DNA of 64,000 nt from Neoechinorhynchus agilis (lineage: Eukaryota; Animalia; Acanthocephala). The translations under genes were made by a program, and so were the position numbers. The notes under the pieces were generated by a model that worked only from the letters and a program-made list of their open reading frames with translations, did no database searches and was not told the origin of the DNA. Shown here piece by piece: positions 1 through 64,000 of the stretch. The stretch covers positions 2,328,797-2,392,796 of the forward strand of contig CM121342.1 in NCBI GenBank assembly GCA_051530055.1, written 5' to 3'. The first letter of the stretch is position 1; the number at the start of each line of letters is the position of its first letter.

Positions 1-1240
1 GATACCAGATATCTAGGATACAAGATATTTTAGCCAAACTCGCTGGAGCAATGATCTTCTCAAAAGTCGACTTCGTCCGAAGGTATCATCAAATTCGAGT
101 GGTAGAACAGGACGTCCCAAAAACTGTGATTATTACGCCTTTTGGCCTTTTTGAATTTCTTAGGATGCCGTTCGAGTTGAAAAATGATGCTAAAAAATTC
201 CAACGTTTGATGGATACTGTTTGCCCAGGTATGGATTTTGAGTTCGTTTACTTGGACGGTATAACTAATCGATCCGAACATACCAATCATCTACGAACAT
301 CGTTCAATCGACTTTCAGAATATGGACACGTTCTCAATCTGGTAGAGCAGGTCGATTTCCTGGGACACCGTGTCAATGGACAGGGTACAATACCATTGTC
401 AGAAAAAAATGAACGTGATTCGCAGTTTCCCTCCTCCAACATCCACCAAAGCTTTGCAAAAATTTGTTGGTATGGTAAATTATTATCATCACTTTATCCC
501 TCTGGCAGCCCGACCGATGCGTCCAATGTTTCAAGCACTTTCTGTTAAAACAGATCGACAAACTTTTTTTTGGACAGCTGATATTACTTCAGCACTCGAA
601 AACACCAACAGTGCTCTAGCAGAGGCAACGATGCTTGCACACCCAGTCAATGGTGCTGCAATATCTATCAGTACCGACGCATCCGAATTTGCTATTGGTG
701 CTGTTCTACAGTAAAAGGTGTCAAGTCAATGGCAGGCTCTGGCATTCTTTAGCAAACAATTACGTAAACCCGAACAGCGTTACAGAATCTTCGATCGCGA
801 ACTTCTGGCGATATATTTCGCTGTCCGACATTTTCGATATTTCGTTGAAGGTCGACCATTTACGATATACACCGACCATCATTGACCTTTGATTTATGCG
901 ATGTCCAAAGTTTCAGATCCGAGGTCAGCTCGCCAACAGCGCCATTTAACTTACATATCTGAATTCACAACGAGTATCGAACACGTTAGCTGAAAAGAAA
1001 ACCAAGTTGCTCACGCATTATCTCGCATACAATCTGATCAAAATATCCAGGCATATCGATCGGCAAATACCTCGTTACAGCTTAAAGAAATTCATTTCAG
1101 TGATACAGGACGAACCATCTTGTGCGATATATTGACTGGTCGTTGTAGACCATTGGTACAATCATCGTGGACGAAACGAGTTTTTGATTCTGTGCACCAA
1201 CTGTCTCACCCCAGAATCAACGCGACTAGTAAAATGGATT
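1..1240 (+). mobile_element. Degenerate Ty3/Gypsy pol fragment (RT, RNase H, start of integrase)
   Basis: RT motifs KVDFVRRYHQI, TPFGLFEFLRMPF and YLDG. RNase H TDASEFAIGAVL followed by FFSKQL..DRELLAIY..FTIYTDH in other frames. HQLSHP near 1195. Many frameshifts and stops. Confidence 0.92.
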
Positions 1241-1584
1241 AATGAAAGTAAACTGTGCATAAACAAAATGTGGACCTGATTTGTTTAACAAAAATATTCG
1301 AATGAGACATTTTGATCTCGAAGAGAATTTACCCAAAAATTCTTGTGACACAAAGACAGTTGATAATATTATCTAATATTCTTTTTACGGGCATTTGCTC
1401 AAACCCAGATAATGTTAGTTTCAAAGGGATTTAATCTCTTGGCATAACTGCGAAAAAACGTAAATAAAACGAAAGCAAAAAGTTTTCAGGATCAAAGCTA
1501 TCCTTGCGCCCGAGCGAATTTTACGGTGCAAAAATAGAATGTATAATAATCTCGCGAATATGATTTTCGCTTTTGAGATTTCAC

Positions 1585-2350
1585 ATTTTGCAAATTTTCA
1601 CCGTCTCCTTCACGAGTGTCTCCAAATCGTTCAGTACTACGGAGGGGTTACTTCCGACCGTGGCATCGTGCAGATATCAGCCATTAAAAATGGACTGGAG
1701 AGAGCGCGCGAAGGAATTGACTGCGAGATAGGAGGCTGCTGGGCCCAAAGGATTCCCTTCCTACACCACTCTTTCTGACCATAAAACGTGATTATTGAAC
1801 AACAAGGGAGTTGCAGTCCCTTGAAGCATTAACGAAATAGCGAAATACTTCTGGTGCGTGTTCTCCAACTACTTCAAGCAAATCTGCTCAGTGAACTGTG
1901 TTGAATGCATTTTTGAAATCACATTTCAAGATCACGCACGGCTTTTTCCGATGATGAACGTGCGAAGTTAATGAACAATCGCCTCTGCGCCGGCGGAGCA
2001 GCATCCCTACATTTTCCGCGATCCTTTTATTTAAGAATTTTGCCGTTAAGCGGCTTAGATTTGTTCCAATTGCAATGGGACGCATCCCACCTTCCTTTTC
2101 TTGCGAGGGCACACAAAGCTGTGCCGAAAAATAACTCAATTGCTTTCGGAATCTACTCTCACCCTACAAATTAATCGACTAGGCATGCCAATGCATCTTC
2201 AAGAGACTGAGGAGCGTCATCTGCTGAAAACGAAGTCATATCTTTTTGGTGTTTGGGCCGCAGCCCGTCAAGCTCATGAGCTGATCCGTTGGCAAAAGAA
2301 TAGATTGCCATCTTCAATTCCGATTTCGATGATAAAACATAAGGGATAAC
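1585..2350 (-). mobile_element. Decayed CRE-clade non-LTR retrotransposon, RT region
   Basis: Minus-strand translations AIYSFANGSAHELDGLRPKH, GGMRPIAIG and ILKCDFKNAFN. Near-identical to the reverse complement of about 10190-10640. Confidence 0.88.
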
Positions 2351-2417
2351 AACACGTTTTATTTATTTTGTTTTAGAAGAGGACCCATGTACCTCTGGAT
2401 CCTCGTGATCATTTTAG

Positions 2418-2890
2418 ACTGGATGATGGATTCGGAATGGATGACGGATTCGGAGTGGATGACGGATCCGGGGTGGATGACAGATGCGGAGTTGATGTTG
2501 GATCTAGGGTGGATTGCGGATCCGGTGTGAATTACGGATCCGGAATGTATGTTGGATCCGAAGTGGATGACGGATCCGGTTTGGATGACCGATCCGGAAT
2601 GGATGACGGATCCGGTTTGGATGACCGATCCGGGGTGGATGACAGATGCGGAGTGGATGTTGGATCCAGGGTGGATTGCGGATCCGGTGTGGATTACGGA
2701 TCCGGTTTAGATGATTGACCCGGAATGTATGTTGGATCCGAAGTGGATGACGGATCCGGAGTCAATGCTGGATCCAGAGTGGATTACGGCTCCGGTTTGG
2801 ATGACTGATTCGGGGTGGATGACTCATCCGGAATGAATGTTGGATCCGAAGTGGATGGTGGATCCGGTGTGGATAACGGATCCAGGGAAT
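2418..2890. repeat. 18-bp minisatellite (consensus ~GTGGATGACGGATCCGGW) with a 162-bp higher-order repeat
   Basis: About 26 units with visible 18-bp periodicity. The variant GATGACAGATGCGG recurs at 2476 and 2638, which is 9 x 18 bp apart. Confidence 0.95.
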
Positions 2891-2894
2891 GACG

Positions 2895-3185
2895 GTCGAC
2901 TATCGAAGGACGAGAATACTTCGAAATGCTACCGACCGCCCTCACAGGGACGTTTGGAACGAAGAGCTCGTAAAGTTTCTGCGCTATCTTTAGCGAGACT
3001 GTCCATTAATGATAAAAGACGGACTGCTACTCTGACATCTCCGTCTGCGAGCTTCGAAGAAACGCGTCCATCCAGCGACCGATTTGAGTTTCGGCGGTGG
3101 TCAGGCGCTGGCACACTCCCTAAGTAGCTCGAATGCTCTCGTAAAGCATTGAGTAAAACTTTCGTCAAAAGAACTTATTCGCTGT
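2895..3185 (-). mobile_element. CRE-clade fragment immediately upstream of the RT, the continuation of 1585-2350 across the minisatellite
   Basis: ORF 2929-3168 reads KLADGDVRVAVRLLS..SAETLRALRSKRP, the pre-RT segment typical of CRE elements. Confidence 0.75.
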
Positions 3186-3464
3186 TTAATTTTTGTGGCC
3201 AAAGATCCCACTCTAAACCATTTTAAACTTACCGAGTCCAAGAATTTTATACGTATTTCAAAGAAATTGCCTAATGAAGGATAAAATGACGAGTTTAAAC
3301 TGCAAGCACAATGATTAAAGCTCTATTCACAAAATAAACTGAGGATTTAAGGTAATCACAGGCGAAAATTCTAGTGAAAATTGAAAAGAAGTATAAGGCA
3401 ATCTCAAAAAGATCTTAAAACAAAACACAGTTCATATTTTGGTGAAAGATGATCAAATTTAAAT

Positions 3465-5060
3465 TGATAGGCATCAAATTGACCACTTAAACCCTTAAAA
3501 ATTAACAACCTGCGATACTTAGAAATTTCTTAGACAATAATCATTAATAAGCTTCATTTTTCAGTGATATTTCATCCAATTTACAAAGACGCATCTCTAA
3601 TTTAGGTTTTAGAGAAAGATATCAATTGTCACAAGAACCGAATATCAAAATGTTTAATGACGAATCTTAATCTCCGAAGGCACCTAAGAATCCTAAATTC
3701 TAAAAATTGACGAATGGTCGAAAAACCGAGCTATTTCCGTCGTCGTCTTTACGCAAGAACATAAAACGAAAGCTTAAAGATCGTTAAAAATTCACCGATA
3801 CGTCCAAAATGATAACCAATAGACAAAATCCGAGAATCCGGTTTACTGACCCCAATCCGAAGGACGATATTCCACATTAAGAATTGTATTTTCTTTCGAA
3901 CAGAAATCGGAAAGATCTAATGTCGGAAATCTTTGTAATCTCCAAAAAGTTGATTCTTAAATTTGATTGGTCAAATGGTTTCTTGTTATTCAGATTTGTG
4001 GATTTTGCTTGGCACTTTGGTTCCATGGCTCATTGATGGAAATTCATTAAAGTTTCTTTTCCTATGGATGGAGTATTTTGAAGGTTCGGTTTTTGTATCT
4101 AAGATCCGATTCTGAAGTGCAGAATCATGAAGGTTTGAAGTGAATTCTGAGTCCTATGTTCACCTTTTGTAAGAATCCATCGTTTTCTTCTATTTAAATT
4201 TTAAATTAATATAGAAGATAAATTAAAAAAGGGGATTCCGTTATCATCATCCAGGATAAAAAATATTTTATTTAATAGAAATATTTCGCGATTGATCAGA
4301 TCAATTTACAATGACGGACGTGGCTATGCTTCCTCTTTCGAAATATCTCAATGAAATATTTCGAATCCGCCTGGCATCTACAACTCTATCTGCCCCATGG
4401 ATTTTTTCTTAGTTTTAAGTGAGAAAATGAAAATTAAACAATTATCATACGACTAAAACACTAGTTTAATCTGTTAATAACATGATTTTTATAGCTAAAA
4501 TCTGGAATGTTTCGTAGATCCTAAATTTTACGATTTACGACATTTTTGAACCGGTCAAACATCATCATCATAAACTGAAATCCCATGCGATCCATTTTGG
4601 CAAGGCACTCAATGTATGGATCGAAGCATTTGGCTATTTCGAGAACATGTTTATCCGGTAGATGCTTTGGCGGCTTTCCTATTTTCGTATATTTTTCGTA
4701 TAGTTTATCCCTTGTTTTTAGAAGCTTAATGATTGTCTCCATCCTGATATCGTTGCAATAACATCCTTCGTTTAACTTTATCAGATTAAGAAGGTTTCCA
4801 AAAATCCCATTGAAATATCGGAGCACATCATCGCGAATTGGAACGTCCTCTACAGCCGTCGTATTTATTATACTTTGAAGGTACGAGGACGGATCTGTTG
4901 GCATTGTAGTTTTAGAATTTGTCCCTGGGATTTCCTGGTTCGAATGCTTTTTTAAGTATTCCATTTTCAGTTCCGTTTTCAAAGCATTTTGGTTTGAGGC
5001 TCGACCACAAGTGACTGAGAATGCATAGAGCAGAAAAGAAAGGAGCACGATGAAGATGAG
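3465..5060. repeat. Segmental duplicate block A (direct copy of ~26885-28455; 3' part also at ~13135-14010)
   Basis: Near-identical sequence starting at ATAGGCATCAAATTGACCAC in both places. Confidence 0.95.
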
Positions 5061-5090
5061 GTTATGTTTCTGAATTATCTCTGACCACAT
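4521..5090 (-). CDS. Orphan secreted protein, copy 1 (189 aa, intronless, signal peptide)
   Basis: Intact ORF with a hydrophobic N-terminus (LIFIVLLSFLLYAFSVTCG). Two further intact paralogs lie in the window. Confidence 0.8.
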   Translation of the reverse strand: MWSEIIQKHNLIFIVLLSFLLYAFSVTCGRASNQNALKTELKMEYLKKHSNQEIPGTNSKTTMPTDPSSYLQSIINTTAVEDVPIRDDVLRYFNGIFGNLLNLIKLNEGCYCNDIRMETIIKLLKTRDKLYEKYTKIGKPPKHLPDKHVLEIAKCFDPYIECLAKMDRMGFQFMMMMFDRFKNVVNRKI

Positions 5091-5714
5091 AAATAAAAGA
5101 GCGAATAAGTTCTTTTGACGAAAATTTTACTCAATGCTTTTCATCCCGCTAATATGATTTTCACTTTTGAGATTTCACATTTTTATTTATTCACAGTTGC
5201 CTTCATGGCTAAAAGTGTCGTTGGATTGCTAGTGCACAGTTAAAAGAACGAAATGTGGACCTAATTTGTTTTACAAGAATATTCGAATGAGGCATTTGAG
5301 CAGATCCTCTTTGGGTTTAATAAGACGGCGAGCGGAATATTTATTGATGAAATTCTTAACTTTTTTATCCACTTTTACCAATTTTTTGTGTATATTTCTA
5401 CGATAAAATTCTTTAAAACTTCTTTAGCTCACAGACATTTATTGTAAGATTTAACAAAAATATTTAGAATCGTATTTTTGATATTTCTTTAATTTAATAT
5501 TATTGGAATAAATTGTTGCTGGGCCGATACATTGTAAAAAGTTCATTAAACTTTAATAGTTTTTTTAATTTTTTAATTATTTTTTCTATCATGACTTATG
5601 AATACGCATTTCGATTGACGAACTTCTATGATTTGGCAATTTTTCAGTGTCAATTCGAATGAAATCTAGAGACGGATAAAGAAATCCTCAGTCAAATTTA
5701 ATCTCTTGTTCAAG

Positions 5715-8552
5715 ATGACTCATTGTGCTCGCTGCACTTTTGCAGTAATTGGAGGTGGCATCGCGGGTGTATCATGCTGTGAAACCGTAAGACCACCATT
5801 GAAGTAATATGTAATGATTGTTCAATTAGCTCGCATTATTGGGCAATAATGACAAATCAATCGTTTTATTAACAGCGGCTCCAGCAATTAAAGAGCCGAT
5901 TCGTATTCAGAGGGTTTCATCCTTTTTATTCAGGTAACGAAACTGAATTTAGTTTCTGTTTAGGTCACTAAGATGCTGGACTCGTTTTTCGTCGAAGAGA
6001 AACCCTGTGAATCTATTGAAAATCGATTTGATTGCGTTACAGTAAAAAACGCTTTGGTCACTCATTTAGACTTTGACTTACATGTCGGTTTTTCTTTTAT
6101 TTTGAGTAAGAAGCGAAGATCTTTTGTCTAGATGATCCTTTGTCACGACGGAACTCGAATACAATATGAAAAGTTGTGTATTTGTGCAGGCGGTCGACCG
6201 AAGGTAAATGTAAGTTCAAGGATTGATTTTGAATTATTTTAAATACCTTAGTTGATCACATCGGATGATCGCATTCGCGATTGTGTTATGACAATTAGGG
6301 ATTCAGAAACGGCTGATCGATTATCCAGGCGGCTAAAAGATGCTAGAAGGATAGTTATTGTCGGAAATGGCGGATTGGCTACAGAACTTGCGTTTGTTTC
6401 AATTTTATTTTGCTCGTTTTTCATCATTTATGTTCAGTTATGAAATTAAAGGATGTGACGTGATTTGGGTCGTTAGACACGATTATATCAATAATGTTTT
6501 TTTCGATCCTGCCGCTGCTAAATTTCTATTGAGTAGCTTAGAAAATGACAATGAAGAAGAGGCCGATACTAATGTCCCTGAGCGTGCTTACACTTTTGAA
6601 AGTTTGACGACCACAATAACTGCGTTTGTCTGATTTCCCTTATTAGGAATCGAAAAGACTGATGCTAGCGATTGGGATGATGTACCTGCTGGAGCTCTTG
6701 GCCCTGAGTGGATGACCTCATTTGATTTGGTTGGAAAGGTTAGCATTTTAAAATAAGATTTAAAAAATAACTTAATATTGTACCCAGTCAAATGTCGATG
6801 ATGTCTTTGAATTATTAGAAAGGTATTTTCATGACAAAAACCGCGGTCATTTTCCAAAAATTGTTTCGTTTTGTTTATGAGCGGTGCCCAAAAATCTCAC
6901 AGCGACGTACTTTCTCCGTGGCATCTTCTATTTTGGTATTTTTTCATGCTCAACTTTTTTCAAGATTTTTAAACGTAATCTCTGTTTTTGAATAGGCATT
7001 TTAGTCAATTTATGTAACCTCGTTTTGATATTTCGTTAGTTTTAATAATGGTATCACATTACGAGCATTTTTCTCGACTTTGACCTCAAAGATGATTTTT
7101 CCACGTCGTTAGGGAATGAAATCAATCAAGGTCATATACAAATCCGAAATTGAGGACATTTTAAAGAAAGATGAGGAAATAATTGATCCAACGGACCAAG
7201 ATACGAGCTTTCGATGGTATGTCAAATTGACCGGTGGTCAAGTGTACGGATGCGATGTTGTGATAAGTGCGATTGGCGTCGAGCCAAACACAATCCTGTA
7301 TCAAAATGCAGCTCCACGTGGGAAGGTTTCGATTTTAAATCATTAAAGGATGAACTCACATTCAGTTCTTTTAGTTACTGACATCCGAGGACGGTGGTAT
7401 TGTTGTTGACAAAGAAATGATGTCAAGTATTCCGGATGTTTACGCCGCTGGAGATGTTTGCTCAGTTAATTGGGGAGAAAGGGAAGATTGGTTCCAAGTA
7501 AGTGAGCAATAATCATGTCGACGTTAATTAAGAAAACTTGGAAAAATGAAACTGTTTATTATATTTGATGCCTCTCTTTATTATGACTGCTGCTCTGGAT
7601 CACTCAGCTGCCTTCATTGTGTAACGGTCGAAAGGATGGATGTAACGTCTCTCCCCGTTGCCGAGCCAAACTTATGTTTTGTAGGATTTAATGTCCTCGG
7701 ATCGTCAGTGATTCGTCTCAGTCTCTTGAGCAGATCCTGCGCCGCGGTACCAAACTACCAGAGTGTTTCGACGATAAAGGGTTGGAAAAATTGGTTACTT
7801 TGATCTATAGAGACTTCCTTTGGGTGTAAATTGAAATGTTATCAGAATGTTTTGAACTACATTGATAAAGGCGAAATGTTTGTCGTAAATTTGCATCATA
7901 TTGTTCGTATTTAGAGCAATCATTCTCATATTTATATATTCTGTAAATTTGTTTAAAAATCCATTAAGGAGATCATGCTTTAATGAATTTCTTTTAAAAG
8001 TACAACAGTGGTATTACCGATGGTGCTACTTCTGTATCCGTACTATTAATTTTTTATATCCTCAGATGCGAACATGGACTCAGGCTAGACAAATGGGCCA
8101 TTATGCAGCCAAGTGTATGTTCGCTCATCGAAACGGCGATGTTGGCCGTCAGCCACTTGAACTTTGTTTCGAAATATTCGAACATTGCACCCATTTCCTA
8201 GGACAGAAGGTTTGTAAATAGAATTTCACTTTAAATCATGCTTGAGCTACGGCTTTTAGGTCGTCTTTCTTGGGCGGTATAACGGTCAAGGCTTGGATAA
8301 ATATGAACTTTTATATAGAATGACACCAGGTATTGAACTCTTTTGTTCATTTGAACTCGTGTTTATTGCTGCGAAGATCATGAGTTTATTAAGTTGGTTT
8401 TAAACGAAGGTTTGGTCAGAGGAGCGGTCATAATTGGCGACACAGAACTTGCTGAGACTATAGAGAACCTAATTCTTGGACGATTAAATGTTTCGAACCT
8501 CGGGGAAAACCTCTTAGATCCTGAAATTGATATTGCTGAATATTTTGATTAA
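5715..8552 (+). CDS. PYROXD1: Pyridine nucleotide-disulfide oxidoreductase domain protein 1 (multi-exon)
   Basis: FAVIGGGIAGVSC FAD motif, IVIVGNGGLATEL, VYAAGDVC, MRTWTQARQMG and a C-terminus LLDPEIDIAEYFD*. GT-AG introns, including long ones at ~6739-7112 and 7498-8065. Confidence 0.93.
7588..7785 (-). mobile_element. CRE 3'-end fragment inside a PYROXD1 intron
   Basis: Reverse-complement match to 12200-12410 and direct match to 26160-26290. It lies within intron 7498-8065. Confidence 0.85.
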
Positions 8553-8844
8553 ATTTATGATTGATATAACAACTTCTGAGTTTTATTAAACCAGTTTTAA
8601 AGTTCTGATTCTATTGAAAATTACGCTATGAAAGATCTCTGATGTCAACGCTAATGTATCGATAAACTTATTCTGTTTATTTTATCCTGGTTATTGGTTT
8701 CTTGTGAAATGCTACTCAATTTTCCAGCCGCGTGATAAAGTATTGTTTCCGAAAATTGACAATCGGGAAGGTGTTGTAATGATAAATAAAATCTTTGCAT
8801 CTGGCGTAAAAATTACATGAACAATTCAATCTTCAAAGATAGAG

Positions 8845-9438
8845 AAAATCTTTATTTCCGAGTGCTTTCGCCGTCTTACTACTTCCTCAGGAATCTAAAA
8901 ACGAGCATTCAGTTATGAAGTGTTTTAGAGTAGCGAAATTGAAGTGTAGTAGAATGTTCGTCCCGTCTATTGAGCAGTTCTGGGGTTTTGTCGAGTTGAC
9001 GTCCAGAACTCTCCCTCGCATCATTATTAGCGAATACGCCGTCCCCTTCCGATCGCCCATGGTATAAGTAGTGCCCGGCAATCGGTATTCCACCTGATCC
9101 TTTGCCACAAACCCAACTCATCGTTCGCTGGTCATCTCGTAGACCACACGTTGCTTCAAGTGTAATATCGACTCTTGTCGGCCATTTGTGTGCACGGACT
9201 TACCTGAGCACGATGCTGGACATATTTCCATCGCTTCATCGTGGTGTATTCGCTAATAATGATGCGAGGGAGAGTTTTGGACATCAGTCCGAAAAAGCCA
9301 CAGAGCCGGTCAGCGAGCGGGACGAACCTTTTACTACACTTCAATGTCGCTACTCTAAATCACTTCATAACTCCACACGCCTTTGTAGATTCCTGAGGAA
9401 GTAGTAAGACGGCGAAAGCACTCGGAAATAAAGATTTT
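8845..9438. repeat. Long inverted repeat or hairpin: 196-bp ungapped arms (8845-9040 and 9243-9438) with a 202-bp spacer
   Basis: The outer ~53 bp are perfectly complementary. Paired coordinates sum to 18283 at both ends of the arms, so there is no net indel. Confidence 0.95.
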
Positions 9439-9522
9439 GATTTATCATGGCAACACCATTGCCAAGTGTAAACTAAAAAACTTGTTAATGGTTTCCATAG
9501 CAGCGGCCCTCGATAACTTCGT

Positions 9523-10086
9523 TTGTTACATTCAAAACTGCATACGGAAAAGATGTCAGATAGCTCGACATCATTCACTGACTCTTCAACACACGAACCT
9601 AATGAAAGTATTGCAGAAATCGATGACAATTTAGATTCAAAATCAAAAATTCGAAACGAAGAGCTCACCCGTGCTTATAAAGCTTTCAAAATTAAGCCGC
9701 AATTAAAGCTAACGGGAGAAGCGAAAAGCTTCCTTACGGAAATGGAGCGAATCATAAAATTCGCGATCGATGGGACTATGGCTCCAAAACTAAAATTAAT
9801 ATCTTTTAAGAAGAAGAAAGTTTATTTTGTAAATAACATGCCGATAAGCCCAAAAATGTTATCAGCCGAGTTAAATCTACGAACAATGGAATGTTTAAGG
9901 ACTTTGAAGAAAGACACAAAGTATATTACTTATTACTTTGTTTCCTATGGTGATATCGATGGTTCTCAAATTGTAACTGAAGCAACGGCTGATCTAGCGG
10001 ATAATGATGGATATGTAATGTACAAATTTAAGTATTTAAATCTTCTTATATATGCCCAAATTTGGGCGTTTCAGCAAAACGATTAA
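9523..10086 (+). CDS. Orphan intronless ORF (187 aa; probable ATG at 9553)
   Basis: Long open frame in AT-rich DNA with an acidic Ser-rich N-terminus. No recognisable domain. Confidence 0.5.
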   Translation: MLHSKLHTEKMSDSSTSFTDSSTHEPNESIAEIDDNLDSKSKIRNEELTRAYKAFKIKPQLKLTGEAKSFLTEMERIIKFAIDGTMAPKLKLISFKKKKVYFVNNMPISPKMLSAELNLRTMECLRTLKKDTKYITYYFVSYGDIDGSQIVTEATADLADNDGYVMYKFKYLNLLIYAQIWAFQQND

Positions 10087-10139
10087 CTTTTCATTGTATT
10101 GGGAGTTTTGCATGGCTATTGATTTCGCATTAAATTTAT

Positions 10140-11820
10140 GTGCGATCTTGCTATACCTTTTCAAGCGCGGCTTAACAGCAAAATATTTTAAATAAAAGGA
10201 TCGCGGAAAATGTAGGGATGCTGCTCCGCCGGCGCAGAGGCGATTGTTCATTAACTTCGCACGTTCATCATCGGAAACTCAAAGCCGTGCGTGATCTTGA
10301 AATGTGATTTCAAAAATGCATTCAACACAGTTCACTGAGCAGATTTGCTCGAAGTAGATAGAGATCACGTACCAGAAGTATTTCGCTATTTCGTTAATGC
10401 TTCAAGGGACTGCAACTCCCTTGTTGTTCAATAATCACGTTTTATGGTCAGAAAGAGTGGTGTAGGAAGGGAATCCTTTGGGCCCAGCAGCCTCCTATCT
10501 CGCAGTCAATTCCTTCGCGCGCTCTCTCCAGTCCATTTTTAATGGCTGATATCTGCACGATGCCACGGTCGGAAGTAACCCCTCCGTAGTACTGAACGAT
10601 TTGGAGACACTCGAGAAGGAAACGGCGAAAATTTTCCATTGAATCAAATGCTGCGAAATGCGAGATTTTATTGATGAACGTTGGGTGACGAGGCAAACTA
10701 CCATGAACGATTCTCAGAACCTGGTCCCCGGAATAGAATTGATCACTCTCGAAAGGTTGCGTGTTCTAGGAAGTTGCATTTTTTGTTCTAATGTTGAAGC
10801 TGAGATTACCAATCTTCAACCGCAACGTTCGGTGCTGTGCGAACGAGTTAATGAATTATCTTCACACGAGGCTCTGTTCCTGATCAAGAACATCCTCTTC
10901 ATTCCAAAATTGCTTTATAAGCTGCGTACAGCAAAGCTGGCAAAATCAGACGAGACGGTGAAAGCCTCTGTCGAGAAAATTTTAAATACTCAGCTGTCGG
11001 ACGATGCCTGACGTCAAGCGTTCATGCTTGTGTCGCCGGCGGTTTGGGTATACGAAAAGCAGCCGATATTTCTCTCCCAGCTTATTTGGGATCGTATGAA
11101 GCAAACCGCATAATAATTCAGTCTTTTCTCGGCGAGAATTAAACTTTGGATGAAGATTTCCTGGAGGCGCTTAATATTTGGTGTGGATATTCAGGCAGCG
11201 AGCAGGTCCCCGTCAATGGATGCAAACAATAAGTTTGGGACTCACCCATGGTAGCGAGAATTCATAATTCCTTAATTTCAGATTCTCTTGGCCTGGTAAA
11301 TCGAATTCGATTGATAGCAGTCTCTACAAGAGAATCCGGAGTTGGCTCCACGCTATCCCAATCGCTTCTGTGGGTACCCTCAGACGAGACAGTAAGGATT
11401 GCAGTGTCCTACTGAGACTTGGAGTGCCGATGTGCAATTCGCTGCCGTTTTGGAGCGACCGTGGAACCACCGGGACACCATGGTCTCGTCTGTCGGCAAT
11501 CAGGCGGACGGTACTCACGAAACGTCGAAATGAACGCAATGCTCTTAGTCATGCCCTGAATACTGTGAATGCGCCCACCATCTGAGAGCCGAGCAATCTT
11601 TGTCGACTCGATGGTAGTAGACCGGGATTCCCGTGGCTAGGGTAAAATGTCTTTTCTGGGACGCCATTCGCGGACAGCAACATAAAATTCGCCGCTATTA
11701 AACCGGGGGAGCAGCAACCGCCAATTAGGAACGCAAAAAGACAAAATACAGGGACCTGAGTCGAAATCATTATTTCGTTCCCTTTGACGTCGATACGCTC
11801 GGGTCGTTTGGAACCGCGGA
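10140..11820 (+). mobile_element. Decayed CRE-clade element (RT through the restriction-like endonuclease)
   Basis: ILKCDFKNAF, EALFLIKNILFIPKLLYKLRTA, RESGxWL, RKKTKYRDL..HYFVPF. Numerous stops and frameshifts. Confidence 0.9.
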
Positions 11821-12195
11821 TGGTTTAAAAAAGCCATAGTTGAACATTTGAAAACAAACATCATTCATTCTTTCATCATCCTCTTTCAATTCATCTATCT
11901 CGATTTCGCCCTTATCGAGAGTCCATATCTGCACCTCAGCGGTTCCCGTCAATATAAAGAATAATCCCGAAATGAAAGAGCAAACAGCACAAACTGACTT
12001 GCCAATCCATCTTTCACTATCACCCCGACCATTGTCGGGCACAATACTCCAGGCAGGATTCAAACTAGTTAGAAATGCCCCAGATAATGCCAGCAAATCT
12101 TGGTACCATGTCGCTGCTAATCCCACCTCCTGTACTAAATCCTATCGTTGCCAAGACCAGCGTAAACAGCAAGGTACCGGCCCAAGCTCTTTTGG
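11820..12195 (-). pseudogene. Possible frameshifted membrane-protein (claudin/PMP22-like) fragment between two CRE pieces
   Basis: Minus-strand frames give TLLFTLVLATIGFS..GIIWGISN*FESCLEYC and then KSVCAVCSFISGLFFILTG. Family assignment by eye only. Confidence 0.3.
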
Positions 12196-12197
12196 AA

Positions 12198-12420
12198 GTC
12201 ACTTTGTTCCTTTTGGCGTCGAGACGCTGGGTCGTTTGGTAGCGCGGCGCAGGACTTGGTCAAGGGATTGAGGCGAATCACTGGCGATCCGAGATCAGGA
12301 GCATTCCTACTACAAAACATAAGTCTGACTGTGCATTGCCAAGGAACACTACATCCATCCTTTCGACCTTTACACCAGGACGGCAGCTGAGCGATCCAGA
12401 GCGGCGGTATGAATGATTTC
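12198..12420 (+). mobile_element. CRE C-terminal/3'-end fragment
   Basis: HFVPFGVETLG..TGDPRSGAFLLQNISL..SILSTFTPGRQLSDPERRYE*. Confidence 0.85.
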
Positions 12421-12489
12421 ATGTCTTCGCAATTAAAATAATTTTTTTACTTTTGGGATTTTACTTGCCCCAACACGCTCGCAGCGTCC

Positions 12490-12775
12490 CACTTACGGGA
12501 TGCCACTTCAAAGCCAGGAGCAGTCGCCAGCTTCAGCGAGGAAAGGAAGCGGCATAAGTACTAATCGCATGATGGGCATCAATTTGTATTCATCTCCATT
12601 GCGGTGGAAACGCTGGGATGCCTCGGAAAAGAAGCCGATTATTTCCTTTCCCGACTGGGAAAGATGCTGAAATATGCCACCGGCGACATGCGCTCCAGCA
12701 GCTTCCGGTTGTAGCGAATCAGCGCGGCGATCCAACGCGGCAATGCCGCGGCCATCAAGGAAGCTGCCGAACAAT
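12490..12775 (+). mobile_element. C-terminal fragment of a different CRE subfamily
   Basis: EERKRHKY..IAVETLGCLGKEADYFLSRLGK..ATGD..RISAAIQRGNAAAI. Confidence 0.85.
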
Positions 12776-13478
12776 CATAACAAACGTATTCCATCAGATG
12801 ATTCGATATAAAAACATCAATAAAGCCATTAGCAGATTTATGCATATCATCCAAAAAGGTCATAGTTTTCTAAACAAAATTTTAGTCAATTTTTGCTGCA
12901 ATTCTGAGCGGTCTGGTTCTTTTGCCCGGATTCAGACTCATTTGTTAACCATCTTTATAAAATACAGTATATAATCTTTATATAAAAAAATCGATTCTGA
13001 GAATTGTCGTCTATGTATAAACGTGCCAACATTTAAGACATTTTCATCAGAGAGAAGTATATGTGTTTCTTTCAAATCGCAGATATTAATTATACGAACG
13101 AAGTTGTATTGGTCGTTTGGATACGAATCGGCCTCTGAAATTTTAAATTAATATAGGAGATAAGTTAAAAAGGAGATGCCGTTATCATCCAGGATAAAAA
13201 ATATTTTATTTAATAGAAATATTTCGCGATTGATCAGATTAATTTACAATGATTGACGCAGCTATGCTTCCTCTTTCGAAATATCTCAATAAAATATTTT
13301 CAGACCGCCGAGGGGGTGATTATGATAACAACATCTGTAACTCTATCTGCCCCAGGGATTTTTTCTTAGTTTTAAGTGAGAAAATGCACAATTAAACAAT
13401 TATCATACGACTAAAGCACTAGTTTAATCTGTTAATAACATGATTTTTATAGCTAAAATCTGGAATGTTTCGTAAATC

Positions 13479-14030
13479 CTAAATTTTACGATTTACGACA
13501 TTTTTGAACCGGTCAAACATCATCATCATAAACTGAAATCCCATGCGATCCATTTTGGCAAGGCACTCAATGTATGGATCGAAGCATTTGGCTATTTCGA
13601 GAACATGTTTATCCGGTAGATGCTTTGGCGGCTTTCCTATTTTCGTATATTTTTCGTATAGTTTATCCCTAGTTTTTAGAAGCTTAATGATTGTCTCCAT
13701 CCTGATATCGTTGCAATAACATCCTTCGTTTAACTTTATCAGATTAAGAAGGTTTCCAAAAATCCCATTGAAATATCGGAGCACATCATCGCGAACTGGA
13801 ACGTCCTCTACAGCCGCCGTATTTATTACACTTTGAAGGTACGAGGACGGATCTGTTGCCATTGTAGTTTTAGAATTTGCCCCTGGGGCTTCCTGGTTCG
13901 AATGCCTTTTTAAGTATTCCATTTTTAGTTCCGTTTTCAAAGCATTTTGGTTTGAGGCTCGACCACAAGTGACTGTGAATGGATAGAGTAGAAAAGAAAG
14001 GATCACGGTGAAGATAGAATGATACATCAA
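13479..14030 (-). CDS. Orphan secreted protein, copy 2 (183 aa)
   Basis: Intact ORF differing from copy 3 by one residue. It lies in duplicate block ~13135-14195. Confidence 0.82.
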   Translation of the reverse strand: MMYHSIFTVILSFLLYPFTVTCGRASNQNALKTELKMEYLKRHSNQEAPGANSKTTMATDPSSYLQSVINTAAVEDVPVRDDVLRYFNGIFGNLLNLIKLNEGCYCNDIRMETIIKLLKTRDKLYEKYTKIGKPPKHLPDKHVLEIAKCFDPYIECLAKMDRMGFQFMMMMFDRFKNVVNRKI

Positions 14031-14240
14031 TAAATACCTTGGTATAATCCTTTCTAGTATATAATTTGGAGATGTTAAATAGTTCGAAGATTGTGTACTA
14101 GCAACTAAAAGATATATTGACTATAAACAAACTTAGTTTCCTATGGCAAGTATAATTCTGTAAACATCGAGTGAACGAAAATACACTGTGAATAAACAAA
14201 ATGTGGACTCTCAAAAGGGGAATATTTAAAAACTTACGAG

Positions 14241-14285
14241 TAAACTGATGATGAAGAACCTGACAAGGTTCGAAACGTGTTTTTT
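14241..14285 (+). ncRNA. Degenerate minimal hammerhead-like motif
   Basis: CTGATGA-TGAA-GAACC(tgacaa)GGTTC-GAAA-CGTG. Stem II is perfect, but there is an extra TGA and a non-permissive GUG triplet. Confidence 0.55.
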
Positions 14286-14723
14286 AAATTATTTACCAGG
14301 TGAAGGCTTTTAAAAAGTAATCCTAGCTCTTGTAGCTTATTTATTTGCACATGCTTATTGTTTTATTTGTCAATAGTTACCTATCGCTTCATTCTTTTGT
14401 CATCTATAAGCACAGTAGTTAGAGGCTGAAGTAAAGTAGAAGCTGAGTTTGAGTGATCTCTTAGCTCCTCAATCCTTCATTTCCCTTAGATTACCTTAAA
14501 GAACCAATAAGACATTTCCTTTTATTCTTTTCGCTCATTTTTCTAAAAAGGTCACGTATTTTATTATAAAGTTCTCCCTGTAATTCAATTGTTTTCCTAT
14601 GAAATTTTTGTAGCTTTAGGGCTAAAGCGACGTATTTTATAAATCGGTAAAATTATGTTTTTTTCACAAACAATCTACATACACAAAATTATACGTTAAA
14701 TAGGGCCTTTTCAACCACACAAA

Positions 14724-15168
14724 ATGAACATTGCTGCGTCTCTTTTCGCATTATTGATTCTTAATAATGTGAAAACTCAAATTTCACCAGCCCTGTGCAT
14801 AGTTTAACTGTTCATTTTATCAATCGTTTTGATAGAGTGAAAAGTTGAGCATAAATTGTACCACCGAAAACGATGACCGATGCACCTCTTTAAGCAATAA
14901 ATGGCAATATTGGTCCAAATTCATCCTTTGTCGATATGGATGCGAGAAGGTCATATCTCAATTTTCCGATAAAAATTTGTCTGTTCAAAGAGGATGTATA
15001 AAAATGGATCTTTCAAATGAAACAAATAATTGTTATCGACGAGATAATTTGCAAGTAGTGTGCTATTGCTTTACTCATCTATGCAATTCAGAAGTTTATA
15101 CGTGTGCATTGAGTTTACTTCTTCTATGTACTATTTTAATATTGAACATTTTCCAAACTGGTTTTTAA
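14724..15168 (+). CDS. Ly6/uPAR three-finger (quiver/sleepless-like) protein, probably GPI-anchored; 2 exons
   Basis: Signal-peptide exon 14724-14801 joins in frame across a 34-bp GT-AG intron (14802-14835). Cys-rich domain ending CYCFTHLCN, then a hydrophobic tail. Confidence 0.8.
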
Positions 15169-15709
15169 AATAAAATTTTAAGTGAAAACTAGGCATGGCT
15201 TTGAATAAGAATAACAATGACATTGGTTAAAATTTTAAATCCCAACGCAATCACGCGTCAAATTTACAACAAATATTTCGTCTAAAAACTCGACTGGTCG
15301 TACCTAAGAAATTTCATGAGAACTGTGCATTAGCTAATACATAACAAAAAATTAATTCGACTAAATCGTAAATGGCCGAAACATCAATGATTTTTTATTT
15401 GTTTATTTACTTCAATAACTGCAAAAATGAGACTAATAAAATTTGCGCATTTCTTAAAACTCATAATTACTCATTTCTAGAGATCAAATAACCTTTTTTA
15501 TAGATTGAACACTATTTCCATAATATCGTAACACTTAAACAAACACTGAACATTTCAAAGTTTAAATTTTTGCATCTGGCTACTTTTCTCGCTGAACTTC
15601 TCAATCTGAAGACACGCTGCGTCATACTAAGGGACAAATCCAGTTTAGTCGACAGTTTATTCGACGATTTCTCGAATCCGATTGTAAAGGAAAAATTCAA
15701 ATATCTCTT

Positions 15710-15840
15710 CATTGTATGTGATAAGAGTCGGATCGAGCGATAACTACTGCATTCTGCTGGATTGCCATTCGTTTTCCACATTGGCACAGTGTTATTAGGT
15801 CTCAAGTCAGTGGGCCTCCCTAGCATTGGGATCAATTTTC
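15710..15840 (-). mobile_element. RTE-like LINE RT fragment
   Basis: TVPMWKTNGNPAECSSYRSIRLLSHTMK resembles RT domain 0/1 (PIxKxKG..C.NYRPI.LLSH.MK). Confidence 0.65.
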
Positions 15841-16329
15841 ACAACCATAAATCGGGTCGGGAAAAATTTGAAAGTAATCAAGAGCTACTTTATAAACTTC
15901 AATCGCAAGTTTAAAAAATGATTACATTTTCATCGCGATCGCTTTCCTTTTACAAACTATTTGACAATTCTATTAAAGTTCAATGGTATCATAGTAATCA
16001 AATTATGATCCTTCCTTCATTTTGCGCCAGAAGTAATGATATTTAATCACTGAAAAATTCCAGAGACATCGCATAAAGGTCGGAACAATAATACAAAAAT
16101 AAATTTCTGAAGCGAACTTACACCTTCTAACAATATGATTTATGTCGGACCTCGACATATACACAATCAGTTGTTTTTTAACGAAGAAATTAAAATGATT
16201 TTATTTTTAAAATCCGCTATTTCAGCACAATATTGTACGCCTTTATCAAGATCTAAAAAATCACGTGGAGGATGGAGCCTAAAGTCCGCCTAATTTCCCG
16301 GTCTACCGTTTCCACTTGGCGGCCTTCTA

Positions 16330-16760
16330 TGCAAAGAAAACAATGTGCCAGAAGTCAAAACAAAAAGCCTTCATAGGTGCACCATTCGTCGATGATGAGC
16401 TATTAACTACAATTAACAACCTGATCAAATTTACACCAAGAAAGCTAAGCAACTAAGCTCAACGGTGAAGAAACGCGAAGAACATCAAGGCAAAGGAGTG
16501 GTGTACAAAATTACTTGCACCGAATGTGAAAAGTCGTTTGTGGGCCAAACCAACAATTTACAAAGGAGAATTAAATGCTCTAAGGAGAGGCACCGATGCC
16601 AGTTCCGCAATACTCAACCATTATGCACAACAAAGCAATTTCGTGGGCATTGACAACGCTACCATTTTGGCACGCAGTGAAACAATATGGGATCGTTTGA
16701 TTATGGAGGCAATGTTAAACCGCCAAGTGGAAACGGTTGAAGGGAAATTCCCCACGTGAA
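16330..16760 (+). mobile_element. Penelope-like GIY-YIG endonuclease remnant
   Basis: GVVYKITCTECEKSFVGQTNNLQRR, then a frameshifted H..IDNATILA..DRLIMEAM. Confidence 0.8.
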
Positions 16761-16949
16761 TTTTTAGAACTTGATAAATGCGTACAAGATTGTGCCTCCG
16801 AAACAGTAGTATTTTAAAATAAAATAAATTTAATTTCTCCGTCAGAAAACAACCAATATGAACAGTTTAATCTTCAAAAAAATTCAAAATTTTTTAAATT
16901 TTTTTTAATCATAACATAATAAAGTACAAAGCGTGCAATCACCATCGTC

Positions 16950-18350
16950 AGCAAAATCTTATCTTCTCCTTTTCCTCGGCTGTCGCTATCACGCTAGCAA
17001 CATTGCCTCTGTACTGCGCGCGAGATATTTTGTCGCAGGAATACACCTGCTCGTGCGTCGCCGGTCGTTTCTCTCAATTTCTTCGAGAGATCCTGGAGCA
17101 GAGTGAGTTCCGAGCTGCCAAGCGCTCCATACGTCTCTACTCCGAAGGGGACAAAATAGTGGGCCCTTGCTAATTCTCTATATTTTCGTACCTTCCTCCG
17201 TTCCGCTGCACTAGCTGCACCTCCAGCGATTTTGAGAAAGTACCGAATGTTGCTCACTGCGAGGGTGTCCACACACGTGACGATCTGGAGAAGGCATTTG
17301 CCCTCACACCACGGAAAGAGCGAAATTCCGTCAGGTCGACGACCGTCTAGTCGACAAAGATGGGCGGGTTCCAAGATGTTGGGGAAGTTCGCCGTTCTCA
17401 ACGCCGGAGAAATTGCGTTATTGATTTCAGAATGGCGTGAGAACCTTCCTCCTGACCTTCTGCAAACGAGACCGTGTCGCCCGAAAGCATCAACCAAAGA
17501 CCCACATCGACAGCGATGGGGCGTGCATATCGGGAGACCAAGTCTTAAGGACACTGCGATCATCGTTACCTCATCAGTGAGAAGAGTTCCCACAGATGCC
17601 AGAGGAACAGCCTCCAACCACGCCCCAGATTCTCGTGTCGAAACTGCCAACAATCTAGCTCGGACGACCCATCGCGAGAACCTGAAAGTAGAGAGCTGTG
17701 AGCTCTCGCGACAAGAGGTCTGTCCCAGATCGACTGTCTGAGGCCATTCACGGGAACATGGTTAGCGCCTGTCTGCTGGCACCATTCTTCAACCGCCACC
17801 ACAAAATCCCGGTCAAGACAAAACTTTTCCCTCAAAATGTTTTCGATACCAATAGGATCCCCTCAAACGATCCAAGAAAGGCCGGCAAAGCAAGGTCTAC
17901 TAGTGCCCGAATTCCCAATCCCCCAGATGACACAGGCAAAGAAGCTTGTCGCCACGCCTCATCTGAGAGCTGGACATTTAAAATACGCTCGAGGCATGCC
18001 CTCACCTTATCGTCCAGCTTTGCCAATCCTTTTTTGTGTTTGAAAAATGTTGCTGTGTGAACCTTGTACAATAATTTGGGGATGAAGAGCTCCTTCTTTA
18101 TGAGAAATAACGCTTCATGAGCCGAGAGAGCGCTCACGCTATCGCACAGCAACGAAAGTTTCGGTATGATACGGCCGATCTCAGCTTCCACATTTGAATC
18201 AAAGACGCGACTACCCAGGAAGCTGAGTTGCTCTGGAGTCACGAGTTTCAGACTTGGAGCTACGGCCTCGAACTCATCCATTAGGTCCTTGACTTTGGCG
18301 GCGTCTTCGATATTAAATACTAGAAGCTCACGGTGGTGGAGGCGGCATAT
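16950..18350 (-). mobile_element. 5'-truncated CRE-clade element (RT C-terminus, CCHC finger and RLE), the least decayed copy in the window
   Basis: ORFs 17832-18281 and 16994-17653: SGAWLEAVP, CRCG..HGLVC, RPDG..D..RKVRKY, FVPFGVETYG, RAVQR(G). Confidence 0.93.
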
Positions 18351-18744
18351 CGAAATATATTCGACTTTGACGATTTCTCTCGGGTGTCGAAGACCAACCG
18401 AAATAATTACATATATAACTAACTATCCGAATGCAAATCTCAACGAAACGAGTAAACTAACGATCTTGGTATCTAGGAGATCATTATATTAAATGATTTG
18501 ATTCAATATATTGGAAACATTACTAAATGGGATTTTTACCCATGTGCTGGATAAGCAAAACGGGCATTATTTCGCAATGTAAACGGGTTCATCTGACAGC
18601 GAATTTTTGAAATTTCTTTGGAACTGAAATAAAGACGCAGATTGAATCATTTGACACATTTAACGATGAGTAATTACGGGTCGAAATTTCGATGATACAC
18701 ACGAGAAGCTAAATGACACTGCTTTTTCCATCTATTCTATCAAT

Positions 18745-19335
18745 ATGCCCTCGATAATAAGAACAGCAAGGAAATCATTTACCCTCATGAAACCCCTGAA
18801 GGGCAAATGCGAGGAATACTTCGACGAATTCGGTAAGGACAGTGCTAATGAACAAGCCTCGGATATAAGGACTCTAACACATCAAATCGAGACAGAACCA
18901 AAACTTAGAGTATTCTTTGGTAGCCTCGAAGTTCCAAGTGACGGTTCCGTGTCGGCTAATCGAGCTTTTTATGCGCCTGAAATAGGTAACCTTCCAACCG
19001 GGAACAAGTGGCCGATTTGTGTGATGATTTTGGATATTAGCACGATTGACGGCGATGGCGCCGTGCCACAATTGGTATGCTTATCGATAAATGGAAGACG
19101 ATCTAAATTTGAATTTACTGGTAAAAATATTATCAAATATAGACCACCAATACGAAGATTGGGCACAAAACGCTACTGTATAATCGGATTTAATCAGTTG
19201 GATGGAGATGTAGACAACGTAAAGAAATTCAAGAAAAGATGCACTAAATACAATCGCTTTCGGTACCAAAAAGTTACGAACTATTTCAATTTCCAACCTG
19301 TGAGAGCAATGAAATTTTATGTGACGGATAAATAA
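18745..19335 (+). CDS. Divergent PEBP/RKIP-family protein (intronless, 196 aa)
   Basis: Motif order LRVFFGSLEV..P..VMILD..LVCLSING..G..IIKYRPP..GTKRY..FNQ..PVRAMKF matches the PEBP fold. Confidence 0.72.
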   Translation: MPSIIRTARKSFTLMKPLKGKCEEYFDEFGKDSANEQASDIRTLTHQIETEPKLRVFFGSLEVPSDGSVSANRAFYAPEIGNLPTGNKWPICVMILDISTIDGDGAVPQLVCLSINGRRSKFEFTGKNIIKYRPPIRRLGTKRYCIIGFNQLDGDVDNVKKFKKRCTKYNRFRYQKVTNYFNFQPVRAMKFYVTDK

Positions 19336-19784
19336 CGGAATAATTAAATGTTATTATTTGGGTTGCTTGTCAGGAGGTATCGCGTTAAAGACAATATTTC
19401 GACTAATTGAATCAGAGTCATTTTATCAATTCTATCTAAAAATTCATACAAAATTTGTCACATCGCACACCAAATGATTTTTTCGTTATGATTCGGAAAC
19501 CAGGAATCGTCGACTCCGTAGGCGAAGGCATGTCTCAAAAATTAAAGTACTAAATTCAGAAATGTTTAAGAATTCGTCTTTAACAAAAGTTACTATTTGT
19601 CGCCAAAAATTTCTTGTTTTAAAATTGGTTATGGTGATAGCATTGTCGTATAGTTTTGAAACAACTAAACGATAAAAAACGATAGCAACTAAAATTTGTT
19701 AAAATGTCGATATGTGAGGTACCGGGGAATGTGATTGGAATTATCGTTTAGGTCTACACCCGCAGTAAATGATTATTTATTAAA

Positions 19785-19818
19785 AACGTTTCGAACCTCG
19801 TCGGATTCATCATAATTT
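19785..19818 (-). ncRNA. Antisense hammerhead-like copy with a mutated core
   Basis: Reverse complement reads ATTATGAT-GAATC(cgacga)GGTTC-GAAA-CGTT. Confidence 0.5.
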
Positions 19819-19849
19819 TGTTTTTTGGAATTATTGTTTTATTACTAAC

Positions 19850-19898
19850 AAACAAACTGATGATGAGCCCGTCGAGGTTCGAAACGTCTTTAATAAAA
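19850..19898 (+). ncRNA. Minimal type I hammerhead ribozyme motif of the Penelope-associated, dimer-type kind
   Basis: CTGATGA (19857-63), T, GAGCC/GGTTC stem II, GAAA (19881-84), palindromic ACGT stem III, predicted GUC cleavage after 19888. Weak AAA/TTT stem I. Confidence 0.75.
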
Positions 19899-20854
19899 TC
19901 TATTGTTTTCAGCAAACTACAATCAAGAATTAATTTAAAGCTCGTTGGCACTTTTAAAACCGAGCTTTTGTATCTAAAGTTCTCAAATCAAACCAAAATC
20001 TCAAGCCTATTTGTTTTTATTGTTTCTATGCGCAAAATATAGTGTTAAATCTACAACTTTAATGGCGCATTTTCTTTTCTACAAGAGGCAAAATTGTAGA
20101 GCATAAAATTATTTCCATTTTTTGCATTCTTGTACAGGTAATTTTTTTATGTTTAACTTATGAAAATATGCTTTTTTCTAATCATTCTGAAATATAAAAA
20201 TGCACATTTTAATATTCACTCTTTGGCAGCATCATTAATAAAACAGTGTTGACCGCATCTAAAATCATTTTTTACAAAAATTGAGGATGGTTGAACAATC
20301 CGCTGACTCGAAGTGGCTTAAACAAGTTAATATTCGTTTAATTTTTGACGATTTCTAGAAGTTACGGGCTAATCAGGACATCCCATCATCGCTTAAATCC
20401 GAATTCATGTTTCGGTTGTTCAAAAGGTAAAAAAGGAATGAGGGTGAATGGTAGACTAAAGCAACCGTTACCGAGATTGCTAAAAGAATATTTTACATTG
20501 TGGTTAAAGCTCCTTTCTATTGTAATTCTATGTTTTTTAACATTGTTAAGGATCATAGAAAGTTGAAGTACCCTACTAAAGATTTCCCTATTGATAATAT
20601 AACTACGTTTTTATTATTTTGTTGTAAGAATAATTGCATTTATGAATTATCTTTAGACTCAGATTTTTTAAGCAATACATTTACATTAAAAGTTCACTTT
20701 TCCATTTGTATCTTTTATGGAAGTGAATGACAAATAAGAGTTGACAAGCGATTCCACGAAGAAATTGTAAACTCACTGCTGATTCACTTGTGTTGCAGAC
20801 TGCAGAAGTGCCTATAGCAACTTCTTTGAAGAAAAATCGCGCAGAGTCGTTTAA

Positions 20855-22312
20855 ATGGTACATTTTGTTGACGATGATAATACTCAATACTCGTTTACGC
20901 CGGTGATCGTATTTACATTTCTGGGATTTATACTTCAGCGATATGCTACGAGTACACCCGTGATCACTTTCGATATCTCTCAATATCTTTCTCAAGGTCT
21001 TACGATTTTCGGTGCCGTTTTATTAATGGCTAATGTGATTGTGATTCCCTTGTATTACATTGCTCAAGCCAAAGCAATGTTGCGAGTGCCAAAATGGATT
21101 AAAATATTAATGGGAGCTGGATTGTTAGCCGGATATTTGGCTGCTTCGTCCTATTTATGTTATCCTGGTAATACATCGACGGGATCAGCGCTGATTGCAG
21201 TTCGTTTGGGCGGATGTGTCATTTGTATGTTGATAACGTCCAAGTATATATCATTTTATAAGTTCTGTTTTGAAAGCGATAAAGTACCAGTGATTGGTTT
21301 TAAACATTTTATACAAGAGACCGTCATTATGGTATAGTTATATGTTTTACTGATATTTTAGAGACTTATTTACGAACTTAGTAAGTTCCCTCATGCTCGC
21401 TTTATTTGACAGAAAAGCTGTTTTACCATCATGCGTTGAAATTTTGCTTCGTATATTTTAATTTTTCACTTCCTATATTCCTTTTTTTTTATTTTCGACG
21501 TTCTCTTTAGCGCATTGTGCCAAGAACATTTTAGACGTTTTTGGAGTCGAAAATAAACCAAATAACGACCACACGGTGGGGCTAATTTTTATTTAGAATC
21601 GATTTCCTTGACGATCCTTTGTGTTATGTTCACAATGTATGATCCATGGCTGTATTTCAATCCACCTAAACGAATGTTTTACAAAGTGCGCCCCTTGATG
21701 GTATTCCGATGCTTTAGTGAACTTTTGTTCCTCATTGCGTTCAATACTATTCTAGTTGGTGACTGGATAATGCCAATTTTGACAGATCATTTCATTAAAT
21801 TTTCTAAAAACGATATTTTGCCGCTGTTAATCGTTACATGCCGTATTTCCCTCTTCGCTCCAACGTTTCATATTTCCCTATTCTATCTGTCCTTTCAACC
21901 GATGCTTAATCTAATGGCCGAATTCACTGGACTTCTTGAACGTGAATTCTATTACGATTGGTGGAATTACGACGATCTAATGCATTATTGGCATAGATGG
22001 AATCAACCAGTCCATAGGTATTTAAAGAAGATGATATACATTCCGATGGTAAAGAAGCGCGGGTATCACGTATTGATTGCAACCGAAGCGGTTTTCCTCA
22101 CTTCGGGTATCATCCACGAAGCACCCTTCGCTGTCTGTTTCGTAGAACCAACTTACGGATTTGTGGGATTTCTCGCGATTAGCCCGTTCCTTGCCATGGT
22201 GGCCAATAAGATTAAAAGCTGGAATCGGCCGTTTATGAAACTGCTTTTCCGGCTTGGCATGTGTTGGGGTGTAGCCGGAACATTCATCCACTACGACATG
22301 CTTTATTTTTAA
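20855..22312 (+). CDS. MBOAT acyltransferase, DGAT1/SOAT-like, paralog 1 (multi-exon, approximate model)
   Basis: REFYYDWWN, WHRWNQPVHRYL and AVFLTSGIIHE (catalytic His). The multi-TM first exon is homologous to paralog 2. Confidence 0.85.
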
Positions 22313-22759
22313 AAATAAACGCATCTCTTGGATATTGATTGTGATACATTGCAACTGTATCCTTTTTATATTTCCTGTTCATTAATTAGAATCTATACCG
22401 TTGGCCCGAATATAACGACGAACTTTATCAAAAGATTTCGATCTCTAGTTTTGCGTCGAAATGCGCGTTTGAACTTCTTTATATTAGACCCACTATCGCC
22501 TTTTGACACATTTTATGGACAACTTGACATTCTATAAGTTTTGTTTTAAGGCCTAGCTAATAATTGGGAATGGGATAGGTGCGACCTTTTAGATACCCAT
22601 TATTTTGCAATAATAACGCGCTCAAAGTAGAGGAATCACGTACCTTTGGATCCTCGCAAACATTCACGATCTGATAGGTTCCTTAAATGTGGCTGTTTAT
22701 TTTAGAGTGGATGATGGTTGCGCTTGTAAGGTTGGTCTTTTCTCAGGTTCGTTTCAAAT

Positions 22760-23280
22760 TATGATATCCGAGAAGATTCGGCAACATGGAAAAAGGAGTG
22801 CGAGGTCAAGGGAGGATGAGACGAATTAGGATTACGAGTGTTGCGCTCGTTTGAAATGATGAATAAAATGTGGTAGAAATTGTGGCGGTAGGGTTGATCA
22901 GCGTTTTGATCGTTTGTTGAAAATCTTATGAAGGCATTCGGTGAGAGGGGAAAGTCAACTTTGCAAATCGACGGATTTGAGATTTGGATATGTTGCAAAA
23001 GACGGGATAGCCGTAGGTTGGGGAGGGTTATTTGTAGAGATCGGGCTAAGAGACTCCCAAATGTCGGAGGCGTTTGAGGAGATAATTTTTGAAGGTGATG
23101 AGTTTGAGGAGAAAGTGTAATGTGTGAGCGCCTTTTCAGGTTTGATTGAAATTGGAGATCCAGAATTATGATAGATGTGACTGGTTGGATGTCATTTGGA
23201 AGCTCGGGGAGGAAATGGGGTTGTGGGAGAGTGAGGGATCAACTCGAAGCATTCAGAGAAGTTCAAGTAGAGTTGAGACG
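22760..23280 (-). mobile_element. Degenerate 3' fragment of a CR1/L2-like LINE
   Basis: Minus strand KNYLLKRLRHLGVS resembles RLYLLKLLRLLGVS of the LINE at 39-42.9 kb, with the same C-rich composition. Confidence 0.6.
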
Positions 23281-23545
23281 AATCTCGGATAACTGAGCAA
23301 TATCACCAAACAACCAAGCTACTTATCCGAGTTTTTAAAGACAAAACGGCCAAACCTAACGTTACCTATCTCTGTTAAGACTCAGCTTCTTCGACGAATA
23401 ACGACAGTTAGTTCTGTTATAGTCAGTTCAAACTGAAAAAGTATGATAATGTATTGTTCTCACTTGAATTCCATGAATCACTCGCATCGCAATTGACGAT
23501 ACGCTGACTTTCACAGGCGAACTTCCCTCTCAAGCGTTTGGTAAG

Positions 23546-25331
23546 ATGCTCAAAATAGGTTCTGAAGACGGCACCCGGCACCTCTTCACGCCGATTATAC
23601 TGTACACTGTCGTTGGATTCTTGATAAGGCGATATTCCATAAGTGTCACTTATACAGATTTTGATCCTCTAAAGTATTCTTCAAATGCTGCAAAGATCAT
23701 TGTACCAGTACTCACATCAGCGAATGTAATGATAACACTTGTGTATTTTATAGTACAATCGAAGATCACAAGAAAATCGACGAAACGTTTGAGAGTTCTC
23801 TTATCATTGCTGGTAATGAGCATCCATATTGTCATTTGTGCCTATATATGCAATCCACTCAATCGTTACACAGGTTCTATATCATTACCGATCCGAATGA
23901 TTGGATATACCATGTTCAATTTTGCAGCACTCAAAACGTTTACTTTTTGCATTTTTTGCTTTGGATTTGCAGGAGAAAAAGACGTACAAATCGGTTATCA
24001 GCACTTTATTTGGGAGGTCGTCACAGGATCACCTTATATGTTTAGTATGCTTATAGATACAAATATCGAATTTCATTATGTTAAAGATCTTTGTTATACA
24101 TTTGGGAAATCTACTCGTCTAACAGTAGTTTTTCTTAATGGACATTGAAAAGAATAGCAATATAATTCGATTTATTTCTGGTATGTTTAAATTTTATTAG
24201 ATTTTGAGCATGCTCAAAATTCGCAACTTGCATTTATTTTCAAAAAATAATCATGGGAACTGAGTAAAAATACAAATGGATTATTTTAGTAATTTTCTTG
24301 GATTAAACTTTATATTTTCATATGTCAAAGCTTCGGTTTTACTTTCGCTCAATTTTGAATAATGAGAATTAGTGCCATTTCGTGTAGAATGGTGTTTTTA
24401 AATTTATCTTTAGTTTAAATATGTCACTTTTGTCTCTTCCTGAGTTTATTCTGTGCGAGCGAAAATGAAAAATTATATGATTCGTTGACAATTATAAGAA
24501 GCCCGCGAAGTCCAAGTTTAGCAAGTACTTTTCGGCGCATCGACGATAATGTCTTCTTTTGAAAATTTTAAACTTAAAATTAACTCCTATATACAAATAA
24601 AAGGTAAGTTTCCCTCAAAGTGACGGCTTTATTTTATGTTGACAATGTACAATCCTTGGTTATCGTTCCGGCCCTCGAAACGTCTTTTCTATCGAATCCG
24701 TCCACTGATGGTAGCTCGCTGTACAATCGAACTATTGCTGAGCCTTGCATTCAATACAATAATGATTGCCGATTGGTTGATGCCGATCATATACAACCAC
24801 TTCCACATTTACTCCAAATCGAACTATCTTCGATTAATACCACTCATATTTCAAGTTTGCTTATTTGGGGCAATGTCGCATATAACATTATTTTTCTTAT
24901 GTTTCCAGCCGATGCTAAATCTAATGGCTGAACTTTCCGGTGAACTCAATCGTGAATTTTACTACGACTGGTGGAACTGCACTGATTTGACAAGCTATTG
25001 GAACAAATGGAATCAACCTGTTCATCGATTTCTAAAATATAATGTATATGTGCCATCGGCGCATATATTCAAGTTTAAGAAATTCACATGTGAAACGATT
25101 GTGTTTGTAGTTTCGGGTTTAATGCACGATCTAGCTTTTCTTGTATGTTGCAATCAATTGCCGTTTGTATTTATTCCAGCTTTTGGTACTAATCCGATCC
25201 AGTCGAGAGTAGTGGACGAGTTCAGCAAGCATTATCCAAATGCTTGCACACTCATTGGAAGGTTCACAATTGGATTGACTGCATCAGTTGGCTTCGTCGG
25301 ATACAGTCTCTACTTTGTCAAAGATTATTGA
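23546..25331 (+). CDS. MBOAT acyltransferase, DGAT1/SOAT-like, paralog 2 (multi-exon, approximate model)
   Basis: REFYYDWWN, WNKWNQPVHRFL and VFVVSGLMHD. Confidence 0.85.
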
Positions 25332-26142
25332 CTCTTTTTAGTCAAATAAAGTCTCATCTTTATATCGAATTTTGTACAAAACATTAACAAATTGAATGGG
25401 CTTTTTTAAAAATGCTTCAAGGGCACGGTATAAATTTTGGTTTGTAGCAACAAAGGAAAAATCTCAAAGCGCAGTCTTCCACCCTACCTTGTTTTGAGGA
25501 TTCGCTCACCTTTTTACTTTATTTGTGGATTTTTATTAGACGAAAGATTTTGGTAGTTTTCAAACCAATTTTGCTTAAATTTGTTGCGGTTTAAATATGA
25601 GGATTATGTTTTATAGGAAGGATAAAACCTTAAAACTGGTATTAAATACAGTGAGGACTGTAGTACAGCATAATTTCTGAATTTGTCATGATCATGTGCG
25701 GTAGGAAACAACGTAGAGTGGTCAGCAGAATGAAATAACGATTGTTTAAGTCTACGAAAAATCTATATTCCGTCCAACTGTGTTGATAGTAAAGACGGAT
25801 CTTTGCTCGCGAAAAATATAGTGTAAATTGAAAACGTTTTGGTTATGGTGACCATAAATCGTCGGATGAATTTCACGTCTGGTGGATTTTACAATTTAAA
25901 CAACATTTAATTAACAACAAATACAAAATTAAGTTACTATTATGGATTCAGTTGTGAATACTACGATAAGATTGGACAAATATCAGGTTTTAACTGCAAT
26001 GCGGGAACCAAAGGGAAAATAAAGCAAAAAAGCTCAAATCTTTAGAGTAACTTTCCATGGCTACCTACGCTTTTCAAACTACATGTAAAATAAAGAAAAA
26101 TGCACACTAATCTTTGAAAGTTCGTTTCATTTAATATTAAGC

Positions 26143-26872
26143 GAGATCATTCATACCACCGCTCTGCATCACTCAGCTGCCGTCCTAGTGTAACGGTCGA
26201 AAGGACGGATGCAGCCTTCCCCCACCGTTGCACAGCCAGACTTACGCTTTGTAGGAGGAATGTCTTCGGATCGCCAGCGATTTGTCTCAAGTATTCAGGG
26301 CACGACTAAGAATTGCATTCACTTCGGCGTGTCGTGAGTATCTTGCGCCTGATTGCCGACAGACGAGACCATGGTGTCCCGGTGGTTCCACGGTCGCTCT
26401 GCTACGACACTGCAATCCTTACTGTCTCGTCGGAGGGTACCCACAGAAGCGATTGGGATAGCGTGGAGCCAACTCCGGATTCTCTTGTAGAGACTGCTAC
26501 CAATCGAATTCGATTTACCAGGCCAAGAGAATCTGAAATTAAGGAATTATGAATTCTCGCTACCATGGGTGAGTCCCAAACTTATTGTTTGCATCCATTG
26601 ACGGGGACCTGCTCGCTGCCTGAATATCCACACCAAATATTAAGCGCCTCCAGGAAATCTTCATCCAAAGTTTAATTCTCGCCGAGAAAAGACTGAATTA
26701 TTATGCGGTTTGCTTCATACGATCCCAAATAAGCTGGGAGAGAAATATCGGCTGCTTTTCGTATACCCAAACCGCCGGCGACACAAGCATGAACGCTTGA
26801 CGTCAGGCATCGTCCGACAGCTGAGTATTTAAAATTTTCTCGACAGAGGCTTTCACCGTCTCGTCTGATTTT
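26143..26872 (-). mobile_element. Decayed CRE fragments (3' end plus an RT-RLE piece)
   Basis: 26310-26872 is a near-identical reverse complement of ~10960-11530. 26143-26300 matches the 3' end at 12290-12420. Confidence 0.9.
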
Positions 26873-26884
26873 AATTTCAATTCA

Positions 26885-28655
26885 TAGGCATCAAATTGAC
26901 CACTTAAACCCTTAAAAATTAACAACCTGCGATACTTAGAAATTTCTTAGACAATAATCATTAATAAGCTCCATTTTTCAGTGACATTTCATCCAATTTA
27001 CAAAGACGCATCTCTAATTTAGGTTTTAGAGAAAGATATCAATTGTCACAAGAACCGAATATCAAAATGTTTAATGACGAATCTTAATCTCCGAAGGCAC
27101 CTAAGAATCCTAAATTCTAAAAATTGACGAATGGTCGAAAAACCGAGCTATTTCCGTCGTCGTCTTTACGCAAGAACATAAAACGAAAGCTTAAAGATCG
27201 TTAAAAATTCACCGATACGTCCAAAATGATAACCAATAGACAAAATCCGAGAATCCGGTTTACTGATCCCAATCCGAAGGACGATATTCCACATTAAGAA
27301 TTGTATTTTCTTTCGAACAGAAATCGGAAAGATCTAATGTCGGAAATCTTTGTAATCTCCAAAAAGTTGATTCTTAAATTTGATTGGTCAAATGGTTTCT
27401 TGTTATTCAGATTTGTGGATTTTGCTTGGCACTTTGGTTCCATGGCTCATTGATGGAAATTCATTAAAGTTTCTTTTCCTATGGATGGAGTATTTTGAAG
27501 GTTCGGTTTTTGTATCTAAGATCCGATTCTGAAGTGCAGAATCATGAAGGTTTGAAGTGAATTCTGAGTCCTATGTTCACCTTTTGTAAGAATCCATCGT
27601 TTTCTTCTATTTAAATTTTAAATTAATATAGAAGATAAATTAAAAAAGGGATTCCGTTATCATCATCCAGGATAAAAAATATTTTATTTAATAGAAATAT
27701 TTCGCGATTGATCAGATTAATTTACAATGACGGACGTGGCTATGCTTCCTCTTTCGAAATATCTCAATGAAATATTTTGAATCCGTCTGGGATCTACAAC
27801 TCTATCTGCCCCAAGGATTTTTTCTTGATTTTAAGTGAGAAAATGCACAATTAAACAATTATCATACGACTAAAACACTAGTTTAATCTGTTAATAACAT
27901 GATTTTTATAGCTAAAATCTGGAATGTTTCGTAGATCCTAAATTTTACGATTTACGACATTTTTGAACCGGTCAAACATCATCATCATAAACTGAAATCC
28001 CATGCGATCCATTTTGGCAAGGCACTCAATGTATGGATCGAAGCATTTGGCTATTTCGAGAACATGTTTATCCGGTAGATGCTTTGGCGGCTTTCCTATT
28101 TTCGTATATTTTTCGTATAGTTTATCCCTAGTTTTTAGAAGCTTAATGATTGTCTCCATCCTGATATCGTTGCAATAACATCCTTCGTTTAACTTTATCA
28201 GATTAAGAAGGTTTCCAAAAATCCCATTGAAATATCGGAGCACATCATCGCGAACTGGAACGTCCTCTACAGCCGTCGTATTTATTACACTTTGAAGGTA
28301 CGAGGACGGATCTGTTGCCATTGTAGTTTTAGAATTTGCCCCTGGGGCTTCCTGGTTCGAATGCCTTTTTAAGTATTCCATTTTTAGTTCCGTTTTCAAA
28401 GCATTTTGGTTTGAGGCTCGACCACAAGTGACTGTGAATGGATAGAGTAGAAAAGAAAGGATCACGGTGAAGATAGAATGATACATCAATAAATACCTTG
28501 GTATAATCCTTTCTAGTATATAATTTGGAGATGTTAAATAGTTCGAAGATTGTGTACTAGCAACTAAAAGATATATTGACTATAAACAAACTTAGTTTCC
28601 TATGGCAAATATAATTCTGTAAACATCGAGTGAACGAAAATACACCGTGAATAAA
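26885..28655. repeat. Segmental duplicate block C
   Basis: Direct copy of 3465-5060. The upstream part 28490-28655 matches 14030-14195. Confidence 0.95.
27938..28489 (-). CDS. Orphan secreted protein, copy 3 (183 aa)
   Basis: Intact ORF with a signal peptide. Confidence 0.82.
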   Translation of the reverse strand: MMYHSIFTVILSFLLYPFTVTCGRASNQNALKTELKMEYLKRHSNQEAPGANSKTTMATDPSSYLQSVINTTAVEDVPVRDDVLRYFNGIFGNLLNLIKLNEGCYCNDIRMETIIKLLKTRDKLYEKYTKIGKPPKHLPDKHVLEIAKCFDPYIECLAKMDRMGFQFMMMMFDRFKNVVNRKI

Positions 28656-29544
28656 TAAAAATGTGAAATCTCAAAAGTGAAAATTATATTAGCGGGATGA
28701 AAAGCATTGAGTAAAATTTTCGTCAAAAGAACTTATTCGCTCTTTTATTTATGTGGTCAGAGATAATTCAGAAACATAACCAGTGGAAAACACTAGTCTA
28801 GGAAACAGAAGAGAGAATCCCTATCTTTACTAATTTGGTCATAAAATTCAGTTGTTAAATTTTTTTCCATTTATGTATTAAAAAGAGAACATTTTGGGGT
28901 TTCTTGATAAGTTTTGCCACAAGTAGAGTTTGTTTCGCCGATGGGGAAATCATATGATTAAAATAAACTAATGACATATTCCAAAATGCACCTAATTCAG
29001 CTAGATTAGAATTATTAAGTTTAAGTAACTTTGATTGATTCAAAATAAATAAGTCCTCTAGAGTCAGGCCCGATGTAGGAAACATTATAAGATCATGTCT
29101 CAAAAAGTGGTTGAGACTAAATTTTTTATATGGGCGTGAAATCCATCGATATATTGTTTTTTTATAACAGCACCGTCAATAAATGTCTCCTTCGTAATTA
29201 TTGAAAAAATGGTCTTAACGCTGATAGAAAATTATAGCTAAAGTGCTCAATAATAAAGTACAAGTTCCAAAATGACAAGAACGAAGAAAATTGTCTTGTG
29301 AATTTGGTCATGTTGCGAGGATGGATTGAAATATTCTCCTTTAAAAAGTGGGGTTGCAGTGATGAAGTTTGATCATGAAACGAGCTTAGTGTGATAATAA
29401 TTTGCATAGAGAAAAGTTCGTTGTTGGCTGATGACTGATGTTTCGGTTTAAATGACTTGTTAGTGAAAATTTGCAATCGACCTGAAAAGCCAATGAAAGC
29501 GTTGGTGTGTGAAGTTGAGGGATTAATAAAGAAACCTTCATAGA

Positions 29545-30345
29545 TGTGCGGCGGTTGCTGCTCCCCCGGTTTAACAGCGGCGAATTTTATGTTGCTGTCT
29601 GCGAATGGCGTCCCAGAAAAGACATTTTACCCTAGCCACGGGAATCCCGGTCTGCGGCCATCGAGTCGGCAAAGATTGCTCGGCTCTCAGATGTTGGGCG
29701 CATTCACAGTGTTCAGGGCATGAATAAGAGCATTGCGTTCATTTCGACGTTTCGTGAGTACCGTCCGCCTGATTGCCGACAGACGAGACCATGGTGTCCC
29801 GGTGGTTCCACGGTCGCTCCAAAACGGCAGCGAATTGCACATCGGCACCCCAAATCTCAGTAGGACACTGCAATCCTTACTGTCTCGTCGGAGGGTACCC
29901 ACAGAAGCGATTGGGATAGCGTGGAGCCAACTCCGGATTCTCTTGTAGAAACTGTCGCCAATCGAGTTCGGGTCAACAGGCCACGATAATCTGAAATTAA
30001 AGAGTTACGAATTCTCGCTACCATGGGTTAGTCCCAGACTTATTGTTTGCAAGCATTGACGGGGACCTGCTCGCTGCCTGAATATCCACACCAAAGATTA
30101 AGCGCCTCCACGCAATCTTCATCCAAAGTGTAATTCTCGCCAATAACAGATTGAACTAATTTGCAACTTGCTTCATACGATCCCAAATAAACTGGCAGAG
30201 AAATATCGGCTGCTTTTCGGATACCCAAACCGCCTTATGAAACAGGCAAGGACGCTTGACGTCAGGCATCGTCCGACGGCTGAGTATTTAAAATTTTTCC
30301 AAGAGAGGCTTTCATTGTCTCGTTTAATTTTGCCAGCTTATCCCT
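29545..30345 (-). mobile_element. Decayed CRE fragment
   Basis: Reverse-complement homology to ~10940-11720, more diverged than the 26.3-kb copy. Confidence 0.88.
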
Positions 30346-30627
30346 ATGTCTAGAAAAGGTTCTGTGCAGTGCTTATCCACTATGTGCCATTTTATAATGC
30401 TTTGATTAGCTTTAGTAGTGTATAATCGAATATATTTAAGTGAAATTTAGAACATGAATAAGTTTTAAACCACCAATATCAATTCGAGGAAATGAACGAT
30501 CATTGAGATAATTTAAGAGTTGATTATTTATTTTGATAGCTTCATTTTAAATCATAAGTTCATATTAAAAAATTGGCATACAGAAAAAGTATTATCTGCT
30601 ATTTGTACAAATTCTGTCTATTATGAA

Positions 30628-31100
30628 TTAATAAAAACTCCTGGATGCGTATTGAAAGACGTTTCGTTGATATACACCAGACATAAAGTCGATGTAAGGA
30701 ATGACATTTGGTTTAACAATGCCGTAAGGCTTGCAGCAAACTAGTGGACGCGAAGGTATAATGTTCCAACGTTGTTCCCTTTTTACTTTTGCAGATTTAT
30801 TCTTGGATCTATTTCTTTTATTGGCTAACCATTTGGAAATCTGCTTCTCGGTGATTCCTAAATAAAATATATTTATTTTTTATTTCAAGATGAAAGATAT
30901 TTACCCAAAAGATTCGATAGTCGTTCCATTTCCAAAGTTGACATAAATGGATTTTCACGGTTCAACTCGAACCAGTTCTCGAGACTTTGTCTCGTATCCA
31001 CCGAGAAACGTTTGTTAATTTTATTTGATTGAGTTTGGACGTTTTCCTTGTTAGCAATCATCGATGATGATGGTGAATGAGTTGTGATCAATGAACGCAT
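30628..31100 (-). CDS. Divergent TALE-class homeodomain protein (2 exons)
   Basis: LENWFELNRENPF..LG|ITEKQISKWLANKRNRSK, in frame across a 47-bp intron at 30858-30904. Confidence 0.82.
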
Positions 31101-32643
31101 AATGAACAGAGATGATACTCGTTGTGCTCATATAGGTACACGTAGCAGCACTTTGCAAGCAGCCAATCAGAATACAGATAGTGCTAATTGACGCTGTAGG
31201 ACGAGGAAATATATAAGAAAATTTTCTCGAACGCTAATTATCCATTAAACTTCGTCAGTGTCTTTAGAATGTGCATCAATTAGATTCATTTAAGCTTATC
31301 CAAATTTATAATAAAATTTAACAATTCCAATATGGTGCGAAATTTTATATGCTCCATTTCTGTTTAGTTTTTAATTTCGCGCCAAATCAGTGTTGATTTT
31401 TCACTCGTAGTCGATAAGTCACCATGACGATCGGACAATGTTTCAGTGCATCAGCGCGTTAAAAATAACTAAAATTAACACCGTTAAGACTAAATTATCT
31501 AAGACCAATTAACCGAAGCGAATAATAAAGCTCTTTTCAAGATACCCGAAACGTGTTGTGATTTGTGGCAATTACAAGGCTCCATTTCTAGCTTCGGATA
31601 GCAGTTTCAAATGCATCTTTGAAAAGTTAAGAAACTTTTTTATATCATAAAAATGATCCAGTAACAAATTCTCAAAATGCCAATTTAGGAGCGAATATTT
31701 ATTGCGTTTTAGAGAAAAAAAATTAAATTTGCTACCAAAATGGCCACTCAATTCGACTTTTTGCGTTTTTTATATTTGAACGAACCACTTCTAATACGAT
31801 CATCAATAAAACAAAATTCGTATTTTTCGACAATGTGAAAGACAATCAAACACCAATGAGCAAATCAACGGAATAATTCCCATAATGTTAGTTTCCGATT
31901 CCGAGCAACGTCTCAGATTTACACCTGACGCTTTCTTTGATCAGGCGCAATTTTTAAAATTGATAATTGGCGCACGCGGCGTAAATCGCTAGTCTATTGA
32001 AGCATTTGCTTTCGCCTGAAATTTTATAAGGATTATCAATTGAGTTTAATTGCCGTTACCGCAGCAGGTGCCTACCTGTTCATCATTCTCAAGTGCAATG
32101 GACCAAAGTGAAGTAGTGCTTGAATTTTAAGGTCGGTGAGGTTTATTTGTTCTGCTATATGATTTTTAGGTGAGTTTTTGATTATAAAAAAATAGTTTTT
32201 AAGACTTCAAAAACCCAACAAATTCTTTTTGATTTCTTTATTCGTCGTATATTAAGTTCATTAGCCAATGTCGGAATTTTGGGAAACGCTCGAAACTTCG
32301 AGATAAACCTTTAAATTAATTTATTTCTACGTACCAGTAAATCGTTTATCCAAAATCAGCGGAAGATTCGATTTTTTCTCTAAAGACACTTGAACCGTTT
32401 TTCAATTAAAAGAGTTTTGAAAACTTCCTATTCGTTTAAAAGTTAACGACTCTCAAGAGCAATTAACATCTTAGATCGGAGATCTATGAATTTAAGGTCA
32501 AATTTAATCTTCATTTAAAGGTTGTTTTTATGAACCGCCAATTACGAGTTATTTTCCTATGGTGGGATAGTGAAAATTTATAAATAAAAATGCATGCAGA
32601 ATACACTCCTCAGAAACAGCTTCTTTTCAATATTCGGAAAAAA

Positions 32644-32964
32644 TTAAATTTCATCTTCTCCTCTTTCCATAACGGTTTGATAGTATTGTTCAAGATCATA
32701 CGAATATTGCTGATACATAGTGCTTAAATCAATAAACTCAGGATTATTGAGCTTCTTAAACTTTACCAAGAACATAATTTCTCCTTCAGTTTTAGTAGAT
32801 ACTCCCAAGATTGTTTCGATTGGAAGATTTTGAGAAACTCCGCGATAATATTGATCTTCCGGCACTTTGAATCCACGGAGAACCGATTTTCCTAAAAAGT
32901 TAGCGTAAAAAGTACACGGAATAATATAGAAACCTTCAGAACCACCATTTGCGCCCTTCTCCAT
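32644..32964 (-). CDS. Chromo-shadow-domain (HP1-like) protein; 5' end uncertain
   Basis: RGVSQNLPIETILGVS..EGEIMFLVKFK..EFIDL aligns to the HP1 chromo-shadow domain. A probable 42-bp in-frame intron lies inside the ORF. Confidence 0.75.
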   Translation of the reverse strand: MEKGANGGSEGFYIIPCTFYANFLGKSVLRGFKVPEDQYYRGVSQNLPIETILGVSTKTEGEIMFLVKFKKLNNPEFIDLSTMYQQYSYDLEQYYQTVMERGEDEI

Positions 32965-33345
32965 TTGCGAATAAGAGTCTGAAATGAGGAAATGATCAAC
33001 TTTTTAAATCATTTATATGAAAGATTCAGAGTAACGAATGTGTACAACATCTCATAATAAGATATCTAAGGCAAATCAAATCATTAGAAATAAATTAAAA
33101 GAAATGTTATTAAAGTATAAAAATTTTGAATTTTTGACGACTATTCTCTCATTCTGATTTATTACAGATGATCAATATATAAAGCAACGAATTTGAATGT
33201 AAAAAAAGGTTTCTGCTTATGTCAATATGCCAAAAGCACTTTCTTTTACGCCAACAATACTGAGAAAGTTGGAGGGAAATAAAGATCAATGAAATCGTGT
33301 TAAGTGTATGAATGTTGTTGGGCTCGAAGGCAACCACAAAAAAAT

Positions 33346-35043
33346 CTATTTTTCTGCGGTATCATCGTCGTCAACTTTTGTGTAAACTGGCTCGCTGATT
33401 GGTCTGCGCGCTTGCTCTTTTTCGGACTCTGGACATTGAGTACCGGGAGCTGAATTTCGGACGGTATCAGTGGAAGATTGCTTGTTGTTCAATAAATTAG
33501 TAAAGAATGTGGCTAAAGTATGACGGGAAGGAGCGTTAGTACTTGGCTGTACCAATTCCGGGTTTTCCTTTCTTTTCTTTGACTGTCCGCTAGATTTTTG
33601 GGACTTTTGTTGCGGAGGTTGAGGAGACGGAGTCTGCTTCCGTTCTTCGGATATTGATTTAAAGTTCAGTCTGTTTGTCTGAGCATGTAAACGACGGAGA
33701 AATCGTTGTTCACTTTCGGACTGAATTCTGGTTGAAGTAGATCGATTTTGCCATGAGGGTACACTAGAAAGTTCCGTTGGTTTTTCTATCACCGATTCAA
33801 AATCTACTTCGTCCGGTCCGAACTTGGTCATCGTTTGTTTCAACATACAAAGTTTCTCTTCATCGTCCCAACCAATTGGACTAAAAGAAGTGAATGTACA
33901 AAAATCGAGGCGGTTTCGAAATTACATAAAGATGTTATCTTGATCCACAACGTTTTCTTTAAATTCATAGGAAAATCCACATGACACATGAGCCATGTAT
34001 CTCAAAATACGACTCATCGATTGAATATTCTTTGTCGATGTATAAGCAAGCCCACTTTTATCTATTTAGGCATTTTAGGAGCAATTGTATCGATTAAACA
34101 TACACATACGCTTAAGACAAATTTTTCTGAGATTATATTGAATAAAGTCGAAATGCTCGTTTGTATATCCATATTCTTTTCTTAGATATTCACTGTGGTC
34201 AGTCTTAAATATAATACAGGTTTCGGGAATTAAATGTCACAATATTTGTCTCGCTCGGCTTTAACGGCTTAAACTGCGAAGCGCACATAAATTTAATGGA
34301 AAGAGAGAGAAAAGGTAATTTGGATTTAATGAGTATTTAGAAAATAAAAGCTATAAACCTGGATTCTATCAAAAATGACGATATGTGAGGTACCGGGGAA
34401 TGTGATTGGAGTTATTGTTTAGGTCTACACTAGCGGACCTCTTAAGGGGTTCATCAGTTTGTTAGATTCCAGTATCAAAAACGAATAATTTTTCTAGGAA
34501 ATTTTGAAAATGCTTCCAGAGGTCTCGATTAAAAAGATGCCAAAAATTTACCTTTGTAATGATCACAAGTCGATTTGTATTCTCCATCATTTCCTGTCCG
34601 ACTTTCAACCATCGACACAAACTGTTTACTAATAGCCATGGTTTGTCTAAAGAAACAACAAATACCATAAAAGTTCCATCAAGATCAATAGAATCGATTG
34701 CGTCCTTTAAAAGAAGCTGACATTGCCCTTGTCCGTCCATCACCCATAAACTTAAACTGACCACCTCTTCGCCGTCATCATCTTTCACTTCAATATAATG
34801 AAACTCCAGACCGAATTGTGGAACGTTGCTTCTATTTTCTGGTTCTTGCCATCCATTGATGAGCGTAGATCGTCCCGAATCTTCATCACCGAACATAATC
34901 ACAGTGGACGATTTTTTGTCTTTCCTAGTGGAATGTTTAACATTGTCTAAGATTGAGGTCCAAATATTTGTTTCATTAGGTTCGGATGTACTGTCAAAAG
35001 ATTCTTCATGGCCAAGAACAGTTTTGAGCTGAGATGAAGACAT
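33346..35043 (-). CDS. DYNC1LI: Cytoplasmic dynein 1 light intermediate chain (multi-exon)
   Basis: NIWTSILD, MFGDEDSGRSTL, GLEFHY, EHFDFIQYNLR, PIGWDDEEK and LATFFTNLL. Confidence 0.9.
34372..34470 (-). repeat. Internally deleted copy of the hammerhead-associated repeat, in a probable DYNC1LI intron (~34274-34551)
   Basis: Reverse complement reads CTAACAAACTGATGAACCCC..GTGTAGACCTAAACAATAACTCCAATCACATTCCCCGGTACCTCACATATCG, matching 19707-19760 and 19846-19863. Confidence 0.8.
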
Positions 35044-35114
35044 CTGAATGTGTGTACGTGTTTATTTCGGGATTATTTCGGGATTTTTTCTCAAAGAAAA
35101 GAGTTAATTTTTTC

Positions 35115-36102
35115 TTAAATGGGTGAAACATCCATTTCTTCTGATTCGTCGCCACTTTTATTTTTTTCCTCGACTATATCATCATAGGGAACGTGCTTGA
35201 CCATTTTAGAAACGATAGGAGTAATGCCCGATTTGAAAGTGTAGTCGCCTAATCTTGGTTCCGGTTTCCCGATCACTGCATAAGGTCTTATAAATCGAGT
35301 ATTTTCGCGAGTAACCACACAAAGATCCACATTGGTTCCAGAATACATATCATTCAAAATAGCGGTCTCAATTGATCGTTTAACGAGTTCCATTGCGTCC
35401 TGTTCGCTCATATCTTTTCGGTATCCATCTTCGCATACGGCCAAAGCGGCATATCCGCCGGAACCTTTTAAGAAAAAAGCAATTCAACAAAAAAAAATCT
35501 GGAACTGACCGCTTGTAATGTATGGAAGATTAGCCGTGGATCCATGAGCATGGACAATACTTACCTGCGGTCCAGTAATGTCCACTCCACCGATTATTAA
35601 ATAAGCACCAATATAACCCATGTATCGATAAAGCCGTTGTCTTAACCGACGGACCACCATTGATAGACGGATTTGACGTCCCGTCTCAAGAGCTACGAGT
35701 TCCATCTGAGATTCCATCAAACGAGTCTGGAAGTCGCAGTCGGCGGCTGTGCCGGCACCGAGACAGTATATATTATCCGCTATGCGATGAACTTTAAGAC
35801 AATTCTTCTCGGATACCATATCGCCGGCCGTCGAACGGGTATCCGCACCAATCACAACACCGTCCTTTTGGAGATTTCGTGAGTGAACGTTTAAAAAGCC
35901 ATAGGGGATACCTTGAATACGACGGCACATAAAGTTGTTCCAGTCTTAATCACTCTGGGAACCGCGGATTTAGTCGAATTCTCGAGAAGGATGTTATTCC
36001 TTTCAAGAAAAAACCGGACAATAAAAGCAAAAATTAAAAACTCAAATACTACCGTTCAAAATTATCAAAGCAAAATCCATGCGGAGAACACTGAGACGCC
36101 AT
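35115..36102 (-). CDS. PSMB7: Proteasome subunit beta-2 (multi-exon)
   Basis: GFCFDNFER propeptide, KTG|TTL..FKDGVVIGADTRST, GAGTAADC and NDMYSGTNVDLCV. Confidence 0.95.
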
Positions 36103-36231
36103 CTTAAAATAGAAGAAATATCCAAAGCGTCTTCAAACTCATTCATAAAACTCTTTCGTATTTAAAGCGCTAATATAAATAAAATTTGTCATTTATACCT
36201 GTAATCTTCTCCTTCTAGAAATAATCCCGAA
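36103..36231. promoter_or_regulatory. Putative bidirectional promoter between PSMB7 and SEC61B
   Basis: Only 129 bp separate the two divergent start codons. Positional inference only. Confidence 0.5.
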
Positions 36232-36492
36232 ATGGCACCGGAATCTAGCACTGGAGCAGGCAGTCAGGTGAGGCATCGGCGAGGGGCGGGGTCCTCAGGT
36301 CGAACTACGACTGCACGCAGTGGACGAACGGCCAACTCAGGTGGTGGAATGTGGAGGTTCTACACTGAAGATTCTCCTGGAATTCGGATCGGGCCAATGC
36401 CGGTTCTAATTCTCAGTCTTGCTTTCATCGGAGCGGTGTTTCTGCTCCATATCTACGGAAAGCTGACAAGGATAGCAGCGGCCAATAAATAA
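36232..36492 (+). CDS. SEC61B: Sec61 translocon beta subunit
   Basis: [40 protein letters not shown]. Confidence 0.97.
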
Positions 36493-36579
36493 TGATCACA
36501 ACGAAGAGGAGATTAATAAAGGCTTTTCTGAAAAAGACTCTTTAATTACTTTTATTTAAGTCGTATTTAGGACAAAAAA

Positions 36580-37320
36580 TCATTCATGTGCCTTTTCTTG
36601 ACATTTCTGTTCTTGGTTGCCACTTTCATCAGAATCAATATTTTGATAAATTGGTTCTGAACTATTACTTGATCTATTGCCATCGACTAATGGAATTAAG
36701 TTGAGATATCGCTTTGAGAAGAACGACATCCTTTCGTAGTATTCTATCATTTTGTTAAGTGAAATGAACTTTAGTCCATTTATAAGATAGTAGCCTTTGT
36801 CGTGAGAATAAATCAAAAAATGGCTCACTTCTCCGTCGTGTTTTATTAGAATGCGGTGGCAACATTTTTATCCGATCAAATTAGTGAAGATTTCAAATTT
36901 TCTTTGAAGATTAATTATGCGATAAAAAAATCCACCGGTTGTTGCCCACACAAGCATTTTACGGATAAAGCATATCTCGATAAGGCTGCATGGGAGTATC
37001 TTATGATAAAAGACCCATCAGGGTGAGTATAGCATCCATTTTGATTTTTCCTTAAAAGAAGACGAGCTGCTTCTTCGCGATTTAAATCAGCTTTGAACCA
37101 TTGTCTTCGGTGAATCCGTAGGCAAGATCGAGGAACGTAGCCCATTTTCCCATTCTGTTCCGCCCAATGCCACCGGGGCTTTTCATCCCCAGTTAAAATC
37201 TTTATTAAGAAATAACGAATGAAATTTCTAATTTTAACTGACCTTAATAACAGAACCTCTCTTGATATTGAGCTCACCAGGACGAAGCGCTTTGAATGAC
37301 TTGGCAACGGTTGCTTCCAT
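36580..37320 (-). CDS. GRB2-like adaptor (SH3-SH2, no C-terminal SH3; multi-exon)
   Basis: MEATVAKSFKA..ELNIKRGSVIK|IL..W..AEQNGKMGYVP; SH2 WF..GSFIIRYS..YALSVK..HFLI..KFISLNKMIEYY. Confidence 0.82.
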
Positions 37321-37442
37321 TTACGTTTAAAAGTAAAGAGAGATGAGAAAATGCGTCGTTTACAAACTTATATCTCCACAATGCGTGCCCCATTTTATTA
37401 TCCTGCGTGAGATTTCCGCTTCAAATCGAGATCCAAACTTGA

Positions 37443-39190
37443 TATATCCGCTGTTCTCATATCACTGATAATTTTTAAATTAAAAACTCGGTCAAACGTC
37501 CTTCGTTTAATTGTTCTCTATTTACTTCCAACTAATCTACCCGGACGGATATTTCCAACCCGACCAGCGGCCGAACCCCTAATACAAAATAAACAACCGC
37601 AGTCTTTGAACAAATCTGAACTCGAGTGTAAAAAACAGAATTCGGTGGAACCATAATATTAAAGAAATTGAATCAACTTTTCAAAGGTTTGCATTGACAT
37701 TCTTCAATGAAATCGTCATGGTACTGTCAATTTCATCGAGCTTTTTTAGTCTATTCAAATAATTACAGCGGTCAAAAGTTCGAGGCTTTATATCCGTTGT
37801 TCTCATATCACTGATAATTTTTAAATTAAAAACTCGGTCAAACGTCCTTAGTTTAATTGTTTTCTATTTACTTCCAACTTATCTACCCGGACGGATATTT
37901 CCAACCCGACCAGCGGCCGAACCCCTAATACAAAATAAACAACCGCAGTCTTTGAACAAATCTGAACTCGAGTGTAAAAAACAAACTCGGCGGATCCATA
38001 ATATTAAAGAAATTGAATCAACTTTTCAAAGGTTTGCATTGACATTCGTCAATGAAATCGTCATGGTACTGTCAATTTTATCGAGCTTTTTTAGTCTATT
38101 CAAATAATTACAGCGGTCAAAAGTTCGAGGCTTTATATCCGCTGTTCTCATATCACTGATAATTTTTAAATTAAAAACTCGGTCAAACGTCCTTCGTTTA
38201 ATTTTTGTCTATTAGCTCTTCTCTCTCTCGTCAACTCAATCGTTCTCTCATTCGTTAACCCGCATTCATTGAACAAATCTGAACTCGAGTGTAAAAAACA
38301 GAATTCGGTGGAACCATAATATTAAAGAAATTGAATCAACTTTTTAAAGGTTTGCATTGACATTCTTCAATGAAATCGTCATGGTACTGTCAATTTCATC
38401 GAGCTTTTTTAGTCTATTCAAATAATTACAGCGGTCAAAAGTTCGAGGCTTTATATCCGTTGTTCTCATATCACTGATAATTTTTAAATTAAAAACTCGG
38501 TCAAACGTCCTTCGTTTAATTTTTGTCTATTAGCTCTTCTCTCTCTCGTCAACTCAATCGTTCTCTCATTCGTTAACCCGCATTCATTGAACAAATCTGA
38601 ACTCGAGTGTAAAAAACAGAATTCGGTGGATCCATAATATTAAAGAAATTGAATCAACTTTTTAAGGGTTTGCATTGACAACCTTCAATGAAATCGTCAT
38701 GGTACTGTCAATTTCATCGAGCTTTTTTAGTCTATTCAAATAATTACAGCGGTCAAAAGTTCGAGGCTTTATATCCGCTGTTCTCATATCACTGATAATT
38801 TTTAAATTAAAAACTCGGTCAAACGTCCTTCGTTTAATTGTTCTCTATTTACTTCCAACTTATCTACCCGGACGGATATTTCCAACCCGACCAGCGGCCG
38901 AACCTCTAATACAAAATAAACAACCGCATTCATTGAACAAATCTGAACTCGAGTGTAAAAAACAAACTCGGCGGATCCATAATATTAAAGAAATTAAATC
39001 AACTTTTCAAAGGTTTGCATTGACATTCGTCAATGAAATCGTCATGGTACTGTCAATTTTATCGAGCTTTTTTAGTCTATTTAAATAATTACAGCGGTCA
39101 AAAGTTCGAGGCTTTATATCCGCTGTTCTCATATCACTGATAATTTTTAAATTAAAAACTCGGTCAAACGTCCTTCGTTTAATTGTTGTC
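37443..39190. repeat. Tandem array (left part): units of 346, 345, 318, 318 and 345 bp
   Basis: Anchor ATATCCG ends at 37450, 37796, 38141, 38459, 38777 and 39122. Confidence 0.97.
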
Positions 39191-42100
39191 TATTAGCTGT
39201 TCTCTCTCTCGTCAACCCAATCGTTCTCTCTCTCGTCAACTCAATCGTTCTCTCTCTCGTCAACTCAATCGTTCTCTCTCGTCAACTCAACGGTTCTCTC
39301 TCGTCAACTCAAAGATTCTCTCGACAAATCAACGTTCTCTCTCTCGTCAACGTTCTCTCTCGACAACGTTCTCTCTCTCGTCCGTCATAAACACTTGCAA
39401 TCAATGCCGAGGCCAAAGCTCCCAACCACCAAGCTCGTCCCCTGTTACATGGACGATTGTCCGGTTAAAACTCAAATATTCGTCACAAATACTTGGGCAA
39501 TAAACAGGAAATTTATTTGCGGTTTCTGTGCAGCCGCCTTGCTCAAACCGTGTTCTCCGTTTCCCCCCCTTCCCAATAAGTACTCAACCACTAACCATTC
39601 CCAAACCCCTAATCCCCAACCCCTTCCATCTTCAGTCTCCCCACCCCAAACCTACTCTTCTCCCTCGCTTAACTCTTTAAATACTGTCCACCCACCCTTA
39701 GCTGTCGGCGCCCTCCAAGACTCCTCTCCACACTCAAATTCGACTACTCCTCAACAATCTTCTCCCTTCCTTAATTCCGTTCCTATCATCTCTCATACCT
39801 CCCTTCCCTCGTCCCTGCACTCTAAGTCTCACTCTGGTCCACCATTAAAACCGAACCCCACCCTTCCTCCTCGGCATCATCTCAATCCTCCAACTGCTAG
39901 AAAAAACCATAAACCCCTCTCATCCTTCTAAAATTACGTTTCAACATTAGCCCCATCAAAACCTACCACCTTCTCTCCTGTATCTCGATTTTCTAGTAAA
40001 AAAGCACACACCCCTACCATCCTTCAACGACTACATTAAGCATCCCTCGCCTCGTAAATTAACTCCTCCTAAACCCCTCTCATCCTTGCCTCCACTCATC
40101 TCTCATCTGCCTAAAACCACTAATTCGCACCCTACCAAATCTGGAAATTTTCGCTTCGCCCCACAAAAGCGAAAAATGCCTTGGACGCGCACACTACCTC
40201 ACCTCTTATCACCACCTCTTCAACTCCCGATATCCTCTCCCCCCGAGTTCATCCCGCATACGCAGTTCCCACCCCTATGGTCCCTACACTCAAATAACCC
40301 CTTACTACAGTGTCCACCCACGAATCCATTACCCCCGAACAACATCATTGGTCAATTCCCATCCCTTCTCTCTCTGCGCAGCTTCAATCCTCTCCGTCAG
40401 TGTCCACCCCTCGTGTGCCTTCTAAACAACCCTTTCCAATAATCTTTTATTCTAACATCCGCAGCCTCCTCCCCAAAGTGGATGAGCTCCATATAGTTTG
40501 CCTCTTATTGCAACGCCGACATCCTTGTAATTACGGAAACATGGCTCTCACCCCATAGCAAATTATCTGCCTTCCTTCCAAACTTTCAAGCTTTTCACCT
40601 CACAAGGGACTTCCGAAACAGGGGGAGGCATATCAATCTTCATCCGCGCCTCTCTCCCTTACCATTGCTCTTCACCCTACCTTTTCATCTCCGACGATAT
40701 TGAAAGGCTTCACATCCAACTTCATCTCCCCCCCCCGCAATGGCCAACGTGAGATCTCTATCGATGGCCTTTATCGCCTCAGATCACTTCATCATATTGG
40801 GCGATTTTAACAAATTGCTGATTCCGCCCTCGCTCTCTCATCTTTCCCAACTCGTTACTTTCCCCACACGCTTCTCCTCCCGCCTAGATAAAATTTTCTC
40901 AAACATCAGGCAATACTCGTGCACTACCAAACTCCCCCGATCGCCTCGTCTGACCATTTCTACGTCCTTCTCTCCCCCTCATCACCTCAAAAACGTTCCT
41001 TTCCCGACTCCTACGTTGTCTGGGATAAACGTGATCATCATACCCACTCCTTTGCTCCATGTGTCAATTCTTATCACGCAAACCGCTATACCATCTTTAG
41101 CCCCGACTCCTCGATTGCAATGGGCTCTTTGTTAAATCTTATAGAATCTGCAATGAAGACCTCCTTTCCGCGCAAAACAATACGAATCTCGAACCGCGAA
41201 CCTCCATGGTTCTCGCCTTTTCCAAAAACTCTTCAAATGCAGGTCACCAAAGCTTTTCGGTCATGCAATCCCGCTTACCTCTCCCTCCACCCCACACTAA
41301 CCAAACGCATCCGTATAGCCCAAATTATTCCTCTCATCTCGTCTCTCGTCCGTTCCCAATCGAAGCTGGAAGCGTGAAATAAAAAATGTCACTGGTCTTA
41401 GTAGATCCACGCTCTTCGCATCTCTCCCCAAATCTGATCTCCTCTCAATCCTCAACACCATGAATAAAAACCTCTGCCCTCCCCAAACCTCCTCTCCATT
41501 GTCCCAACCTCCCTTCTCACTTTCGGACCCGCCCATTCATACATGCCCTTCCTTATTTTCCCCTCTCGAAATCCTAGAGATCCTTAAACGCCTGCCGCCA
41601 TTCTTCTCCTAATTCGACTATCCCAAATTGGGCCATTCGTTTCATCATCCCGGAACTTATCGATCCTCTAACGCACATAACGAACCTTAGCTTTCTATTG
41701 GGCTCTTTCCCATCGTGTCTTAAGGAAGCCCGTGTCGTCCCCCTACCCAAAAGCGATAAACCGATTTCCCCCACATCCTTTCGTCCCATCTCTATCCTCT
41801 CACCTTTCTCTAAAATCTTTGAAAAATGTTTTAAAACCCGCATACTTCCCTTCTTCCTCAAAAACATCTCCCCTTCCCAATTCGCTTTCCGTCCCAATTA
41901 ATCTTGTTCTGATGCACTCCTCTGCATCTACGATACGTGCGCAGCTTAGATTCCAATCCAGCATCAACCGTACGTCTCGTGCAACTAAATATTTCCAGGG
42001 CGTTTGAGTCGGTAGATCACTCCCTCTTAAAGCGCCGTACTTTCCCCTCTCCTCTTTGACATTTTTCTAAATGATCTCCATCCCCTCGCTCCCCCTACCA

Positions 42101-42885
42101 AATATTTTCTTTATGCAGATGACCTTACAGTCATTTCCATCGCATCTCCCTCTCTCCCTCTCCACAACCATGGACGAGCTCAACCATCTAATTTCCTCGC
42201 TCTCCATCCTAAACCTCTCCCTAAAATTATCAAAATCTTTTGAGCTTGTCCTCCACATTTCCAAACGCAATCTTATCCCCGCGCCTCTCCCTCTCCCCAT
42301 CCAACGTTCCTCTTCTCTCCGAATACTGGGCCTGACTTTCCAAGAAAACCTTAAATGGGATGCCCACATTTCATTTACACTCTCTAAAACAAACCCTCGT
42401 CTTTACCTCCTCAAACTCCTCCGGCTTCTCGGCGTATCCCCTAAACACCTTGATCACTTTTATCTTTCTGCCATCCTTCCTATCCTTACATACGCCTTCC
42501 CCACTTTCCTCGCCCTTTCCGTCAATTCTCTCCATTCCCTCGAAACCTTCCACAGGAGAGCAGCGAGAATATGCGGGACTTCACTCCCTCCCCTCGGCGC
42601 CCACCTCCACTCCATTTTCTCAAAAAACGCCCTCCGCCTTCTTCAAGCCCCTCCACAATTTTCTTCCCACATCTCTAAATACTCTTCCCTCGTAAACACC
42701 CGGATCCCAAACCTTTTTCATCTCCACCTCACTCGTACCACCCTCTACCAAAAATCTTTCTTCCCCCAGGCCCAATCTTTCCTTAACAACCGGAGAACGA
42801 GGAACGACTCCCCCAGACACCTTCAGCAAAGATAGATGCTGGCAAGTGTATGGATCGTTCTTCTTAATTAATAAAACGTGTTTAT
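39190..42885 (+). mobile_element. Near-full-length but disrupted CR1/L2-like LINE (PHD-like ORF1, APE endonuclease, RT)
   Basis: Cys cluster ..FICGFC; YSNIRSLLPKVDEL, GDFN, LDKIFS, SDH; FRPISILSPFSKIFEK, QFAFRP, YADD at ~42112; LKWDAHI..LYLLKLLR. Frameshifts and an internal RT deletion. Confidence 0.92.
39198..39383 (+). repeat. About 9 degenerate 18-24-bp monomers (TCGTTCTCTCTCTCGTCAACTCAA) at the LINE 5' end
   Basis: Directly visible tandem repeats. Confidence 0.9.
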
Positions 42886-43417
42886 TAACTTATCTATCCG
42901 GACGGATATTTCCACATCGACCAGCGACCGAACCCATTATATAAAATAAATAAACGCATTCTTTGAACAAATCTGAACTCGAGTGTAAAAAACAAACTCG
43001 GCGGATCCATAATATTAAAGAAATTGAATCAACTTTTCAAAGGTTTGCATTGACAACCTTCAATGAAATCGTCATGGTAATGTCAATTTCATCGAGCTTT
43101 TTTTAGTCGATTCAAATAATTACAGCGGTCAAAAGTTCGAGGCTTTATATCCGCTGTTCTCATATCACTGATAATTTTTAAATTAAAAACTCGGTCAAAC
43201 GTCCTTAGTTTAATTGTTTTCTATTTACTTCCAACTTATCCACCCGGACGGATATTTCCGAACTCGAGTGTAAAAAACAGAATTCGGTGGAACCATAATA
43301 TTAAAGAAATTGAATCAACTTTTCAAAGGTTTGCATTGACATTCTTCAATGAAATGGTCATGGTACTGTGAATTTTATCGAGCTTTTTTAGTCTATTTAA
43401 ATAATTACAGCGGTCAA
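42886..43417. repeat. Tandem array (right part), including one internally deleted unit
   Basis: Resumes at AACTTATCTATCCGGACGG. Anchor ends at 43153; deletion near 43260. Confidence 0.95.
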
Positions 43418-43789
43418 ATCTTCATCTTTTAAATTCGCTGTTGCTGATAAACTCATTTTCTCCGAATTCATGTTTGTGTTTTTATGAGTTAATGCGAGTG
43501 CGGTTGTATCCATCATCAATCCAACTTTTTATACTATGTACAAATAAAAGAATTAAAAAGCTAAAATTTAAATTTTGTAAAATTGAATTTCACTGTTTCA
43601 ATGGTTCTTATGGTAAAAACGCTGGTAACTCTTTTGTCTAGAAAATGTCAAGAACTAGAGCACAAAAGATGACATCCACGTTCTTATTGTTCCGAAATGC
43701 AAGCGAAGAAAAGGAGTTTTAAAATCAACACCCCTCAATGTCACTTTTCTTTGGAAAAAAGACAAAAGGATACATTCAAAACGCTGAAA

Positions 43790-43858
43790 GGACAACACCG
43801 GGGATAGGATTCGCCAACGTGCAATGAAATTCATCCCGGTGACAATGATATATGACAA
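43790..43858 (+). repeat. Dispersed copy of the 55.8-56.0 kb hairpin-arm sequence
   Basis: ACAACACCGGGATAGGATTCGCCAACGTGCAATGAAATTCATCCCGGTGACAATGATATATGACA resembles 55967-56030. Confidence 0.7.
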
Positions 43859-43993
43859 ATAAAATAGTTACCATATTTTCTAACCTGCAGGAGATGGTGA
43901 AGTCATAAAAACTTTCTTTGTCTTATATTCGCAGTTATATTTCTATCTAAAAACGAAACTTACGTTCGCTGAAAAAAGACAAATTGCAAGAAA

Positions 43994-44206
43994 ATGGGTT
44001 CAAAAGCCGTTGTAGTTGCTAAACCGATAATTAGTAAGCGCATATTTGTAGTAAACACCATACAAATTTTGGCATTTATGTCCATCGCCTGCGCTCATAT
44101 AATAATGGCACTTATCACAATGCCGTTATGGAGCTTCAGAGCATATGTATATGAAGATACTAAGACTTTGGAAGAAAATCCTTGGTGGAAAATATGGGAT
44201 ACGTGA
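43994..44206 (+). CDS. Possible first exon of a membrane protein (one TM segment)
   Basis: ATG followed by hydrophobic IQILAFMSIACAHIIMALITMPLW. Downstream exons not resolved. Confidence 0.3.
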   Translation: MGSKAVVVAKPIISKRIFVVNTIQILAFMSIACAHIIMALITMPLWSFRAYVYEDTKTLEENPWWKIWDT

Positions 44207-46069
44207 TTCTAATACAGACCACGAACATATTGTGATTGTTTCATTGAATCGAAAGTGGAATATCTCTTATTTTAATAAATGATACTTTCGCTCACTCATT
44301 CATGTAAATGCGATATTAGCTTCTTCAAGTACGTGCCAAATCTTCTAAATTATACAAAGGGTAAATAAATGGAGAATAGTCTGCCGTCCACTGAAGTTAT
44401 TGGTTAGTAAGCCACTTTAATAATCCTTTTTCGAGAACCAATCAAATTAAATACCTTTTAGTCAAATCAGAAAAAAATTGAGTTTATTGCTTTTATGGTA
44501 ATATAAGTTGCTTCCAGAAATTATGTACAATAATCAAACACGAAGTTAAAGATTTAATGCTGTTAGACGAAAAAATTTTAAACTTAATTTTTTAACAAAA
44601 AGCTTAAAGGAACTATATATAGTTTTATTTAGATTAAATGCACCTTGGAATCGTTCTTAGGATAAAAGTGGGAAAATTTTAGTTCAGCCAATGAATAATT
44701 TTTTTGCGATGAAAAATCAAGTGATATTACCACAATTGTCTGACATTTCCAATGCTTTTATTAATAATTCGCAGTGCGTATCTAGCCTGGAATTCGACTT
44801 ATTGTCAATGACAAACTATTTCTACGCAGACAACAAATTTTGATTCATATAAGAGTACCCTTAGAACTCACAATAAAAACAAAGTCGACGAGCATAAAGA
44901 TATAAATTTCTTATTAACTTTAAGGAAAAGCAACCGAAGAAAGTAAATCCTTCATAGTATTTAAATGAAAGATAAAAGTGAATTTACAATTCCGTGTATA
45001 AATTAAAGTGCAAACAATTAATAATCTTAAATTTGCGACGAATCATCAGCTATTATCTTTGTTACATATTCGGTAATAAAATTATGCTTAAATATCACGG
45101 CATTCTAAAATTATTTCCACAACGCATAGTCCACAGCAAGTCTGATAAAATTTATCGTAACTTTAAATCTCATTGTGTAATCGCAATTTTTTTTAATGTT
45201 TCCAAGATTTTAAGACTAATTTTTTAATAAGCCATATCAATTCCTTTATACTACTTTAAACCAATATGAAAACTTCGTGTTCGATTAAAAATGTCCTCGT
45301 GCACTGCACGAATCTCATTGATGCCGTTAGGATTTAGATAATCCGCAATCGATTTGAAAAGAACTAACCAAACAAAATGTGCATAAGAAGATTGACTAAG
45401 CACAACAAAAGAGTCTTTAAGATCATATTTATGTTTTCGAAACGATATTGAAGAAGGAATGCGGGATTACAGGAAAAACACATATTTTAAATTCCGCTGC
45501 CATTAATACCGAAATTCTCGACAGTGCATTGCGTCAAACATCGGATTGTAAGGCTATCGTTAGCAGCTCTGATATCCGAGAATATTTTTTCTTACTTGGA
45601 AGCAGAATCATTCCTCCAAAAGAGACACTTCCATGATCAAAAAGGGCATTATCTTAGACATCGAGGGAGATGTATGTCAGTGATAAGGAAAACAGGAAAA
45701 GTGTAAGCTTGCAAAGTAATCGTAAATCTGACATCGCCAGAACGCGGACTGATAACAAAAGAAATATCAGCGAAAAATGAGCTGGACAATCTGAAGCATT
45801 CGCGACAGTCTGTGTTTTCCTTGAAGAAGTCACAAAACACATAAAGATGGCTCATAGAGCAGTCGGAAGATCTTATTGTGTAAGTAAATCCTTCCACGAT
45901 CTCAAACGCTTTGCAAGGCGTAATAAAAAACTTGTTTTGAAAAATCCTCAGACCAAATTTAAATTGAATAACGGCTTTAAAAATATGATAATGTCTAGTT
46001 TAACGCAAAATTTGACAAAATTAGCGACAATTTCTTTTTAAGCGTCGACCTGAAGGTTCACGACAATCC

Positions 46070-49000
46070 GTCTAAGTTTATGGCTGTGTAAAAGGTATGC
46101 AACATGGATGGTAAGAATACCTTTTCTTCTCCTGACTTACAACTTAACGTCTTTAAACTAAGTATTTTATTTTCATAGGTAAGATACTTTTGTACGCCGA
46201 TTAACTCTCGAATAAATTTACAGAAAGTGCACTTATAAAATTTGCGGAATTTCTTGCTATCAATCGCAAATAAGGTTTTTTTTAAATATTTATCGTTGAG
46301 TCTTACAGTTATAAGCGCCACTAAAAGATCTTCTTATTCTAGCGAAACTTGCTTAAATTTGAGATGATTTTGTGTAAATTAATAAATAACACGGAATAAA
46401 TTTTTGAAACTTAAATGCCACATTAATATCAAACAATGAAAGTTAATTTTAGATTTCATCAAATCAAAGCAATCTTAAATAAAAAATCATAATACTGAAA
46501 ATTAATAATTGTTTTGTTTTATTGGAAAGAGTAATACCTTTAGTCTGATTAAATAGAATTTCTGTCTATATGTCAAAGTGGAAATCTTGCATAAATGTTA
46601 ATTTCTGTTAAATTCTCAGTTCTCTCAAGATGATCGAGATAAAAAGGAGATATGAAGTATGAATATTTCTTTCAAGCTTCCGGTCGTCATTTTAGCATTA
46701 CTCTTAATAATACAAAAATTCACGTTGATAATCGAATTTATGGTTGACCATTTCATTTCTAATAAAAATCAAGATGGCAAAATACACAACCAAGCAAGAA
46801 CAGATTTTCTCAAAAATGAGCATAAATTCTCCCAAATCTTTTATCTTTTTATCAGGCTAACTTTGGAAATAATTTTTTAAATAACTCGGAACATAGATGC
46901 GAGTATCAGACTAACATTTTATTTATCTTCCTCAAAGGAAACGAATCTGTTTAATTAAAGAAAAATTAACCGAAGACGACGTACTGCATAAATTTTTTTT
47001 ATGGATTAATGCAAGAGAGCATGGCCTACCGATCTCTTGTTGTGCGAATCAATAATTAGGCGATAGTAAAAGAAATTACCACAATAATCCTTACAATTCG
47101 TTTTATAGCGTAAAAATGTTCAAGAAAGCTTTTAGTGTACTAAACGGTGACACTTTTTTGCACCATCGGCGCTGAATACACTAGCGACAAACATTAAAAG
47201 CTAACAGCAGATATATTTTTTCAAAAATTTAAATGGCATTGTGCGATTTTAGTTTTGGAATTCATATGTTTGATTATTTGTATTAAAACGCAATTTTCAC
47301 TAAATGGGAAAATCTACGTACAAAATGCTCGTTCAATTTAAGAAGGTCCTCAATTATGCTTTAATCGTTAAAAAATGTTTCGAAAATTTGCCTACAAACC
47401 TTTGATATTACAAGATTGGTAAATATGGATACTTTTATTGGACTTCACTTTTTTTATACGTAGGAAACAGCGTAATTTCTTTAAATTCGAAACAAACGTG
47501 CATAGTATTCCATAAGTAAAAAATGTTAATTTTTAATCTCATTTTGTAAAGCTGAAAAGATTTAAAGGTTAATGTATTAACGAAACTCCATTTTTGGTAC
47601 ATGACGTTTATTCCGAAGCAATCTTTAACCCTTAAGACTCGAACGATTTAATAAACCAAGATTTTGCCGACAAACTTTATAAAATTTATCGGCGGCTATC
47701 ACAAGTTCGGCATTTTCAATACATTCTCATTGGTTGAAAAGTCAACAAATCTCAGAAGCCTCTGCGAATAGAAGAGTTTTTATAATAGAGACATGCTTTT
47801 CATTAATGCCGCTTCTTGCGAAAACCTCGATGCTAGGATAATTTCCATCGACTGACGAGACTTTGTTCAGTTCATCAACGGGAGGGCGGAAAATCATCAG
47901 AGGTATTTCATTCGTCTTCTTGCGACGTGCAAAGGTTCATTAAAAGAGCAATAGAATGTTTCCTTTCATTACTACAGACGAAAAACATCATCTTTTTCAT
48001 TATATACATAAAACCCGGCGGCACATTCTGCTAAACATTTATCTCTTTAGGGCAGGAGACACAAAACGGGAAGTTCGCACATGTTAAAGTATCGAACATT
48101 AGAGGATTATTTGGTTAGAATCGATTTTTAGAATTGATTATTAATCCACTTTTAGGTCGCTACCTTTAATCGCAAAAAGAAAAAGGAACGAAAAAAGAAA
48201 ACAGACGATACGGCTCCAATTTGTAAACTTGTCAGTGCCATTAAGAAACATGTATGAGTCTTCTCAAACTTTATAAGATACAAAAAAGATTGAAAATTTT
48301 CAATATTAAAAGGTATTGAAGACAATTGAACAATGTGTAAATAAAGATATCCAGAACAATGTTCAATATATTCAGAGTCCTATTCCATGACTGTTGAGCA
48401 CTGATCGCAATCGATTTAAAATTGGTATAAATTTTGTTGGTTCATAAACGAGGTTATATATTCAATAAAATTCAACGAAGTTCTATGTTTCAGATATTTA
48501 TTTATCACAAATAGAAGCGGATAATGTTGTCAAAATCGTTTTATTGAAATCGATTTTCGCTTTATATTCTTCGTATTATCAAAACGTCTTAGTAATCCCT
48601 AAAGTAAATAAAATCGCAATTTATTTTCTTCGTTGCTTTATAGTCTCGACTAAAATGAAAATTAATTTTTTCAAAGTGATTTTGAAAATTCGTGAACTTT
48701 AAAAAATAGTTAGCTTCCTCAAAGTTGGGCAAATCGTCTTGTCAAAGCTGAGTACTTAAATCTGTGAACTAGATTTTGGACTATTTATTGTTATGAATCT
48801 ATAAACGCCCATGGCAACCAATAATTTTTACTTCGTTGCTTACACCTTTTTCGTTGATATTCGTAGAATGAATCTTGCAAAATGGATAGCATTTCTGCTT
48901 GTTTCTATGGCTCTTTTTGTTGCTTACGTTTTATTTCTTCTTTCAATGGCCCTATACTGTAAGAAACAAAAGTTAAATAACGATATTTCCCAAGACGAAC

Positions 49001-49897
49001 AATCGAGTGAAGAAACGAACTGAGAATGAAAATTTCCATTAAGTTTCATCTCTTTGATTGATGAATTTATTGCCGAGAATGAACGTGAGAAGCAATTACT
49101 TAAATCCGTATAAAAAAGTAAAATCCAATTTCAAATAAACGCGATGTCGAATAGTCTTGTAAAATCTTTTCCTATAAAACAGAAACGACCTAATTTTTTC
49201 AGTAGGTATCAAATCAATTCGTTAGATGTAAATTGCTTTATAGATGGAATAGAAGAGCGTCGTTAATTTGCTTGATTATTTTTTTGCGAATATAGCTTTC
49301 ATTGGCATCTTTTAAAAAAATTTCAACGTTTTCAGCTTAGAGAACAATTGAAGTTTTTTGATCCGATGCTAAGTAGTGCTTTTAAAACAATAAATATAAT
49401 TTCACAATCTTGATGGACTTATAATAATAACACGCTTATTTCTTAATCGAAAAAGTAATAGGACCAATGTACTTTTGGGTCTTTATCAACACTCGATTTC
49501 TGATAGGTTAAATCAATGTTGATTATGGAGTGGATTACGGGTTCGGTTGGGTGAGAATTGGTGATTATTTCCGTGAGGTTGGCTCATTTCGGTTGATGGT
49601 ATGGAAAAATGTGGGGGGGGGGCGGAGGTTGGAGAGGATGAAATTAATTGGGTTTAGGATTGTTTTGCTGATGTGAAAAGGGAACGACTTTAGAATTACT
49701 GTTTAAAGGCACTGATGGTTCCTTCGCCGATGAAAAAGTGACGAATTATTCGTCGTTTCCCGTTGATTAACGGACAAGTTCTGCCTTCTACATTAAATTG
49801 AGATCTCCTGAAAGATGATCTCGTTTTAATAGAAATTGAAAGTCTAAATCAAAGTTAGTTGCGTTAAAGCATTCTATTATATTCCTCGTCGCTGGCA
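46070..49897. repeat. Left arm of a large inverted repeat (at least 3.83 kb)
   Basis: Reverse complement of 60173-64000. Coordinate sum is 110070 at both checked ends, with only scattered SNPs and 1-bp indels seen. Confidence 0.97.
48811..49023 (+). CDS. Small single-pass membrane protein in the left IR arm
   Basis: 70 aa with TM WIAFLLVSMALFVAYVLFLLSMALYC followed by KKQK and an acidic tail. The protein is identical in both arms. Confidence 0.45.
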   Translation: MATNNFYFVAYTFFVDIRRMNLAKWIAFLLVSMALFVAYVLFLLSMALYCKKQKLNNDISQDEQSSEETN

Positions 49898-50324
49898 ATC
49901 AAATACGATTATGTTTTAAGATCTAATAGTCAGCAACGGTCAGGATATCAAAAATGTACGAAATTATGGATTTATTGATTGCAGCAGTTTTTATAGTCTT
50001 GCACTAAAACGCAATCGAATTATTCGCGCTTCTATTAAAAGGGCTTACATGTTGGGCTGATTAAACCTTTATATTTTTTAAGGATCTTAGATTTGCCTCA
50101 CATAGATTTTTAGATAGCACAATGTTTTTAAACGATTTCTCACTATCATTAACTTCAATTGTTACTTTTTGAGTTAATTTGCCCGATCTTTGTGTTGGTG
50201 AACTTTGCGTAAACAAAAATATTCATGTTATTGCTAAGCAAAATTGTTCTGAAACTGATGAAGTTGTTTGAAATCATCGGCGGTATAAATTCGATGCTTA
50301 CACCGACGAACATCGCTGAGCTCA

Positions 50325-50882
50325 ATGAATACCTTTATCGTTTTTCTCTTTGTAACTTTACTTTCGACGGAATGCAGTTCGAAAAGTCTTAAATGCCTAA
50401 AGGGTAAATTAACCGGCGTGGACATGGATTTTGCAAACAAGGAGTTTAAATGCAAATCAATCGTCACTGAGATAATTCCATGCCCATCTTTTATTGAAAC
50501 GCCAGGAGATTCCACAGAGGATGGATCTTCGGAGGATACAACACTTTGCTCAACGGCGGCCACTGTAAACTCGGACAGCACTGCAGGCGCGGCGCCAAAT
50601 CCAACATCAGCAGATAGCACAACTCAGAGTATAGAAGAGACGACTACTTCTGCAGCGACAACTGTTGGAGCTACTACTTCTGGAGGTACTACTTCGGTAG
50701 CGACCACTTCTGGACCGACAGTTTCTTCAACAGGAACTACAAGCGGAGCAACCGACGAGGGATCGACAGTTGGGGCATCAGAAGGTGAAGGATCGACGGT
50801 TGGGGCATCAGAAGACGGAACCACAATGAGTGAAGCAATCACAACGGATGCAGAGGGAACAACCGCCCAACTACCACCTTGA
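50325..50882 (+). CDS. Secreted Ser/Thr/Gly-rich mucin-like protein
   Basis: Signal peptide, short Cys-containing segment, then long T/S-rich repeats (EGSTVGAS twice). The 3' end may be spliced. Confidence 0.7.
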   Translation: MNTFIVFLFVTLLSTECSSKSLKCLKGKLTGVDMDFANKEFKCKSIVTEIIPCPSFIETPGDSTEDGSSEDTTLCSTAATVNSDSTAGAAPNPTSADSTTQSIEETTTSAATTVGATTSGGTTSVATTSGPTVSSTGTTSGATDEGSTVGASEGEGSTVGASEDGTTMSEAITTDAEGTTAQLPP

Positions 50883-51704
50883 GCAATAAGCGAAGGTTTA
50901 TAGTTAGAATATCCAGTTGGACATTACCAGCTTGGTATATTAATAGAACGGCATGATTTAGTTGTGTGTTGGGCGAGGGATAAATAATGCAAGTATCTGC
51001 CATTATTTTTAGTGTAAGAGAAATGCAACCTTCTTAAAAAATTTGTACGACGAATTTTTCGTTCGGTCCGTTAAAATCGATTGTTGGTGTCGCAGTTCGT
51101 TATAGAAAAATTGGATGCGGTGATTTGATTTATTTGGTAAAAACTCCTTGAACAAAAGTACTCCTTACGATACGACTTCAGTGATTTTAGATCATTAACA
51201 TTGTGTGTTGTAACAAATTTTGCATGAATTTTTAGATAGAATTGAATAAATGACTCTAATTCAATCAGTCGAAATATTCATTCGTCTTTAACGTGATCCC
51301 TCCTCTCAAGTTTTTGACAATACAACCTTATTTCAGTCAATCTGAACTTTAGATGGCCAAGAAAGATCGTCCTAACAAAAGAGCGCTTGTATAATGAATT
51401 GTTCACATTTGTTTATTGCGTAAAAATTAAAAGAATTTATTAAATTCGATATTTCGCCACAATCTTAAAGAGTGAATCCATTAACGTTGTTTAAAATACG
51501 CAGAAGAATCATTTGAAAGTAAGATCTAATTTTTGTAGGCAATATATTCGATGACGAAGATTTTGATGAATGTGATCGGGGCTCATTTCGTACTTTTAAT
51601 ATTTTTATTATTTTTAGCAGTGTGAGCTACGCGAATTTTCGATTTTCCATAAAGGTTCGAAAAAGTCAGTTAAAAATCAGCGATCGTCAGCAATCCTTTA
51701 AGAG

Positions 51705-52837
51705 ATGGTATGTCTTTTTTATCTTTTCCTCAACGATATCACAATTGTTTTCGCAGGCTCGAAATTCGGAAAAAGCGATGTGGGTTTAATTTTTTATTTT
51801 TCCTTCAGTTGATTCCTTTTAGGACCGCACTTGCTCGATGGCGCCAATTGCAGCTAAAACTTCAAGGAAAACTAAAAGACGTGAGCTTTATGATTAATTT
51901 TTTCATTTACACAAATTTAGGACCGAAGACCCTTTTCGGCCGCTGAAGAGTTCAATGTTCGCCGAGCTGAACACTGGCGTCGAGATGTTATTCGCGAGAT
52001 TGCTAGAAAGGTCACTCAGATCCAAAATGCTGGTTTGGGTGAATATAAAATCAGAGACCTAAATGACGACATCAATCGATTATTGAAGGAAAAGGAACAC
52101 TGGGAAAAGCGAATTCTTCAACTCGGTGGACCCGACTACAAGGTTTTTTGTCGGGTAAAAAGACTTCATTTTAGATTTGATTTTAGAAAATAGGTCCGAA
52201 GATGTTGGATAAGGACGGAAAGGAGGTTAAAGGCAATCGTGGATACAAGTTTGTTCAAACTTTCCGTCACAAAATACGTAATTAGTTAGGTATTTCGGTG
52301 CTGCCAAAGATCTTCCTGGAGTCCGAGAATTATTTGATCAAGAACGTTAGTGTTTCTATCTATTTATACAAGGTCAAAAATTCAGTAATATAGCACCTCC
52401 CCACCCAGTAGAACTCGCGGTGAACTCATGAAACTCATTGATCCGGAATATTTTGGATATTTGGACGAAGACGATGATTTTCTTGTCGAAGAGGAACGGC
52501 AATGTGAGATTGCGGCCTTAAAGAAGAAAGTTGAAGAGTTTGAGAAAAGATCAGCGAATGATCAACCGTATTTGGCAATGGATTCCGCTGCTAAGTGCTT
52601 TAAAGCCAAAGATGCTGACAGTATCCAAGAATCTTTTTTAAATATTCCATCCCAAGATGAAGTAAGTCGAGTATTTCGCTATGGATTTAATGTTCTGCGT
52701 TGATTTAGGTGGAACGATTATTGGTTTCTATGCGGAAACAACAACTAATGGAGAAGTATGTGAGCGAAGAATTAACTGAGAAGGAATTCGAACCAAAAGA
52801 TTTGTTAGGAAGGCGGAAACAACAAGTGAAATATTAA
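51705..52837 (+). CDS. ISY1: Pre-mRNA splicing factor ISY1 (multi-exon)
   Basis: M|ARNSEKAM|TALARW, QIQNAGLGEYKIRDLNDDIN, GGPDY, YFGAAKDLPGVRELF and RGELMKLIDPEYFGYLDEDD. Confidence 0.95.
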
Positions 52838-52939
52838 ATTGCGTAGATTTTGTTCTTTGTTAAAGCATTGTGATAAAGAATTATTTCGCGAAAATATGTA
52901 TCAACGTTTACCCCATTGGTTATCATCTACCAATTCGGT

Positions 52940-53095
52940 TTTATTTCAAAAACGATCTCTAGTTTTGAATTATTGGGTTCATCATCAGTTTGTTGTTCGC
53001 AGAACGTCTTTAATAAATAATCATTCACTGTTTGTGAAGACTTTTGTAAACAATAATTCCAATCATATACCCCGGTACCTCACATACCGACGATC
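52940..53095. repeat. Decayed copy of the hammerhead-associated repeat, with the same back-to-back layout as 19.7-19.9 kb
   Basis: GGGTTCATCATCAGTTTGTT (antisense core), then AACGTCTTTAATAAATAATCATT..CAATAATTCCAATCA..CCCCGGTACCTCACATA. Confidence 0.75.
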
Positions 53096-54270
53096 TCGAT
53101 TTTATTTATCCATCGTGACCAATAGACCTAAATCCTTTGCGCTACCTAATTTTTAAACATTTAATTGGAAATTCCATGGAAGTATAGTGTAGATCGTAAG
53201 TGAAGGTAATTAGTTTTAATTCTAATACTTACATTTACTAGTCTCGGCGTTCTTGATTTTCTTGATTAACAATCGTCACATTCTCTTTTTCGTTAATTTT
53301 CTCCAGGCTAATAACTACATCCGCCATTACTTTATTGTACATTTTTTAGTCATTAGCATTTTAAAAAGTCGCTAATAAAGGAATACTGCGAGTTACTCAC
53401 ACATTTCGGATAAAATTGTCAAAAAACTCTCAATTTTATCGCATTTTTTATTCATTCCATATCTCAAAAGTCAACAATTTGAATTCTTAAATTCCTCTTC
53501 AAACTTAAATACTAGTGTCAAAGCAAGTGTTAATTTTTTGAAGATTGAAATGTTCATGTTTTTTATGGCAAAAAATTGAAAGAATTTATTAAGCCTTTCA
53601 AATTTTCCGCCATATAAAAACAAGTGGTAATCTCACGGCTATTGTACAAGTCGCGAACGCACAATCGCTCTAAGATTTTTGAAGTCCCTTTTTATATCTC
53701 CTAATAATTAAACATCAAAAACGATGAAGGTTACTGTCGAAAATATGCCATTCTAAAAAATTATACAATATTCTTTTAAAGCATACTGCGTTCTAGCAAA
53801 TATTTTCCGGGAGTGAAAATTTAAATTTCGTCAATACGGATAATTTTATGATCTTAAATGAAAATTAAGCTGATTTCGCTTCGAAAGGTCGGCAAATTGG
53901 ATTTTGACATATGTAAATCAAAACAGTTAGTGTTTATTAACTCTTTTCTACACTCTCTGAAGCTCTAGGATAATATTTCACTTTAACCTGCTCTTATTGA
54001 ACCTAAAATGAGAACGATCAAGTAAAAAGTGTAGTCAGTAACGTAGATTTTTTTAAATAAGTTTTTAATTTGCATGTTTTTCATGATGATTTCTTTGGGC
54101 GGGTTCCGCAGCAATCATCACTCATCCACAAGGTCATTTCTCAAATTAAATCTTATTTATCCTCGATAGGAAATCCTTCGGGAACCTATTTGATTTTGAT
54201 TTATTGGAAATATTTCGCGAGGTAAACCTTAACTCATCTAAGAGTATCAATCGCTGAACAACATATAACC

Positions 54271-55620
54271 ATGAACCACTTACGGAGGCTTGAAGAATTA
54301 AGACCAAGAACATTCGAAGAGCGCGGGTACTTTGTGAATAGATCAAAACACACCTTTTCCCCAAGGGAACTGCATTTGCTGAACAAGGGACCGGACTATA
54401 TTATGAAGCATCAGATTCGATCTACCAAAATACGATGTGATACAGAGCTTCTTATAAACTCACATCCAGAGCTGATTAGTTCAATAGTGGCCTACGACAG
54501 GAAAGCTCGTAGTCGTAACGTTCGCAACGATAATGGTGAGATGGTAATTGCGAAGTCTCTGAAGGAAGTGCCATCAATAGTGATTTGCAAATCCGACAAA
54601 GGACGTGCTTTCGTAGCTGTGGACATGGAAAGTTATCAGAACGAGGCTTTGGATCTTCGGACAAATTTGAGAGACTGGCTTGAGATCCCACGAGAAGCAC
54701 AGAAACTAGATTTAACGGTTTTCTCAGGAATTTGTTGAACCGGTCTGTGATTAGTCCTCAATTTTACAACATGAAGCGATCATCATCGGCTAAATGTGCG
54801 TTTCTCTATCTCCTCCCGAAGATACACAACCCATCCTGCAGTACCGTCCGATTATAGCCAATTATATCTTTCAATCATCGCCTATCCAAAAGGATGAATG
54901 CTTTATTATGATTGATTTTAAGCACATTTTCCTTGCACATCAAAGATGGACCCACGTTTGCGATTGAGATCAGGAAAATTAACGTTAAGCTCTACAGAAT
55001 GTTTATGGCCCGTGGTGAATGCTCTGTTCACCAACGTCCCGTCGACTAAAACGATCGAATTATCGGCTATGTTACTATCGAAGAATTGTAGTGAACCACG
55101 TTTGGACCTTGGTACGTGGCAGTCCCTAATTCAATGATGCACGAGTATGACTGCCTTTGAATTTTGAGGGTGCTTTGTACGATCAAAAAGATGGTGTAGC
55201 CATGGGATCGCCATTAGCCCCGACCTCGGCCGACATCTACATGCGGGATTGGGAGTCCACTTTCTTGGAGCTTCATAGTTATGTAAATAGTTGGCGGCGT
55301 TATGTGGACGATGTATTCATTCTGACTGATTCAAACAACAACAGAGATTCTCCAAATGCTGAACTTAACACTCAAGATCTTTACATCCAGTGGACAGTCA
55401 ATGAAGAGAACATCAACGGTGAGGTTTCGTTTCTGGACGTCCTTGTCAAGCATCTGCACAAGGCAAAGTTACTACTTCACTTTATCGCAAGGAGAATCTA
55501 CCATGGGGACCACCACAATGGTCAAGTCACCAACCGATGAGGTATAAAAACTCGGCTGTCATGTCCTATTTACGAAGAGTTTTTCTTATTTCCTCTACTC
55601 GATTTGCATGGATTAGGGAA
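54271..55620 (+). mobile_element. Degenerate Penelope-like element RT region, 3'-truncated
   Basis: LLNKGPDY, ICKSDKG, YLLPKIH..RPII, ALFTNVP, QKDGVAMGSPLAP, WRRYVDDVF and SFLDVLV. No downstream GIY-YIG domain. Confidence 0.92.
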
Positions 55621-55818
55621 AAATTATACAAATCCTATTTGAGGTTCTTTAGTAGAGTAAGTGTATCAATGCAAAATGAACTAAAATAAAAAATCAAAGT
55701 TTATTTTATTCTGCCTAATATCACTTCTTGTCTCTCAATTCGAAGAATGTTACCCAAGTACTGTTCAGTCTATATATTTCAAAGGAATTTGCATAATCTT
55801 TCGTCACTATGTTTTTTT

Positions 55819-55998
55819 ATTGTACGTTGGCGAATCCTGTCCCCGGTGTTGTCGTTACTCATTTATTTATTTATTATAGAAAGCTGTTAATGTCATCTCC
55901 ATTTTAGAGACAGAAGAGGCAAGGAAAACCTTGCGAAATATTTCTCAAATAAATAAATGAGTAACGACAACACCGGGGACAGGGCTCCAACGTACAAT
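55819..55998. repeat. Short inverted repeat (~55-bp arms, ~70-bp spacer)
   Basis: ATTGTACGTTGG..CCTGTCCCCGGTGTTGTCGTTACTCATTTATTTATT and its reverse complement. Confidence 0.9.
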
Positions 55999-56289
55999 CA
56001 AATTCAACCCGAGGACAATGATATATGACACTATGTTTTTTACTTTGTTTTATTTTATAACAAACACTAATTGGCATTTCTTCTTTTTTGATTGGAACCC
56101 ACTTTATGCTCTTTACATCCAGGTTTTGCAAAAGATTCTAATGGATTTGTTTACAAAAGTATAAATATTAGGTAAAAATGACACTTTTTCGTTCTTAAAG
56201 TTCAGGGTATTTTTAAGTTATAAAACTTAATTTTTTAAACACAAACAAATTATTACATGAATTCTCGCATTCTCATCACTCTGCAAGTT

Positions 56290-57360
56290 GCATCATTATC
56301 CGTCGATACCGTCTTGGGAGATCGTTAAAATCCGCAAAATTGTCCCGTCTACGGCCCTCCTCAATCTCCGTTTGAGATGGTGGCGGTGGCGCCTGATAAC
56401 GTCTTACGCGGGTAATTGTTATTCTTAGGTTTTAAAAGTAAAGAATAACGATTCAAAATGTATACATTTACCTTTGTCTGATTGTTCTTTGTCGTGGATA
56501 AGGGATCTCAGCTTCAATTTGAAGATAAATAGCAACCACTGCTGCCAATGCAGCGAACGATGACACAGAAAGGCTTACTGCAAGCGAGAAACTGCGGATT
56601 GAGATCCGTCTTTCCGTGTAAATAAACACCGGCAGTAACGTAATTTGAGGAAATACTAAACGATGAATACTTTTTGAAGAAAAGAAAAATCGAACCTGAT
56701 AATGTTATAAAGATGAGTGATAATTCAGTGGCCACCCTCATTAGACTCTTTGATCGGTTTGCGTTGTAGTAATTTCGAGAAAATAATACGCTGGCTATTG
56801 CGACTCCAATGATTGGTTTATCTGTACGATAAAGATTTACGCGTCTAATTGAAATTAAATTACATTACAGTCAAATGTTCGAAATGATTTTGGAGGATCT
56901 GAGTAGATGGTTATTGATATAAAAATAATAATCACGGCCAATGCGGCTATCAAATATTTTAACCAATTATTCAGTGCCTGAGTCTGCATTTTCGTAATGT
57001 TTCTCACTAGTTTCTTATTTTATGTTTTTGAAGTAAAAATCTGAGGTATAGCGAAGAAACAGAATAAGGGGGTTCCGTATTGTTACGCCCAGATTTTGCA
57101 AACACATAAAAAATAGCTGCATTTTTATTGGTTGAATTTTGTGCTCGCGCGTGTGTAAAACCGGCGAAGATAGAAAAGGCACTAAAATTATCTTGAAACG
57201 GACCAATTAGAGCGAAGAGGAGTAAAAACCAAATGGAAAAAATTGAAAATAAAACGACTCTTAAAAAAATAATCATGTCATTCGAAAATATTAAATAACT
57301 TTCCAATTCGCCGCAGTATAAGATATTTCTTGAGCGCAGTAAAGTATGAAAGACCTTCAT
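56290..57360 (-). CDS. Possible multi-exon membrane protein, unresolved
   Basis: Hydrophobic frames (FLRVVLFSIFSIWFLLLFALIG; SFSLAVSLSVSSFAALAAVVAIYL) and exon-like segments with GT-AG ends. No family recognised. Confidence 0.3.
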
Positions 57361-60172
57361 TATGAGATTGTGACCTTAATGACCATTTAAAGTCTTAATC
57401 AAATGCATCCTTAATTAGACACGTGTTGATATATGATCATAAAAATTTTGCAATAATCTAAAAAAATTATTCATGCCACATTAAACAATGTAGAACCAGC
57501 GTTCAGTATTCGTATTTTTTGTGTATTAACGATTTCCGATTATTAATATATATGCAAGATGATTAAGTTGCTGATATTTCTACAGTCGACAATTATCTGG
57601 ATAGATAACGATAGACAAAAAATCAGAGTCCGATATATATTTTAGCGTCTTTATGCGTGGCTCAGCCAGTTGCTTTTTCCATCGAGAAGTATATAATGGT
57701 TTTTACCATACACGGCAAAATTATGATGGACACACAGTTCACCGATCCGGCTTAGGAAAGCGCTGGTCTGCGTTCAATGCCCATGAGTATAAAGTTATAA
57801 GTTTGTAAGAATCCCTCCGGACTCTCAGATGCTTCCCCGAGGATACGGGACTCATCACTTCATTCAGCGGCTAAAGTTGTCAAATATATCATCGATTTTT
57901 TAATGAACAAATAAAGTCCATTCAAAAACAATTTTATATACATGAAAACCCAAGATGAACATCGAATAAAACGCACCGATGAACCCAAAAATATCAAGGA
58001 ACTCTCAGTTTTCAACAATTTTCGACTAGAATTCCTCCTTTTTCGAAAATTTACTGGAATGAAAACGGCAACGCTTTCCAAGCAGTTCTGTTTTTTGGAG
58101 GCGTCAATGAGTATACGATGACTAGTATGTTTCTCCGAATTTAAAAAGAACTGCTATAGCAATGAGATCTGTTTCGAACAACCTTAAACTGCAAAAATGG
58201 TCGACGTTTTATCGTTGATATTTACGCCAAATTTACTTCTATGCCGAATAATTGGTGCTGCGATAGCCATCTTCATGCAAACAGTGACATTGTTTAAGAA
58301 TATCTTTAAAATATCAATTTATGCGCCGATCAGGGCGTATGAACTTGAACTACAATCGTAATACCCTAAATTCTGTGTGTATGTGGTTGTGATTCTGTGG
58401 ATTACAATACATTATTAAATCGTTCAAATTTTGGCGCGAAGAAGAGTTTCGATTAAAAAGTGCTTGCAAGTTTGTGAAAAATACACCTCAGTGCTCACAT
58501 CCTTTCAGAATTTATAAACTTTGCTTTATTGAGATTCGATAAAAAGAACTCAGTCAAGTTTTTCATGGGAATAAACAACAATTATCGAACCGGTTCTTTA
58601 GGCAAATGCTCAAGATAACGATTTATTACAATCTATAAAGACTAATGAATATTGGGGAAATGTGAAACTAACAATTTGAATTGATAATGACTGAATCAAT
58701 GAGTGGGAACACCTTAACGATCGCTCTCGGGTATAGTGGACGGACCAAAATATTAACAAACTTTACTTGTTAACAAAATAGATTATTATTTTCACTTAAT
58801 CGATTGCAAGTATCTCCTTCACGTCGCGAAACATGTAAGCTTTAATTTTATGAAGTTTCTTTGCAATAAACTTTATATATGCCAGAAACTATAGCACAAA
58901 TATCCTACTTAGGATTTAAGTTGCCGAACCGATGGTCAACCATGCGCGCGAAACTTACCGTTGCAACGAATGGTGGCAAGCGGCCGGCTATTAATACATT
59001 TTTATTTATTTTAAATCGCATACACTCAATTTAATACATTGAACACACCAATATCTGCTGATAAGAAGGAGTTATAGATCCCAATGCAATCCAATATTAT
59101 TTAATCAAAAATCATGAATCCCCATACTTGGAACTCCATTTTAAAAAATAACCTAGTCCAATAACGATAAAATCCAAACGTCCATCCAATCATTTCGATT
59201 TGATGATGATGGCGATAGTCAAGTAAAGTGTCATCTTCGATTATATATGTCGTTATTGAAGACGACAAAACATTTGTCAAGTGTAATAGACGAACGAACC
59301 ACGGTTTGTTCTAAATTGGATTCATGGTTTAATAAGAAAGAGTAGCTGTAAAGGCGGGCGTTTAGGAGTTCCTAGATTGCACTGAGATTTACTGCGTGGC
59401 GATATTGCTTTGATGTAGGAAACTCAGTTCACAATCTCAGTCTTTTAATAACCGATAAGGTAATCTCCGTATACCCACCATTACTGAATCACTCACAAGA
59501 TATACTTTCCATTTTCAAAGGTCATCTTTAGCCTAAATGAATTTTCGAAGTTGTTTCGTCTTATATGACCTATGTAATTTTTTCAATCTGTCTAGTTGGA
59601 AATAAGACTGACGGGTGCCAAACACAAAATTTATTTTGAGGAATCTCACTACTCTGGGTTGAATGTACTAGTTGATGACTTTAACGATCCATCGAATCAG
59701 CGGACCAATGAAATCATTCGCGCAACTGATTCATATGCATTCATCGAATCCCTCATACAACACCATTCCGAAGGTTGTCCTGCGTCCCTAGATGCGGTTA
59801 ATTGCATGCCGATTTTTCATAAAAGATTTGATTTAAAATCGTCGTACATCGCTAATTTTTGGCTTTCTAAAAACTTCGATTTTGATAGGTTGTAAAGGAG
59901 TAAGATAAGGATTTCCTAAATGGAGGAGGCGTTTGAGGAAGGAAAATTTTAAAGGCATTGCCTTTGAGGGAAAGTACAAACGAATTTCTCAGGATCCCTC
60001 TCGGGTAGCGATTAAGTAAAGTGGATAGACTTATAATTCATCCGGGTACGATAATTCAATGTAGCTACTACTGAATCTTTGTGTTCGCTTTCTCGAATAA
60101 ATCTTATTCTTCCAATAAATATTATTTGCAATTAATATAAACCGATTGTTCCATTGTCTAGTTTGAGTGAAC

Positions 60173-63100
60173 TGCCAGCGACGAGGAATATAATAGAATG
60201 CTTTAACGCAACTAACTTTGATTTAGACTTTCAATTTCTATTAAAACGAGATCATCTTTCAGGAGATCTCAATTTAATGTAGAAGGCAGAACTTGTCCGT
60301 TAATCAACGGGAAACGACGAATAATTCGTCACTTTTTCATCGGCGAAGGAACCATCAGTGCCTTTAAACAGTAATTCTAAAGTCGTTCCCTTTTCACATC
60401 AGCAAAACAATCCTAAACCCAATTAATTTCATCCTCTCCAACCTCCGCCCCCCCCCACATTTTTCCATACCATCAACCGAAATGAGCCAACCTCACGGAA
60501 ATAATCACCAATTCTCACCCAACCGAACCCGTAATCCACTCCATAATCAACATTGATTTAACCTATCAGAAATCGAGTGTTGATAAAGACCCAAAAGTAC
60601 ATTGGTCCTATTACTTTTTCGATTAAGAAATAAGCGTGTTATTATTATAAGTCCATCAAGATTGTGATATTATATTTATTGTTTTAAAAGCACTACTTAG
60701 CATCGGATCAAAAAACTTCAATTGTTCTCTAAGCTGAAAACGTTGAAATTTTTTTAAAAGATGCCAATGAAAGCTATATTCGCAAAAAAATAATCAAGCA
60801 AATTAACGACGCTCTTCTATTCCATCTATAAAGCAATTTACATCTAACGAATTGATTTGATACCTACTGAAAAAATTAGGTCGTTTCTGTTTTATAGGAA
60901 AAGATTTTACAAGACTATTCGACATCGCGTTTATTTGAAATTGGATTTTACTTTTTTATACGGATTTAAGTAATTGCTTCTCACGTTCATTCTCGGCAAT
61001 AAATTCATCAATCAAAGAGATGAAACTTAATAGAAATTTTCATTCTCAGTTCGTTTCTTCACTCGATTGTTCGTCTTGGGAAATATCGTTATTTAACTTT
61101 TGTTTCTTACAGTATAGGGCCATTGAAAGAAGAAATAAAACGTAAGCAACAAAAAGAGCCATAGAAACAAGCAGAAATGCTATCCATTTTGCAAGATTCA
61201 TTCTACGAATATCAACGAAAAAGGTGTAAGCAACGAAGTAAAAATTATTGGTTGCCATGGGCGTTTATAGATTCATAACAATAAATAGTCCAAAATCTAG
61301 TTCACAGATTTAAGTACTCAGCTTTGACAAGACGATTTGCCCAACTTTGAGGAAGCTAACTATTTTTTAAAGTTCACGAATTTTCAAAATCACTTTGAAA
61401 AAATTAATTTTCATTTTAGTCGAGACTATAAAGCAACGAAGAAAATAAATTGCGATTTTATTTACTTTAGGGATTACTAAGACGTTTTGATAATACGAAG
61501 AATATAAAGCGAAAATCGATTTCAATAAAACGATTTTGACAACATTATCCGCTTCTATTTGTGATAAATAAATATCTGAAACATAGAACTTCGTTGAATT
61601 TTATTGAATATTTAACCTCGTTTATGAACCAACAAAATTTATACCAATTTTAAATCGATTGCGATCAGTGCTCAACAGTCATGGAATAGGACTCTGAATA
61701 TATTGAACATTGTTCTGGATATCTTTATTTACACATTGTTCAATTGTCTTCAATACCTTTTAATATTGAAAATTTTCAATCTTTTTTGTATCTTATAAAG
61801 TTTGAGAAGACTCATACATGTTTCTTAATGGCACTGACAAGTTTACAAATTGGAGCCGTATCGTCTGTTTTCTTTTTTCGTTCCTTTTTCTTTTTGCGAT
61901 TAAAGGTAGCGACCTAAAAGTGGATTAATAATCAATTCTAAAAATCGATTCTAACCAAATAATCCTCTAATGTTCGATACTTTAACATGTGCGAACTTCC
62001 CGTTTTGTGTCTCCTACCCTAAAGAGATAAATGTTTAGCAGAATGTGCCGCCGGGTTTTATGTATATAATGAAAAAGATGATGTTTTTCGTCTGTAGTAA
62101 TGAAAGGAAACATTCTATTGCTCTTTTAATGAACCTTTGCACGTCGCAAGAAGACGAATGAAATACCTCTGATGATTTTCCGCCCTCCCGTTGATGAACT
62201 GAACAAAGTCTCGTCAGTCGATGGAAATTATCCTAGCATCGAGGTTTTCGCAAGAAGCGGCATTAATGAAAAGCATGTCTCTATTATAAAAACTCTTCTA
62301 TTCGCAGAGGCTTCTGAGATTTGTTGACTTTTCAACCAATGAGAATGTATTGAAAATGCCGAACTTGTGATAGCCGCCGATAAATTTTATAAAGTTTGTC
62401 GGCAAAATCTTGGTTTATTAAATCGTTCGAGTCTTAAGGGTTAAAGATTGCTTCGGAATAAACGTCATGTACCAAAAATGGAGTTTCGTTAATACATTAA
62501 CCTTTAAATCTTTTCAGCTTTACAAAATGAGATTAAAAATTAACATTTTTTACTTATGGAATACTATGCACGTTTGTTTCGAATTTAAAGAAATTACGCT
62601 GTTTCCTACGTATAAAAAAAGTGAAGTCCAATAAAAGTATCCATATTTACCAATCTTGTAATATCAAAGGTTTGTAGGCAAATTTTCGAAACATTTTTTA
62701 ACGATTAAAGCATAATTGAGGACCTTCTTAAATTGAACGAGCATTTTGTACGTAGATTTTCCCATTTAGTGAAAATTGCGTTTTAATACAAATAATCAAA
62801 CATATGAATTCCAAAACTAAAATCGCACAATGCCATTTAAATTTTTGAAAAAATATATCTGCTGTTAGCTTTTAATGTTTGTCGCTAGTGTATTCAGCGC
62901 CGATGGTGCAAAAAAGTGTCACCGTTTAGTACACTAAAAGCTTTCTTGAACATTTTTACGCTATAAAACGAATTGTAAGGATTATTGTGGTAATTTCTTT
63001 TACTATCGCCTAATTATTGATTCGCACAACAAGAGATCGGTAGGCCATGCTCTCTTGCATTAATCCATAAAAAAAATTTATGCAGTACGTCGTCTTCGGT

Positions 63101-64000
63101 TAATTTTTCTTTAATTAAACAGATTCGTTTCCTTTGAGGAAGATAAATAAAATGTTAGTCTGATACTCGCATCTATGTTCCGAGTTATTTAAAAAATTAT
63201 TTCCAAAGTTAGCCTGATAAAAAGATAAAAGATTTGGGAGAATTTATGCTCATTTTTGAGAAAATCTGTTCTTGCTTGGTTGTGTATTTTGCCATCTTGA
63301 TTTTTATTAGAAATGAAATGGTCAACCATAAATTCGATTATCAACGTGAATTTTTGTATTATTAAGAGTAATGCTAAAATGACGACCGGAAGCTTGAAAG
63401 AAATATTCATACTTCATATCTCCTTTTTATCTCGATCATCTTGAGAGAACTGAGAATTTAACAGAAATTAACATTTATGCAAGATTTCCACTTTGACATA
63501 TAGACAGAAATTCTATTTAATCAGACTAAAGGTATTACTCTTTCCAATAAAACAAAACAATTATTAATTTTCAGTATTATGATTTTTTATTTAAGATTGC
63601 TTTGATTTGATGAAATCTAAAATTAACTTTCATTGTTTGATATTAATGTGGCATTTAAGTTTCAAAAATTTATTCCGTGTTATTTATTAATTTACACAAA
63701 ATCATCTCAAATTTAAGCAAGTTTCGCTAGAATAAGAAGATCTTTTATTGGCGCTTATAACTGTAAGACTCAACGATAAATATTTAAAAAAAAACCTTAT
63801 TTGCGATTGATAGCAAGAAATTCCGCAAATTTTATAAGTGCACTTTCTGTAAATTTATTCGAGAGTTAATCGGCGTACAAAAGTATCTTACCTATGAAAA
63901 TAAAATACTTAGTTTAAAGACGTTAAGTTGTAAGTCAGGAGAAGAAAAGGTATTCTTACCATCCATGTTGCATACCTTTTACACAGCCATAAACTTAGAC
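60173..64000. repeat. Right arm of the large inverted repeat, running off the window end
   Basis: Reverse complement of 46070-49897. Confidence 0.97.
61046..61258 (-). CDS. Small single-pass membrane protein in the right IR arm
   Basis: Same protein sequence as 48811-49023. Confidence 0.45.
   Translation of the reverse strand: MATNNFYFVAYTFFVDIRRMNLAKWIAFLLVSMALFVAYVLFLLSMALYCKKQKLNNDISQDEQSSEETN

Follow-up and report, generated by a model that had tools for sequence, protein, structure and literature searches.

A dispersed repeat carrying a minimal hammerhead motif in the acanthocephalan Neoechinorhynchus agilis, probably derived from Penelope-like elements

Introduction

What placed two hammerhead-like sequences back to back in the genome of the acanthocephalan Neoechinorhynchus agilis, and could the intact one of the two still act as a ribozyme? 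The pair lies in a 64,000-nt stretch of contig CM121342.1, referred to here as the window. An earlier note, made from the letters of this DNA alone, had described a dispersed short repeat family built on a minimal hammerhead, had pointed to a connection with Penelope-like elements (PLEs), and had proposed that the family is retrozyme-like. Minimal hammerheads were defined by Cervera and de la Pena in 2014 in the terminal repeats of PLEs (PMC4209133), and PLEs are abundant in acanthocephalans (PMC8557442). We found no published description of a hammerhead for this group.

Results

An intact minimal hammerhead with a mutated inverted partner

The locus consists of two arms in opposite orientation, called here arm A and arm B, with the following features:

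19857-19888, + strand: minimal type I hammerhead of arm A, sequence-intact (sequence reading and descriptor)
19840-19897, + strand: arm A as a whole, made of a short leader, the hammerhead and 9 nt beyond the predicted cut site (inverted repeat I17 and read depth)
19785-19816, - strand: mutated hammerhead of arm B (sequence reading and reads)
19703-19784, - strand: post-cleavage tail of arm B, ~82 nt (reads, fold and reading frame)
19776-19897, no strand assigned: two-arm hairpin, formed whichever strand is transcribed (fold prediction)

The motif of arm A reads CUGAUGA-U-GAGCC-CGUCGA-GGUUC-GAAAC-GUC on the + strand. Its core is complete: C3-A9 (CUGAUGA, 19857-63), a 5-bp helix II (19865-69 with 19876-80), G12-A14, A15.1/U16.1 (GAAA at 19881-84) and an H17 other than G. 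An unpaired U (19864) bulges out between A9 and G10.1, and the pair G19865-C19880 corresponds to G10.1-C11.1. A15.1, C15.2, G16.2 and U16.1 spell the self-complementary ACGU at 19884-87, which takes the place of a helix III hairpin, so that a helix III is possible only between two copies. Helix I is just AAA/UUU. Cleavage is predicted after C19888.

We searched both strands of the window with a strict minimal-hammerhead descriptor. It demanded CUGANGA, at most one bulged nucleotide, a G-C-closed helix II of 4 bp or more, GAAA, complementarity between 15.2 and 16.2, and U followed by non-G. The sole match was 19857-19888, and none of 500 dinucleotide shuffles contained one. A looser pattern (CTGATGA..CGAAAC) matched the window twice, against 0.07 matches expected. 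The intact core reported previously at these coordinates is confirmed. The Rfam hammerhead models matched neither the whole window at gathering thresholds nor 19600-20000 at E values up to 10. This silence is expected because the Rfam models need the helix III hairpin that the minimal motif lacks. The only Rfam matches were to plant microRNA precursors; they were sub-threshold and caused by the two-arm hairpin.

Arm B mirrors arm A as inverted repeat I17 (19776-19833 versus 19840-19897), 83% complementary around a 6-nt centre. Its hammerhead carries the changes C3>A and G5>U (AUUAUGA...), its cut site is GUU, and its palindrome is longer (AAACGUUU). An antisense, mutated partner followed by a tail, noted before at 19785-19818, is therefore real, with the motif at 19785-19816 on the - strand and the tail extending to 19703. 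This tail reaches the common 3' end of the family (...CGACATT) right after an AC-rich hairpin at 19708-19724; in the reads, many other copies end alternatively at 19735/19736. The outer end of arm A is truncated relative to other copies: past 19898 the read depth drops to flank level, and loose read ends at 19898 continue as the family tail.

By sequence reading, the locus carries no poly(A), terminal inverted repeats or LTR features, which we count in favour of a PLE origin. The best candidate for a target-site duplication is TAAAAT, at 19700-05 and 19894-99. It overlaps family sequence in AT-rich DNA, is ambiguous, and is counted against such an origin.

Fold prediction for the 134-nt stretch with both arms gave a hairpin of -55.7 kcal/mol (z = -11). 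In the monomer, the active hammerhead fold was calculated at -2.8 kcal/mol versus -9.2 kcal/mol for the minimum-energy fold, which pairs GAUG with CGUC; adopting the active fold would thus cost ~6 kcal/mol. Arm A has no same-strand partner, and according to these models any transcript containing it would fold into a duplex with arm B. The copy at this locus is almost certainly inert, and arm A a relic.

A repeat family of ~130-145-nt units

Raw reads from one whole-genome shotgun run, together with three contig sets from RNA libraries, were aligned to 19560-20040 at 80% likeness. Read depth was ~45 over the flank, ~11,800 over the tail at 19713-19746, ~3,500-6,700 over the arm B hammerhead, ~4,000-4,550 over arm A and ~800 over the centre (19815-19848). 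The read boundaries at 19701-19703 and 19897-19898 were sharp, and most family reads were 80-95% like this locus. With a unit length of ~130-145 nt and a tail depth ~260 times that of the flank, a dispersed short repeat family built on a minimal hammerhead was confirmed. The published genome size of N. agilis, 46.2 Mb, is roughly compatible with the read depth found here.

The majority letters of the family repair the hammerhead of arm B. G in place of T at 19816 (82% of reads) and C in place of A at 19814 (72%) rebuild CUGAUGA; G in place of A at 19785 (80%) gives GUC, and G in place of A at 19805 (65%) gives GAACC. In the hammerhead of arm A, just two positions differ from the majority, 19867 (helix II, a wobble) and 19872 (loop II). 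From the majority letters in both arms we infer that the ancestral element carried CUGAUGA-U-GAACC-CGACGA-GGUUC-GAAAC-GUC. Each arm has drifted by ~8%, so the intactness of arm A looks like luck and not like local selection. A subfamily amounting to ~17% of reads carries G8>A and G12>U.

The reads also contained junctions between units. Tandem joints leading from 19790 back to 19703/19702 (88-89 nt) were present in ~1,460 reads and contained a conserved linker of 37-41 nt, and a further 4,248 loose ends at 19703 shared this linker with 0.85 agreement. Joints and loose ends together indicate that ~70% of tail ends run into the tandem linker and not into unique flanks, which is counted against a PLE origin. 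The tandem period is 125-129 nt; the linker lacks CUGAUGA and rejoins the next unit within the 3' half of the hammerhead. Tail-to-tail inverted joints between 19702 and 19735, on opposite strands, came from 1,149 reads and occurred in each of the three RNA contig sets as well; they imply two 3' ends 33 nt apart. A further ~85 reads connect an antisense tail end, through ~14 nt, to a sense hammerhead (19736 to 19851), and 1,297 reads at 19701 continue into heterogeneous AT-rich flanks. Head-to-head, tail-to-tail and tandem junctions all occur in the family genome-wide. At the other end of the unit, the likeness of most copies to this locus breaks off 7-12 nt upstream of CUGAUGA, where the RNA contigs are heterogeneous. 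This could also reflect an independent small element having a 5' end of its own, and is counted against a PLE origin.

The RNA runs were assembled contigs, which carry neither read ends nor direction. Between 92 and 174 contigs per run carried family copies, each contig being a long record in which a copy is embedded. The depths listed for single RNA contigs ran from a few up to 113, with 322 for one joint-bearing contig, versus 0-2.6 for the flank. For one run (X10), the summed contig depth of the repeat was ~300 times that of the flank. This ratio is close to the DNA copy ratio of ~260 times, so there is no clear overexpression of the repeat.

Further copies in the window

Related pieces had been reported at 14245, 34372-34470 and 52940-53095. 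All three proved to be homologues by sequence comparison, with spans of 14245-14385, 34374-34470 and 52975-53118, the last comprising two pieces:

14245-14385, + strand: copy E, an old diverged unit
34374-34470, - strand: copy C
52996-53118, + strand: copy D
52975-52994, - strand: inverted fragment consisting of leader and CUGAUGAUGAACC

The hammerhead of copy E has a 3-nt insertion after the core and a G at the cut position (GUG), and is therefore inactive. Its tail is diverged and runs ~25-30 nt past the usual 3' end, and its reading frame stops after 21 codons. An empty-site comparison was made for this copy: paralogous amplicons at 1200, 14133 and 28592 lose homology upstream of it, and no empty site was found among them. 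Copy C has kept CUGAUGA and has lost the 3' half of the hammerhead together with the first part of the tail; its distal tail is 95% like that of arm B. It lies in the gene's orientation ~80 nt inside an intron of the dynein light intermediate chain (DLIC) gene, downstream of the donor AAAG|GTAAAT, so that the suggestion that the family inserts in introns holds for one copy. Copy D begins within the 3' half of the hammerhead (..UUCGCAGAACGUC), continues through a full tail and the ~25-30-nt extension shared with copy E, and has the same reading frame open. The inverted fragment at 52975-52994 adjoins it head-to-head.

Taken individually, arm B and copies C, D and E all fail to provide a complete hammerhead core. 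The 64-kb window contains no tandem unit of the 125-129-nt type derived from the reads. Weak BLAST matches at 8483-8502 and 56586-56638 were rejected as copies on inspection.

Helix II pairs in all variants, with one-sided wobble changes

The 5' strand of helix II occurs as GAGCC, GAAUC and GAACC, and all three pair with GGUUC, as previously stated. The differences are single transitions that give G-U wobbles, as neutral decay from GAACC would give. Since four of the five possible transitions in the 5' strand leave it pairable, the variants are weak evidence for selection on the fold. The pairing part of the stem II claim stands; among the 3-4 copies of the window, the apparent covariation comes down to one-sided wobbles. 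In the reads, G>A at 19876 (24%) breaks a helix II pair, with no visible compensating change.

An AUG in the hammerhead and nested 3' ends

The AUG of the family is formed by A9, the bulged U and G10.1 (A19863-U19864-G19865 in arm A), and the predicted cut, at C19888, lies 26 nt on. Counted from the corresponding A19807 of arm B, the family 3' end lies at +105 (19703), after the hairpin CGGUA-CCUCACA-UAUCG. A second family end lies 33 nt upstream of +105, and copies D and E run ~25-30 nt further to a third end, so that nested 3' ends are found near +72, +105 and +135. Units end in ...CATT beside AT-rich flanks. The outer end of arm A, ~+31 to +36 from the AUG, is not a canonical end and is counted against a PLE origin.

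At 19763, 48% of reads carry a form shorter by 2 nt. With this form and the majority letters, the frame begun by the AUG meets no stop before the unit ends, and yields the distal peptide of copies C and D (..NNNSNHI(P/S)RYLTYR..). As support for a putative PLE ORF, 35 codons without a stop are no more than suggestive in AT-rich DNA. Among ORFs of at least 150 aa in the 64-kb window, no PLE reverse transcriptase or GIY-YIG ORF was linked to any copy, and this too is counted against a PLE origin; the ORFs of this size encode MBOAT (two copies), DLIC and a gypsy-like RT/RNase H fragment, the rest being unknowns. With the open frame of copy D as query, a word-indexed protein search returned no candidates and an exhaustive phmmer search of 1.84 billion representatives returned 0 hits, which likewise counts against a PLE origin. 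Exact DNA patterns of the family gave 0 matches in metagenome and viral contig collections.

Discussion

Probable head-to-head end-pieces of a PLE family

The locus is probably an old, decayed insertion product of a PLE family, consisting of end-pieces joined head-to-head. The Penelope connection made in the earlier note holds for the motif itself, a minimal type I hammerhead with the core, the bulged U, G10.1-C11.1 and the palindromic ACGU. Each unit would represent the hammerhead-bearing part of a PLE terminal repeat, continuing through the start of the PLE reading frame up to the site where the reverse transcriptase begins to copy. A PLE transcript starting a few nucleotides upstream of the hammerhead would be bound by the element's protein, and copying would begin at an internal site near +105 or at one of its neighbours. 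If copying then reached the 5' end of the RNA, or stopped early, units of ~130-145 nt would result; alternatively, the units may be extreme 5' truncations, and on either route the PLE reverse transcriptase/endonuclease would have made them. Snap-back (self-primed) synthesis could have produced the inverted arm, while the tandems could stem from insertions into repeats of the element itself. Both arms of this locus would later have decayed, by ~8% each. For the hammerhead of an active master element to cut after GUC, two copies would have to pair through ACGU, or the element's protein would have to assist.

Weighing other origins

A MITE or fold-back DNA transposon was ruled out by the unequal arms and by outer termini that do not form inverted repeats with one another. 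The retrozyme reading deserves closer attention. The non-LTR retrozymes of animals consist of 170-400-nt units in tandem; their hammerheads are of the canonical type I, and their circular RNAs are highly self-paired (PMC7229834). A preprint argues that they derive from PLE terminal repeats (10.64898/2026.07.22.740005). The repeat described here resembles them in being small, non-coding and poor in GC, in having a type I hammerhead and tandem forms, and in the PLE-repeat ancestry proposed for them. A non-autonomous retrozyme would have its tandem units transcribed, cut as dimers, ligated into circles and reverse-transcribed in trans by a PLE. The frequency of tandem joints in the genomic reads, the family copies in RNA contigs at depths far above the flank, the ancestry proposed in the preprint and the fairly sharp 5' boundary shared by many copies all agree with this. 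However, each retrozyme tandem carries a canonical type I hammerhead, whereas the 37-41-nt linker of the tandem form here has no catalytic box, so these units are unable to self-cleave. Retrozyme hammerheads have a helix III hairpin and loop contacts; the motif here is minimal, with neither helix III nor loop-loop contacts. Nor is the ~130-145-nt unit self-paired: compared with shuffled sequences, arm B had a z of +1.95, and composite units, folded as linear or as circular RNA, lay between -0.7 and +1.1. The RNA contigs, finally, gave no clear sign of overexpression. We therefore consider the proposal of a retrozyme-like family, possibly with circular RNA intermediates, unlikely to be correct. 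A bolder version would make the units a self-sustaining "mini-Penelope" retrozyme lineage, with a dimer-only hammerhead over a vestigial start codon. Its RNA would be transcribed from a 5' end of its own, cut, closed into circles and copied in trans, and the 125-129-nt tandem arrays that lack the hammerhead would be a satellite offshoot. We hold this version, too, to be improbable; if it were true, a parasite genome of 46 Mb would harbour a living link from PLE terminal repeats to animal retrozymes.

Two further readings do without a ribozyme. The inverted pair might be a hairpin RNA gene, that is a small-RNA or microRNA-like precursor in which the hammerhead match is incidental. The stability of the 134-nt fold and the Rfam matches to plant microRNA precursors speak for it, as does the observation that inverted PLE structures of Adineta vaga are small-RNA targets (PMC3846280). 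Those matches, however, concern plant families and lie far below the gathering scores (44 versus 117 bits, for example), the flank has an RNA depth of 0-2.6, and the arms are copies of a ~260-copy repeat, the hairpin being a by-product of how such elements insert. This explanation is very unlikely. Least credible of all is that a hammerhead-like string arose by chance in an unrelated repeat that never descended from a ribozyme. The silence of the Rfam hammerhead models, a helix I of merely AAA/UUU and a monomer whose active fold is not the minimum-energy one would be in keeping with chance. On the other side, the strict descriptor found nothing in the shuffles, each core position of both arms is restored by the majority letters across hundreds of genomic copies, and all four of the extra traits specific to PLE hammerheads (bulged U, G10.1-C11.1, palindromic ACGU and short helix I) are present.

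Comparison with known Penelope-like elements

An origin from PLE end-pieces makes the family ordinary for such genomes; it is neither a new kind of element nor a new kind of ribozyme. With it, the known Penelope-type minimal hammerheads gain a family from an acanthocephalan. In the PLE survey, within-genome consensus families, a conserved G10.1-C11.1 and palindromic 15.2-16.2 emerged without being part of the search descriptor; the motifs had short helices I, occurred as opposite-strand pairs 100-700 bp apart, were mostly solitary, truncated copies "probably related to truncated PLEs", and cleaved poorly in vitro, even as dimers (PMC4209133). The family of N. agilis shares with them the CUGAUGA and GAAA core, the unpaired nucleotide between A9 and G10.1, the G10.1-C11.1 pair, the palindrome and the short helix I. 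As in those families, scattered copies stand mostly alone or in opposite-strand pairs and vary within one genome. Unlike most of them, in which helix II has 6-8 bp, it has a helix II of 5 bp with a 6-nt loop. It also differs from the elements of that survey in a helix I of 3 A-U pairs by the core, and in that no PLE gene is linked.

The arrangement of the arms recalls insertions of PLEs more generally. PLE insertions are 5'-truncated, often form partial tandems, often bear an inverted, 5'-truncated head-to-head copy, and have a 30-40 bp tail at one end only; this signature is shown by rotifers, the sister group of acanthocephalans (PMC8557442; PMC3846280). In the rotifer Adineta vaga, palindromes at the junction of inverted PLEs were attributed to self-priming (PMC3846280). 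As in rotifer and other PLEs, we find head-to-head arms, a near-palindromic junction, a tail on one arm, partial tandems and solo repeats. The arms here are, in contrast, very short (58 nt shared), and the shorter arm lacks ~75-85 nt, not 30-40.

The closest parallel in layout is offered by PAc, a Poseidon-clade PLE of Anolis carolinensis (PMC11167929). There, the ORF begins at helix II with a start codon that follows C3 and G8, and the cut falls 26 bp after this codon. Reverse transcription of PAc starts in an AC-rich stem-loop 111-118 bp into the ORF; the 30-40 bp between its two start sites correspond to the tail, and AT-rich targets are cleaved at ATT. The PAc ribozyme depends on the protein of the element; insertion in vitro can do without the ribozyme, which also gives rise to no read ends in RNA-seq (PMC11167929). 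Common to PAc and the family described here are a start codon made from A9, the bulged U and G10.1 with a cut (here predicted) 26 nt on, a 3' end that falls at an AC-rich stem-loop ~105-118 nt into the ORF, a second end at a distance of 30-40 nt, and AT-rich targets with ends reading ATT. The present family differs in that its end lies at +105 and not at +111-118, and in having a third, longer end (copies D and E); a likeness in sequence would not be expected. Genomic copies alone thus display the layout worked out biochemically for the lizard PLE, with the AUG in the ribozyme, the cut at +26 and nested ends. This suggests that PLEs in general initiate reverse transcription internally, and have long done so.

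Variant cores and tandem forms of the repeat family

Genomic reads aligned over the intact hammerhead revealed variants at 19853, 19862, 19870, 19873 and 19881, each present, among the variants listed, in ∼15-20% of reads. The five included the changes G8>A and G12>U. This pattern suggests that the reads include a linked subfamily with a dead hammerhead core. A U3-A8 combination (C3>U with G8>A) is a known covariation.

Whole-genome reads over 19703-19790 also contained tandem arrays of the family with a period of 125-129 nt and without the CUGAUGA box of the hammerhead core. About 70% of family tail ends were followed by a conserved linker of 37-41 nt and then by the next unit. No copy of this tandem form, known from reads, was found within the 64-kb window. 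The linker contains GTAAGT...TTTCAG, which resembles the donor and acceptor ends of splice sites set back to back.

Copies D and E, two forward-strand copies elsewhere in the window, share ∼25 nt past the usual family 3′ end (53092-53118 and 14360-14385, respectively; 19/24 identical). This extension is a third nested end, consistent with a parent element running on past +105, counted from the AUG in the hammerhead.

Surroundings of the inverted hammerhead pair

The following genes and other repeats were identified in the window.

51-892: gypsy-like reverse transcriptase (RT)/RNase H fragment, frameshifted, with motifs FGLFEF..MPF and YTDHH
1888-2139, reverse strand: LINE-like RT fragment
2366-2923: tandem repeat, ∼30 copies of the 18-nt unit TGGATGACGGATCCGGxx
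20855-22312 and 23546-25331, forward strand: two tandem MBOAT (membrane-bound O-acyltransferase) paralogues, just downstream of the inverted hammerhead pair
46070-49897 and 60173-64000: inverted repeat of ∼3.8 kb, arms 100% identical, separated by a 10.3-kb spacer

The 18-nt repeat possibly codes for a 6-residue repeat. Copy D sits inside the 10.3-kb spacer, and the complete identity of the flanking arms reflects either a very recent event or an assembly effect. The left flank of the hammerhead pair was unique except at 19602-19618, where roughly one genomic read in four carried five linked variants, indicating either a second, diverged copy or a heterozygous haplotype.

Junction and upstream box compared with Penelope elements

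The tail-to-tail inverted junction 19702/19735, with its 33-nt offset, was frequent in the genome (1,149 reads) and was also recovered in RNA contigs of all three libraries. Tail-to-tail is reported to be the less common arrangement for Penelope elements. In arm A, the arm of the pair carrying the intact hammerhead, UACUAAC was found at 19841-19847, 10 nt upstream of CUGAUGA. This is the classic branch-point box; its presence here may be a chance occurrence in AT-rich DNA. In Drosophila virilis Penelope, the 5′ edge of helix I is the end of an intron.

Follow-up and report, generated by a model that had tools for sequence, protein, structure and literature searches.

A degenerate LINE and two units bearing its 5' remnant in a tandem array of Neoechinorhynchus agilis, probably left by one insertion and subsequent local array dynamics

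The analysed window, a stretch of 64,000 nucleotides from the genome of the acanthocephalan Neoechinorhynchus agilis, contains a short tandem array in which one unit is interrupted by a nearly full-length but degenerate LINE and two further units carry a short piece of the 5' end of this element. A single LINE insertion, with local dynamics of the array acting afterwards, very probably explains this arrangement. Descent of the three junction-bearing units from a single insertion is supported by a junction of AGCT and LINE monomer that is unique to the locus and by a private G that the three units share, which together identify the three junctions as one event.

The array (positions 37443-43417 of the window) comprises seven units with a basic length of 345 bp, as defined by TRF periods of 318 and 345 and by unit alignment. 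Units U1 (37443-37787), U2 (37788-38132) and U5 (38769-39113) are 345 bp long, the variant units U3v (38133-38450) and U4v (38451-38768) are 318 bp long, U6 is split by the LINE into 39114-39194 and 42887-43140, and U7 (43141-43417) has its own separate 61-bp deletion between 43259 and 43260. The array part 5' of the LINE (37443-39194, no strand assigned) runs from U1 to U5 and ends 81 bp into U6; the part 3' of the LINE (42887-43417, also without assigned strand), composed of the 3' part of U6 and of U7, is more diverged in the alignment and difference tables when compared with the upstream units. The units stand head to tail and in register and share variants in blocks between non-adjacent members, as is characteristic of concerted evolution: in segment C, U1 differs from U3v at one of 166 sites and U2 from U5 at two of 165, and U4v is a mosaic whose 'AC' at alignment columns 263-264 is shared solely with the post-LINE unit part.

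A search of the 46-Mb genome placed all full-unit matches within C2:2366239-2372238, which confines the array to one locus, and 318-bp units were absent beyond it. The nearby genes are an SH2-domain gene, with a coding exon at 36915-37321 on the minus strand (Pfam SH2, E 2e-6) and its start some 120 bp outside the left edge of the array, and Sec61-beta, at 36232-36492 on the plus strand (Pfam Sec61_beta, E 4e-18). The possibility that the unit is a structured RNA gene (spliced-leader RNA, snRNA or 5S) serving as the target of a specialised LINE was rejected, as Rfam gave no match at E up to 1 over 36500-44000.

The order and number of units are those of an assembly for which about 50 worms were pooled; it was built with MaSuRCA, and haplotype purging and scaffolding followed (PMC12690905). 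Assemblies of this type are prone to errors in tandem arrays, and the LINE-bearing unit and its deletion derivative might be alleles of the pooled sample, read errors or chimeras set side by side, in which case the true array would differ in unit order or number. However, U3v and U4v are 98% identical overall rather than identical, differing at one of 82 sites in segment A and at four in segment C, they form a consistent mosaic with their neighbours, and their junctions are clean and in register; an assembly artefact is considered unlikely.

The unit itself contains retroposon sequence. About 95 bp of each intact unit, at 37536-37632 on the plus strand in U1, comes from the 3' region of a sister retroposon family (X), as identified by dispersed matches of 76-93% identity, and alignment of the tails shows that the X sequence continues into a LINE-type tail. 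The unit bases displaced by the LINE remnant in the 318-bp units mostly coincide with this piece, which also heads another tandem array, with a period of about 303 bp, at C2:1.306-1.319 Mb; no dispersed matches in the genome were found for the remainder of the unit. Direct DNA similarity between X and the window LINE was rejected, with no blastn match between them and a relation visible only in the aligned tails. The unit sequence upstream of the insertion was also considered as a decayed LINE tail in head-to-tail arrangement, and this was discarded when 114-292 of 1000 shuffles reached the observed local score.

The LINE (39195-42886, plus strand) is 3.7 kb long with many stops and frameshifts, is without about 290 bp of internal sequence present in one roughly 4.0-kb copy, and has a sense strand of 37% C and 11% G. 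A fragment at 41698-41901 matches the reverse transcriptase domain RVT_1 at E 8e-6, below the Pfam cut-off, and family copies exceed the cut-off both for RVT_1 (E 9e-22 in L061 and 2e-17 in L078) and for the APE endonuclease (Exo_endo_phos, E 7e-12 in L017). The calls on family copies used natural sequences rather than a consensus or repaired one. The ORF fragments of the window copy itself have no Pfam endonuclease match and are almost blank in Pfam overall because the sequence has decayed, and the window DNA homologous to the endonuclease region of the family copies is 82-96% identical to them. The element is an APE-type non-LTR retrotransposon, with the endonuclease N-terminal to the reverse transcriptase.

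The family is abundant, with at least 1499 reverse transcriptase candidates in the genome, and includes at least 240 candidate 3' ends versus at least 49 candidate 5' ends, both being lower bounds obtained with different queries. A conserved 3' end and many 5'-truncated copies, as is typical of LINEs, characterise the family; the common 3' end is ..AATAAAACGTGTTTAT, terminating in ..GTTTAT(ATA) with no poly(A) tail. A target-site duplication of 6 bp (TAGATG) occurs in the single contiguous copy readable at both ends (L006+L083). With a divergence of 3.9% from the family majority, the window copy is typical of the family, whose copies range over 2-5%. Its 5' region (39199-39382, plus strand; TRF periods 24 and 48) consists of about nine tandem monomers of 16-24 bp, GTTCTCTCTCTCGTCAAC with or without TCAATC, and other full-length copies are headed by the same monomers in varying number and starting phase.

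Both junctions of the insertion agree with the initial annotation, which had placed the LINE after TCTATT with a loss of about 7 bp and no clear target-site duplication. The LINE is preceded by ..GTCTATT, ending at 39194, and the unit continues at AACTTATC from 42887; the seven bases TACTTCC of intact units are gone, and no target-site duplication was found in the junction alignment. The two upstream units that it had described as switching at TCTATT into the LINE 5' monomer correspond to U3v and U4v, which leave the unit sequence at the same point as the LINE insertion. Their remnants, at 38214-38259 and 38532-38577 on the plus strand, are identical 46-bp segments of AGCT and about two monomers, and agree with LINE bases 1-46 at 41 positions, with five differences (11%). 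The remnants rejoin the unit at CCGCATTC, replacing 73 unit bases and giving the variant length (345 - 73 + 46 = 318).

The same two features mark all three junctions. A 22-base junction string, AGCT[G/C]TTCTCTCTCTCGTCAAC, occurs three times in 46 Mb with at most one mismatch, each time in the array, and its reversed-pattern control has zero occurrences, so the matches are not due to chance. The AGCT start was not seen at any other inspected 5' end (about 25). The G at alignment column 79 (GTCTATT) is common to U3v, U4v and U6, in place of the C or T carried by all remaining units. In segment A, the 5' part of U6 differs from U3v and U4v at one to two of 82 sites, and from U3v alone at one of 82.

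The initial annotation had left open whether LINE sequence recurs in the array by repeated insertion at one site or by amplification of a deleted insertion. Three units with LINE sequence at one and the same position would be expected of a site-specific LINE inserting repeatedly at TCTATT, with two insertions later cut to 46 bp, and another copy, L064, carries the same nine bases, TAACTTATC, after its LINE end. However, the target array is unique, so that the more than 1000 other family copies necessarily lie elsewhere, and their flanks share only AT-richness with it. The flanks of 28 aligned 3' ends of other copies and 100 listed flanks after AAACGTGTTTAT are unrelated to the array, as are those of about 25 other 5' ends, which have differing monomer phases and numbers; no independent copies in the same target position were found among them. 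Independent 5' ends vary in phase and length, whereas the three local ones share AGCT, the monomer and the linked private G, and two independent deletions would need identical breakpoints on both sides. Repeated site-specific insertion is therefore extremely improbable. The tabulation of flanks had been proposed as the check on site specificity, unrelated flanks and purely local 318-bp units being taken to indicate a one-off local duplication, and both were found. Of the two alternatives, amplification of a deleted insertion is the one supported, by the identical, locus-unique junction and the private upstream G, its extent being a single doubling.

The string TTTAT-TAACTTATC occurs twice in the genome, in the window copy and in L064. 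A parent-daughter link or 3' transduction between these copies was rejected: over 790 bp no minority allele is common to both, the two are no closer to each other than to further copies, and past the shared string their flanks are unrelated.

From this anatomy, we infer the following order and mechanism of rearrangement. An active member of the APE- and RT-encoding family would have entered one unit of the pre-existing array in a single event of target-primed reverse transcription, with seven target bases lost and no duplication made. An illegitimate event would then have joined LINE base 46, which closes the second monomer (..AAC), to the CCGCATTC of an array unit, producing a 318-bp unit that retained AGCT and about two monomers. 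This joining may have been an unequal exchange between sister chromatids that involved an upstream unit, which would leave the intact LINE downstream in a single step, or a deletion in a duplicated copy. Ordinary unequal crossover between units would subsequently have doubled the variant into U3v and U4v, and the units upstream of the LINE would have continued to homogenise as the part behind it was excluded and diverged.

Target-primed reverse transcription truncates LINEs at their 5' ends, so a retained 5' fragment implies deletion and cannot reflect a fresh insertion. The rejoining sequence of the remnants reads CCGCATTCATTG, as in U5, and the post-LINE sequence today reads ACGCATTCTTTG; because the remnant rejoins like U5, a simple intra-unit deletion needs a later mutation, whereas unequal exchange does not. 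The likeness of segment C between U3v and U1 and the 'AC' mosaic of U4v also fit unequal exchange. The microhomology at the breakpoint (CAAC or CAACC) cannot be fixed, owing to the repetitive monomers. In timing, the family-typical divergence of the window copy fits this history, and the five differences between remnant and LINE are consistent with divergence since an early split. The 11% that they represent exceeds the divergence of the flanking units, which counts against the proposed history, and monomer turnover could account for this excess.

The same five differences, together with the identical 5' junctions of remnants and full copy, could also be read as evidence that the 46-bp remnant is older and that the full-length LINE in U6 arrived later, through recombination of a new cDNA or ectopic copy with the monomers, which supply the homology. 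Even so, a full insertion must already have taken place at this site for the remnant to arise, and in unit coordinates the two junctions of the full copy are 7 bp apart, as for a primary insertion, compared with 73 bp in the remnants. It adds steps with no gain, and is highly improbable next to a primary insertion in U6 from which the remnants derive.

The array had also been read as absorbing a LINE promoter. This is unsupported, as about two of at least nine monomers are kept, and in two copies only. It is very unlikely that putative promoter monomers make the 318-bp units new transcription starts between the SH2-adaptor gene and its neighbour, that pairing of the RNA tail chose the insertion site, or both. 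Such pairing would involve a LINE tail variant (..UUAUUAACUUAUC, also at C2:12327941) and the native AACTTATC of the unit.

Several features of the locus have counterparts in known systems. In the Drosophila Rsp and 1.688 satellites, transposable elements lie near the array ends and the centres are homogenised (Khost et al. 2017, PMC5411766), a pattern for which the accretion model of McAllister and Werren is cited there. As at those loci, the element described here lies inside the array, in the sixth of seven units and so towards one end, and the uninterrupted side is more homogeneous; unlike them, the array has seven intergenic units beside genes rather than at least 100 kb of heterochromatin, and a fragment of the element became part of two repeat units. 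Tandem repeats derived from or containing transposable elements have been described (McGurk and Barbash 2018, PMC5932611) and reviewed (PMC6947457, PMC12628747, PMC9659126). In such repeats element sequence is carried and multiplied by unequal exchange, as here, where the 345-bp unit also has a retroposon piece; this locus differs in having, instead of a tandem element dimer, a 46-bp 5' remnant, probably made by deletion and amplified only once.

Comparison with other LINEs also reveals both likenesses and differences. Site-specific non-LTR retrotransposons include R1 and R2 in rDNA, Tx1, NeSL and CRE in spliced-leader genes, and TRAS and SART in telomeric repeats. They resemble the present case in that LINE sequence occurs at the same position in several units, but the target in the window is unique and the other copies of the family lie in unrelated DNA. 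Small target-site deletions in place of duplications have been described for human L1 in cultured-cell assays, similar to the window LINE, which lost 7 bp of target, has no duplication and begins with AGCT as four additional bases at its 5' junction; unlike human L1, the family is without a poly(A) tail and usually duplicates a short target site (6 bp, from one copy). Mouse L1 elements carry promoter-active 5' monomers of about 200 bp, and the 5' region of the window family is similarly a variable number of tandem monomers, although these are 16-24 bp long.

The locus is a small, clear case of the known interplay between transposable elements and satellites, in which the structure records the decay of an element in a tandem array as a by-product of ordinary deletion and unequal crossing-over. 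Its significance beyond the genome of Neoechinorhynchus agilis is slight, with support for neither a new targeting mechanism nor promoter capture. Within that genome, it provides a snapshot of an array apparently digesting a retrotransposon, through insertion, an illegitimate exchange leaving a 5' stub, duplication of the unit with the stub and exclusion of the units behind the LINE from homogenisation, and it indicates that in the compact 46-Mb genome of this acanthocephalan even short intergenic arrays are partly made of retroposon tails.

The 318-bp variant units of the tandem array at 37443-43417 probably descend from a single LINE insertion within that array. Sequence reading and alignment of the units (A1) gave seven units, U1-U7, and TRF reported one array with periods of 318 and 345 from 37443 to 39230, as well as short 16-48-bp repeats at 39199-39382. 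In A1, U1, U2 and U5 are 345 bp each and the variants U3v and U4v 318 bp each; U6 breaks off after ..GTCTATT (39194), gives way to 3,692 bp of foreign sequence, the LINE copy (39195-42886), and restarts at AACTTATC (42887); and U7 (43141-43417) carries its own 61-bp deletion with a junction at 43259/43260, the array fading to diverged sequence at about 43417. The TACTTCC of intact units is absent from the U6 split, where comparison with intact units revealed no target duplication. U3v and U4v depart from the unit after the same TCTATT as U6, continue into a 46-base LINE 5' stub (38214-38259 in U3v and 38532-38577 in U4v), which is identical at 41 positions to the opening 46 bases of the insert, and re-enter the unit at CCGCATTC, with 73 unit bases replaced. 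Every element of the initial annotation's description of the array, the insertion and the variant units was borne out by this reading and by A1. Each unit also contains a minus-strand open frame of 41 codons (MRT[AT]DIKPRTFDRCNYLNRLKKLD.., 37681-39132), which is kept simply through the similarity of the units, with no evidence of coding.

N. agilis is a fish-parasitic acanthocephalan with a draft genome of 46.2 Mbp in 102 contigs, three of them major (PMC12690905). The assembly searched here (46,219,100 bases, 102 contigs) was made from pooled worms (PMC12690905), and the array structure is taken from it alone. The array adjoins a Sec61-beta gene (36232-36492, plus strand) and an SH2-domain gene exon (36915-37321, minus strand), starting about 120 bp from the latter. 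Elsewhere in the window, an 18-bp tandem repeat at 2420-2883 has about 26 copies with 73% matches.

The window LINE copy is badly decayed, with a longest open frame of 254 codons and a single fragment that still touches the RVT_1 model, and its genomic relatives share 84-96% DNA identity with it. Family copies encode RVT_1 (E 9e-22) and Exo_endo_phos (E 7e-12), an endonuclease of the APE type, and the family's proteins have a high content of Pro, Ser and Leu. For a genome of 46 Mb the family is very abundant, with at least 1499 RT, at least 240 3'-end and at least 49 5'-end candidates, counts that are lower bounds from different queries; 3' ends outnumber 5' ends, as is usual where many copies are 5'-truncated. 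Copies end 3' in ..AATAAAACGTGTTTAT; the bases after it are usually ATA(A/T) and in rare cases (TTA)n, and poly(A) was absent from all of the 28 aligned 3' ends and 100 listed terminal-string matches. Tandem monomers of 16-24 bp (GTTCTCTCTCTCGTCAAC with or without TCAATC) make up the 5' end, and copies vary in monomer number and in starting phase. In the window copy (39195-42886) and in family copies, C makes up 37% of the sense strand and G 11% (GC skew about -0.5), a bias that characterises the family as a whole and is not due to decay. Natural copies were used throughout these comparisons, without a consensus or repaired element: about 290 bp that lie inside a contiguous ~4.0-kb copy (L027+L078) are missing from the window copy, whose last 790 bp diverge from the family majority at 3.9% of sites, within a family range of 2-5%. 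Among the few contiguous copies that were readable, one (L006+L083) has the target-site duplication TAGATG, and two others gave nothing clear.

Repeated insertion at one site, one of two histories proposed in the initial annotation, is contradicted by the genome search: full-unit matches are confined to C2:2366239-2372238, the array itself, and among 28 aligned 3' ends, 100 listed 3'-terminal-string matches and about 25 5' ends, other LINE flanks showed no relation to the array or to each other beyond AT-richness, the outcome that had been named as refuting this history. The LINE has no target specificity. The 3' junction AAACGTGTTTAT-TAACTTATC is common to the window copy and one other locus (L064 / L090, C2:12327941-12327961, minus strand), and the nine bases TAACTTATC follow TTTAT at just these two junctions in the genome. 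The flanks of the two copies show no similarity past TAACTTATC, and no derived variants common to both and no special kinship were found. Pairing of a LINE tail variant with the target could possibly have produced this junction, and one case proves nothing.

The other proposed history, amplification of a deleted insertion, holds as one doubling only, with identical stubs, a shared unique junction and a private base. The LINE part opens with AGCT plus monomer in U3v, U4v and U6, a start found in none of about 25 other LINE 5' ends examined; a genome-wide search for the 22-base junction string, allowing at most one mismatch, gave three occurrences, all of them within the array; and two bases before TCTATT these three units have a private G, at a position occupied by C or T in the other four. 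U3v and U6 differ at one site over the 82 bases upstream of the junction. Because target-primed reverse transcription begins at the 3' end of a LINE, the stub is a leftover of deletion, not a fresh insertion. The AGCT start, the private G and this 5'-stub logic tie the 318-bp units to what was probably a single insertion, that in U6. In the simplest history, sister chromatids would have undergone an illegitimate unequal exchange that joined LINE base 46 of U6 to an upstream unit at its CCGCATTC position; this in one step would place a stub-bearing unit upstream and keep the intact LINE downstream, the order observed, and the variant would then have been doubled by normal unequal crossover. Exchange with an upstream unit would also explain the upstream (U5/U1) character of the sequence that follows the stub, which is unlike that now behind the LINE. 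U3v and U4v have identical stubs and 5 site differences between their unit parts; the distal part of U3v differs from U1 at 1 of 166 sites, and an 'AC' is common to U4v alone and the unit part behind the LINE, a mosaic of the kind that repeated exchange would produce. The breakpoints lie in CAAC/CAACC-like motifs, where microhomology of a few bases is possible, exact placement being barred by the repetitive monomers. The mechanism behind the 318-bp units is ordinary.

Nothing supports the further suggestion that the array has captured a LINE promoter. Two copies of the stub exist, each with about two of nine or more monomers, and Rfam gave no RNA family match at 36500-44000. Mouse L1 monomers have a promoter role, and such a role for the monomers here would be an analogy with them, not a result.

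About 95 bp of every intact unit (e.g. 37536-37632) is homologous to a dispersed element, and the remainder of the unit has no dispersed match in the genome. Complete copies of this element continue into a tail like the LINE's own (..GGTACATGG..TTAAT.AAA.CGT.TT..), so the segment represents 3' sequence of a sister retroposon family, X. A 44-bp part of it (unit positions 144-187) recurs every ~303 bp over at least 13 kb at C2:1305781-1318821, with at least 40 matches, each of 44 bp at 91-93% identity to the 345-bp unit; this region is another tandem array, far longer than the first, built on the same retroposon-tail fragment. The retroposon-derived segment, altered in 3 of 7 units, contains most of the 73 bases that the stub replaces in U3v and U4v and most of the 61 deleted from U7, and the U7 deletion is independent of the U3v/U4v replacement. 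Elsewhere, LINE 5' monomers directly abut an X-type 3' tail in a head-to-tail pair (L005:1795-2000, minus strand), and X-like sequence immediately precedes the monomers in the upstream flank of L002; such pairs fit either insertion beside an older tail or template switching in reverse transcription.

In the central segment, about 10 of 67 sites distinguish U1, U2 and U5 from the portion of U6 that lies behind the LINE, which at several of these keeps the state of the segment's dispersed relatives (GAACCCATTAT), indicating that the upstream units underwent homogenisation later than the insertion and that those behind the LINE were cut off, the same behaviour as in TE-interrupted arrays, where TEs and divergent units are found towards the ends (PMC5411766).
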